A stretch of 64,000 nucleotides of DNA from contig CM114271.1 in assembly GCA_050084515.1 (NCBI GenBank), forward strand, positions 23,808,001 to 23,872,000, in the 5' to 3' direction. The notes under the pieces are model-generated. The model did no database searches. It was not told the DNA's origin and saw nothing but the letters and a program-made list of their open reading frames with translations. Positions 1 through 64,000 of the stretch are shown here, in pieces. Both the position numbers and the translations under genes were made by a program. How positions within the stretch are numbered: the first letter of the stretch is position 1; each line of letters begins with the position of its first letter. Origin of the DNA: Blasia pusilla. Its lineage: Eukaryota.

Positions 1-294
1 CATGGACTATCCTACCTTTGTTGTCTTGATGTTTGGAATAGAAATTGAAATTTTCTGGAACTTTTTCACTTTTCTTATTGTGTCAATGGACTACTGAACT
101 GTCCACAGCGCACCCTGTCTCGATCTCATTCTCTTCTTCTGAAGCAATCTAGTGCAATTTGGGATCATCTTGTGGCAACACACAATCAACCTGTCTGAAA
201 GCTTTTCAACACTTTTTGCTAGCTTTATAGCTTCATCGCCAGCCTTTTGATATGCCATTTCTTACATGTTTGCTATGTAATGGCAATTTGGCAG

Positions 295-2621
295 ACTCCA
301 GTGGACCCTCTAATAGATTTAATCTACGTTGATGGAAATTCTTTACCAAAAAAGGTGGCGTCCAAGATGTACTTTGCTCTCAACAAGCCAAAGGGGTAAA
401 TTATTACCTGCTTCTATTATCCTCAGAAATTTCCTATTCCCGCTGCTTTTACTTGTTTGAATCTTTGGAAAGGAAGGATAGATTCACTCCCATGTCTTTA
501 TTGAAGATGGGCATGAATGACATCTTTCAGAATAGAACTGGTTTTGAATTATCCCTGTTTAGATAGTGTGTGCTTCAAGCACTGGCCCCTGTTTAGATAG
601 TGATAGCTTCGCTGGAGATATGGTCCTTTTGCAGGTACATTTGTTCGAATGGTGGAGAAGGAACGAAACCAGTGTTGTCACTGTTTGATGACTACTTCAA
701 AATCTGGGTTCGTTTTCTGACCATCATAAGTTGTGGTATTCCTGAGAATGTTCGACATGCTGGACATATTTCTGCAGTTCACAATCAGGACTTGAACTTG
801 TCTTGGATTTGGGCTTCCTACAAGGATGCACAAGCTGAATGTTTTATCACTCCAAGATTGTTCTTACTCTCCAATTTCGAGGCTAACTGGGTACGTGCTA
901 AGCTAAAAGAATGCTTAGCATTTTAGTGAAGGGGGGTTGCGTTATGAAGTGAAGGTTAAGAGAAGAGGGTAATAAAGTTTACAAAACATTTGAGCTGAAG
1001 GCGGAGAGACTTTTCGTCAGAGAAATCTTTGGACGTGTTGGACTGATTCTGCTGTCGTTGCAGTCCCAGAGAAATCCAGGACTATCTAGGCCACGGATGT
1101 TCACTGTGGGACGACTTGATGTGGCTACTTCAGGTCTCTTACTGGTGACAAATGATGGTAATCTCGACAATCCCTTCTCCTGTCTGGAGACCTGCCTTAG
1201 TGAAGCCAACTTCAAACTTCTCATGGTTCGTTCCATTTGAATTTTTTTTCTCGGGACCACGTTTTTATGATAGATGATCCATTAGAGTGGAACATTGGAG
1301 TTCCTTGACCTTGATCATTGTTTGCAATTGCACATGTACACACCATGCAGGGGAGTTTGGGAACAAGGTGTCACATCCATCATCGGGTCTGACCAAAGAG
1401 TACGTAAAATTAGTGCTACCCATACGGTTCTTTGAATGTGCCCTGCAAATGAACAAGGACTAGGTTGTAATGAGGTTGATCGAAGTCTTTCACAAGCACT
1501 CACGCACGGACAAGCTCTTGGCAGTTCCCTCGTTGAGGAGTTCCATTTCAAATCTGACTCAAAGCGCCAAACCACATCTCTATGCATGTTCAATTTTGAA
1601 AGATCAAATTTTGTGAGTGGAGCAAAGATGGAGCGGATTTCTCCTTATGGGGAAAGGCTGGAGAGGGAGTCGTAACCTCCTCTGTATTGTTTGCAGGTAT
1701 GTTGTAACTCTAGAAGAGAAGGCCAGTCGACGGCAACTGACAGTAATTGCAGCAGGAACGGTGGTTCAAGGAGTGAAGTGTGTGCCTGCACTCGTTGAAG
1801 CTATTGAAATGGAGCCGGGTGATATCCGCCAACGGATTAGAATTGTTGTATGACACTCGGCCCTTCTCTTGCTGGGCTTGTTTGGATTCCTTTTTCTTAT
1901 TACTGATAGGGTGTGCCAGAGAAGAATGTGAATGAATTACTGATATGGTGTTGATTTGGTATGCTTCGCTTCTAGATTTCAAGTATGCTAATCTCCCTGA
2001 AGAATAAATGAAACCTGGGACGGCATTGTTGTAGGTGAGTGAGGGTCGCAACCATGAAGTCCGCCATCTGGTGGAGAATGCCGGATTGAAGGTTTGTTTA
2101 TGACTGTCAACAAAGCTTTCATGTTGTGATTCATGACATGTACGCAGGTCCAGTGCTTTATTGAAGGACTGAAATTGCAGGTCTGAAGTCTTAACTGCTG
2201 GCCCTTGCACTACAGGTAGTTGGACTGAAACGTATTCGCATTGGTGGTTTAAGACTCTCCCGCAAATTAGGGTGAGAACTTTCTCTCGCGTTTCGGCCTG
2301 TCTTCGTGTGATCGCAAGCTTGAATGTGAATTTTGCGCTACCATTATGTTTAGAGTTTGACTTTGAACTCTTTTCCTACGGAGTGAGTGTAGCCTGATGT
2401 GATGTAGGTTCCAAGCATCAAACTGTTCAACTCAGTGTTCCTCTAGGTTTCAAATCGATCACCGCCGTCTTCTTTTCCTGAGCTCCAAGTTCTCAGTGTC
2501 GGATGTTCCAAAGGTGTCATTACTAATTTGCTCGGTCTATTACAGGGTGGGAAAATTTGAGGTGCTCACAGATGCACAAGTTGCTAAAGTCTTGGACAAG
2601 AATGCACAAAATTCTGTGTAA
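295..2621 (+). CDS. SVR1: Plastid rRNA pseudouridine synthase, RluB/RsuA family (SVR1-like); 5'-partial, 8 exons in the window
   Basis: Exons read by hand with GT-AG borders: 295-395, 635-707, 1064-1157, 1351-1399, 1697-1847, 2035-2091, 2216-2271, 2546-2621 (TAA). The spliced protein has YFALNKPKGYICS, RMFTVGRLDVATSGLLLVTNDG (catalytic RLD), HPSS..KEY, VSEGRNHEVR and LKRIRIGG, matching Arabidopsis SVR1-type proteins. The N-terminus lies upstream of the window. Confidence 0.93.
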
Positions 2622-3594
2622 GAAAGAAACTAATCTTTCAAAGCCAGCTGGGGCTGCAACCAATTTTGTTGATGATGAGTGATTTTAGCTTCTCTAGGAT
2701 AGAAAGAGGGGACGGGTTCAACAGGCCATGACAAATGGTGGTGGTAAATGTCACCGTCGCTGAGTTCTCTCCCGGGAGAGTTCAGCAGGGCACAGCTGGA
2801 GCTGGAGATGGAGATGGAGATGGTATGAGCCAAGTTCTTCCTAGAGCCATAAGTTCCAGCGCAACTTCCATGGCAAGAGCGAAAATGTCCGTGTATGCGG
2901 GGGATAGAATCGAGGCACCTGCGAAGGGTGTCATGGTTCAATCGTGTAGGGAATCCTTGCCTCACGCCATTACAGATGAAGTAAAGCTGGATCTCGGCAG
3001 GATGCTGAAATAGGTGAAATTTATCTGACGTGAAATCAAATAAAAAGCGGCAAATTTCAGAAATCTTACTGTCCTCTAAAGATTGATGACGACGGTTCCT
3101 CTCATACCAGATGTTTTCTTGCACTCTACCTAAATCGGCTGTGCTCAGCGTAGGAGCGGTATATGTCGTATTCAATCTTGCACTCCACCATTAGACTTCC
3201 GACGGCTTTGCTTAATGATCATGAAAAGACGGTTTTGCAAGACAAATCCACCACTAAAGACGTGGACACAACCAAGCCCTGTACATGACATACAGCACAC
3301 GCGTCTTGGCCTGCACATTCGCAAGCGTGACAAGGGTCGGGTACATTGCAATCTCCATGGATACCGAGCTGCTTCAATCCGTGTATTTCCAGTAAGTTGT
3401 CGCTGAGATACGTTGTGGCAACAACGTTTACGTGCGGCTATCAGGAATCCCTGAGACCCAAAACTGTCCAAAGAGTCGAGTACTTTCCAATCTGCTCATA
3501 CTTTGGGCTTAGGTTACGACTGTGGCGAGCACGATAGGGTGACGCTGTGCGCGACCTCAGGTCGAAGAACTATTCAATCTAAGCTGACGTTGAA

Positions 3595-3669
3595 TTCTGG
3601 TGAAGAGACGATTGTGTGAAGTCGCCCAGGACCTGCGGGCGACTTCACACAATCGTCTCTTCACCAGAA
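3595..3669. repeat. Perfect 33-bp inverted repeat with a 9-nt loop
   Basis: ttctggtgaagagacgattgtgtgaagtcgccc (3595-3627) is the exact reverse complement of 3637-3669; the loop is aggacctgc. Confidence 0.95.
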
Positions 3670-6600
3670 CCCTTCAATCCGAGGTCCGGGTAAGAAATCT
3701 TCCCGAACCTCCGAACTGATTCCGTTTCGGTGGGGCTATTCCTCGCGCACCGAAACGCTGTCTACCACAGAACTTCACAATCTGTACAGAAAGTTGGGAG
3801 AATTAGAGGAGTGAAGGACGCACGCGATCGTCCCAATAAGGCCAAAAAGTCAAAAGCGATCAATGAGTGAAACGAAATCCGAAGTGATGCACGTGGGGAA
3901 GCTCCGAGTGGGAAGTTGGAAGAAAGTAAAAAACAATCTTTATTAGTATGGGAGAGCGACTTCTTTTGCAAACACCTCTTTGCCCCCCAACACGATTAGG
4001 ACAATAAGGAAATGTGGGCAAAACACGATAAGGAGAATAAGGAAATGGTTCGTACAATAATTAAAAATTTTGAATGTGTACGCGCCATCATTAAAAAAAA
4101 TTCACCGGCTATTCATTAGTTCTTGACACTTTTATATTTTACGGGCACCTTACTTAGTTCATTATGATGGATATGGGACATGTTAGAATTTACATTCACC
4201 CGAGTGTAATCTCAACTGACCAGAAATTTACCAAATCCATCACTGTTTATGGCTACAAGGATACGTGTCAAACTCAAATTGGCTGAAAATGCTGAGCGAT
4301 TAAATTTAAAATGGTATTCTCTCATGATATTGTAAATTCATTTTTTAAATGTAAATTGTATTTTATAACAATACCTATCTTTTCCAAAATTTATATTTTC
4401 ATAAGATTGCTTTTTTATTTTTAATAATTAAATTAGAAAACATGTTTAACGTGAATTCATTTTTAGGGCAATGATGATTTCCCATTCATATTTTTAAGGG
4501 CCACAAACATGGTGCAAAAATAAGATATTTACAAGTGCAATTGAAAACACTAGGTAAGAAATGTACAAATTAATAAAGAATCCGCAAGCATTTCATTGAG
4601 CTTTACAAGTGAACTATGGACATATTTGACACTAACATTAACCATTAATATGTTATGAATGGAGACGTCTTTTTATACGATTTTCATGAATAGGAGTCAA
4701 TGCAATCTCTTTTATAATGACATAAAAAAGAGTAAAAAAAAGGACAAGTTAATGATTCTCAAGAGAGTGGTAAGCACATGTTTTGAGAGGATACCATGAA
4801 ATAGCATATGGGCTAGGGGAAAAAAAACTCTCAATACCACAAGATGCCTCCTCAAACTTGAGGAACGCCTAATAAGTCTTCAAATGTGACCCAAGTTCCC
4901 TATAAAGTGATCTTAGTCTAGGGTCTACTTCAAATCTATATTATGGAGTGAGAAGATTTTTCTTGATGTTCAAGATATGGGATCCAAGTAGCTTCAAGTT
5001 AGACCAATTATTCTTTTGTGTTGAATGGATGATTTTAGATAATTGGAATGACTGATCTACGTGCGGTTATAAGTGGTCACGCTTTAAATGAAACGTGTAT
5101 TTTTGGCCAATAGGATTAGTTCAGTTCGTACTTCCTTTCAAGGGTTACAGTTGGAATATTTTTTTCACTGGTGTTCCGTTCGGATGTTTTCTCACCCGTG
5201 CACAATCTAGTTCTTTAAAACCAGATCAACATATATCTTAAAAAAAAAAATATTCCAGGAAGTCTTCTTTGCTTGAGGCCGTCTACAATAGCATACAATT
5301 CCTTCTTTCCGAAATGGGGATTTTCTTTGAAACACTCCGATTAATTGTTTAACCCGTCGATCCCGCGTGCACTAGGAAAGAAATCCCTATCGAATGATCC
5401 TCTCAACATCCACTCCAAATACATGAAGCTCAGTTTCCAAAACTAGAGGTAACCAAGAGTAGAGTTCATGACAGAAAGCCTCTCATGTTCGCCAAAATCT
5501 CGATTGGCCATGCGCACACGCTTGGATTGTGGTGCCACCGCCGAACGGTATGGTTCCATTCGTCGGCGGCGACGGGAAGAAAAGAATGACTGCTCGTGAC
5601 AGTCGCAGGCGGAAGGGAGGGGAGGCGCGAAAGGGCGGGCTTGTCGCTATGTCTGGAGATCGCACGTCTCTGAGTGGTCGAGGGCTCGTCGCAGCGCACG
5701 AGTCGTCAAAAGCGCCGCGTTGTCGTATATAGTTGGCCCGGCGATCACTTTTGACGGGAAGGTATGTATTTCGTTCGGCAACTCCATGGCGCCTGGATAA
5801 CATGTCTGCAACGTACGTATACAATTACGATTACCAAGATATCACCTTTCTCGTTTATATTGCTAGAATGTTAGTATAATGTCCCTATTATGCATGCGTG
5901 AGGGAAAGTGTTTTTCATTTTTTTAATATTAAATAAATTAATTTTGAAATTTGACATGTGCTAACACTTAAAATTTTTAAGGTCAACTATTTTTTAAAAG
6001 ACAAGTGTCAACACCATAGGAAAATTTCTCTGATCCCATCTTCTCTTAATACAAGCCAGGAAATAAAAAAGTGTTCGAAAAGTATTTGTTAGTGTAACCT
6101 AAACGATGCTATTCGTAACATGTGAAATCTTTTCCATAATAATCGTATCAAAGGCACTCTCCGATATAAACTTAATAGTATCCTGTCTAAAATACGATAT
6201 ATTGGACCCACCGGAATATTTTGAAATCGAAATGATAAACTGCACGTATTATGAAAGATGGGACCGATCCACGGTCGACAAGAGCCGACGCTAACTTGGG
6301 TAACTAGATGGTTGAATCCTAACCGTCGATCTGAACGCCTCAAAGAAGCACGAGAACGAAAACCTCCGGTTTTTCTCACTCCACGGTGTAGTCAGCTACT
6401 GACCAGCGTGAGCGCAGTCTCTGACGGGAGCCCAACGGATTTCATCCCTCGGCTTCCAACTCAAACTTGACACCTCACTCCGGATGAACGGTCACCCTCG
6501 GATAGCCAGACTACAGGGTGAAGAGGGTGACTGAGTTGTGGACTGAGCGTACTGTAGTTGGACGATGCGACATCCAATTCATTGCGCCTTCCGTCCCCAT

Positions 6601-9588
6601 GTGGGTGTGGGTGGAGGTGGCCCTGGTTAGTTGCCGGTAAGATTGGCGATGCACTACAATTTTTTTTATTGAAACAGTAATATTTCATATTTTTGTTTTA
6701 GTTACTTTGAATGAGATTTTTTTTAATTTACACATGACGTGTAATTATTTTAACACAACACTTGTAATCTTCAAGAAATTTTCATTTTGTAAATTTAACG
6801 TCCGTAAGTCCTTCATAACTAGTTACATGTTACCCCAAATCATCGTTCACAGACCACCCCTATCCTTGTAATGTTGTCATTTTGAAAAATTCCTCACTTG
6901 AAAAAAAGATAGAAAGAATGAAAACAAATAAATAACTATGCTTTTCACACAACCTGTCACAAATGACTAAGTCTTAAACTAGTGGGGACCTAGGAAGCAA
7001 CTTTTGATCGTGGGTCAAAGGAAGATCAACCTTGGCGAGATCAATAAGGTAGAATCAAGACCATCTAGTTGCAAGACTATGAAGGCAATGAGTCGTTGGA
7101 CCAGCCTTATAATTGAGCGGAAAAGGCAACTCATCCACAAAAGGAAGCTAAAGACAGATGAGAAACCATGAGACCAAGTGGTGGCAAAATAGGTAGTGGG
7201 TTGAGACTAGTCAAGTTAGGTGCTCACCTTGAGACAAGTCTTACGAGGAAAGACACGGAACCACTCCCAAAAACTAAGGGTGAGCCAATACCGATGAGTG
7301 ATTCTTGAGGTTAGTTCTTAGTTGAAGACAAATGGCTTAGGAATATGGATTCGTCAAGATTGACAATGGTGCCATGCGACTAGTCACCAAACACAAATGG
7401 TGGTAAGACCAATTGCAAGGCATGAAGGCATGAGTCGAGCTTGAGGGTTAATCATGAGACACATAGAATGTGAAGCCAAGGTTATCTTGGTAAGTCAAGA
7501 TAAGACTAGAACAATCGTGAAACTCACCTAAGTCATCTTGGGATCCAAATAACTAAATTTAGAGTTGGGAGGACATGATCAACATTTGGGTGGAGGTCCA
7601 AAAGTAGTTGCATTGAGTGGATACTTAGAATGGAGAGTCGAACCAAAAAATCGAGAAGTACTTTAAGGGGGGACACTCTCCTTTCCTACCCGCTCATTAC
7701 TTAGATGGCCACATTCAGAGTTTGGCCACGTTTCAAGTTATGAACTAGAATACCGTTCTTGATTTATCTTGAGGCTAGTTGTTGCAATCCGACTTTAGTG
7801 AATGATGGAAGGGGACATGTGAAGGCTCAAGGATGAGGCTCCTTATGGGAATGGTTTCCCTTTGTGTGACTTGGCACTTGAGACTTGCGATCAATGCTTC
7901 GATTCCACCTCATGGGACGCGTAACGAGTTGGGTCTCGAGGCCCCAACTTAAGCCTTCCTCTTGCAAGGCCCAAGGTTGGAGTCCCTTCATAGGTCTAGC
8001 AAAGTGGAGTTTAGGAGCGACTCTAAGACGACCTCCCTTTACACTATTGCGGAGCCTCGGTGGATGGAAGTGTGGATAGATAAAACGGGACTAATTCATA
8101 AATTTGGAAATCCAAGATGTTGTCAACACCAAAATAAGTATTTTAAGAGGAATAAATATAAAAGTGGATCTATGTCATGCCCACTTATGTTTTTCTCTTA
8201 AGTGGACCTACCAAAGAGCTCTAAAAGAAGGGCCCCACTAGTTGAGATGTAGAAATTTATCCATCCTAAACATCCTTTTTTCATAAAATCCCTTTACCAA
8301 TATGGCCATCTATCTATGCAACTTATAGGAAGGTGGGATGTCCTTATTTTGGCTCACATGATAATGCAATGTATATATATATTCCATGCTCCCCATTTGT
8401 GAAAAGTAGTGGTTGGGATGAAGTAGGCTATCATGTCCAAACCTTCTCGAAATTGACAGTTCGGGGAAATAATCCCACAACTTGTCAATTCAACTTGGGT
8501 TGGTTTTTCATGGGCATTTGATCGATAGGACCCACGGGGAAGCATTGTTGCGAGGGGGCCCTTAAGAAAAAAACAATGAAATCTCTTTACCGCTCCTACC
8601 ATGAGCTCTCTCGTTGGTCTATCCCGTGACACGCCATCTATCTAAATTGTTGCCACAAGTCTTACTTGTCGAAGGGGAATCGTTAATGTCGAATCCAGTC
8701 ATGCTAAGTCACTCCCCTCTACATCAATCGTTGTGTTTTCCTCTCCCTATCCACGTGTCCTTCAGACGAATATAATAATTAACTCTCAACTCCCCCGTCT
8801 CAAGGCCGCACACACAGGTTTCAATCGTTTTGATCCCTTCCATGACTAGGGCTCTGAACAAACACGAAGGGGCGGAATATAAGACGGCCCGTGAAACGAA
8901 AGACCTCGATCGACCTGTTCATTGTCGGCAAAAGGAGAGAGAAGAACAAATCGAAACGAGGAGTGCGTGAAACGGACGTGGTCAAGCCGGCCGACGACAA
9001 TTGACCACGTTCCAGGGGAGACCAGCTCCCTCCCGCCGAGAACGCGAAAGGTGGTGTGCGGCCTACCATACCGCAGTAAGCTGGCTGCCAGCGCTGACAA
9101 CTACAGCTCAGACGGTAGTAAGTAGTCCAAGCCAAGGGGTCGCACTCAACGTTCGTACGTAGTCCAGCCCAGGGCTTTAACGGTCACGGGCGCGAGGAGA
9201 AGGGACAAGAGGCAGCTCACGTACGACAGGAGACAGGGGCGGGCATCGTGGAGGATTTCGATTCAATGCGCGCGCGAAGTCCTCCGGGAGCACTTTTCGC
9301 GAGCTCCGCTCCGCCTTGCTTTGCCGCTGCCACAGCCAACCGAGTTCGGAGTTAGGGAGGTCGGAGACTCGGACTCCATGAGGCTCCCTCCCGGAGAGAG
9401 CGTGTGAAAAGGGGACGCCCGAATGCTGGCCAATAATTTAGTAGAGTCGATTGCCGAGCTGCCTGCCCTCCCGCTTGCCAGCTGTGCAGTTCGCAACGAC
9501 CCCTGCGGATACGCAGGACGTAGATAGTCGGGCAGCGATGCCCAGCGTAGGCAATGGGAAGGTGTCAGTCATCTAGATCCGGCAGGGA

Positions 9589-9612
9589 GAGACGGAGACG
9601 GAGACGGAGACG
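9589..9612 (+). repeat. (GAGACG)4 microsatellite
   Basis: Read directly; it lies about 1 kb upstream of the EDR2-like start codon. Confidence 0.85.
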
Positions 9613-10581
9613 AGACGCACGTATGGTACTATAGGACAGATTTCCTCCTCTCCTCTGCTAACGCTTCTCGCGTCGTCTATTTCCGCCACCTTGCTTCCGC
9701 ACTCGGTGTGTGCAAACGCTGATTCATTCCACGTCCTTTTCCGAGACAGCGAATCCTCTCAGGCCGTGCTGCTGCTGGCGTAATTTCGGGGCTCGAGAGC
9801 TGTGGCCAGATGCCTGATATGACGTTGAAGGAAGCCACAAGATGCAGTGTTAGGAGTTACGTTACAGACAGAGCCTTCGATCAATGAGGCGAGTGCGTGC
9901 ACAATATCTACATCCAGCAATTCGGATTCCGTACAAGCTGGAACTTGGGATGTAGATGTGCACTGAAGTGCTCGCCCTTCGATCGGAACATCTTCTTCTA
10001 GTTTTACAGTTCCGCTTTGTATGGCTCTGGAGTAGGCTCTCGGTCTATCGTTGTGAAGAGTTCCGTCTCTTGTTTTTCTCACTTTGATTATAGTTTCCCC
10101 CGTAGTTCCGCCGTCGGGTGTCGTCCATATCTTCCGTTTCGATGCCTCGCCGGTGGACGCTGTGAACTTCTTTCAGATGACCTCTCATCGAAGTTGAAAC
10201 ATAGGAAATTGTGCAGCGTCCACCTTCTCTTAGATTCACGGAAGTATCTCGCTCTTGTGCGTTCGTTCAAGAAGTTTTCCGTGGTAGCTTCTGATGCGTC
10301 ATTTTCAGGATTTTGTCTCCACGCCTTTTTCGGAACGCATGCCTTTATCCCACAAGCCGGCTGGAAAAATTCCTGTAGTTTTCTTTCCGGGTTCTTCATC
10401 TTTCCTGTCGACGACTCGTCAACCCGGTGGTACATGTAGGAGTTCGGTTTTAGCTATTATCAGAGGAAAGCGCCGCTGAGAACAAGGTTGTGAACCTTCA
10501 CAAACTGTTGAAGTTGGGATCGCACCGAGTTTCTGGTCTTCAACAAAAACTGCACCGTGGAAAGAGATCGACATATAATTC

Positions 10582-13500
10582 ATGACGAGTCACATCAACA
10601 ATGTGATGGTGGATGTCGTTAAAGGACACTCGAGGCATCAGTCATTAGAATTGAACTTAGGTTCCCAGACAGATCAGAGGTATACCGCGGCCTATGCAGG
10701 ATGGATTTACCATATCGGGATGAATTCTCTGGGATACAGCATCTGGCAGCTACGGTATCTCGTCATCAGGGGAAAATATGTTTCCATGTACAAGGACAAT
10801 CCTGGAATGCCGCCGCGAATGGTAGGTGGAATGACGAGGGATGTTTTCCAGACGATGTCTTTTGGTCATGACTTCTCGTTCAACTTCGATAGTCAATTCT
10901 TCACGATAATCCGAAGTCTACTACAAATGTATACCAACTTTGACCACAGCTACTTGTGGATCTAAGCGAACCTCACTTTTAGCTCCGTTCATCATCTAGC
11001 TCACGTCACTACTCTGGTGATTCTGCAAACTAGTCACAGCAGAAGTACTGGATTCTGCATGTATGCGTGAGGAGCTCATCGAAGATTTGTAGATTATTTC
11101 ATTCCAACCAAGACCAACTCGATATTACGCGAAGAGAGGTTGTGTGTTTACGTTTCATCGAAACTTGACGTCTGAATGTTATCTCAGTCCATTTTGGCGA
11201 AAGAACGAGTAGGAAAGGGTTTGAAGCTGAAAATATGGCGCGCACGGAAAGCACCCCAATGTTTCCTCAGCAAACGTCACGCTGATTTCTCTTGTTAATA
11301 GTTTGAATTCTGTTCCGACGGATGGTCTGAGATTTCAAGAAGCTCTCTAGTTTCATGCGCAATATGTGACACTTGCCAAAGCCTAGGTTCCCACAATAAT
11401 CATCAGATAGCGCCTCCTGTCTCCTCCCGTGTCTCTCGGTGAACGAATTTCATCCTTGGCGGATCATGTACGTTCATCTTACTCTGAGTGTCCATCCTTT
11501 TGAACATTTTCTTGTGCAGTTGCCCATCAGGAGTGGATTCGTCGGTCAGCACTTGATGGTGGAAGAGGTTGGCCGGCAGACGCACCATGGCAAGGTAATT
11601 GGTTCAAGTTTCGAATTCCGGGCACGTCGGATTAGACTCTCTCTCACTAGCTTCCTCAAGGTTGATCAATCATCTGGTTTACTCTCTTTGTTGTCCCACC
11701 TGCTCTCCATCAAATGGGCTGCGTTTGTTTTGTTTCTGTTGCTGTCACCTCTCTCTCCTTTGTAAAAAAATGCTCCCGGGTCAAGAATTTGTTAAAACAT
11801 TCCAGGCCTTCACCCAAAAATCAAATCTCCTTCGTGGGAACCCCAAACAGAAATGTTTGAAATCTAGATTTGAAGGTGCCCGTCGGATGGGATGTCAGTA
11901 TCACAAATGTGGAAGGGGTCCCATAGGCCAGGTAGGCTTCCTGTGGATTAGAAATCAATCCTCAATTCTCTCTTTTGTATGCGCCGGTGCACAAACAAAC
12001 TCAGCTGATTTTGTTTAAGGTTTATCTGATGACCTCTGCTGTGAACTGATGAAGTGAATGGGAATGGGTTTCATTTTCCAGGAACCATGGCAATGAATTC
12101 TGAAACGATGTGTGGCCTACAGATTGTCTCTTTTGCAGGACTTCGTTGAATTGATTTAGGAACTACCATTTGGGTGGTTTTGTTTTAGTTTTGGATTGAA
12201 ATATGAGTGAATCAGCAATAGAGGAAAAAGTACCGTGACTCAGAAATGAGCAACCAACGAAAGGACTGGTTGAGTCATTTTCTTACAATTTGGTTCATTA
12301 ATTGAATCTGAATGCATAAGCATGTAGCTGACAACTTCCTTCCACATTTGTCTGTCTGAAGATTCTGACTTACAGAATCATCTCTCAGTTCCCTCCACAG
12401 TAATGAGAGTTCTTGTGTTTCCGTTAAGATTCTTGTAGAAGATATAGTTGGGTGGCCTGAGTCGGTCACCATACTAGATCAAGGGTTTAGGATCTTTGCT
12501 CTTGTTAGTGTTAAGATTAGGTCCTAACATCCTTGTCTGGTCATTGGCAGTCTCTAGACTGAGGCTTGTTGGACTACAAGAAGACTAACGCCATTTCTTT
12601 CAGCCTTTGTATATGTTCAGGATCTTCAGCCGCATGGACCATAGCAGGCAAGGCGAGGTATTGTGTACTGGCTTTAATTCATGATGTAGGAATCAGAGAA
12701 CTTCAAAAATATCTTTTGGTGGCTAGAAGTGATTGCAAGGTTGAAATGAAATCATAAAGAGACCACACTAAAACCTGTATCGATGGACCATTTTTTCTGA
12801 TAAGTGGTCTTTGGTATTTAAAGTTTGCTTGTAACAGTGCTGAAGAGTTGGAAAAGTGGATTTCAGCCTTCAATCATGCAAAAGAGGAGGTACTTTATTT
12901 ACTATGCAGACATTGTCATCTCTTGTTCAATAGATACGGATTAAATAAATTCATGAGACTTTGGCATCGAAATACTTTATCTTCACTCTTAAAATGCTAG
13001 AGTCGCAGTTGCCATTGGAATTTACTCCAGGATTGAAAAGGAATTAGTAACAAAAGTATTGAGTGTATTATCTGTGTCCAGTCCAATCTTACCTGTCTCA
13101 GTGGGAAACTCAGACAAAACTTTCATCCCAGCAGCAAAACATCAGTCAAGGCAAGATTCTTTACAAGGAGTCTCTAAACTTCTGGTTCTCGTCTTCTGAT
13201 TGTAGGCCGAGCTTGATCTGGAAAGGAACAGCAGTCGCAGGTTGATCAACAATGATGACGAGTAAGGTTTAATCCCAAATGAACAGCATCAACTGCATTT
13301 TGAAACATGATTGTGAAACAACAGGGTTCAAAATGCAACTTGGTGATGCATTGTGATACTGTTGGTTCTTTTATTGTAGCTAAATTCTTTTGTCCCATTA
13401 TAGGTTTAAGCCAAATGGTCCACGACATCATCGGTCATACCCACGGGGTTTGAACAAGTTCATTACTATCGGAAGGGGTGAGTTGATGACACTGCATCCC

Positions 13501-16500
13501 TTTTTACATAGATTTGGATGAGGTGGACGTGTGTTGCAACCAATAGAAGATGCAGTATGGAGGATTGCATCGGCTTACATTTCTCTTCATTTTAGGCTTT
13601 GTTGGTCTCATAAGTGGTCGAATATTGTGGCTACACTAAGAAAATGTTGCCATTGGCAAATGAAAGACCTCATCATCTGGTATGGGCAGAGTCTGGGAAT
13701 ATCCTAATGGAGAGCCATGCACCTGAAAGTTTGATCGCTTCCTCTAGCATCTAGAGGGTGATGATCCTAATCACCTCTCTGCAAGAGCTTTCAGAGCCTC
13801 TAAGGATTGCGCTCGTGCTTGTGCAAGAAACTAGTATTATGATTGCAGAGGATGGTTGGGGCAGGTGAATTTATTGCTTGTCAAGAAGTTCTAGCCAAGA
13901 GCTCTTGAAAGATCTCAGGAGTACCTCTGTGTTTATCAATGGGATGCTCATCCGGAGTGTTTGAAGAGAGGAATCTAACAGAATTGAAGGACGTGATGAA
14001 AGATTCCCTTCCTTCAAGTGTGTTGGGTCATCAAATGAAAAGGCTTTGTGTCTTTCAGTGCTATGGTCTACCAAAGAATGTGTAGCGCTGGTCAGAGTCA
14101 GATGTGACTCATCAGCAGCCTTAGTCGGAGTGGGGAAAGTTCACTCGCAGAAAGTGGAGACAGATAGTGTAGACACCGCGGATGAAAGGAAGTGAACAAT
14201 GAAGACCATATTTTCCAATGCAGCTACCCTGAGAAGAACGTCTAGAACTTTTTCAAGGCTCAGGCGTTAGTGTGAGAGCTTTTATGTCCAGTAGGAACTA
14301 AATTCCAATACCCAAGCTACGATGTCAATGTGTGTGGCTCCCAGAGTTCAATGTTTAGAATATTTATCTTGGTAAGACAACAGTAGCTTCACTTCTGTTA
14401 CTTGTTCTGCATGATCTGGCGCCCCTTGATGGTGCACATAATTTCATACGAATTCCCATAGCTCTCTTGGGCTCTGGTGGATGAAAAATGAGTTCCTTTG
14501 TTCATTCGTAGTACTAGTCTGAATCCGTGTCTGCTCAATTCGCTGACCCTTGTTTTGCAACTACAGGGCCAGAGCTACTGATGAGGCGACCTGCAATGGT
14601 CAGTCCACAATCTTCTGACCCGGATTCCGTCTTTCAAAGGGAAGGTGATACTGTGGATGAGGCAGATTGGAGGTGTTTCTGCACAGTCAATGGTGAGTAG
14701 TCTCATGGGAATCAAAACTTCTTTATTCTGGTTTAATAAAACTTGATTTGCTCAAGAGGAATGGCCACCACCTTTAGGGTCTCAGTTATTCCCAGTCTTG
14801 CAAATGTATGTTTGATGTTCCGTCCTGCATTCGCAACCTCTTTCATTAAGGACTTAATGGAGAGCGTCTAGTGCCCAGTAAAGTTCAAGAGGGACCATTC
14901 ATAGGTCTTGTCTTCCGAACGTTAGTTTCTGAGCATCTTTTTGGGTTGGGTAACGATTTTGTATTAGTCCAGAAACGCTTTCGGCGAACTGTCCAAAATG
15001 ATGTTGTTGAACCCAGTTGATTGAGGTGTTGCCCTGTTGACCATGGTCAGGTCTTCGAATATTTGAAGATGTAGCAGCTTCAAAGGTATATTTCTTGCTC
15101 ATTTTTATGCTTACTCTTGAGTCTTTCTTAGGCTTTCTTGTAATAGTAATCATTATGGTAGCAATTAATTTCTACATGTGGCCATCTCGTTTGCAATATG
15201 CTTGTGGAGGAATTACTTTCTTGCCTTCCGTCACTCTCCTATCCTAGGGGAAATTAGAGTATGTGGCCTCTGATATCAACGTGTGCAGGCTGAAAAAGGT
15301 GCCATCATGAAAGCTGTTGGAGTTGTGGATGCGGCTCCAGATACAATCTTTGAAATGGTCATGAGCTTGGAGAAATCATCCAGATATCAGTAAGTAGGAT
15401 TTCTCTAGGTTCTGTTTAGAGTGTGACAGGCCCCAACAGCCAACTAAGACTTAATTTATTCCTTCTTAAAAGTTTTTGTCCATTCCTGTTTCCAGGTTTG
15501 AATTCTTGGAATTTATCTTTCTTAATGTCTGACTGGTTGAAGTTAACAAAACAGTATTGATTTTGCAGGTGGGATGTGCTGACAGCAGATCTAGAGCTAG
15601 TAGAGCAACTAGATGGCCACTCAGACATTGTTTATGGGACGTTTGATTCCAAGTATTACAAGAGGTTTGTCTTTTGGACAAGAGTTTCTATTTGTGCACT
15701 GCTGTGGTTACTGCTAATGTAGTTACTATACTATGAGGTGTTGCACACGTTTTACAGGTTTTCTGGGTGAGAATAAATATGGCTCCAAAATTCAGAAGTG
15801 CTTATTTTGGACTTTCTAGATCAAAATTGAGGCTTTAGGCTTTATTCTTGTCAGGTGCCTGGTGACTTCTCATTTGGTATGTATAGAATCTTGAAAGAGT
15901 TTTTGAAGATTTGGTGCATGAAGGGTCTGTTGTAGCATGATCTTGTTGAGCCAAGACAGGTGAATATAAGAACTGTCTGTTTCTGGAAGTTGATTCTGTG
16001 GAAGTAGTCAATTTTATTCATTTATATAAAGTAAAATTTAGGCTTTGAAATACAGCAGAAAGTTTAATCAGCCAAGCATTTGACTTTCCCAGTTAGTGAG
16101 TGACTTGCTTGAATGATCCTGAACAGATGGCATGCCAAAAGGGATTTTGTTTTCTCTCGTTATTGGCGCCGCGACCAAGATGGGTCTTACTGTAAGATCT
16201 TTCTTCACTTTTGTGGACCTTTGATGATTAGATAGCCATGTGAAGTTGTTGGTTCTGCCAAAGTCCTCTGGAAGTATATATTTTCACCGTCAAATTCAAG
16301 CTGTGAACTGCAGATTAGAGTTCGGTGTTCTGACTCTGTGGCTGCATGTGAATTCAGTAATTCATCAAATTTCAACCATTCACAAGACTAAACCATCGAA
16401 GAGTGGTTACCGACGCATTGATTTCAATCGTAAGTATTTGTGAAAGGGCGGATTTCCAGTTTCCTTCTTCCATATCCACTTTTACCCTTGCTGCTTGAGT

Positions 16501-19500
16501 TATTCAGCTAACAAGAAATGTCCAAATTCATACCCAATAGATGCACATGAAGGAAGACTGAAGGTGACTGGTGCCTTCTACACTACTGTATGTCATTTTT
16601 CTTGACTGTTCCTGTATCTTGCATTGTATGTATGTTTTGTGACTTTTGACTAACTAATTGAAGAACATACTGCAGCGGGTATATGGGAGATTGCCCCTCT
16701 TCCACCAAGGCCTGGAAGCAATGCTCCCCGATCAGTTGTCACCCAGATCATGGAAGTCAGATCTACCGGATGGGGCCGATGGAAGGCTAGTCATTATGCC
16801 AAATTCCACAAGACTGTTCCATGTGTAATGCTCTGCCGGATTGCAGGTAGCTTTCTGGAACTTTTTCCACATTCGCAGTCTAGGCCTCTCTTTTGGAGGA
16901 TAGGGAAAGTCTGTCATTCCTTATTTTGGCTCTCCTATGAGTTGGACCTGGTGGTTCTTTCTTCGATCTTCTGATGCATTTTAGTTTGGTTTGGCAATGC
17001 TCAGGTCTCAGAGAATTCTTTGCTGCAAAGCCAGAGCTTTGCATGATAGCTACAGAACGTGTCACAAGGAATCATCCCAAATCGGTGAGAAAAGAACCAG
17101 ATTCTCCAGAGTCAACACATGAGCAAATGGTTCAGATACCTGAGCCAAACGAGGAATTTTATGATGCTCTGATGGGGCCGGAGCCAGTTGACGATGGCGA
17201 AAGTGAAGAAAATGATCAGGAAGATGCTACAGCTGATCACAAGGTCTGGAATGATGGTGCTGTCTTTTTCCGATAAGTTGATGAATCTGTGGGGGAAAGA
17301 GACACCTTTTCTTTTGCACAGTATGAGTCTTTGCTTATCCCAAAGCTTCTCCTTATATGGTGTGGAACATGGTGTGGAAACGTTTCTTGTCCACTCATGT
17401 GACTTGTGGCATAGGTCCTGTGGTAAATCTTTGTGAAAATGGTATGTTCAATGAATTGAAATGGAGTTCTTCTGATTGTTTTGGATGTTACTTCAAAATT
17501 TGTCTGGAAAGTTGACGTGATTATCTCCTGTCCAGTCTACAGGTCATGGCCGTAGGTTTGCAAGTGTATCTTGGAGTGTTATGATTGGTATAGCCAGTAA
17601 GCGACCACCAGGTACTTGCTCTATTACTTGTTTTCATTAGAAAAATGCTGTTACTTGTGAGTATGTCCCTGGCTGATTGATGTTTCACTTAGGTTAGGTC
17701 AGGAAATGCTACGCTCGCAAGGAGTATCATGGGGCTTGAATGTTCTCCAGCTGGTTTGCTTACTAGTCCTTAAACATTGGACTAATTTTATGTCTAATTC
17801 TGATGTACTTACCTTACTTCGTTCTGTCTAGGGGAAGTTGTATGCAGGAACAGTCTACCCTCTGAGACACATAGAATAATTGCTCATACATGACTCTTTT
17901 CAAAGTCTGTACTTGTGGAACTGTACTGTTGTTGACATTTTGGTGTTTCTCCTAACAATGGATCATGCTTGGTGCAGCAAGGGAAGAAAACAGTGAGCTG
18001 GTTCTAAGTGCTCAACCCATGTATATTGATCCAAAAGCATTTAAAGGTACCCTACGCCGGAGTATCTATGACAAAGATAGTGATTGCTGGTCAGAACCTG
18101 GAGGAAAAGGATTTATGGTTCGAGGACGCACTTATAATTATGACAATTTGAAGGTCAGCTGGTTGAATCTTTGAAGCATATAATTTCAGAGGTGACATTG
18201 GGTGAAATACTGCTAGCACATTCCTCTGTAAATTTTAAGTCAATTTGAAATTGTATCTTAGAGGTGTAGCTATCTTGGCTTCGCTTTCAAGTTGATGTTA
18301 AATTATGCAAATGACGATTTCATCATGTGTTTTTCAGGTGGCAGGAACGGATCCTTTGCTGAAACTGTTGGCTGTTGATTGGATTAAGTCAGAGCAGAGG
18401 ATGGACTTTGTTGCCAAGTATCCCAACTCTATTGTGCAGGTGAGAAATATTGCTTGAATGTAATCTGTGCTGATGTCCTGGTGGGTACTTCGAAATACTA
18501 AATAGAAGCATGACAAACACCATAAAATGTATATGATGTAAATAAATTATGTAGAGTAGTTTGAGTGGCTAAAATCTGCTGCTGGAATCTAGAAGTTTTA
18601 AGAAGGCTGGGAGCAGCTGATAAGAAGATGCAAGAGTTTTCTTAGAAAGGAGGTCAATTGCTTATCCTCTTGTTTATCCTTTGTATTGATTTCACTTTAC
18701 TGTTATAGTTGGTCCGAGATTTGTTGGTTTGCATGTTGGGTGTGGCCAGTAAGGATGGTGCCCGGTTGTGCATGTATAGGTATGGAGTATAGGAACTCAT
18801 AAACTACCAACTACTAAACAAAAATTTGTTTCCAAGAATGTCATTATTACTGAAAGGTAATTTTGTTGTGTGTGTTCATTTGCTGTACACTCGTTCCAGT
18901 CCGCGGTGGGGAAGGCAGTTCCATTTATACTCATCATAAACTTACAGGTATGATTGTGGTCCGCACCTATCTGCTCTTCTATTGTCCACCATGAATTCAG
19001 TAATTCCTGGTAGATTGTAGTCCTGATTATTATCTCTAGTATCGTCAGCCTTAGCTCTTAGAGTCGTTCTTGCTTCAGGGGTTCAATTACAACTTCAGTT
19101 TATGTAAATCTGAATCAAGATCTTCCCCACAAAGTATCTAAATGCTGTATGTGTCCTTGTTCCAGCTGCTGGATTTATCGATTATGTTTTATCACCAGAA
19201 TTTGTCACAATTTAAAGAAGAGTTTATCCCTGTTTTCCAATGAGTTCATGTCTATTTCCCTCCACCAAAATTCTGTTTTCTGATTTCGTAATATTTTCTC
19301 ATGATTTTTTATGTCCATTTTATGTTATTGGAATTCTTATTTGTGTTTTCCATCAGTAGATTGTCTTATTCCAGTTGCCAAAACTTTCCCTCTGTTTTTA
19401 TTACCCAAACTTTTCCTGTATACTTCTTGATCATCGGAAAATATTCCCTGCTGCAATGTTTTTCTTCGTTAACTGTAATTCTAGTGAGTAGAAGATATTT

Positions 19501-21118
19501 CAGCTTCTAGGCATTCTCATGATTGTTGGTGCCATTATTTTCACGTAGTGCATGGCAATTTCCTTCCCACTTCTCACAATCCCCCCATTTCTAGATGGTA
19601 GCTCTTCTCGAGCCACATAGGTCTTCCCACATCAAGTAAGGTAGCCGAATAGAAGGCCCAAAGCCTGGTATTATAGTCCATGTGTGAAAGTCTTGAAACT
19701 CGCCGCCCACCACTATTCCAGGAAATGAACTGAGAAGACAGGATATCCTGGGTTCAAGGAAACAATTATTTCTAAAAGTTAATGATTCATATGACTTCCA
19801 AAACGTAGTCAAATTGATGGCTGCACTCTGTCATGAGAAAAAATGCAATCATGGTTGCACAACTGGAAAAGTTTCATGGTTGTGCAATCATGAAACGTTT
19901 CCAGTAGCCTTAGTCCATAGGTATTTTCTGGAGAGGACGGGGCTCGTGGAGATGCAGCATTAATAATACTATTTGTTCCAGTAGAAACAAAATTAAAGTG
20001 AATGAATGAAATCTCTTTTGGTAGTTAGAATGTAACTCTCTTGATGGTATTGCAGGTTCCTGCGAAGCCAAACTACAGTATGGTATTCTACTATGTAGCG
20101 GACAGGCCCATTAGGAAGGACTCTTTGCTCGACCAATTTGTAAATGGAGATGATGCCTTCAGGAATGCACGCTTCAAGCTTATTCCTAGTATTGTTGAGG
20201 TAAGTTTTTTGCAGGACGTCCTTTTGTGTAGGTCTGACATTTAGCTGTAAACGGGGTTGTTGTTATATCCGTTGTGTTTTTGAGGACAGTTGTTTTTGTT
20301 GTGCTGGACCTCTTAGGGTTTTGGTCAGATCTTGCAAAGAGTCCCCTTTTTCTGTCATCTCCGAGTCAAATGTGGATTTCCACTTTTTGCAAAAGTGCAA
20401 AAGCAAGGAAACTAATAATAGCTATTGGCGGATGATGGCAGGGTTATTGGATGGTAAAGCGGGCTGTAGGAACCAAAGCATGTTTATTAGGACGAGCTGT
20501 AACTTGTCGGTACTTAAGAGAAGATAACTTCTTAGAGGTAAGCATTTTGCTGTAATATTCGTTAGCAAGGAGTCACCTGGGGAGATTATTATAGCACATC
20601 AGCCCATGATATGTCATGCAGGAGTACTCAGAGATCCTATGAGGACTTGCGTCAGGACTGTGTTCACAACCAAATAAGTTTTGTCCCTCACTGTGGTCTT
20701 TTTCTGTTGGCTTCTGCAAGTTAAAACTTGAAAGAAACTGAGACTCTTTTTGGATGTGCAGATTGATGTTGATATTGGATCATCATCGGTCGCTCGGGGT
20801 GTGCTAGGATTAGTGCTAGGTTATGTCACCAGTCTCGTTGTTGATCTGGCCATTTTAATTGAGGTAAGGCAGACTCCTATCCTAATTGGAGCACATGGGA
20901 ATTGCAAGAGTTTGTCTCTACCTAGATGCTTTTATTAGTGCCAGACCAGGCTGTACATCTTTTCTTGTCTCCAAATTTACATTCGGAAAATCAAAGTTTT
21001 TGACACATAAGTTGTCTCTGCACAGGCCAAAGAACAATGTGAGTTACCCGAATATGTACTTGGGGCAATTCGGGTAAACCGAATAAGTGTGGAATCTGCG
21101 GCTCCTTGTGAACGATAA
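10582..21118 (+). CDS. EDR2L: ENHANCED DISEASE RESISTANCE 2-like protein (PH + START + DUF1336/EDR2_C), 22 exons, 768 aa
   Basis: Exons: 10582-10821, 11520-11594, 12604-12657, 12824-12889, 13206-13261, 13404-13477, 14567-14692, 15051-15085, 15289-15389, 15569-15664, 16127-16191, 16358-16429, 16676-16846, 17005-17243, 17536-17611, 17978-18153, 18338-18439, 18900-18947, 20056-20199, 20442-20537, 20762-20863, 21026-21118. The sum is 2307 nt, in frame, with all introns GT-AG. PH domain: YAGWIYHIGMNSLG..RYLVIRGK. START: GLRIFED..IMKAVGVVD..RYQWD..RYWRRDQDGSY. DUF1336: CWSEPGGKGFMVRG..LLAVDW..RNARFKLIPSIVEGYWMVKRAVGTKACLLG..IDVDIGSS..ELPEYVLGAIR. Confidence 0.93.
19844..19905. repeat. Intronic fold-back (near-perfect 21-bp arms plus an adjacent near-palindrome)
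   Basis: actggaaaagtttcatggttg (19862-19882) pairs with caatcatgaaacgtttccagt (19885-19905) with 2 mismatches. It is preceded by tgcaatcatggttgca. Confidence 0.8.
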
Positions 21119-21237
21119 ACATGACACAACGGAGCAAAATGATTGTCTTGTGTCCTAACACTTTGCATGTAAATTTCTTTACTCACCTGTCTTAATATCT
21201 AGTATGATGAGTGGGCGAGACTGGGATGCTGTCATCA

Positions 21238-21539
21238 ATTCAACCAGAAAGGTTCTGCTGGGACTTTAGGACTGGTGACCCAATATTTTATGTTAGTGAC
21301 TATTGCAACCTAGAACTCCTACAATTAGAAACTGCTTAATCTACTTTGATAGACTATGGCTCATTTTAAGTGTGGTGTGAGGAGTGAGAGAAACTAGGAT
21401 TGTGCCATGGATTCAACCACCAAGGTTCTGCTAAGACAACAGAACCAGGTGACTCACTATTCTATGGTCATAACGATTTCAACCTAAAACTCCTACAATT
21501 AGAAACTGCTTAATCTACTTTGATAGACTATGGCCCATT
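21238..21539 (+). repeat. Two-copy ~128-bp direct repeat in the EDR2-like 3' region
   Basis: Copies at 21238-21365 and 21411-21539. The 3' ~45 bp (aactcctacaattagaaactgcttaatctactttgatagactatggc) is identical and the 5' part has diverged. Confidence 0.9.
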
Positions 21540-24500
21540 GTAATTAGGGGTAGTCAACGAACTTACTAGAAGTAGTTCTAAAGAGGTATTTAAGTATTTA
21601 TATTAGAGTCTGTCTATACATATAGCTTCCAGGTTTTCATCCCTAAATTGTAACATCTATAGTGGGCATCACCCAATATTCACAGAGACTGTGTTAGTCA
21701 CGCTCTCGTTGTTTCCACCTATTGGCCCTTTTTGGCATGGTTGCACTGTCTTGATGTTTTTTTGTTATGGTCACACTGTCCTGTTCCTCCTTTTATGCTT
21801 GTTGTCACTCTACTCCTTGGCTTCTAAGGAGCCTAGTTCCATATCTTGGTTCCTTTGCTGTTGAACTTTCAGTTTTTAAAAGGTTATGGTTTCTCTGAGG
21901 GGTTTGCAGAAGCAACTCAATGTATCCAAGGGGAATCTGCAAGTTTTGATCATTAACCTCGCGGATGGGAGGAATGGAAGGTACACGAGGAAATCGGTGT
22001 TCTTGCAACAGGGGCTCTATATTATAATGGATACAAGTCGTTTATCCTGGTACTGTGGGATACCAAAGTCTACTGTTGCTGGACGATGAGTATTACAGTG
22101 ATGATGTAAGACCACCCTAGGATGGGGAATTTGCCAACATGGTTGACTGTTGTGCATGATCATCTCGATGGTAAAATCATCATACATGTAAATCATTTCA
22201 TACGTGTGTAGTATAACTTAGAATCGCTTTCATACACCACTACTTTATTCAGCAAGGTCAGATAGTGGTGAATTATTAATAGTTCAGTAACACCAAGAAC
22301 CTTGCAGATAATCCTTTGGGCACTGACCAAAGAAGCAGGTTCGGTTGGCTTCCCAGATCAGGGAAAATGGTAGTCATGGGTGCACATAATGGAGAGAGTT
22401 ATTTTCCTGACAAATTCCAGAGGAGACTTCGGATGCAACTTACTCAAAACGTCACCACCAGTAGTCCTGGTGTGTTTGTTGACACCTAGATCAAAATCTT
22501 CACGTGTTTCAAAAGGGAGTTGATTCTAGAGCAAAGTGCTAATTTTCGTTCTCAGGAATTGGTCTTAACAATTCCATATCTGTGAATATTTGGGAGTAGT
22601 GTCTAAGGTGGATTATTACTTCTTCGAATGCAATGAGGCCATCATATTAGTTTACTGTTAACTGCAAAAAAAGCGCTTTCCAGGATCTGGTAGCATCCCA
22701 CTCTGCATCAGTCAGAGTCGTGGGCGAAGTTTGTAGAAGGGAGTTAGTTACCGTTTGAAAATTCCAACATCTCAATCTTGGATGTGTTTTTCTTGGCACT
22801 TTTTAACTGAAAGATGTCTACAGTACCCCTGGTAGAACAGTCTATCTTATCTCTGCACCCAAACTTACTCGGGATGGACTGCTGGTCACTTTCCTGGTTG
22901 ATATGCCATGCCAATTTGTTGTGAGGTACCCAAATTATTGGACCAACTCAGCCCGGTTCTTTTGGTTCAACTTTACAGCCTGGATTTCAAGGTACGGTGT
23001 TCTGAAGTTAATCTCTAGGAGTATTAGAGCTTGAAGACTACAAACATATAGCCTAGCTCCGAAGAGCACTTGTCTTTTCTCTACGGGGGTTCGTTTCTTA
23101 GTCATCGAAGTTCTCAGTAAGTATTTTGGGATTTCCACTTTGTTTCTCCTTTTCTTGCGGTTGGTTGCGGTCGTGCTGTAAACTTTTCAGTATTTTCTAG
23201 CTTCTCCAAGCCTTGCGACCACACTTCATCATTTATGTGGGTTGGTTAAAGTTTATATGGAATGTTGGGTATTGCTGCTCACGGTTGGAGAATCTCTTTC
23301 TAGTTTTGGAGATGGTTTGATTCTATTTCCATTGCTGGTGGCAGAGTTTTCGTTTAGGGTACCATTACAAACCTATTATTGGTGTATTTCGACTAATTCG
23401 TGAGCGGATCTTTGGATGAAGGCAGTTTCATTTGAGGGGGAGTGACTCTACACAGGGCATGCTTTGGGTGTGGAGCAACGAATTCAAGTTGACCCTGAAG
23501 TTAAGGGATGAACCTGAACATTTGTACAAGGGCTATGGTATCCATTATTTATCATTGCCTGGATTTCTTTTTTGTTTAGCGGGCAAATTATTATGGAGGT
23601 GGGGACGTGGGGCTCCTGTAGCCAAGTTCGCCCTGTGCGGCGCGCCGAAGAAGGGATGGCTGGCAAAGGTGCTTTTCAGGCGGTGAGATGTAGTCGATAC
23701 AGTCTCTGCGAACAAAATAAAGTACACGCATCTTCCATGTCGCTTGGGGCTCGTTAGATTCCACTCTTGCGTTCTGCAAATGTGAATTGTATGATGAGAT
23801 GGTTTTATTTGGACTCTTGTTTTGTGCGTGTACACTCGCGGTTTTGTTACAGAAAGGTTTGCTAGTATGTCTGTCCTGGTATCAAGACTCATTCTCACGG
23901 TGTTCGGTGTCGTCTCAGTTTCGCTTGAAGAAATGGATCTTAGAGCCCTCTCCACCGTGACTTACCCATCCTAAATATGCAATTGAATTGGAACGATCTA
24001 TATGTAGGTTTAGACCGCGCGAACAATTCTATTGACTAAATGGCACATGTGTCGAGAGGAAAAGTGATGAAGAGACACTCTCTAATATAGATAGCACTTC
24101 GCCAAAAGACTGGGTAACCCTCCTGCGTCTCAATCCCATCTCGTGGGACTCTTCCTCCCATCGTTCAAGACATCTCCATGTCTTGAACGATAGATTCGTG
24201 AAATACGCAAGTCCGAAACGACTGGCCGCGAGGTGATTTCTGGTGAATACCGGCCATAATAGGACGTCTCAAATAGCCGGACGTAAGTCCCCGGACGTCT
24301 CTCAGGATATTGGCCGCAAAAGAAGGACGCTACTCTTTTACGTCAGAGGGTATCTCATTTTATTAGGTTTCATACGAACGAACAGTCGGGGACACGGCCG
24401 GAAGAGCCAAACGCCTGCCTCTTTCGGCACCTGAACCTGCCGTAAGGCCATAGAAGGACAGAAATTTGAGACCCCCTAATTGACTTGTTAAGTGGGCGAC

Positions 24501-25014
24501 CGAAGGTTGAAGCCTCCAGGAACCAGAGCCATGCAACTACGCTTTCCTGGCGCCATGGGAAGTCGCCGTGGCTACCGGGAGTCGTGGGCATGGACACTGC
24601 GACTTCCCATGCTACCCCGTTCCAGAATTCACCATCTGCGCCGTGTGGAACAAGTAACATCTATAGCCCACGAAAAGCTGCTCTCGCCGCGAGAATAGTT
24701 GGATCATGCTCACCAAATGTGGAGGAAGAGTCCCACGAGGGGAAATCCAAAACTCCGAAGGAGTCTCACAAGGAACTAGGAAAACTCTTACTCCCAATGC
24801 CAGTAGACCGCGAGAGTTCCACTCACAAAAGTGGACCTCGGGCGGCTAAATATCTGCGAAAAGGTCGGGACTACATCTAGTGTGAGTAGAGTAGAATAAA
24901 ATATAATAAAGTAGACGATACGGAGGGATGGCCGCTGCTCACTTTCTTGCCCTCAACAGATGTCGGGAAATGAAAAGCCGAAAAATGTCAGACTTGAATG
25001 GCAGGGAGTGTTCA

Positions 25015-27540
25015 TTAACCCCTAAAAGCTCAACCTCTTTTATACCATTTCAGCCATTATTTTTTATTTATAATTCGATGTCCCATACTTTTATTTATAG
25101 TTCCATATCCCCCCGTTAAAAATTAATTCCCGCCGCTCAGATTGTAAATGGTAATTTCATGTACGTGGTTGTGAATTTTTATTCCAATAGGATGTGAGGT
25201 GGAAATTTCCCACCGTTGGAATTATTGGGTGCAGTTAGATAATTTTTGTACTCCATTATTTCTTCCCACTTTGGAGGCTTGCCACTAAGTGAGCTTCTAG
25301 GATAAATCAAAACAGTTTTTTTGCATTGGGTTGTTGGAACAGAACTCCACCAACATCCTAATTTTTGAATAATTTCTACCATTGACGTGGAAATTGTACC
25401 GCATAAGGTGTTTGGGGGTATGAACATGATCACTTGACACAAGTGTTACATCTACAATTATGTGACCCTTTCCACACACAAATCTACATACTCATGTGGG
25501 ATTTGAACCCACTAGACTGCCAAATGAGCCAGGAGTTAGTTATATGATCCTTTACACACCCACATCTACATACTCGTGTGGGATTTGAACCCACTAGATT
25601 GCCAACTCAATCAGGAGTCACATCGGAGAGGTGACCAAATCCAAACCAGGTCTCCAAAGGGGATGTAAAATGCTTTCCTATCCATTCAACATCTTTATGA
25701 ATGCATCCATACATTCCAATCATAGCAGAAATGACATGAAAAAGTAAGGTGCCATAATTTAAAACGACCATAAGGAAACAATGAGAAGAATGTCCATACA
25801 TACAAAAGCACCAAATTTCCAACCTGTTAGTGCATACAAAACTTGGCACCGGGTAGAGCCATATGTCCGAAACCATCACTCTTGGAAACAAAATTGTCAC
25901 GACGACATGGAATCTAAACTACTCTCGTGTTGCGACTCGCTTCTGTGCCCCGTGCACTTTGTAGCCTAGAATACTGCCATGGGACTTTAATACATTTGCA
26001 CAACACTTAGTTCGCTCGTGATGACTTACAAAATAACGCCCTATACACATGTGTAATCCTCTACATTTTGGACAACAAAAGGAAGTTCTTGCACCACACT
26101 CAACACACAATAGCCTATTAGGAAGCCTCAATCTATATTGGAAAATTAAGGAAGAATAGATCCCATCATGTGAAAGTTGATGGCTTCGCCTCCTTGACGA
26201 TGCCTTACCCACCAAGCTATCCCCAATATCTAGTAGAAATTTTTGGTGTGTACCTTGTTGAGTTTTGTGACTTTTATAATACATACACCATAAGATCCAT
26301 GCATTTGTTAGAGCACTATCTACGAGACTATCTACACAAAAACCAAAAGATTCGATGCCACCTTTTCCTGTATTTGGTCTGGGTGGAATAAGCGACGCGA
26401 AGCTGATCATGGACATTCACGCCCCTCATAAATACTTGATACTCTACCAACATTGGTGAGTTAGGGACTGCAATGTAACTCTTACTACCTCTATCCCATC
26501 GCATGACAGTAGTGTTCAATCGGACAGGTGTGGGAGATGTTGACAATAAGGCAACCATGTGATTGTCCATCCAAAGGCAAGCAAAAATATGAGTGGTCAT
26601 CTAATCGAATGTCAAGCGATGTGATACCTCTAGCAAATCCTTGAACCTTGTAGACAAACAGTCTAGGAAGAGTCTACACTTGGTAATTTTATCATAGTCT
26701 TTGCTTGTTTTATCCTTACATATGGTCTCATTATTCACTAGATGAAGGCTTCTGAGGATCTCCTCCCACCAATTTCTACTCATAAGGCTAGATATGTATG
26801 GATTGTGAAAGAGCTTATGTTGTGTCTGCCAATGGGATCTCCTAGTCGGGAGCTTGTTGATTCCCATGAAAATAGACACCCCTACCCAAGTTCGGAATTC
26901 TCATCGCTACAAGTTTCTCAATTGGGCACCCTTCAAGTTTTTCCCATAGCTATTAGTCTGTTGGCAGATACGTCTCATATGTTTTTCCTCTCTATTCTCA
27001 AACCAAGTAGGAAAAGGATTAAGATTCTCTCCCTTGAAGGAAGTGTCATGTGTGTAGAGTGGATTATCTCCCTCCCACCACTCATCTGAAAAAATTCCAT
27101 GAGTTCCAATCATCCGGTAGTTGGTACACACCCAACTTGGATAAATCTGACTCTAAGAGCTCGTCCGCATAACCTAGCCACTCTGAGCTCAAATCTGAAT
27201 TTTTTTTCTCCACCTCTAAGTCCCATTCAGACTCAGATTCATCATTGTAGGGTGTATCTTGAATATTTTTTTGATCAGAAGGTAGGCTATGGGCAGGTTG
27301 GGTAAATAGGTTGAAGCCAACTTCCCTAATTTTCAAGGTTTTATCCCCCATATCTACGTCACATGTCGTGCAAAAGGTCTCCACCTCCTTTTCGGAGTGT
27401 GGGAGTCGGATCTTCACTTTAGAGATTGTTGTGAGAAAATGTTGAAACTCATCTATAAACTCACATTTTATCCATTCATAGTCATAGAGGCTTGGGGGCA
27501 AATCTGAATCCTCAAAAGCATCTCTATGGACGTACAACAC
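25015..27540 (-). mobile_element. Degenerate piggyBac-like DNA transposon (internally deleted DDE_Tnp_1_7-type transposase)
   Basis: Minus-strand fragments in the expected order: acidic N-terminus; ICQQTNSY; FMGINKLPTRRSHW..MSRNWWEEILRSLHL..DKITKCRLFLD..LTFD; WMDNHMVALLST; EYQVFMRGVNVHDQLR..Y..KYRKRWHRIFWF; VDSALTNAWIL; and a C-terminal Cys-rich domain CVEC..T..CCPKC..LHMC..YF..HH. A candidate terminus TTAA-CCCCTAAAAGC lies at 25015. The opposite terminus was not found. Confidence 0.85.
25458..25620 (-). repeat. Tandem 82-bp repeat (2 copies), each with a tRNA T-arm/B-box-like motif
   Basis: Units at 25458-25539 and 25540-25620. Each contains gtgggatttgaacccac, which reads GTGGGTTCAAATCCCAC on the minus strand. 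No full cloverleaf is visible. Confidence 0.75.
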
Positions 27541-28649
27541 CCGTACAACTTGGCTTTGCTCATCACAATGGTTTGGATCTTTGGAGGTCGAGGGAAGTGG
27601 GATCTAGTCTGCACAATATTGCCTTCCATGGCTAGCCACCAAGCTGTCCCTTAGAACCATGAATTGTGAAGGTCTGAAGGGGTCTGAACCATAATCTTCT
27701 TTAGATCTAATTGGTATCTATTGGGCTTGTGTTCCACATTTGAGCTACCCTTCTTCACCTTATACGTATGCGTATCTCTAAGGGATGGAGGAGGCAATGT
27801 AGCACAAGGTGCTTCAATGCAGAGAATAATACCTACAATCTGGGAATCCCCTAGACTACCCATGTCTGGCAAGTGGTTCAAGTCTAGAACTTGATAATCC
27901 GTCGATCTATCACCTATCCGATTTTGATGATGGGTACTTTCCAAAGGGTGTTTGGTATATGATGGGATGGCATGGTCTTGGTGGTGAAGTGATTATGTGG
28001 TGGGGCACAAAGGTGTGTAGAAAGGTTTAGTAGATGGTTGGTTGGGCTCATTGGTGGGCTTTTTTTGCCAAATGGAAATAGACGAGTGTGACAATATGAG
28101 AGTGGAGGGTTGGTTTTTGATGTAGAGGGATGATATTTTGTACGTGTATTAGATATTGCAGTTGTTGGGTGATGGGACTAAAGGGGTTGGGTAAATGTAA
28201 CCTTACGAGCTCTGTTTCGTATTTGCCTCAAAGATAGAACATCAAGGTCCAGAATTTGGCTATCATGCACAATGGAATCACATGGAGATTTTTTAGGATC
28301 GTGAGGTAGAAGTCATGATGGAGATGCAATCCTAATAGTTCTAGGAGGGTTCTCGACAAGAAGTTCCTTTTCCCAAATATCTGGAAGCATGGGTAGGTAT
28401 GACCTATATATGGCGGCACACGACGCCCGTGGCCGTCATCCAAATCTTGAGCCCTCTTTACCCGATGCGTTCTAAGCGGATGGCCAAAGCCTAGATGTGG
28501 CGCTTGGATCCCCATAGCCAGCGCCTGATACTTGAATATTTTTTTGATGCCCAAATTTTGGTAAAAAATTGTTTAAAAAAACAAGAAAAAGAGATGTTAC
28601 TTTCCAAAAAAAAAATTTGAATTAATTTTTTCAGCCAAACCTTGTGGAA

Positions 28650-29418
28650 GAGGAGTAAAGGACCATTGAGCATATGCATAAGAATAATTGAAACATAGAA
28701 AAAAAATGATTTTTGGTGCGTGGCACGAGAGTAGAGGGAGACCTAGAGAGATGCATTCGACAAAATTTAGGACTTTCTCCTCCTTTTTTATGGCCAATTT
28801 TTTTCCTTTGGGATATTGAAGGAGAAGTGCAAAAGCCCCAAAGCTGCTATTTTCACTTCTTGTGGATCCCCCTCAAGCGAAAGGGGTAAGGACAAGAGGC
28901 GAAAAGGGAGCAGAAGATGATGGGGGGATGTGTCTTGAGATGTGAGAGGTGGGCCATTGGCTAGAAAATTTCCCTCACCAACAAGTTGATCAAGTGGATT
29001 TAAGGATATACTAGCTACTCACAAATGAGAATGGGGCGGGGGAGGAGAGAGTGGGGACTCAGAAGGGTGAGAGGGGTGAAGGAACATTGAGAATGTGCAT
29101 GAGAATGATCGAAACATAAGAAAATATTTTGATTATAGGTGCATGGCATGATATAAGAGGAAGAGGTGCATGCATCAAATTGTAATCCTTTCTCCTCCTT
29201 TTTTTCTTGAAATTTTTTCTCACTCCAAGTTATGGAAGGAGAAGTAAGAAAGCCCCAAAGCATTTGTTTGCACTTCTTGTAGACCCCTTGAAGTTGAAGG
29301 GAGGGAACCTTGGGTAAGGAGAACAGGCATAGAGGGGAGCAAAGGATGATGGGGATACATGTCAAATGCAAGAGGCAAGCCATTGGCTAGAAGATTTCCC
29401 CCATGAACAAGTTCATCA
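28650..29418 (+). repeat. Diverged tandem duplication (~345-bp units, ~420-bp period)
   Basis: 28650-28992 and 29071-29418 share collinear blocks: cattgag, gaaacata, ctttctcctcctttttt, gaaggagaagt, aaagccccaaagc, cacttcttgt, gccattggctagaa and aacaagtt.atca. Confidence 0.85.
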
Positions 29419-30214
29419 TAATCCATCAAAATTTGCTATTTGATGCTTCCATTTTTCAAGTTTATGCAAAGAAATGTCACTAGAATTTTATATGAAGTCG
29501 AAAAGGCCAATCGAGGAGTTATTAAGAAATTTGATTAGGAAGAATCTATGATGGAGAATCAACTCAAGATCATATCAATTAGATGTCAACCCATTTTTTT
29601 CCAAAACTATGAGTTTTATGAAGAATGCATTTATACAAGTTCTTTGTGTATCTAATACATCATCCTTATGAGATAAAGATCAAGTTGAATATAAAGTACC
29701 GAGAAGACAACATGGAAACATCGATCAAAGGAAGGATCTAGCGAAATCCATTATGGCAAGTGCATTCATAGGTAGTTTTATTGTTGAAAATGGACAAACC
29801 ATGCCTCATAGTATATAAGGGACTATGTGATATTCTCATTTCTCTCTAACTATTCATGTTTCATACATGGTTGCATGGAAAGACAAGTCTCGGATCACCC
29901 ATTACCTACCCTTGCGCAGGCAACTTGGGACCTTAATTTTGATTTTTTTTTTCCAATTTTGTACAAAAATTGCATAGAAGTGTGGCACTGATTCCACAAT
30001 GGCCCTCTTCAAATTCAAGAAAACACACAAATAGAGTTACAAGAATTTTCAACCTAACTTTCTACAAGTGTAGACTAAAGAGTGGTTTGAATTTTGCTTT
30101 ATTTATTAATGAAGTTAGTACATAGAAATTGATTTCGTCTCCATACGTTCTCCATTTGGGTGCATGCCTTTGAGTTGGAACTTGTTGTAAAGTCCCATAT
30201 GTCCCTCCATAGGT

Positions 30215-30936
30215 CAAACTTATCCAGAAAAGTTCAGATAAGTTTGTGCATGTCCATAGACACGCTTTCCCGCCCTATGCACAAGTTTTGAGGGAATCCA
30301 CATCGCTTGCGCAAAGCGAGAGTGCAAGGGTTGGGCAAAGGACAATTGGCAGAGTTTTAGTAAGTGGGCACAACATGGTGTGGGATACAAGATTTTTTGT
30401 TTTGTTTACCGACACATCGATCTATCCTTTGCTAGGATAGACATAAGACCGCGTCCATGGACAAGTCCACAGACCCAGAATTTTTTTGCATACAACCTTA
30501 GTGTCATACAAGGTTGGACATAAATGGACAAGTTTGAACATGTCCATAGACATGTGCAACGGTTCACTCGCCCGCGCCCTCCGTGGAGCCCGTCGATCCC
30601 GTAATGTAGGCCTGGCTAGCCGAGCTGCATGAAGCCCGCGCGTAGCCCGCTACAGGCTTGCATGGCTTGCAGGGCCCCCATTGGGCAGGCTGAGGCCCGT
30701 GGGCGAGCCCGCATAGGGCGGGCTCAAGGTGTGGGCTTGTCCAATGGAGGCCTTGCACGCCTTGCAGGCATGAGGCACTCCGCGCACGGGCTTCCAATGG
30801 GCTAAAAAATGGGTGCGGGCTCGACCAGCCCGGGTCTACATTACGGGCTCGGTAGGCTCCGCTGCGGGCTCGGGTGCGGTTCATGGGTACTTGGGCCCAC
30901 ATGGATATGTTCATCCTAGGGATAGACATAAGTCCG
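30215..30936 (+). mobile_element. Two tandem non-autonomous hAT-like elements with a GC-rich palindromic interior
   Basis: Copy A ends ..gcatacaacctta (30500), followed by an 8-bp spacer gtgtcata; copy B starts caaggttgg (30509). Shared subterminal blocks are aagttt...catgtccatagaca (~30240 and ~30530) and ggatagacataag (~30435 and ~30920). The interior of B (~30566-30880) is an imperfect inverted repeat rich in gcccg/cgggc. Outer borders are approximate. Confidence 0.6.
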
Positions 30937-32601
30937 TTTTCACATCTTATTTTGACGTAGGTAGAGTTCTATCGCGTCGCCAACATTGAGAGTCAGCGGG
31001 CTATTTGGATGTAACTTCGTCCCGAGATGTCGGATGAGGTTGGCGATAGGTTGGCATAGACGTGTGTGGATGTGTAGGAGTTAGGATGGTAGCGTCCGGA
31101 TTCCCTCATAGCAGAGGGTGGATGTGGTTTGATATGCCGATGTAGATTCATGAGTGGAGTTTAAGGCCGGGTGAGCAATTTTTACTACTCTTGCTTTTAC
31201 ATGAGAAAGATGTTAGGGGCGTGGTGGGAATTCGTTATTTGTAGGTAGGCAAGCAAGTTTCCTACCTGCAAATGCATATAGAGGTGCATATAATACAGGC
31301 GTTGGTCATTTTTTTGTTCAGAAGGCTGTGTGCGGAAGCGCGATCTGTTTTTCTCAAATTTCGCTAGTGCAAGTTGATAGGGGGGCGGCAATAGAGTGTA
31401 GCGCAAGTTGGGGCAACATGTGGTTGAGAGTGTGTCATTGACGGGTGAGTAGTGAGTGTCGGGAAACATAAAGGACCAAGTTTAGGGCTTGCAGCCGCCG
31501 GGGGGTTGTCAAGTAAAAGTGGCTAGGGCTTGGACTAGGGTTAGGTCGTAGGAGCTAGACCGCACAAATTGGAGGACCGAGATTCATGATGGGTGAGTGA
31601 CGATTCACCATGTGGCAGTCGGATGCGCAAAGGTAGGAGAGAGGCTGGACGGCCGGAAGGGCGAGTGTCGCTTTGAACCGGGGCGGCAAGAATTGGGGCC
31701 AGGCATAGGGCGGCAAGCCGCCCCCCAATGGGCAGTTAAGGCCCATAGGGACGCGGGCCAAGTGCCTGGCCTCTTTTAACCACGTCGTTGGGAGCGCCAT
31801 GGTGGGCGCCTTCTTGACGTAGTAGGTGGGCTACGTAGTCGACACCTAGACGTGGTTGATAGAATGGATGTGGTAGGGTCAGGGTGGTGGATGTAGTAGA
31901 GGCACAGGCAATGTGGTAGATGGGCAGCCATGGTTGGGGTCGAACGTGGTTGAGTTGAGTTACGTAGTGGGAGAGAGTTTGTGAGACTTGGTGTTTCATG
32001 AGCATGGTGGGATTTGCGACGGGAGTTTGGTTGTTATTGCAAGTCGATTGGGGGCCGACTTAGTAGTCCATCATCGATTATGGCTGCGAGGGTTGTGATG
32101 GGGACACACATGTCGACGTTGACGGGAGGTTTGACGTGTTGGTCGAGGAGGGTGTCGTGTTGCGGAGGTTGCCGTACCACATGGAGGAGTGAGTGTTGAC
32201 GGTGCCATAGGTTGGAGGGCGTGATCAGGTTACCCATTCGAGTCCCTTTTCCCGCACTTATCTTGTGTGATTGAGAGTACTGGGTATTGGGTAGTTGGTG
32301 GTGTTAGATGGATGTAGCGATGGTGACGATTGTACACTCCTTTCATGTATAGCATGTTGGTGAATATATGGCGTTTGCCGAGTAGGGGTCACGTGTCTGA
32401 CTTGAGCGTGTCGGTAGTTTAGGTGAGTTAGTTGGGAGGCTCATGGTAAGCCTGAGTGTTGAGTGTGTCATCACGGGATTGACATTAGCGTATGTGAGCT
32501 AGTGAGGAGTTTGGGAGACTCTTGGTGAGTCTGAGTTCTTGAGCGGGTGAGATAAGGTTGTCATCACGGCGTTCTTCCAGGTTTCGGAAGAATGGGGTAG
32601 T

Positions 32602-34837
32602 ATGAGCAGTGATAGTGGAGTGACATGGAGTGGTGTGAGGTATCAAGGGTTTTTGAGTGAGGAACCACCCCGACTTCCATCAGTGGTTGGATCGTCATCA
32701 CTAGACAACGGGTTTGGTGACGAGATCGCAGACGGGGACGCTCATATGTGGAGAGAGATGGACGACATAGACCATCGGGGCATGCATCATTTCTCGGGTG
32801 CCGCAGGCACTATAGATCTTGATGATTTCATCTAGGAGTTTGACACGTGGTGCGACTTTGAGGAGATCAGAGCCCCTTCACGATTCAACCCTTTCATGGG
32901 GTGGAAGGGTCTGTTCCATCATTTAGAGGGTCCTCCAATGGATGACTACATGGAGTTTTGGTCTTTATACTCTATAGATATCAATGCCTGGAGGGTGTTT
33001 TGGGCTCCAGGGTATGTGTCCACTAGTGGCCGCAAGGCGTATGATGGTATATTGAGAGCGGAGAGACCTTCACCATCAACCCGAGGACTAGATGGAGAGG
33101 ATGACAGTAAGACTGGTGAGGTGGGAGAGACCTCTCGTGGTAGAGGACCGCCCAGTTTCAGTCCTACAATGGAGTTCTTTTGATAGTTGGGGAGGAGCTA
33201 TCAAGGCGTGCGGACCAACAAGCTGAAGAGTCTACAGGATTTTCAGCGGAGATCGGGTGAGAGTCTGAGGGAGGCGTTCATGCGCATGGGACAATTGATT
33301 TTTGCCACATATGGGGTGACTGAGGCGCAGTCAGTGCATTATTGGTATGGGGTGCTAGATGGGGAGCTACGGAGAAGATTTTGGGATGCAATATTGCTTC
33401 ACATGGTGAAGCCCATATTGAAGGTGGTCTTTGAGTTTTCTGAGCGGATAGAGTTCAACATGAGTGAGGAGCAGGTGGTGACTACGGGTTTTTTGCGGGA
33501 TTCGACGGGTCAACGAGTAGGAGTAAACCCACAGGTGCCCCAACATGCACCGGTACCACGAGAGTGGGCTAGTGGGCCCAGAGAGCAAGGCGGGTATCGT
33601 GAGTTGATGAGGCAATGACCCGTACCAACATATGTTTCCCAACATGGACAAAGGTTGGCTTGTTGGATGTGTGATGGGTCACATAGGCAAAGGGACTGCC
33701 CATAGCATGGGAGAGGGCCATGGGTTCCTCTGATTGCTCAGGAGCCACAAAGAATGGCCCCACCACAGTTACAGCGTGATCATTGTCACCGATATGGTCA
33801 GACTAGGGATAGGTGTTATGATCTTCGCGGGGAGGTACGTCGTGAGATAGGCAGAGGACTTGGGGGCGAGAGAGTTGGTGGAGATTGAGTGGTAGATGAT
33901 CGTGGTGGTAGAGTGCCATCACCAGTCATGGGAGATGGAGGGCGTGCACCCAATGCAGCGCCCCTTACGCGCATCGATCAGTTGGAGTAGAGGATTGGTA
34001 CCATGACGATGATGTGGCTACAGGCAGGCCTAGAGCTTAGAGTAGCTAGTGTGGCGCTAGCCTCCACATCATACCACAATGTTGGTAAGGATTCTTAGGG
34101 GATGGGATTTATGCGGCGCACGTTCAGGTTGTTGTGGTGGTGACTCGGGGAGCTGCGAGGGTAACCAAGCCATGGAGAGGTGGGGTTGAGATTGACCCAC
34201 AGGAGAGGAGCGATGGGCGGCAGGCCAAGGTTCCCCAATCATTCACATTGTCAGAGGCATTGCATACACCGTTGATGGTGCCTCGACAACTGTTAGTACC
34301 CACAGGTGGGACAAGTGCATCGACGTCAGGAGGAGTTGGAGAGACGACTCTTATGCCAGCTCGGGAGGAGCCAATATTGACCATGTTGTAGGAGGTGGCC
34401 ACTAGGGTGAGCCAGACTCGGTTTTTTCCGCCATGGAGTTGGCGACGTTGGGAGTTGGACCAACAGAGTGTTGCGGCTAGCCGCCACATTATGTGAGCGT
34501 GGAGAGGTGACTGCCTCTCGTTCACAGGTAGTTGAGGAGGTGGTGGACTTGCCCTTGGAGCACGAGCTCAGGACTTCATCCACTGAGTCATGGCATGCGG
34601 CGGCGGCAAAGTTGGTAGATATGCCGGCTAGGCCTGCGATAGAGCGAGCCATGGTCACACCAGGTGTGGTGTTGTTGGATAACCGATCAAGAGTGTTTCG
34701 CTTGGTTAGTCCCACACGTACGATGTACCACTTGCAACGCGTCCTACTTGATTCGGGAGCGCAGCCCTTGATGTTAGGGAAGGCGGCGTGTTTGGCGTTG
34801 GGATTACGGAAAGGCGACATCGAGCGTTGTCCCTTCA
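32602..34837 (+). mobile_element. Degenerate Ty3/Gypsy-like LTR retrotransposon gag-protease region
   Basis: ORFs 32602, 32896 and 33187 share one frame broken by stops. They contain a retrotransposon gag motif (LQDFQRRSGESLREAF), zinc knuckles CWMCDGSHRQRDC (33661) and degenerate RDHCHRYGQTRDRC (33775), and an aspartic protease motif VLLDSGAQPLMLG (34741). No RT or integrase follows, so the superfamily call is tentative. Confidence 0.8.
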
Positions 34838-35344
34838 TATATGGGGTCCTAGTGTATATGCGTGAGTATCTTTCATTTATGTGTGGATCTACCCGTATGT
34901 TGGGAAAGATCGGTGTTGTGTGGTGTGTAGATGTGACCAGAAATATGGGTTGTGTAGCGATGTGTATGCGCACCACACCGGAGACGCGAACTTTTTCCAT
35001 GTCCAATCTTGGTGTCATATCTTGATGGGTAGATGTTGCAACACATATGCATGTCTTTAAATGGAGTTTTGAATGTAGTGGTTATGGATTCCATCATCTT
35101 AATGAAGCAATCTTTTTCAAATCTTTGCCTTCAATTGAGGTCTCATTGTGCAATTTCGCATTCGTTCTCCTGTGTGCTAGGATCTCCAAGGAAATTATAA
35201 TATGGTGTTGTCATATCTTCCAATCCCTAGAAAAGGATGGGTTTTCCATGTCAAATAACCAAAATGAAACCAATGAGAATATTTGGCTTTTCACAAGGGC
35301 TAGTGGGGTTGTGTTTATAGATACCATTAGAAAGTTTAAATCCC

Positions 35345-35475
35345 TCTTGAAGGATCGATAGATGTAGTCAGATGGAGATCAATCAGACTACATCTATCGA
35401 TACTTTAATAACTTTGTATTGTGATCCTCTAGTCTGATTGATCTCCATCTGACTACATCTATCGATCCTTCAAGA
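35345..35475. repeat. Perfect 46-bp inverted repeat with a nested 16-bp inverted repeat
   Basis: 35345-35390 is the exact reverse complement of 35430-35475. In addition, atcgatagatgtagtc (35354-35369) pairs with gactacatctatcgat (35386-35401). Confidence 0.95.
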
Positions 35476-36836
35476 TAATACATTAATAACTTTGAGCAAA
35501 TTTTTTTAAACTAAAATAGGTTACTAATATCTAAATATAATCTTTAGAGAAACGTGAGACAAAACACCCAAAAAAATCAATCTACATTTAGTTCTTCAAA
35601 AGAACCCTCCAACATAACCCTTGGGATGGGGCACATTGATCTCCTACACTTTTAATTCTCAGTAGTGTAATGGGTTTTTTTGTTATAGCATCTTCTTAGA
35701 TTGTGCCTTTTTTTAAAAATCCGAAAATAAGGAGAGCTAAATGTCTGCATGGGATGCACATTTTTTGGCATTTTTCTCACCTCCATTGCAATTATTATGA
35801 CAAATACTCTAGCTAGAATAATTTTCACATTAAAATATACAAGCGTACTAGTTTTTTTAATTAAAGAAAGTAAGGATCTATTTTCTTGATTTGTATTCCA
35901 TCCATGTTTGGCAACTAAAAAATATCTTATAAATAATAAATTTAATATAGAATAGAATTCTAATACTTGTAAATCAAGTACTATTGTACTAGTAGTGTAA
36001 TGTACTAGTACAATCTAAATTTGTGTTGTGTGTCATGTTAAATCTTCTATGAATCTTTTTCTTATGTTACTAGGAAATATGCGATTGCTAAGCATATGTC
36101 ATGAAGTGTTTGAATGAGTGGGATAGAGGTAATGGAGTGGTGGAATTTGGGTAATTGCCAACTGTCACTAATAATTAATTCCCTAATATCCAATTAACTC
36201 TTGAGATACAATACATGATCAAAATCATACTATTAAGGATGTCAGCCTTGGTTAAGATGCTCCCAATGAACGCCACATGTGAAGCCTTTCATTTTTTGTT
36301 TAATTTTGCCTATACTAAATTAAAGTTTGAATAGGAAAAAGCTTTTAATAGTATAACTTTTTAAAAATAAAAAAAAATATTATCTTCATGAAAACATTGT
36401 GAGACTTTTTCATAACCAATTCATTTTTGAAATAAAATTCGTATTTAAAAATTTAAGAAAAAATCTAAAACTTTTAATTTCAAGTTTATTCTGAAAGGGA
36501 AATTACATATTAATTTATAAATATGTAATTTAGCGGAAGGGAAATTACATATTACTCTAGCTATGAGGGATTTTTAAAGATTATTTTGAGACAAACTTTG
36601 GATCAAAATGAGTGATCCATTTTTTTTTACTTATTGAGAGATGAGGGTTAGAAAAATAAGGATAATTCATTTCTTTTTTAATTAATAAGGGGAAAGATAA
36701 GAATTTTTTAAATGAAAATTATATTCTTATAATTATTCATATATTTAAAGGAAAAATTATCATCACTATTTATTTATCAAATCTATAATTTCAACCTATG
36801 TCTTATGTAATGACCTCATATTGTGGTTTCATGCAG

Positions 36837-39800
36837 GAGTCACACGATGGAACTTGTAGTAGGTTGACGTCTGAGTGTTCAGCGGTTGGTGACTCAAAAC
36901 TTAGAAAAGTAGTAAACACTATCCTCGGGAATGACTTAGCCATTGCACTCAAAATATCAGATTCTGACGACTCTAAACGTTATTCAACAAACAAATGTGT
37001 AAATGCACAGAAAAATGATACGTCTCAAGCTCCACCTGGAGCTCCAGTGTCTACAAAGCCTGCGGCTTTGGCAAGAAGTACATCGCTGAAGAAAGCTGCT
37101 AGCCACAATATGAAGGGAGAACGAACACTGACATCTCTGGGACACGTAGAGTCATCGCGTCGCAGGCTTCTATGGGAAATGTGACCGAGAAAAAACACGA
37201 AATGGATCCCACGTAGAACAATATCAACGACAGTTGGAGACTCCAGTAGTTTGGACGCTTCTCCGGAAATTTTAGCTGTAAAACCTTCAAAGAAAAAGAA
37301 CCATAATAACCCCTCCCTAGCATATGGAACATCTCTAGATAGTACTGGCCCAGAGATCTTGTCCTTGGTAAGACTCAATCGGCATCTTTTCTATCATGGG
37401 TTTCACACAGACTTTGATCATGCCAGAAGAGAGTTGAGATTTCTAGTGGGTGGTGGTTCCATAAAGTCGAGCATGGAGATTAAACCTCTTTGGAAACCAT
37501 TAGGGAAATGAGTTCGGAAATTAGATCTTTGGATTCTAGCACCTGGGGGAGCTTGAAGTGATAGTCATTTTCATTCATATCTTAATCGAAACTTCACTTC
37601 CTATTCATTCCCTTGTAATCATCTTCTATCAATTGTATTATGAAGTGTAAGGGTTTTGCCCTTGCATCCCTTCAGCACACGAGAGGTGCAGTAGTAAATA
37701 GAATGTTACTAGTCCGAGAGTTGAGGACTTTTATTTTCATGTTGTGTTTCATTTTCTCCTACAACCTTGCATCGCCTTTGTATTTCTGTATGATTCTTTT
37801 GATTCTGATGAAAGAAATGTCTGATGCAGACTCGACCCTGATCTGGTAAAATCATGTTGCTTTTTGAACCGCACGAGGTCCTGCTTTTTTGCCCTGCTTA
37901 TCGAAACTCTAGCAACTTGAAAAGTTTTAGCATCAGACCAAGGTGTGGAAATTTTCTCCACGCAGCCAGTGATTACTTTGCTTTGGGCCTATGGACATGT
38001 AAGAATGAAGATAGTTTGGCCACAATGGAGGCTGCAATTTTGGAGCACTTACAAGAGAGGAATCTTCCCCCGGTTGGGTTCACTTTGGTTCGTGCAAATG
38101 AGAGTCTATGTGGAGGTCGAGCGGCTATATTCAAACTATTGAACTATTTTGACGAGGCAAAAAGACGTTGGCTGGATTTGGATAGTTAGCAACAGATTTA
38201 TTTTTTTTGACGTGGTTGGAAACGAGAACCACCACAATAGTGTCCAGCATTTTGTGAAGGTGCCAAAATGGAAGGCATCATCGTCAAAGGATAGTTTTCT
38301 CATGACAGTGTTGACACATTATGTCGAACTGCTGCGGCTCAACATATCCAACGGCCACTTCGAGACTCCGTGGAAGTTCATTTGACAATGCAATTTGCCC
38401 TCTTATTGTAGGAAGGTAATGTGAATTTCTACCCAGTGTGAACTAGTCTTAACCAATCTTACACGTGTAAATTTGGGATTGTTCCTAATACTGAAATGTT
38501 TCGCAGAGCCTAGTGATTACCGACCCTACTATGAACCAAAGGAGCCTGCTGCGAGTCAAAATGTTGGACATCGATCTTCAGGCACAAAGGTAAGCACTGG
38601 CACTGTGATAGTTCAGTGAATGAATATTTCGTGATAGAACTATAGTTCTAATTCTCTCTTTGAGAGGCTAATATCTTACATTGGTTAGTGGATGGGTGAA
38701 ATCCCCTAGGCCTCTTCTTATCCTCGAAATTGACGGAATTATTTTCCAAATTATCGACAGGGTTAGCAAACCGTATCCCCTTGGTCTTAGGGGAAACAAT
38801 GCCTTCATGTCGGGAGATGGACGGGTTGTATTTGTCCTCCCCTACGTCAGAACACTAACTGACATGATAGAGAGAGAATATGATTATGGGTTTTGGACCA
38901 TGAGGAATAGGGAAGATGCACTTGAAATGCTTGAGAGGCTAGCAGATTCCTGCTATTTGTCTGAATCTTTTGTCAAGAAGGCCAATTTTCTTTTGTCTGT
39001 GCGGGACTACTGTGTTCAAAAGGGACAAAGGGTCTCTCAAAGTATGTGAAAGATGTGCGGTTCTTTTACACTGTTAGAGAGTTTAGAAACTTCTCTTGCC
39101 CAAAGAATATAGTCCTGGTGGACATTCGGATCAATTTCCTCCTTTTGAATGATTCAAATAGCGTTATAGCCCTTCCAAAATTTAATATACTTCCACAACC
39201 CCAAGACGAAAAAAAATCATTGCGAGGCGGGTACTATTCTCTCTTACCTTCTGATAATGAAAGAGAGTTTCCTCGATGGGATGAGTGTGAGCCATTTTAT
39301 TAGTATTGGGTGGATTGGTTTTCCAAAGCCATATTCTACTGGCGGTAATGGTAAACGTCTTCTCCATGCAATCCACGAAAAGCTAAAGTCCTCAGTCTTA
39401 TTCCAGAATGTACCTGGACAGCAGACCCACACAATATGCAAGGAATGTCCAAGAGTGGAGATCACTGCATAAGTCATCTTCGGCACCTTGGATCAGATAT
39501 CAGTGGAAGCTGCGAGGCTGGCATGAAGTATCAATGCCTTCATGTCGGGAGACGGGGGCTCGCTCGTACGCGAAGTGGGAAAATCAGTTTGGTTTCAAGG
39601 ACATTGTTGATAAAAGCGGCTTCGTAGATCTGGAGTCCGTAGCAGGGTAGAGTCAGAAGGGTGGACTGTCATTCGGTGACTACATGGACACCAACATGAG
39701 CTTTGTGGGTTATGTCTCCCTCCCTTATATTTATGAAGTTTTCCCTCATGGTGCCATGCCAGATGACAGCATGGACACTGTGTGGAATGAAGTGATGAAG

Positions 39801-40405
39801 TGGTGCACTTCGAGGGAACCGACAAGGTGTTTATCGTCATCCTCCATGACCATCACTTTGTGCTAAGGGTTGCAGCCAAGTCGATCACTATTGTAGATAC
39901 TTCAGGTTCCCGCCTGGATCGGGAATGTAAGAAGGCGTACCAAATCTTCTTCGACTCCAAGGCGTCTGCTGTGGTGGATAACGTATTCGACTATTCGATC
40001 AAAGGGAATGATCTCCAACAACCACCGGAACAGTGCTTGCTGGTGACCGGGCAAGAAGTTGCCCATTTTTTCCTTGACAAGTACGGCCTGCACGAACTGA
40101 AGCATCGTCTTTTCAGCTACATCATTGAAAAGGCTAAGGACTGGGATGTGGATTTGCGCACTTTGGACGAGGAGTATCAGAAGAATAATTACAATATAGT
40201 CATGTATAGCGGGAATTGTAACCTATTGCAAAGAATGGAAGCTAAGATTGCGAGAACTATAACATATTGCAGAAAGTGGAAGCTAAAGATTGTGAAGCAA
40301 TGTGATTGTCAGGGATATTTTTTAATCATCCCGGATTGGAACTTGAGTTCCAAATCTTATATATTCAATGAGCTTATTTATTGTCATCTAATGATCGTGC
40401 AATGA
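36837..40405 (+). pseudogene. Disrupted multi-exon gene: low-complexity N-terminus, two FCP1/NIF-like (HAD) domains and a Ulp1/C48-like cysteine protease domain
   Basis: NIF-1 (37854-38385): MLLFEPHEVLL..IRPRCGNFLHAASDYFALGLWT..IFKLL..NRFIFFD..N..VPKW..KDSFL..L..YVELL. NIF-2 (38681-39270): PLLILEIDGII..VLPYVRTL..EYDYGFWT..KDVR..KNIVLVD..LLNDSNSVIALPKF..ILSYLL. Ulp1-like (39590-40100): DKVFIVILHDHHFVL..ITIVDTS..LQQPPEQCLLV. Candidate splice sites include AG at 36836, 37829 and 38507 and GT at 38417 and 38590. There are several stops and frameshifts. Confidence 0.65.
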
Positions 40406-40477
40406 ACTTGTTATGTGACATCTGTACACAGTTTCTTATTGTAGAGCTTGCATCCTCAACGTTGCCATCCTCTAGAT

Positions 40478-41077
40478 CAATTGGAATTGTAGCTCCAATA
40501 AGCCTGCTCCTAAGATTCTTTTGTCGGAAAAAAATTGTAGAATCAGAACTTTGGTTCTGATTGTGGTTCTGCCGCGCCCGTGAGAAAGTCATTTGGAGCC
40601 AAACTTGGACTATGTCCAATTCAATCCTAAGATTCAATAGGAATCTTAGGATTCTCCATCTTCGATTGGAACTGTAGTTCCAAATGGCCTAGTCCTTGCA
40701 TCCCAATAGGTTGGCAACATGTAGAATCAGAACCTTAGTTATAATTGTGTCCAAAACTTCCGCGTCCGTTGAAGGTTATTTGGAGGCAAACTTAGTCTCA
40801 ATCCAATTGAATCCTAAGATCCAATTTCGTCGCAGAAGGCACCTGGTAAAGGGAAATCCCTATCCTCGATTGGAACTGTAGTTCCAAATGGCCTGCTCCT
40901 TGCATCCCAATAGGTCGGCAACATGTAGAATCGGAACCTTAATCAGACCTATTGGGATGTAAGGAGCAGGCCATTCGGAACATGTAAAATCAGAACTAAA
41001 GTTCTGATTTTACATGTTCGAAGACCAATTGGGATGTAAGGCTCCTTACACAATCAGAACTAAACTTCTGATTGTGT
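40478..41077. repeat. ~190-200-bp tandem repeat (about 2.5 copies) ending in a cluster of inverted duplications
   Basis: Units begin (c)gattggaactgtagttcc at ~40478, ~40664 and ~40867. 40946-40981 is the reverse complement of 40881-40916 (2 mismatches). 40978-40997 and 41000-41019 form a perfect 20-bp hairpin, and 41048-41077 forms a 12-bp hairpin. Confidence 0.85.
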
Positions 41078-43348
41078 CCACGCTTGGATCATATTTTAAT
41101 GGACTTTGGTTTGATAGGGAAATTTTTAACTTACTATTGAAATTGAAATATTAATTTATAGAATTTCCAAAATTCTTATTGTTAGTTCAAAGTGAGACTC
41201 CCTAAGAAATAAGACCTGATGTTTAAATATTTTTCTTAAAATAATCTTAAGGTAACGTGATCTCCTTGTATTAAATATTTAAGGTGACGTGATGGAATCT
41301 ATATGATTAAAATAGAGTGACTATGCAACAGTAAGAAATACTAGTAAGTTTTTGTCCGTCCAAATTTGACATAAATATCAAAATTTTAAATCAAAACGTA
41401 ATCCCTTCCTAAGAAAAGAGACTTGTGACAAAAATCATAAAACACAAAGAAGATTAAAAGAAAAATCTCATGAGAAGAAAAAGACTCGACCACACACGCG
41501 AAAAAAAGTGGTGAGAGAAAAGAATTGAAGGAAAGAGGTGCCGTTGGGGAGTTGGATCATGAGCTTTAATGGGTACTAGTGTTAAGGAGGGACTAGTGGA
41601 TATCGTGTCATGCACGGGCACTAGTGATAACATCATTGGTACACTCCTTTGTTCTAACTTAGTTGTTCTTGGGGTATGTGTTATAACACCTAAGGCCTAA
41701 AATGCTCCCATAAAATTTAAGAAAACATTCTATTACTACCCATTAAAATTTTTTCCAATGATTTGTTTATATAATTAAAAGAGGATGGGTTCATAAACCT
41801 TCCTCAATGTTGACATATTTAACATTATTTTGTGTATGTCTTTCTTTTTGCTGTAGAATCACCAGTGATTAACACCGGCATTATGCTAGTAATAATAATT
41901 TGAAGATGGGACATGCATAAGTAAAAGTAAAGTCGATATGTGACCGAGCACCATGAACCTGGAGTGAAGTTTCCTTTTTCCAAAAGCAATTTTTTTTATT
42001 GAAGTTTATTATTTTTCCAAAAGTAATGAGTTAGATTTGGCATGTGAGATATCACCCCACCCGTTTCTTTAGTATGACTGCTCACGTAATCCAACCAATC
42101 AGGCAGTAATTATGGACGCTGAGAACGACTTTCTGGAGGATGCATGTGGTGAGAAAATGAAGAGTCCCTCCCCCGGCCCCCTTCCTCTGGCGATGGCGAT
42201 GGCGCTCGATTTCTGGAGCGACTGTGTTGAACTTTGAAGCCGTGAGGAAGCTTGCAGATCTGTCGGATCCGTGAGGGGAATTGGAGGCTTGGAGCCACAG
42301 CTGCGCTCGACCCCTCGCGCGCGAGTTCAAAGCTACACAGATTTCCCCACGCGGGTTTGCCAAATTCGAACATCTCCTTCGCTTTGTTGGGGAGGCACGG
42401 GATCCTCGACGTAAACTCAGCGCACTTCTTCGGATGATGATGACCTTGAAAGAATCGAGAGAGAAAGAACAAACTGCGGCCTCTGGACGGAATGAGTGGC
42501 GGTAGTGTGCAGTAGAAGAGGAATAAACAGAGCTGTAATAAAAGACGCATGTCTAAGATTCCGTGTCTGTTCTAATCTTGTCTTTAATTATAGGAGTTCC
42601 ATCCACCCGATTCCTCTCTCCGCTCCACCTCCCGGCCCTCCGCTCAAGGGCCAAGGCTCATGGAGCAGTTGACTTATCGTGAAATTTGCGGACAGAACAC
42701 GGTCACACGAGAGCAGGTGACAACGCCGGCGAAATAAAAGCGTCGTTGACAACTCGGCAGAACTGCACATGTGCAAGAAGGCCGCTGGGAATAGATGCTC
42801 TGATTCCTGCAAGAAGTACTGGGAAATACTGGGAGGGAGACGGATGAATTTTGGCAATTGAATCTCCAATGATGCTCTGAGTTCTCTTGTTGACCAACTC
42901 TACCGTATCGCCCTTATCCCACGTCACCCTACACCACCTCCCGTTGATATCGCGGGCATCGAATTCACAGGCTACGCCCGGTTTTCCTTGACGACGAAGA
43001 CGCGTCCGTGATCGGCTTCTCCTGGACTCCCGCTGCATGCAATTAGCTATACTTCGTCACCAACCATCGCCAGCTCCCGGGGATCAGGAAGGAAAGAAGG
43101 AATGAGGGAAGGTCATTTATTTACGAACGAGCAGAAGCAAGAGTGATGCGCTCTCCCCATCCGGCGCGGAGAATCCTGTTACGAAAGGTCACGAATACTC
43201 TCAGAAGCATATTCTCACGTTCTACCCCGAAACGTAAACAGTGGGGTTCATGTCACAAAGGCCCCAGTTATGAGGAAGATCTTCCTGTCCCGGATCCTCC
43301 TTACGTGCAGGCGACCGATACATAGTGGTACTCTAATGGGGCAGTTTG

Positions 43349-43733
43349 CCGTCATGCAGCATTGCAGCTGACAAGTTTCACGACAAGTCCAGAACGGGAC
43401 AGTACCGAATGTCCATCGCTAGATACAGCGAGAAACAAGTTCCCCGTCATGCACCACCGCAGCTGACAGGTTTCACGAAACTGTATCCATAGCTAGATAC
43501 AGCGAGAGAAGAAAGTAAAAAAAATGAATAACAATTACACCCTGGCCCTAATAGTTGTTGTTCTGAGGAGCAGGTCGTCCGTTTCCAGATCCTCCTAGCT
43601 TGCAGGCGAGCCACACGCTGCACTGTTCGTTCGTTCTCAGTGAATTCCCAGTCGTCAACATGGCAGCAGTTCACAAGATACTACTGTACCGATCGCCGGC
43701 TCTGAACGAGACGATGTCCATCGCTAGATACAG
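43349..43733 (+). repeat. Local imperfect direct repeats
   Basis: tccat(c/a)gctagatacag occurs at 43412, 43486 and 43717; ccgtcatgca..gcagctgaca.gtttcacga occurs at 43349 and 43444. Confidence 0.75.
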
Positions 43734-45523
43734 TACGGCGGCATACAGTACAGCCACAAATCATCAATAAACGTTCTCTTGAGGTTCTGGAAAGCACGAG
43801 AGAATCCAGAAAAGAGAGAGAGAGAGAGAGACGGGGGCCGAAATCAATGCTTTATCACAGTGACAGCGCATAAGGTGTTGCCAAGTGGTACTGGATAAGG
43901 TGACTGATCTGTTTCGTGACTCACAGAGCATCAATCTTACAAAACGTAACTCACGACTCACGATCCGATGGAAGTTACTCGCCGAGCCAAGTCTGGCTCC
44001 ACAGCTGCGAGTTGGAGTTAGCTTATCTCATCGACAGGAAGGGATCGTGTAATAGGGTTTAGGGTACTGTGGCGAGTTTGGACACCCCATTTGATGTGCT
44101 ACAATTGGTAACTTGTCTCGAAATAGAAAACGGCTTTAGATTCCAGAGCGTCTTCGAATAGTGCAAAAGACACTCCCAAGTAGGTCTAAGTCGGACAAAC
44201 TCACGAAGCGAGACAGGAGAACCCATGTTCGAAGAATCAAAGCCCAAAACAACGCATCTTCGTAGGGCCGTGAGATGTGATTAGAGCTTGCTAGGGCCCA
44301 TGGGCCAAAATCGGAACGTTTCCTCACATTATTTTAGCCCATGGGTGCCTATCGAGCAACTGACCGAAGGGGCTTTATGAAGCACTCGAAGAAGGGACCT
44401 ATTCATGGGTTTCAGACGACCAATGGAGATGGGGGATCTGGCCTTCTCTAGTCTCCGATCGGGAAGCTGCATGGAAAGCTTATATCGCGATCCGTTTCGA
44501 CCGTACGATTGCGGCCTTCGATGAGTCTTTTGTTCGCCCGAAGAACAACATGAGGAGTGAGAAGTGAGGCCCCGCGAGCAAGGGGGACCAGGTGCAGCGG
44601 TTTGAAAAAGTACTTCATATCGACTGCCGTTACTTGTGGAGGAGAAGCGCGGGGATTCTATCACCACTCGCGCTCGGCTCATCCAGATTGCGGTGCCTCT
44701 TGGACGGACGTGTTTCGCCGCGACGACCCACGCTGGGGCCGCGACGACCCACTCTAGGGCCTAACTCTGCGACCATAATCTTTTTTTATTTCATCACCCC
44801 CGGCGAACTCCCACGGTTTCCTCCGGTTGTCAGGACGCGACTTGGTGGAACGGGAATCAATCCCGCGGAGGTATCCCGGCGGACGGGAATCATTCTTTCT
44901 CTGGTGCCCGGCGGATAGTAATCAGTCTGTGGTAACCAGGCGGACGGCAGTCAGTCGCATGCTTTACTGGAATCCGACGGCGGTTTCCAAGTACTTCGGG
45001 GTTAGGAGCAGGCCCCATGCGGATCAAGGTCACAACGACGTGGTGGGCTGTCAGTCAGGGAGGCATTTATTGGTAACAGGATACGGAATGTTCGACTTAT
45101 TCTATTGCCACAAAACGGGCTCACAAAAACCTGGTCGCCTGGCGTCCCGCGAGAGCTCAAATTGACGAACAAGTACGCGGTCCGGGGAGTTTTTCCACGG
45201 GAACCGGTACAATGCCGGTATTTCAGAGATGGAAGCGGTAAAACCAGCTTTCGAACCGGTTTTGAGATTCCTTATACAAAGGAAACCCCATTATCGTCAT
45301 ATTTTTTTCGACCAGTTTTAAATGAAACGGAAAGTCTTGATTTTAACCGGCTACGATTACTCGTAACTTCGGATCTCCGCAATCATTATGAGCCCCCCGC
45401 GTGGTACGGTTGCTGGAACTTTGCTTAATGGGGTAGTTGCCATGTGTTGGGACCCACAGTTACTTGCAGGGAGATTAATTTTCCCTTTTTGATTTTGACT
45501 TTGGAAGCAAATATATTCTGCTC

Positions 45524-45740
45524 CAGTGCTCGGCAAGGATTTTGACGCATACCGGTACTTTTCCGAGAGAAAGATCAAGGTAATCAGCAATTTCACCATT
45601 GTAGCCGGCTTTTTTTAAATTTAACAAAGAAAACCTATTTTTCACGTCGGAAATTTGCCTAAAGTTTCAGATTTGAATCGGAAATCACACATTCTCAACC
45701 GGCTGCTTTTACAAAGAATGCCGGTTCTTGCCGAGCATTG
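45524..45740. mobile_element. hAT-type MITE, 217 bp
   Basis: TIRs are cagtgctcggcaag (45524-45537) and cttgccgagcattg (45727-45740), matching 13/14. The 8-bp flanks ttctgctc and gtctgctc (7/8) fit a hAT TSD. The interior carries several ccgg motifs. Confidence 0.88.
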
Positions 45741-46671
45741 GTCTGCTCTTAGCGTGCACATGAGTCATGGCTTTCTACAAAGGTGTGTTTGGGCTTTATT
45801 TGTTCTATTCTCATTGAATAATGTAGGCACCTGGAGAAAAAATGGAAATTTATTTATTATAATACGGATGGGATGAATGGAAATCCCTTATTCAAGTTGG
45901 TCATGATGATTATGTAATCCCTGTTATGTCTCTTAGGATAGATCGACGAGATTTAGTAGAGCGCCTTCGGAGATATTGGAGGATGACTTCAAGAGGTCGA
46001 GGATGACATGTTGAGGACACGGATAGCCTGAGAGAGCATGTTTCCCTTCATTTCGGCTCATTTGGAGCCATATTGAAGAACTTAGTATTCGGGTAAGTTA
46101 TCATTTTCGTATAGTTGCCTTTCCACTTTGGGACGTGGCCCTTGACCCGCTATAGGAGGTCAAGAGCCAAGGAGGTGACCTGCGAGCATAGGTTACCGTG
46201 GAGATGGCTTGGGAGAGCGAAGGGGATATGCCTCCAAGAGAGAGAGCTTGAGAGCTCATTCTCTCTTTGTTGAACCTCTTGGCATGAGGCGGCGGAGCTA
46301 TGGTCCTCCTCCAAGCCTATCATTAGGAGAGTGGGTTTGGTTTGACATGAATGAGAGTAGAGTAGAGTAGATTTTTAGTCCACGGGAAGCTGATCTGGCT
46401 TATGGGACCCCTTCCACATATGTGAAATTGACATCGCATCCGACATGGCACCTTCACATCTAGATTTGGGATTCTCACTCAGGAGATTTGGTTTTTGGTT
46501 TTTTTTTGGTTTTTTTTTGGTGAAGGCATGGAATTTTATCCAGATTTTTAACCTAGAAGCATAGTCAAGGCACACACATGAAAGACACACAAGGCGTTCT
46601 CTCTCTCGAACATGGACCATCCATGCCCTAGGTAGGGGACCCCACTGCCCTCGGGTTGAGACCGCCCCCCA

Positions 46672-46752
46672 TTGTCCAAGGGGAGAGTTGAACCCAAGAC
46701 CTCTTCAAGAGGACCTTATGTTTGTTCAGCTAACCTCTTGGTCATCTACCGC
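46672..46752 (-). mobile_element. Possible tRNA-derived SINE head
   Basis: The minus strand reads gcggtagaTGACCAAGAGGttag...gaggtcttgGGTTCAACTCtccc, with A-box-like and B-box-like motifs at Pol III-like spacing. It does not fold as a proper cloverleaf. Confidence 0.4.
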
Positions 46753-47987
46753 TTGATTGATTGAGTGATTGAGAGAGAGAGAGAGAGAGAGCACTCATTA
46801 CATAGTGCCTGTCGTAGCCTTGCGACCATAGACCTCGTGCCCTGGTTAGACGGTGCTTGAGACTAGGATAGGTATAGAGAGAGAAGCAAGTGAAGAAGGT
46901 ACCATATGAGAGGAGGGAGAGACTCTCATTTAGTATGACTGCTGACTAAACAACGTGTTTGTGCAGAGCTTCCAAGTGTCAACAAAGAAACTCTTCATCA
47001 CACCATCTAGTTTACCTAATTGGGATCCCCAATAGATATTACTTACCAGTGCAGCAGTTTTGGGCAATGAATCAAGGCTACTGAATATGTTGAACAATTC
47101 TGGTGCTACCAGCTTAGCAATATCAGCATATGCTCTTGCTCTATGTGTTGTGAATTTTGCGCAGGAGACCAAGTAATGACTAGAGGTTTCATCCCCATTG
47201 TCACACAAGGTGCAAGAGTTTAGTTGTGTTCCCATCCTACTTTTCTTATGGTTCAAGGGGATTGCCTCCGTTCTGAACTTGAACTTGAGTCGGGTTCCCA
47301 AGCAAGGGGTCCCTGTGAATGATTCTTCAGTTCTGCCTTCTCAGGATATACTGTCAAAAGAGAGAGGTCAGACATTTTTATGGCTTCCTCCATGTTGTTC
47401 AACTGTGAGTGTTTGCCTACTACTTTGGTTACGGTTATCAACGAATGCTTTCTCATCTTGCTCCCACAGTTCAGCCCTGCTGGGAGCTTGGATGCTTGCA
47501 CAATCTCTTGAACCTTTTTCGTCCAAGATTTGGCCTACTTTACGGGTTTTCTTTGGGTCCAAGTCTTCCCCATCACCTCTTTAGGATAGCGATGGGAGTC
47601 CATTTTCTCTAGCTAACTCCGTCATTTCAACTTGGCGATGTCACGTCTATCCTGCAAGGGCTCCACACCAAGTTCTGATCTCACACCAACTCGGGTTGTT
47701 CGTGAGGAAGTTGACATCATATCTCGAGACGCCTTTAGCTGCACAACTTCAAGCCTATCCCTTTGTTTGGTGTTGGCATCCCACATTGCTGCCCCATATT
47801 CCAGCGAGGGCCGAATGGTATGCAAAATGACAGAGCGCTTTACTTCTGATGTGATGTCCCGGCAGTGTAGGAATCTGGACAGACCGTTCACCTTCTTGTG
47901 GCCTTTCTCAGTAGTCTTCTTAATGTGTGCATTCCACATGCAATCTTCCGAGAATTCTATGCCCATATAAGTGTATGTAGCCACACG
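46753..47987 (-). mobile_element. 3' part of a non-LTR retrotransposon (LINE) ORF2 with a microsatellite tail
   Basis: RT end/thumb: YTYMGIEFSEDCMWNAHIKK..IRPSLEYGAAMW..LEVVQLKASR..VRSELGVEPLQDRR. C-terminal CCHC: CTLCDNGDETSSHYLVSC. The stop is at 46930. The 3' UTR ends in (TC)10 plus TCAA repeats (46753-46790). Stops and a frameshift are present. Confidence 0.88.
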
Positions 47988-48575
47988 CAAGGTTGTATGC
48001 GGACAAAGCGTTAAGGGACTTCTCCCTGTCCGCAGACATATATTCGTCCCTAGGACAGACATGTCCGTGCGGGCTCCATGAGCCCGCGTTGCCCGCGGCT
48101 CTCATCCAGGCCTGTGCTCATCGAGCAATTCGGCCTTTCCCAGCCAAAGCGCATCATGCCTTGCCCCTATTTTTTTGTCAAACCCTTGTCACGGACAAAT
48201 TCGGTCGTGTGGCGCCCTCTCATTCTTCGCTTTAGGCCTAGCCTGCATGCAGGCTCTAGGGCCTGCATACATCCCGCGCGCGAGCTTTGTGGCCCGCGAC
48301 GAAGCCCGCGAGCCCCCGCCCCCGCCCCCGCGCCCGCATAGGAGCTCGCATGCGGACCTGCCATAGCCCGCGTGCCGCCGGTGAGCCTGCAAGCCCTCCG
48401 CCCCCACTCCCGATGGGCTCGTTGTAGCCTTCCATTCCCGTGAACCCCGCGGGGACACGTGGCGGCCTGGGAGTGGTTGGGGCCAAGTCCGAACTTGGCC
48501 CCAACTCCCTCCCCTTCCCCCTTTTTCCCCTTTGGGGTAAAACCCATAAGGGAAGGGCCCACAAGGGGCCCCAAA
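47988..48575 (-). mobile_element. Third copy of the GC-rich hAT-like element (inverted), abutting the LINE break point
   Basis: It starts caaggttgtatgc; 47989-48000 is the exact reverse complement of gcatacaacctt (30488-30499). 48015-48075 aligns to the reverse complements of 30430-30470 and 30892-30935, mostly with transitions. The interior is rich in gcccg. The right border is approximate. Confidence 0.6.
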
Positions 48576-49175
48576 AATGTACAGATGGGGGGAGTTAAAT
48601 AGGTAATTACCTAATTATCACTTATTTTCCATATTTATCCAGATTTTTAGTGATATTTTGGATTAGACTCCAAATTTTTATGGTGCCTTCAGAGCTAAGG
48701 GCTTTTAAGGTTACTAGGAATTTTGGAGAAATCCCTTGGATGCCTTTTGGGAGTACTTGGATTTTATTTGGGACCAACTTGGATATTTGCGCTCCTTCTT
48801 ACATCTAAAATAAACTCCAATTGACTCCACATTAGGTGAGTGTTTATGAGTGTGGAAATCTCTTGTTTCACTAAACTTGTTTGGTGATTTTGAGATTTCC
48901 GATTCATAGACTCGAGTGTTTTGACTTGATCCATTGGTTATCCTTAGCACATCAGGGATGTGGAGGTGATCAAGGAACCTTGTCTAAACACACCCATATC
49001 TACTTATTTCCTTTGAGAGCCCAACCCTAAAATTCCATCATTCACACGCTGGTACATTTCGAGCCATTGTTTTAGCATCTCACATCATTCTCTTTTCGGT
49101 ATTTTCTTATCTCAACACGTACATTTCTTTCCCTTGTATTTTTTAAGATATTATTATCTTCTTCATCCAAGGGAA

Positions 49176-50472
49176 ATGTCTAGCAGGGTTGTGTCATCGA
49201 GAGCGGGAGAGAATTGAAATGAGTCCAATGTCGATGCCAAGAGGCAAAGAGCAACTTTGAGGAATAATTTCAACATAGCCGTTAGAAAGGCATGGTTAGA
49301 CTGGTTTTTCTAGCTTTCTTTAGATAAGAGACGATGAGAAGTGGATGTCGTGGAGGCTGATAGGTTGACTAAATTTTGTGCCCAACAAGGTGTTAACCTA
49401 GAGAGAGCATATGTGAATCTCAAGACATGTAAGGATGAGAATCAGAATGTTGCAGCGTCGGCTCTCCTACAAAGATTTTGTATAGAGTTAAGAAGTGCTC
49501 AACATCTTTTCAAGAGCCGTAGGTTTTCTCTGGGGTTCACATTGACCGTTCCATGTGCAATAACTTTGATTTCCAATAAGAATGTAGTAATAGGACATGA
49601 TTCGAGCAATATTATGGGAACCTCTTTACACGGAATTGTGTACCGTTGTAAAATAAACGGAAGCCATGGCTTTAGGGAAGAAATATACTATTGCATGAAG
49701 GTGTATAATGAATCATCTCTATCACGATCTAGAAAATTGATGATGTGAGAAGAGTTGTTTGCGAGTATTTTACATCGCGATGTTTTTCGCATGGTGGGAA
49801 GATTGATCAAGGATCCACCGCGTGCCATTTGTCCATATTGGAATGGTGGACATCTCAAAAATTAGTTGCGAGCATGCCATAACTTGAAGAACATCGGGGG
49901 TAATCTAGGAGAGTTGGAAAAGATGAGATGTCTCGCAATAGCATCAAATGTCGTCCAGCTTGTAGTTGCCCTTCTTGGAACCATGGAGACTGTCCACAAG
50001 CGTGGGGTTTTTCATACCGATCTCCATGCTAGAAACATGTTCATCCATTTTGGATCCAACTCTAGCCCATATATCGGCGTTTGGAAATTGGGGGAATGCC
50101 ATGTGGATTGATGAAGGCTTAGAGTCTCCTCATAGATGGTGGCAGCATGAACAAAAAATTCATGTTGGGCATAGAGCACCGGAGTTGACAGTAGGGCCTT
50201 AGAATCTCCCTTTTAGCAAGGCCACTAAAATCTATGCCCTAGGAATGATTGTGAAGAATTTGAACTATGTGACACACAACCTCTCTGTCATGAATACCTA
50301 AGCAAACGTGAGATTTACTTATTTGGAAAGGATTCAAAAGTGGACATTAGCTCTGAATCCCTCTTATCGCAAAAGCTTAGATTTTGTTATTGCATATATC
50401 AAAGAAAATGCGAAAGTATTAGGTGTAGACGATGTAGATTCGGGATTAAGGCCAATACCAGTGGTAGTATGA
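49176..50472 (+). pseudogene. Intronless protein kinase pseudogene (~430 codons)
   Basis: One frame runs from ATG 49176 through stops, with a single frameshift near 50080. Kinase motifs: MGTSLHGIVYRC (Gly loop), YCMKVY (Lys), EE (helix C), PYWNGGHL, VHKRGVFHTDLHARNMF (catalytic loop), GNWGNA (DFG-like), HRAPEL, KIYALG and NPSYR. Confidence 0.85.
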
Positions 50473-50667
50473 TTGTAAACCCGTTTAAGGATTGGATATT
50501 TTTTGATGAGAAATGAAAGACTTGGTTCAAAAAGATGAATGTGTTACTATGAAATTTTGTAAATGATGAATCTTGATTGATGTGCGGATGTATTGTGTGC
50601 CATCGTATCAATGTTATTGGAATCATTTCTAAATCACCTTTCTTTTTGTATTTCGGTAAAAGACAAG

Positions 50668-51645
50668 ATGGAGTTGCCACCTCATGAAGATCTTAGCCCT
50701 CACGACAATCAGGACAACAGAAGAGGGGAAGAACCCCCCGATATACCAACACCAAAGATCCCTCTGAAGGTGAACAAGAAGACAGTCTCGTAATTCATCA
50801 CGGAAGATGAATTGAAGGCGCATCTGGATAACACCATTGACCCACAAGTTTTGAAAGGAGGGTTCAAGAAGTCGCGGCTGAAGTGGCTTGAGTGTGCGAT
50901 TAGAGAATTTGCAAGGAAAATGGAAGAGAATGACTAGACAAAGGATTGGGCTTTATTCAATGGCGTCCCAAAGTACAAAGACCTCCCCAAGAGAAAGATG
51001 AAGTTAGTGAGCAAGGTATTTGTTCAGCTCAAAGTCGCGGAGTTGATGAAGGATATGGAGGTCCAGTATGGCGATGTGGATGAGGGGTCTTCAAAAAGAG
51101 ATAAGAGACCAAGAGAAGAAGACAGTCGAACCCCACGGCAACACTTTAAAAGAGCAAGAGTGGAAGCTTCATCACCACGAGCCTCCTCACGCCATTATCA
51201 GCAAGATGGATTGTTAAGAAGCCTTAGAGCCATACTATCTTTCTTGGATGGTCAAAGAAGAAATAGTCGTGCTGAAGAGTATATACAAGACAAGAGTGGA
51301 GATGAAGGGTGAGTAGAGATGAGAGCAGAGGATAGACAAGATGGTTTGAATGACTTCTATGTAGATCATAGTACGAGCTTTGATGAGCCCGGGGGGAGTT
51401 TTGATCCCCCTATACATAGTAGTGCTCCTCCCCAAACCTTTCGCGGTGAGAGTGCTTCGGATAATAGCGAGGTAATGTCTCGTTTATCACAGTTGGAGAG
51501 TTTAATAACAAATTCCCAACGCAATTTTGATTTGGCCGTGGAATTCAATGTTTTGAAGGGGAAGTATGAACAGCTATCTGAGGAGCACATCAGATTGAAG
51601 AAAGAGATGGAGAGGTTTTCGCACTGGAGTAGTTGCACCGTCTAG
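50668..51645 (+). pseudogene. Unknown ~325-codon gene (charged, C-terminal coiled coil), disrupted by three in-frame stops
   Basis: ORFs 50593/50668, 50998 and 51319 share one frame, broken only by TAA, TAG and TGA. There is a basic NLS-like stretch (SKRDKRPREE..HFKRAR) and a heptad-like end (LSQLESLITNSQRNFDLAVEFNVLKGKYEQLSEEHIRLKKEME). Confidence 0.55.
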
Positions 51646-52800
51646 TTGGGTTCGTCCCAGGTTCAACCCTGTGGTTGAGTTCTTTGCTGAGTTGAGGGCG
51701 AGCTACCAGGGGGTACAGACGGAGAAGTTCTTTAGCATCCACAACTTCCAGAGCCGCCCGGGTGAGAGTTTACGTGAGGCTTACACTTGCTTGCGCCGGT
51801 TGATCAACGTCACTCAGGGGGTGATAGAGGCTCAGGCTATCCAGTCATGGTACGCGATGCTGGACCAGACCCTGCGGACACGGGTGCGGGAGGGGGTGCT
51901 TCTTATGAACACCTCCCCTACGTTGAGAGATGTTTTTAGGACCACCGAGAACATTGAGCGCAACATGGCGGAGGAGAGCGTAGCCACCATGGGTTCTGGG
52001 CGAGAGGAGTCACGATTGTCTGCACCACCTGTGCAACAACGTGGACTCAAGATAGGTCGATGCGGGCACCACGAGCTCGGGGAGGATATCGAGAGGCGTG
52101 CCCACGAGACTGCGCCTTCATATGCGGCTCAGCAGCAGCCGCCTACTATTACTTGTTGGTCATGTGGTGGAGCCCATCATCAACGCGATTGCACTCGTCA
52201 GGGTCATGGACGTGTGCCTCAGCATGGAGGAGGAGATGGTGCTGCACCAGGAGGTTATCAGTGTGACTATTGTCAGAGGTATGGTCATACACCCACAAGG
52301 TGTTTCAATTTACATCCTGAGTTACGTCCGGACCGAGGGCCAGAGAGGGCATCAGAGCGAGTAGCCGGTCCAAGTGGGCTAGAGATCGTGCACCAGGTGG
52401 TCCCGTTGGGGGACGAGGAGCTGGAGATGCCCGACAGGGTGGTGGAGCTGCTCGTGGAGGAGGTAGAGTCCAACCACCTAGACGCATCGAGGGAGATGCC
52501 GGACGTGAGGCTAGGATGGCTGCTTAGATACATCAGCTACAAGAGCAGATTGCCGCTATGGCATTGAGATTACCCGATGCCGGATCCATGGCATCGACAT
52601 CATATGGAAGAGCTAGAGATATGGAGGATCCTGGTTGGATGTGTGGGGTTGCGCAGATGGAGGCATCCACAGTTGTGACGCGTGGAGCAGCCGCAGAGTT
52701 GGATCCATAGCGAGGGGAAGCCAGGAAACAGACTAGGCTTCCTCGGTCTTTCATGTTGTTTGAGGCGATGAGGACCCCATTGATGGGTCCTGATCAGAGT
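51620..52800 (+). mobile_element. Second Gypsy-like gag fragment, same family as 32602-34837
   Basis: FNPVVEFFAELRASYQGVQTEKFFSIHNFQSRPGESLREAY aligns with FSPTMEFF..RSYQGVRTNKLKSLQDFQRRSGESLREAF. Zinc knuckles are CWSCGGAHHQRDC and CDYCQRYGHTPTRC. The downstream VVTRGAA..DP..LPRSF.L.EA.RTPLM block is shared with copy 1. Confidence 0.85.
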
Positions 52801-55800
52801 TCCTCGAGAGTTAGTGATGTTGTTGGTGTGCAGGCATAGAGGGCGATGGGAGAAGCAAGTGCGACGACTCGTATTGTTGATGCTAGGAGGGGCATGTGTC
52901 GAGCACGTTGTTGGGGGCGGCATGAACAAAGATTGAGAAACTGCCCTTAAACTATGAGATTGGCAGTTGGGTTGAGGGCCAAAAGGAGCGGTCTAAGAGG
53001 ATTTTTCCAAAGGTGAGAAGGGGTGGAGATAAGGGGGAAGGTCTCCAAGGGATGCTTGCAAAAATTAAATTGAGAGTTTCCTTAGTAGATTTTATTGTAT
53101 ATCTTTTGATGCACGGTTGCATGTGGGTATAATTTTGTTGGCTTCCAATTTTAGACGATGAAAAAAAGAAGTGTGTTGTGTAATATCGTGTATACACATG
53201 ACAAGGATTAGCAATGATAGTAAATTCTATCTACTTATGACAAATTTTCATACTTGTAGACACGTTGCGCATCCAAAATTTTGTGCATGTTTGTGTGTGT
53301 GAGAGCAAACTTCTCATGAGATGCATGAGATCACATGAATGGATAATGAAAGTAAGTATGCCGATGGAATACATGGGAAAAAACACTAGATTCTAATAAT
53401 TCTAGTAACAAAAATATTTTGAATAATCCAATCAAATTGAACTAAGTTAAACATACATGTATGAATTCCATGTCTTGTGAGCATTAGTTCATTGTGATTT
53501 AAAAGACATTTCTACTTACTAACTAAAGGATGACTATGTACGAACTTCCATTATTAAGTACCATGTCTAAATCGATCTGTGCTTAAATTGGGCCTAATTT
53601 TATGAAGATGATGAATATACACGACCTCTCGGTTAGGGAGTCCATGAAGTGGCTTAAAGAAGGCCCCCATATATGGTGGCCCTAGTAAATCTCTCAAGCT
53701 TGTTGTTGGATAACATACTCGTGAAGAGGAAAGAACACCATAGATAGTGTAGAAGAGAAAAGGACACAAGTCTATCAAATTGAAGAACAAGGAGATTCAT
53801 AGAGCCCCTATGCATGAATCCCCAAGAGCGGAAGGTTGCATAGATGTGGTAAGCCCTATGAACGAGATAAGTATGATTCTCTACTGAAAAGGTTTACCCC
53901 ATCCCACTAGAACGCCGGTCTCCAACCACCAAGTTCATGCATTCCTCCTTGAAAGCGGTGAAACAATTTCCAACTGCAGCGTTAATCGATTGAGATAACT
54001 CCACCTCCTTAAGAATGCATGCCCAGTGTTTGTCTTCACCGAGGAAAACGACTCCTAAATTCCCGAGTTCGTACATCAGCCTCTACTAACTTGTAAGGGT
54101 ACTTGGCCTTTTGATCTAGTTAAATGGACCTTTGGGTTCCAAGCTTGGGCTTGGGATGCACCTAGGCATGGTACTCGAAGGGGTACATGGAAGGACCGTA
54201 GTGGTTTGAACCATTGGATGAAGATGGTTTTGTGGGCGTCTTCTCCCATATGCGGCGACCCTGTAAGGTCAAGGATGAACCCCCCATTAGATGAATGCAT
54301 CTTCGCTTTATTTCTTTATGTCCGCCTCGTTTTTCTTTCCTTCCCTATTACATCCATTTCCATTGGAGAATCCAACAAATGATCTTCGCTTCACATGGGA
54401 CGCGTGTCGTGTCGGATCCGTTCACGCTGGGGGCAAGAGATTCTCACCACCAAAGTTAACTCTGCTTAGGGTGTGTCACGTACGCCTTGTTGGTATTTTT
54501 CCCGAACCACAAAGTATCCTTACATCGACGGTCTACTCACCTATTGAGAGGGTGAGTAGACCGTAGAGATGTGAGGATACCGGTGGTTCGGATCCCACAA
54601 GAAGGAAAGGAAAGATCAGTGGATTATTCTTAGACTCTCCCAAGATAAATCATCGTGCGTTTCGCCGTAGTGTTGTCTAACGGGGCGGTTCAAAGCGCCC
54701 CTCTTAGGGTGTCCTTCATAGCCACAAGAAGATAAACGTGTTCGATTTTGTTGGGCTTTTCACGACACCGGTTTGAACATTACTACAAACCACTTTGTGA
54801 AATCGGGTGGTGTCGAGCTTAGAGTTCCGAGGTGGTTAACCCAGGCCTTGCAAACGATGATTCCGTAAACCACGCTCTCCCCGAACTCCGCTGAAGTGAA
54901 CCCTCCGAAGCTCCACCAAAGAATCGTAAGCGAAAGTCCCAGCTCCCGGGGGGTAGGAGGGGCAAGTGACTCACGTGAATCAGCCGCCCAACGTTTGCAC
55001 TGGACTCATTTGGAAGCGAAGTCAACACGAGGATCCTTACGGGGCCCTCGTGTTTTTACTCATGTAGTTACTTACTTACCTAAAATCGGGTGAATGTTAT
55101 GGAAAAAGCCTCAAGGGCAGGCCCAAAAAAGCCGCTTCGAGTTGTCGGGTGATTTTTGAGTCGGGCATATAGAGTGCCAGGTGTGCAGCGCAACGCGCGC
55201 AAAGGCGACTTCCGAATAAGCTGGAGTCCCAGTCGAAGTCACGGGCGGAGTGCAAGTCGAGAGCCTTTCTACACTCATCCACCAACCCTGTGTTCATCCA
55301 TTCGCTTATCTAAAGAAGCTAGCTACTGTAGATGGAGGGTCCGAGGATGTGGAGCGAGGATGCTGGAGGGAAGAATTGAAGGAAGGTTTGCAGTTGGCAG
55401 GCTTTTCCGCTCTTCCATTCGGACAAACCCCATCTTTCACCTCGTTTCTACGCATGTAAGAGGCTCAGAACTTCCTCCGGTTTTGCCAGAAGTCAATCGG
55501 AGTCAAACCGGGCTGCCGGGCTCGGGATCCGCGAGTTCTCGGACATCCTCTCGACGTTCGGCAGAGGTTCGATGACCCCATTCGAAACTCTCAGGAGGTG
55601 GCGAGCGCCTCCGCTCAGCAGCCTCAGCAGCCTCATCCTCGCAGACGCATTTCTAGGGGCAGTAACGAAATCTCGTGGGCCAATGACTCGCAAGTGAGGA
55701 TCCTTCCGAGTAGCGTCGATATGCGCGCACTGCGTAGGGTGGACGGAGCAAGTCACGAAGAATGATCGTTCCCACCCCAAGGCCGATTTGGAGGGGGTTT

Positions 55801-55882
55801 CCTCCCTCCCCCCCACCCCCCACCTTGAGACGTAAGATCGAAGCTGGGATTTGGGAATTCCTTCGTCCTTCCTTCATTCCTA

Positions 55883-55910
55883 GCCTGCCTGCCTGCCTGC
55901 CTGCCTGCCT
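55883..55910 (+). repeat. (GCCT)7 microsatellite
   Basis: Read directly; it lies about 1 kb upstream of the GS start codon. Confidence 0.9.
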
Positions 55911-56916
55911 GACTGATTGGGAGGTTGTGGTTGATCGGAATTGGGGATGGTGAGGCTGGCGGAACGCTTTAATGGGAGGGGGTCGAGGCCCGAGGGAAGA
56001 ATGACGTCGGGTGTAGGAAGTGGTCAGCGAAGTCTTTCCGGTGACGTGTTTGAGATAGTATCGCCGTACGACGAGGACGAGGGAGGCGAGCGAATAACGG
56101 GAAGGAGAAGGTGCCAAAGAATTCGTTTGTCACCTTCGTTCAGCCCGGAGTCCCGGACCACGACGGTCAAGGTAAAAAAAGAAAATTGCTCACCGTGGCT
56201 TTCCACGTCGGAGGAGCGCACGCCTATCGCGGCCGGACGGGCCAGGCAGGCAGGGACCCCTGGCCCGGCCGCTCGGTGCTAGCTACCCTTTGGCTACTCA
56301 GCCGTGCCAGCCCAAGTTAGCCAAGGCCCTAAGGTCGAGGTTTCCTGCCTTCCGTGAATCCGTAGGTGCCGGTGGCCCCCAGCGTCCCAGAAGCCGGGGA
56401 GGGAGGGACGTCACAGGCCGGAAGAGCTGGATCACGGGACGGCAGGGGTCCCTTACGAATGGACAGGCGTATAGGTCGCGCGATCATTTCTGCGTCCAAA
56501 CCAGTTCACCAATAGATAATGTGACAAAACGCATCGGTCCCTAGTAACTACTTCCGGTCATCACGCTGCGTCCAAAAGTTTTGGGCGGAAAAAAAACTGG
56601 CGACCCGTATGGTCGCCAGTCCGCCTGGTGTGCATGGGATCTGGCCCTTAGAAATAGTACGGCAAGCGCCAGCCCAGCGACGAACGTCGCGGTCTCCGGG
56701 CCCAGGGCCGAACTGGTCCAGCGAACGAGTACTTGTAGCCCTCTGCCTGGAGGGATCGGCCGGTAGTGCGCGTAAGCGGAGAAGAGAACAGGAGGCTCCG
56801 AGCGCTGAGCTGCAGACGAGAGAATTTCGTTTCGGCGATTGCTCGCCTGATCGACTCGTTGCTCGGTTCCTCGTCGGGTGTCGGGTGACACTTCTCTATC
56901 ACGCAGGGAGAACACA

Positions 56917-59900
56917 ATGGCGGAACTCCAAGGGTTGTTGGACTTGAAATTGGAGGAGGTCACGAATTCCATCATCGCAGAGTACATCTGGTAGGTTTCT
57001 CGCTGCTGGCAACTTCCATCCATATGGAACCTTGCAACTTCGCCAAATTCGGTGCAGGCTGAAGTGTGGACGTGAGCTGAGACGTAATGGGTGTGGTGTG
57101 CATTATGTGTACTGTCGTTGCGTTTCTCAATTTCTAAACACGAGCCAATTTAGCTGCGCTTGAACGTTTTTTTCCCTTGGAACTCTTGAACGCAGGATTG
57201 GCGGGTCAGGCCTGGATATCCGTAGCAAAGCACGGGTCAGCATCTTTTTCCCTCGTTCTCCAAAGTTTCCGCCTCTGGCTTCATGTGTTTTCCAGCCCAA
57301 GGAACTTGAGCCGCTTATCTTCTATTTCGTCTACCTCTGGACGCTATTATGGCAGGCAAGTCGCGCAGGACGAAGCATTTTGGTTACAGGGTATGCTTAC
57401 AGGATTTTCGGACTTGTCTCGTACTTGTGCAGACCTTACCAGGACCAGTGAAGGGTCCGAATGAACTCCCGAAATGGAACTACGATGGATCAAGCACTGG
57501 ACAAGCTCCGGGAGCAGACAGTGAAGTTATCCTTTAGTACGAGATCTATACTTCTTCTTGCTATTTCACTACTCTGGTGGGGACTGTTTCTTTGGAAGAC
57601 GCGTGCAGCGCGCGGTGCCTCTTATGCCAATTTTGACTTCCAAATTTGGATCCGGGTTCTTTAGCCTGACTCGAAGCTCCTCAGAGCAGATTTGGCTGTT
57701 CGGCCTCTTGACAGTGTTTTTGTTTCTACTGTGCAGTCCACAGGCTATCTTCAGGGATCCCTTCAGAAGGGGAAACAACATCTTGGTAAAGCCTTGTATT
57801 CTTTGATTTCTTCCTGCTCTAGTGGCGCATTCTACATCTTGAACTGAAAATCGAGAGTGCCTATTGTGGCGAAATTCTTGTTTCCTCCATGACGTAACGT
57901 GCATGGGTGTATCATCTCCTAAGTCGATCATTCTGTATCTTTAGGTGCAGATCAAGAGCAACTGTGGTAGGGAGTCAGTAGGCTCCTCTGTCATGCATAT
58001 TGCGACTTAAAGTAGAGCATCGTGCACGCGAAGTGAAGATCGAGAGTATCCACCAGGGGTATCCTCTATCACACAGAGGTCTATCGTAACTCATAGTGTT
58101 GTTGCTACTGCAGGTTATGTGCGATTGTTACACCCCACAAGGTGTACCCATTCCGACAAACAAACGCGCGGAGGCAGCAGAAATTTTCAACCACCCAGAT
58201 GTTGTCAAGGAGGTTCCCTGGTGTGTAATTCTTCATATCCTTGATCGCAGTGTGGATCATGATACACTGGAGAGACACGTGAAGTTTGAAAGAGATGCAG
58301 TGTGGATGGTCTGGGCTTGTTTGTCCATTCTGCTTTTGAATTGACCGCTGTGAAGAACAAGTGCACCTTGCACTTTCACTCTCCGCCTTGGTGGCAAAGA
58401 AATGAACAGCAAAATGTTGGTTTCGTTTGCTCTTTCAGGTTTGGAATTGAGCAAGAGTACACTCTGCTTCAGAAGGATGTGAAGTGGCCTCTCGGATGGC
58501 CCGTTAATGGTTTCCCAGGACCTCAGGTTTGTTCACACAACCGTTGACGCATTTAGGCTCAGTTTCGAAGAATACGGACTGCTAACATTGGAACTCTGGT
58601 AACGATCTTTCAGATCCATGTTCACTGAAGTCTATGTTCTGTTTTCCTGGAATAGGGACCCTACTACTGTGGAACGGGAGCGGACAAAGCTTGGGGACGA
58701 GACATTGTAAACGCACACTACAAGGCGTGCCTCTACGCTGGTATTCAGATCAGTGGAATCAACGGCGAGGTTATGCCAGGACAGGTACTTGCTCTTCAGC
58801 ATGACGAGAAGTCTCCCTCCAATCGATTGAAATGGAAAACGTAGCCCACGGTTGCTTTCGACGCCAACGTCTCACACAATACCGCTTCCAAAGATTCGTA
58901 TCTTTGTACGGGGTGCAGAGAGTCGTCGGTAGTTCTTTATGTACGTGCTAGCGAACATTTAGTCTGAACAAGTCGCTCGGATTTAACAGCAGATCTAGCA
59001 CGGGCCCTTTTCTTGTGTACTTCGTTAGAGGCTGCTGGTAAGGCACGGTTCGATCAATCCAGAGGCACACTTCATTTGTGGACCATCTAACCGTCATGAG
59101 TGGACATGTGCCTATGTTGGTTATTTTTAGCACCCATGGATTCGACGTCTTCTGATGTACTTAACTCTGGCCAAACCGGAAGTCACACCACCGCTTCGCA
59201 CACGAACTAATTGTCGTGCGTCGTCGATTTGTCTACGTTGCAGTGGGAGTATCAAGTAGGGCCCTCCGTCGGGATTTCTTCCGGAGACCAAGTTTGGGTG
59301 TCCCGTTACCTTCTGGAGGTTTGTGCGTAATGTCGCTTGGATAGTTTTGTGTTTACACGCTTCGAAGAACACCCGCGAAGCATCCGGAAACCGTTTTGCG
59401 TTTTACTGCAATTATGAAGATGACTACCAGAGTAAGTAATGGCGTGTGGACGGTGGATTTTCCTTCGGTGGTTGCAGAGAATCACAGAGATTGCCGGAGT
59501 TGTTCTCAGCCTCGACCCCAAACCCATCGAGGTAGGTTCATGTTTCGCGTATGTGTTTCCGCCAGAAGTACCTGATACGGCAGTTTCTACACTTCTGAAG
59601 TCAGGTTCTTGACTTCGAAGTACACATTCGATGTCTAGTCCGTTACGAAGTACAGACGTCTGATGTAGACACGACTATAACTTGCGTAGGCACGTATCCA
59701 AAAGGTACTGTGAAGAACTGAAAAAATTAATAACAATAATAACATTGACCGCAAACGTCTAACGTAGGTGACTGCGATACTTTGAATATGTCTGGGTCCT
59801 TATCTTTGTGAATCTATGTCCCTGTCGACAGGGAGACTGGAACGGAGCTGGATGCCATACCAACTACAGGTACGTCCAATTTTCGTTGGATTTAAGAAAC

Positions 59901-60640
59901 ACAGCTTAATATCTGCATGCCCACTATTTTTCGTCCATCGCCTATCATCATGTTCTGAGAGTTTCTGAGACGTCTCGTGGGGCTGTGGATGACAGCACCA
60001 AGTCGATGAGAGAGGAAGGAGGGTATGAAATTATCAAGAAGGCAATTGAGAAGCTTGGAATGCGCCACAAGGAGCACATTGCAGCTTACGGAGAAGGAAA
60101 TGAGAGACGATTGACCGGTCGACACGAAACTGCGTCTATTAACAATTTCTCTTGGGTAGCGTCCTCAACAGTTTTTTGGCCCGTCTAAGTTTTAGACAGG
60201 CCCTTTGAATTGCTCTCCTTCGTAGCTTGACCTCAAATTGAGAATCTCGTAGCTTATAGAATGCTCAAATCTGTCCACCGTAAGCGTTTACTCACTCAAT
60301 CGTCACATCAATCGTGTGCAGGGTGTTGCCAACCGTGGTGCTTCCGTCCGCGTTGGGCGCGACACAGAGAAGGAAGGCAAAGGTGAGGACAAGTTCTCGT
60401 GACGCGTTAAGATAATTCACAGTAGAGAGAGATGAACGTTTCGTTTCTAGCTCATTACAAGTTCATTTTGGGTGTGCTTCGAAAACGTGACGCTGGTGTG
60501 AATTGTTTTGCTGTGAAGGTTACTTCGAAGATCGACGCCCCGCTTCGAACATGGACCCATACGTCGTCACGTCATTGGTTGCCCACACAACTATTACCTG
60601 GAAACCAGAAGGTCAGCAGAAGACAAACCAATTCGATTAA
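56917..60640 (+). CDS. GLN1: Glutamine synthetase (GSII, cytosolic-type N-terminus), 13 exons, 366 aa
   Basis: Exons: 56917-56990, 57196-57235, 57433-57536, 57737-57785, 58114-58220, 58439-58526, 58656-58784, 59244-59318, 59478-59531, 59832-59869, 59996-60155, 60322-60382, 60519-60640 (sum 1101 nt). Motifs: [103 protein letters not shown] and [18 protein letters not shown]. Confidence 0.97.
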
Positions 60641-62156
60641 ATTGTTGAAGCGCTTCACTTGTCTAGCTTGAGGGATCTTCAAATGGTAGACCAAAACTCT
60701 TGTACCCTTGTGGTCTTCTTACCGCAACTAATTTTCAGCAAACTTTTGTTGGTGCAGAGAAAAAGGCGTAACTGCTTTCCGCGTCTCCGAATTCGAAGTT
60801 CGTATCCATGGACATACTAAAGCATGCTGCTCTAAGAGGTGTCGGGGCGTGTAGATTTACATTTGAAGGAGAAAAGGTGCGGTAACTACCTGTGTAAAAA
60901 CAAACTTTATTGAATAACAGTACAAAATTTCAAAACAAGCAACTGTTCCAACGTCTGGAACAGTATTACTTTAGACTATGGCCACTGCTGACACCTCTAT
61001 TATTACATATGGTCTGAGCAAGCATATGTGCTGATAATGGGTGTAGCCAACTTCGATGTAGATTTATCCTTGACCCAAATGTGGACCCATTGTTCAATTG
61101 GAGTAATACATCTCATGAATCTTTGTCCGTGTTGCTGCCCTTGGCACACTCTTTATTCTTTGATTCGTAGTCACATTCTTGATGATCTGATTCGTAAGAA
61201 GCAGCCACTGAATGATCTCTCCTTGAGCCTTGGCCACTATGCCCATGTTGCACACATAGCACCCAGTTACGAGGAAGCCCGATAATGACTCTGTTGTATT
61301 CGTTAGTTCAAGGCTTACGAGATCTCTAGAGGTCATCACAAATCTTCAACGCATAAATACTTCGTGCGAGTCTTGGGAAATTATCATGCATGTGGGTCCC
61401 CGGCCCCTCCAAGAATATGAATGCCTAAAGCTACTCCTTTAAAGGATGTCACTGTGAGGCCCGACTCCACCCGAAACAAGTTCACTCGTAAGTTGGCTCA
61501 CAATGAATTCCTCCGCACCCCCGAAAAAGTTCTCCCGGTAAATTGGCAGTAAACAAAACTTGCACGCGTCTTGGAATCTGCATGCCGCATGAGTGCTTGT
61601 CCTAGCCGCCGTACCTCTCATTTGCACATAGCTGAGACCTTTGCCCCTCGCTGAGAACTGTTGCATCTTAGCACTCATTATCAGCAGAGATCTGAAATGA
61701 CCCAGTTGTTCGTCCTAACGGAGCCCGCTGCCAACCACTTCCATAACCTCGCCGATGCTATCGTCTTAATGATCACGGTGCACATCCGCTGTGCAGATCC
61801 ATGGGAAGAATCGACGGCGACGAACGACTGGACAGGCGCGGTCTGTCGGCTGTCTCCCTGTCGCGAAGGGGAAAAATCCCCCTTACCAAGAAGGCCCCCT
61901 TCTTTCTCCTCGGGGCCGGTTTTGGCCCCTGGAGGTTTTTTTTCCTTTCTATGCCCCCTCATTTGTATCCTGACGGGTTTCCCATCCTATTTTCTATTTA
62001 TTATTATTACCAAGAAACATGGGGAAGGCTGTTTCACTAGAAACTTGTGCTTCTTCACAATAGCCTCTATCCGTACCCGTATCATCTAGATCTCATTTCA
62101 TACATGTGCCCTAAGAAATTCCGTTCCTTACGCACGTCATCATTCCTCTCCTCCGG

Positions 62157-62213
62157 TCTACAAATCCCAAAAGCGGTGGGCGGATCCACAAACCCGCTTT
62201 TGGGATTTGTAGA
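62157..62213. repeat. Perfect 20-bp inverted repeat with a nested alternative pairing
   Basis: tctacaaatcccaaaagcgg (62157-62176) pairs exactly with ccgcttttgggatttgtaga (62194-62213). The spacer region ggatccacaaaccc can also pair with gggatttgtagatcc. Confidence 0.9.
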
Positions 62214-64000
62214 TCCGTCCCTCTGGAAGTTTGTCGGAGGCACATTGCTATCAAATGCATCGGATTCACCCTCGACAACTCGCCATATAATCGTACCGTT
62301 CATCGACTGCCGGCGCTGCCCCATTCCTTGCACTGTCATTCCCCATAGATCCACGGTGTAGTGTAGCCTTCACGCTCCTGAAGATTCCCGCTAATCAATG
62401 CTTTCGTGAACTCTCATCCCGTCCCAACTTCCAACTCCGCCGCTGCTGAGGGTTCCCGGAAGGTTGTTGGGGCATCTTCATGGTTCTATTTTTGTAGGGC
62501 TTTGGATACTTGAGGGACTCTTTGAGTCCCTCTTTGGTTTTTCTGATGTATTTTCATGCAGATTTTTTATGCTTGAACTTTCAACTCATGGAATTCACTT
62601 AGGTTCACAGTTGAGTCTTCATCAAATAGTGTTTTTACTCGGTGGTAGGAAATTTCATGTCATGGGGTTTCGTGGCTCAAAATTTTAATACAATTAGAAG
62701 TCTTACAATTTCTTACACCCAACTTAAAATATTTTCCCATGTCATTTTAAATCCCCTCACCTTCTCGTCGTGCTACCCCACTCCCATCACTTCGAATCAG
62801 GAAGGGAGAATTAGTCCGTAAATTCTTACTAAAATCAATGTCGAGAATTAGGGGTTCATACCTAACATGGAACTCTTTGCATAGCATGGGTAACCTTCCT
62901 AGGCAACCGAAAAAACCCATCTCGCCACTTTATTCTAAGAAGATGAAAAAGAATTCAAGGTTTGGATAAAAAAAACCGAAGAGCCGAACAAGATAAAATA
63001 AGTAATAAACCACACAATTTATTCCTTTGTTCTTCTAAGAAAATTTTCTTCCTATTCTTTTAATATCCACCGGTCATTCCACAATCTTGTAGCCCTAAAC
63101 GCCCCGTTAGATTTGAATACCCATGCCACCGCCTCGAACATTATGGGTTCAAGGGATCATTTGAAAATCACTCCTCTATAATAGATAATAGTATAGATTT
63201 CTGACTGAAGCAATACATCGAACCCATTATATATTTCCCTTCCTTTTAAATACTACTTTTGAATTTTATAATAACAAAGTTCCCTTTCGAGAGATGCCCC
63301 CATCCAGTTCTTTGAAGGATGATGAAAGTCTTGGCATAAATCTACACTCCATATGTATTCTTCCTACTGCCACAATACACAAGATATGTCTCCCTACACT
63401 AACATGGCAGTTGGCACACAATCTATGCCTATTTTAACGCTAAGAAAATGCAATTATAAAAGAATGCCTCGTTGATTAGGTTGTATTGGTGAGGTGGAGA
63501 GTGAACGGCACCATAAGGGACGATAGCTTGTGGATTTATAAACGTACGACAATTGGAAAAAAGTGATGAACCTCAATTAAAACGCATGATGGAAAGAGAT
63601 TTAGGGTCGTCAAAGAATCAAGTATCCTAAGGCTGGCCTGAAAAAAAAGAAAAAGTGGGCACTCCCCCTATCGACTAAACTCACCTACAGCATAGACCAT
63701 TTTTCTTTTTGAAATTTTTGAAATTTTTCGGAACATGATTATTTGTCCCACGTTATAGAAGGGCTCCACCCATTTCGTGTGACGCTTCCAAACCCCATAA
63801 TCTTAAGCGCTCTTACACATAACCGAAACACCTCGTAGCACTTTCACACGAATCATGTGATCAGTTCCAACTATGAATCTTAAAATGAAATCTAAGGTGC
63901 ATGTCAGAAACATCAACACCTCCATCAACATGCCAAGGCCAATGCCACAAGTGGCCTACGTGCTCGTATATGTAGTTTTCCTTTTCGCAAATAAAAAACA

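Follow-up and report, generated by a model that had tools for sequence, protein, structure and literature searches.

Between 36.8 and 40.2 kb on the plus strand of the 64,000-nucleotide stretch analysed here (the window), a run of open frames recalls NIF/FCP1 phosphatases and then a cysteine isopeptidase. Are these the remains of one gene, to which class does the protease belong, and was the whole carried by a transposon? The initial annotation had read the region as two pseudo-phosphatase domains fused to a Ulp1-like protease and carried by a transposable element.

Coding signal and decay of the block

Open reading frames of at least 70 aa were summed over the + strand of the block and compared with 300 shuffles. 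They total 1372 aa, whereas the shuffles average 222 (sd 123, highest sum 541); the same count on the - strand of the block gives 564 aa. Because open frames far exceed those of the shuffles, block 36.8-40.2 kb (+) was read as coding. It looks like genuine coding sequence, and in this respect the earlier idea of a multi-domain coding remnant was borne out. ORFs measuring 100-204 aa persist in the block. GC content climbs from 20-34% to 42-44% at ~36900, and the block forms a single stretch of 40-47% GC flanked by AT-rich spacers on either side. Neither Rfam nor a tRNA scan found anything in the window.

The block starts with a Ser/Lys-rich, low-complexity, coding-like N-terminal region in a single frame (36798..37511, +), delimited from the sequence and its ORFs, with candidate ATGs at 36798, 36810 and 36831 and an AT-rich, promoter-like spacer upstream. 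Pfam returned no credible family for this region, the only match being Borrelia_P83 (E=0.016, 14.1 bits, cutoff 33.6). At the other end, the open frame of the protease part extends past 40198 to 40405; stretch 40198-40405 is probably a non-coding tail.

At least eight disabling lesions were found in this copy. Two in-frame stops (TGA at 37182-37184, TAG at 39648-39650) and six frame changes (near 37831-37850, 38187, 38689, 39019-39034 and 39789-39804, and somewhere in 39387-39624) confirmed the disruption reported initially. The copy at this locus is a pseudogene and presumably yields no functional protein. Candidate GT-AG introns, also reported, are present: a candidate linker mini-exon, whose sequence was read directly (38506..38589, +), lies between a ...tttcgcag acceptor and a gtaagc donor, and is followed by a candidate intron at 38590-38688 (gtaagc...ttag). 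The frame downstream of this intron fails to join cleanly, which makes a further break.

Two frame changes coincide with 8-bp tandem duplications, both on the + strand and both with one mismatch. The duplication at 39019..39034 (39019-39026 and 39027-39034) moves the reading from frame 2 to frame 1 within NIF-like domain 2; when one repeat unit is removed, reading continues ...CVQKGLSKYVKDV... The duplication at 39789..39804 (39789-39796 and 39797-39804) shifts frame 0 to frame 2 in the protease domain, which resembles the DUC deubiquitinases of plants; without one copy the sequence reads ...VWNEVVHFEG..., matching ...IWDEISH... of DUCs. Such duplications were considered as hAT-type excision footprints and rejected: four occur in the locus against ~1.6 expected from the density across the window (29 loci, 9-24 in shuffles), and only two of them lie at frame breaks, which is not significant.

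Two NIF/FCP1-like units

NIF-like domain 1 starts in frame 0 (first part, 37842..38186, +; sub-cutoff Pfam match, atlas and motifs) and continues in frame 1 past a 1-nt break at ~38187 (second part, 38188..38382, +; by eye). FEPHEV (37863-37880, frame 0) occupies its DxDxT position. RPRCGNFL follows, then GLWT with the motif II Thr; by eye, IFKLL marks the motif III Lys position, and FIFFDVV (38197-38217) has one Asp at the motif IV position. NIF-like domain 2 is likewise split, between frame 2 (first part, 38696..39018, +; atlas and motifs) and frame 1 (second part, 39035..39300, +; by eye). In its first part LEIDGI (38723-38740, frame 2) occupies the DxDxT position and GFWT supplies the motif II Thr; in the second, YVKDV carries the motif III Lys (by eye) and IVLVDIR (39109-39129) has one Asp at the motif IV position. 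By eye, motifs I, II, III and IV are colinear in both units. The replacement of DxDxT and the reduction of the later acidic motif to a single Asp were thereby confirmed for both units.

The pieces were searched against family libraries. Piece 37842-38189 matched Pfam PF03031 with E=0.021 and 15.0 bits (cutoff 21.8), piece residues 22-60 aligning to positions 30-68 of the 160 in the profile. None of the four NIF pieces reached the gathering score of PF03031 (one below the cutoff, three with no match), and NCBIfam matched none of the four (six pieces scanned overall). The second parts of both domains had no match of their own in Pfam or NCBIfam, and the first part of domain 2 had none in Pfam, NCBIfam or a PDB sequence search. 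An atlas of language-model neighbours gave PF03031 as the best three matches of the first piece of domain 1, at scores of 0.86-0.87; scores <0.9 are leads only. For the first piece of domain 2 the best match scored 0.93 with 194 features in common, in the range typical of true family members, and the PF03031 set held 28 of the 30 matches. Two NIF/FCP1-like units thus stand where they had been placed initially; as for the two PF03031 matches expected, Pfam gave a single one below its cutoff, whereas the atlas gave that family for both units.

Other searches of these pieces were negative. PDB phmmer matches (titin, antibody, ribosome recycling factor) were spurious. With the domain 2 piece, one word-index protein search returned 120 candidates, none at E<=0.001, and a second returned 4, none at E<=10; tblastn of this piece against phage records gave one match at E=2, a chance event. 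With no relative of the NIF piece in either protein search, the Glu-for-Asp change may be ancestral or may stem from decay. An AF2 single-sequence model of the first part of domain 2 was unusable (pLDDT 39) and was therefore kept out of Foldseek, where its matches would be meaningless. BLASTP between domains 1 and 2 found no significant likeness, and only the motif II stretch aligns between the two units, with a score matched by 14 of 500 shuffles.

On the strength of the lone sub-threshold Pfam piece, of the lack of support from NCBIfam, PDB sequence search, inter-unit BLASTP and AF2, and of domain 1 atlas scores that are leads only, the NIF-like reading might be dismissed as spurious; what is real would then be a DUC-like pseudogene, diverged and standing alone, and the upstream frames would encode something else or nothing. 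We consider this highly improbable. Two adjacent, independent pieces point to the same one of ~25,000 families, the first through Pfam and the atlas, the second through the atlas with its score of 0.93 and 194 common features; the four motifs keep their order in both units; and the upstream frames stay open far more than chance predicts. Judged from sequence, the NIF-likeness of both units appears to be above chance and short of proof, with moderate support. Since DxDx(T/V) is replaced in both, no phosphatase chemistry is expected; the loss argues against an active enzyme and would be compatible with a pseudo-enzyme of the NIF fold.

The protease domain and its relatives

The best-defined parts of the protease domain are a helix region with SFVGY...FPHGAM..SMDTVW (39699..39788, +, frame 0; profile, hhalign and tblastn) and a catalytic core with the C-terminal part (39805..40198, +, frame 2; phmmer, BLASTP and DUC HMM). 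phmmer against 1.84 billion representative proteins gave P0002 as the sole true match (E=9.2e-4); a match to P0001, a bacterial repeat protein, covered a 19-residue stretch only and was spurious. BLASTP of the window core to P0002 gave 34% identity over 95 aa (E=2e-11). The P0002 family comprises 1308 matches, with full-length members of roughly 630-820 aa; PF10358 is present in most members, and the label 'like AT3G11760' in some. A local DUC profile built from 35 sequences was run against all window ORFs and found a single significant one (E=1.2e-10; next best E=4.4). Reading through the break at 39789-39804 brought the score up to 43.4 bits (37.4 without it), and the alignment then reached profile position 385. 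hhalign to DUC gave a probability of 96.8% (E=2.3e-10, 68 columns, 44% identity). tblastn with DUC proteins paired 39699-39821 and 39824-39958, and matches of eight DUC-family proteins (five full-length with an NT-C2 domain, three C-terminal fragments) were confined to 39699-40060. Identity to DUCs is 34-46% in the best-conserved stretch, and significant alignment spans only ~76 of ~300 DUC domain positions. No solved DUC structure came up when P0041, a DUC domain, was searched against the PDB sequence set used. By these alignments, the His/Asp core shares ancestry with the catalytic domain found in plant DUC deubiquitinases, the family of AT3G11760. Long ORFs (100-204 aa) have outlasted the decay although the best-conserved stretch is no more than 34-46% identical to DUCs, so that the divergence predates the decay.

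DUCs were described in December 2025 as plant-specific, papain-fold, Cys-His-Asp deubiquitinases (bioRxiv 10.64898/2025.12.04.692294). Members of the class include AtDUC1 (At2g25460), AtDUC2 (At3g11760), AtDUC3 (At5g04860) and PpDUC. The preprint, which reports a crystal structure and mutants, gives a C318/H441/D456 triad (H441/D456 of AtDUC1), a catalytic Cys ~123-127 residues upstream of the His, a Phe gatekeeper directly after the His, and K63 specificity. It presents the architecture as fixed (C2, linker, DUB) and states that DUCs lack further protein-interaction modules. NT-C2 is given for all embryophyte DUCs, with algal members without C2, and the N-terminal C2 recruits canonical DUCs to the plasma membrane. 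Between Arabidopsis and moss, DUC domains share 47-60% identity across ~300 aa (bioRxiv 10.64898/2025.12.04.692294).

ILHDHHFVL (39839-39865), IVDTS (39890-39904) and QQPPEQC (40016-40036), all in frame 2, had been taken as the H, D and Q..C of a Ulp1 protease. His 39851-39853 and Asp 39896-39898 pair with two invariant residues of P0041, H194 and D209, and the His-to-Asp spacing is 15 in the window and in DUCs alike. A conserved ...REC..AYQIFFD stretch follows the Asp, and beyond it EQCLLVTGQEVAHFFL can be matched by eye with the DUC VVCxGKExCKEYIKSFL helix. The three motifs are where they had been placed, but by eye the Cys of QQPPEQC pairs with C293 of P0041, a Cys that is conserved among DUCs and takes no part in catalysis. 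Directly behind the aligned catalytic His comes another His (D-H-H-F), and Phe stands one position later; a one-residue alignment slip would put Phe at the gatekeeper position.

Pfam C48 (PF02902) matched none of nine pieces at E<=1. With the His/Asp core aligning to DUCs, in which the Cys comes before the His, the Ulp1/C48 identity was dropped; the demonstrable relatives are DUC enzymes. The broader claim of a cysteine-isopeptidase-like domain downstream of the NIF-like units holds, through the DUC homology of the core. Foldseek with a model of a DUC domain (not the window piece) had VTD, M48, AvrPphB, ZUFSP and Josephin among the matches listed, and no Ulp1, SENP or adenain among them.

The putative N-terminal half of the protease domain (39304..39698, +) was traced by eye, the DUC profile being silent there; for the catalytic-Cys half, the profile finds nothing upstream of its position 385. 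Across 39387-39624 the sequence is open in frame 1 as well as in frame 0. A candidate Cys box, ...SGDHCISHL (Cys codon 39466-39468, frame 1; by eye, without profile support), has DUC-like spacing to Trp, Asp-Lys and His, but lies in a different frame from the His. FVDLESV (39621-39641, frame 0) resembles by eye FDLETV, which is invariant in DUCs. The segment 38797-38820 recurs as a 24-nt copy at 39532-39555. NT-C2 (PF10358) was absent from the sets of 9, 150 and 105 window ORFs scanned.

The frame breaks and the 24-nt copy fall in the junction region between phosphatase-like and protease parts, and a Cys-bearing half undetected by profile is what a captured fragment would leave. Pieces of two unrelated genes, one for a phosphatase and one of DUC type, could have been joined by transposon-mediated capture or rearrangement, never forming one functional protein. 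This origin is quite improbable in our estimate: with the DUC core at 34-46% identity and NIF undetectable by BLAST or phmmer, the parts have diverged far too much from the canonical families for a recent host-gene capture, long ORFs survive, and by-eye DUC colinearity extends upstream (FVDLESV, SFVGY) at DUC-like spacing.

Origin of the gene and comparison with known systems

The surroundings were scanned for a carrier element. Among 150 window ORFs of at least 86 aa, transposon families were matched only at 26.3-26.9 and 46.9-47.3 kb: a piggyBac-type DDE_Tnp_1_7 (26331-26900, -), ~10 kb upstream of the block, and a LINE zf-RVT (46933-47340, -), ~6.5 kb downstream. Of the smaller flank ORFs (48-85 aa, 105 in all), none had a credible family. 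A MITE-like unit adjoins the 3' end at 40536-41073.

Ulp1-like genes are carried by plant MULE (Kaonashi) and CACTA elements. Ginger elements also carry them (PMC2836005). For such Ulp1 domains, and for the VTD/OTU domains of Helitrons, a role in protecting the element or countering silencing has been proposed. A gene that is or was DNA-transposon cargo, its deubiquitinase joined to pseudo-phosphatase targeting modules, would act likewise. VTD deubiquitinases are described as the closest structures to DUC, and most non-viral VTD homologues are placed in Helitron ORFs (PMC9741609). Transposon remnants abound in the window (DDE_Tnp_1_7, zf-RVT), the MITE-like unit lies directly at the 3' end, the copy is decayed, and the protein libraries searched hold no annotated relative, as is common for transposon genes. 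Against this, no transposase, RepHel or integrase was found within 6.5 kb of the block or on its strand, a repeat search and self-BLAST of the flanks revealed neither terminal inverted repeats nor long direct repeats bounding the block, no second copy or fragment occurs within the 64-kb window, and the flanks are AT-rich and gene-like. The initial claim of transposon cargo, for which flanking transposase, termini and a paralogue had been sought, was therefore not borne out, and we regard such an origin as unlikely.

In our judgement the block is probably the dead copy of one gene that combined two NIF/FCP1-type HAD domains, most likely inert, with an isopeptidase of the DUC type, not Ulp1. All parts share one strand within 3.4 kb, and there is no room for a second promoter because domain 2 ends at ~39300 and a DUC domain needs ~125-190 aa before His 39851. 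The intact product would have had ~900 aa. It would have started with a disordered Ser/Lys-rich N-terminus, followed by two NIF/FCP1-type HAD domains in which the nucleophile Asp was changed to Glu (ExxH.., ExDG..), a change that most likely left them catalytically inert, and would have ended in a papain-fold cysteine isopeptidase of the DUC type (Cys-His-Asp). By analogy with the C2 of DUCs, the ancestral pseudo-phosphatase domains may have been a targeting module directing deubiquitination, probably one that bound phosphorylated partners. This combination of two probably inactive phosphatase-like domains with a DUC-type domain has no earlier description; a literature search listed no publication on an FCP1 homology or NLI interacting factor domain in such an architecture.

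More tentatively, and as something possible rather than probable, the gene may belong to an undescribed DUC branch in which C2 was replaced by tandem 'substrate-trap-like' (Asp-to-Glu) NIF pseudo-phosphatases, giving a phospho-reader-guided deubiquitinase, maybe spread by transposons, with intact expressed copies elsewhere. Transposon spread of such a branch would parallel the VTD domains in Helitrons. If the favoured single-gene reading is true, the DUC fold would have been recombined with a different targeting module, and HAD pseudo-enzymes would have a natural case as adaptors; if the gene was mobile, DUC would join the VTD, OTU and Ulp1 classes in the link between transposons and deubiquitinases. 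With a copy that is dead and unique in the data searched, the value lies in a lead for a genome-wide search, not in a functional finding.

The window domain has in common with DUCs the His/Asp core, the preceding helix, His-x15-Asp and the ...GxRLxxxC..AY..FD stretch, and by eye FDLE[TS]V, SF[IV]G[FY] and the C-terminal Cys-helix are colinear. DUCs carry NT-C2, whereas the window domain is preceded by two NIF-like units and has no C2; its identity to DUCs is far below the angiosperm-moss DUC level, and this pseudogene copy has His at the gatekeeper position where canonical DUCs have Phe. VTD deubiquitinases (PDB 8ADB/8ADC/8ADD, 2J7Q; PMC9741609) have a Cys-Asp-x-His site and no gatekeeper, whereas in the window the Asp follows the His by 15 residues. 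The VTDs of Helitrons and herpesviruses have no sequence similarity to the window domain, near which no RepHel was found. Ulp1/SENP enzymes (Peptidase_C48, clan CE) are cysteine isopeptidases too, and the window has a superficial H...D...Q..C pattern at Ulp1-like spacing; PF02902 is unmatched, however, and the family homologous to the window domain is papain-fold, with the Cys upstream of the His.

The NIF/FCP1/SCP small CTD phosphatases (PF03031) share with the window units, by eye and in colinear order, a hydrophobic strand with motif I, RPxxxxFL, [FW]T, K, and a strand with D. They have DxDx(T/V) where the window units have FEPHEV and LEIDGI, and the window units differ further in being tandem, fused to a protease and below the Pfam cutoff. 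TIM50 is an inactive relative of these phosphatases. UBLCP1 combines a ubiquitin-like domain and a NIF-type phosphatase in one polypeptide, so that UBLCP1 and the window gene each tie a NIF-type domain to the ubiquitin system: UBLCP1 with an active phosphatase and a UBL domain but no protease, the window gene with a protease and replaced phosphatase motifs.

Coding character and decay of the locus

The block at about 36.8-40.2 kb (+ strand) had coding-like composition (40-47% GC) and was flanked by AT-rich spacers at 35.1-36.9 kb and 41.1-42.0 kb (20-34% GC). Stop-free stretches of at least 70 aa totalled 1372 aa on its + strand and 564 aa on the opposite strand; composition-matched shuffles gave 222 ± 123 aa, with a maximum of 541 (n = 300). 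The openness of the + strand is far beyond chance, and the locus is a real, decayed gene remnant. Every peptide string quoted in the initial annotation was found where it had been placed. The strings were spread over three different frames, so the locus reading must be stitched.

At least eight disabling lesions were read in the sequence, which bears out the earlier description of this copy as disrupted. In-frame stops were located at 37182-37184 (TGA) and 39648-39650 (TAG), and frame changes near 37831-37850, at ~38187 (one extra base), at the 38689 junction and inside 39387-39624, all on the + strand. Two 8-bp tandem duplications on the same strand, each with one mismatch (39019-39034 and 39789-39804), coincided with frame breaks, and removal of one copy from each would give readings matching the family consensus across the junction. 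These may be products of slippage or footprints of transposon excision. The window contained 29 such duplication loci, against 17 (9-24) in shuffles; four fell inside the locus, which is not significant. A 24-nt stretch of NIF-like unit 2 (38797-38820) recurred at 39532-39555, in the frame-changing part of the protease domain, with 23/24 bases identical. This copy may have been inserted as filler during DNA repair.

Assignment of the protease domain

The C-terminal domain had been annotated as Ulp1-like. Peptidase_C48 matched none of nine translated locus pieces at E ≤ 1 (Pfam). The 204-aa ORF at 39791-40405 was searched exhaustively with phmmer against 1.84 billion cluster representatives, yielding two matches: P0002, a DUC-family protein (E = 9.2e-4), and a second that was dismissed as spurious. 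Pairwise BLASTP of the ORF with P0002 gave 34% identity over 95 aa (E = 2e-11). P0002 is a C-terminal region within a large plant family (1308 matches), in which full-length members are roughly 630-820 aa, most carry an N-terminal NT-C2 domain (PF10358) and some are labelled 'like AT3G11760'. Through AT3G11760 the family was traced to a recently reported class, DUC (deubiquitinase with C2), in bioRxiv 10.64898/2025.12.04.692294. There, DUCs are described as K63-specific enzymes of papain-like fold, with the triad Cys-318/His-441/Asp-456 in AtDUC1 and a Phe gatekeeper right after the catalytic His; their closest structures are the VTD deubiquitinases (8ADD, zebrafish Helitron), then AvrPphB.

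A DUC profile was built from 35 family members and run against the ORFs of the 64-kb window. It matched the locus ORF at E = 1.2e-10, the next ORF being no better than E = 4.4. When translation was carried across the 39789-39804 frame break (X at the break), the score rose to 43.4 bits and the alignment extended into ...FPHGAM..SMDTVW. The probability from hhalign, locus against DUC, was 96.8%. The alignment places the Asp (39896-39898) 15 residues after the His (39851-39853), the same spacing as in DUCs. An AF2 model of the reference DUC domain P0041, of modest quality (pLDDT 57.7), was compared with the PDB using Foldseek. All five matches at E ≤ 0.001 were VTD or cytomegalovirus M48 deubiquitinases, 8add ranked sixth and AvrPphB eighth, with low TM-scores (0.25-0.50), and Ulp1 or SENP chains were absent among the matches listed. 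The domain is DUC-type, not Ulp1, as phmmer, the DUC profile and hhalign all indicate; the domain order of the initial annotation stands, but its protease assignment does not. The 'Q..C' downstream of the Asp, on which that assignment drew, corresponds by eye to a conserved non-catalytic DUC Cys (C293 of P0041).

The significant alignment covers only ~76 positions of the ~300-residue catalytic domain, and the profile gave no signal over the half of the locus expected to bear the catalytic Cys. Upstream of the aligned stretch, colinearity with DUCs was seen by eye: FVDLESV pairs with FDLETV, which is invariant in DUCs, and SFVGY with SFIGF. A candidate Cys box (...SGDHC..., Cys codon 39466-39468), picked by eye in another frame and without statistical support, has DUC-like spacing to the Trp, Asp-Lys and His. 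Nothing closer to the DUC-like part emerged from the 1.84 billion representatives. Identity to DUCs is 34-46% in the most conserved stretch although long ORFs survive; most of the divergence is therefore older than the decay. The parent was DUC-like, but a separate and distant gene rather than a canonical DUC.

Two NIF-like units and their probable linkage to the protease

Direct reading gave, for unit 1, a hydrophobic strand with FEPHEV, then RPRCGNFL, GLWT, ..IFKLL.. and FIFFDVV, and for unit 2 LEIDGI, GFWT, YVKDV and IVLVDIR, the motifs of the two being colinear. By motif position, as defined for SCP/FCP1, both have Glu in place of the nucleophile Asp, then the Thr of motif II, the Lys of motif III and, at motif IV, one Asp only. 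The best three language-model neighbours of unit 1 carry PF03031 (0.86-0.87). For unit 2, the best neighbour scored 0.93 with 194 shared features, and 28/30 matches were in the PF03031 set. Pfam PF03031 was also hit by one of four NIF pieces, though below cutoff (E = 0.021, 15.0 vs 21.8 bits). Against this, NCBIfam matched none of the four (six pieces scanned in all), PDB sequence searches returned chance matches only, and protein database searches found no relatives of the NIF part. BLASTP of unit 1 against unit 2 was not significant; local alignment joined them over the motif II stretch only, a score equalled in 14/500 shuffles. AF2 without an alignment gave pLDDT 39 on a NIF piece. Tool support is moderate, and the tandem of dead NIF domains proposed earlier is quite likely to be real.

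All parts of the locus lie on one strand in one compositional block. Unit 2 ends at ~39300, and the DUC domain requires ~125-190 aa ahead of its His at 39851, which leaves no space for a second promoter. A single gene is therefore favoured over two, and we consider it likely.

Genomic surroundings and comparison with DUCs

Upstream, an unclassified block at 30000-35100 (51-56% GC, with strong sustained positive GC skew of +0.19 to +0.32) stops abruptly at ~35.1 kb; neither of its strands yielded a protein family match. At its border with the AT-rich spacer sits a perfect 46-nt inverted repeat (35345-35390 / 35430-35475, 39-nt loop), possibly a small hairpin element or a foldback. Directly downstream of the locus, a MITE-like unit (40536-41073) has 25-27-nt terminal inverted repeats (40536-40565 with 40988-41014 and 41049-41073, 92-93%) and internal direct repeats with palindromic cores (40653-40737 / 40857-40941, ~204-bp spacing, 92%).

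The gene had been proposed as transposon cargo, which is plausible given that Helitrons carry VTD and OTU domains (PMC9741609). However, the nearest transposon proteins are both on the - strand: piggyBac-type fragments (26.3-26.9 kb) and the zf-RVT of a LINE (46.9-47.3 kb). None of 105 smaller flank ORFs had a credible family. No bounding repeats or termini, near transposase or second copy were found in the 64-kb window, and no test spoke for carriage.

The piggyBac-type remnants span 25610-27603 (-), with PF13843 DDE_Tnp_1_7 at 26604-26900 (E = 1.2e-15) and 26331-26600 (E = 6.4e-5) by Pfam and a Cys-rich C-terminal ORF at 25922-26416. In the LINE-like remnant at 46933-48614 (-), zf-RVT (PF13966) was matched below cutoff at 46933-47340 (E = 1.6e-4), and neighbouring long ORFs of that strand had no family match. 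A 322-aa open frame at 51599-52564 (+) looks gag-like by eye, with two CCHC-type zinc-knuckle strings and no Pfam match at E ≤ 0.01. The sole non-transposon family match in the window outside the locus, RNA pseudouridylate synthase PF00849 at 953-1237 (+) (E = 3.6e-6, above cutoff), is probably a host-gene exon.

Tandem NIF-like pseudo-phosphatases joined to a DUC-type domain lacking C2 do not appear in the accessible part of bioRxiv 10.64898/2025.12.04.692294, nor was the tandem NIF-like and DUC-type architecture found in literature searches for it. The locus is a lead rather than a functional result. It differs from DUCs in the His at its gatekeeper position and in the absence of a C2 domain, which was missing from the entire window in Pfam scans of ORFs and in tblastn with DUC-family proteins, but shares with them the homologous core in which His and Asp are 15 residues apart.
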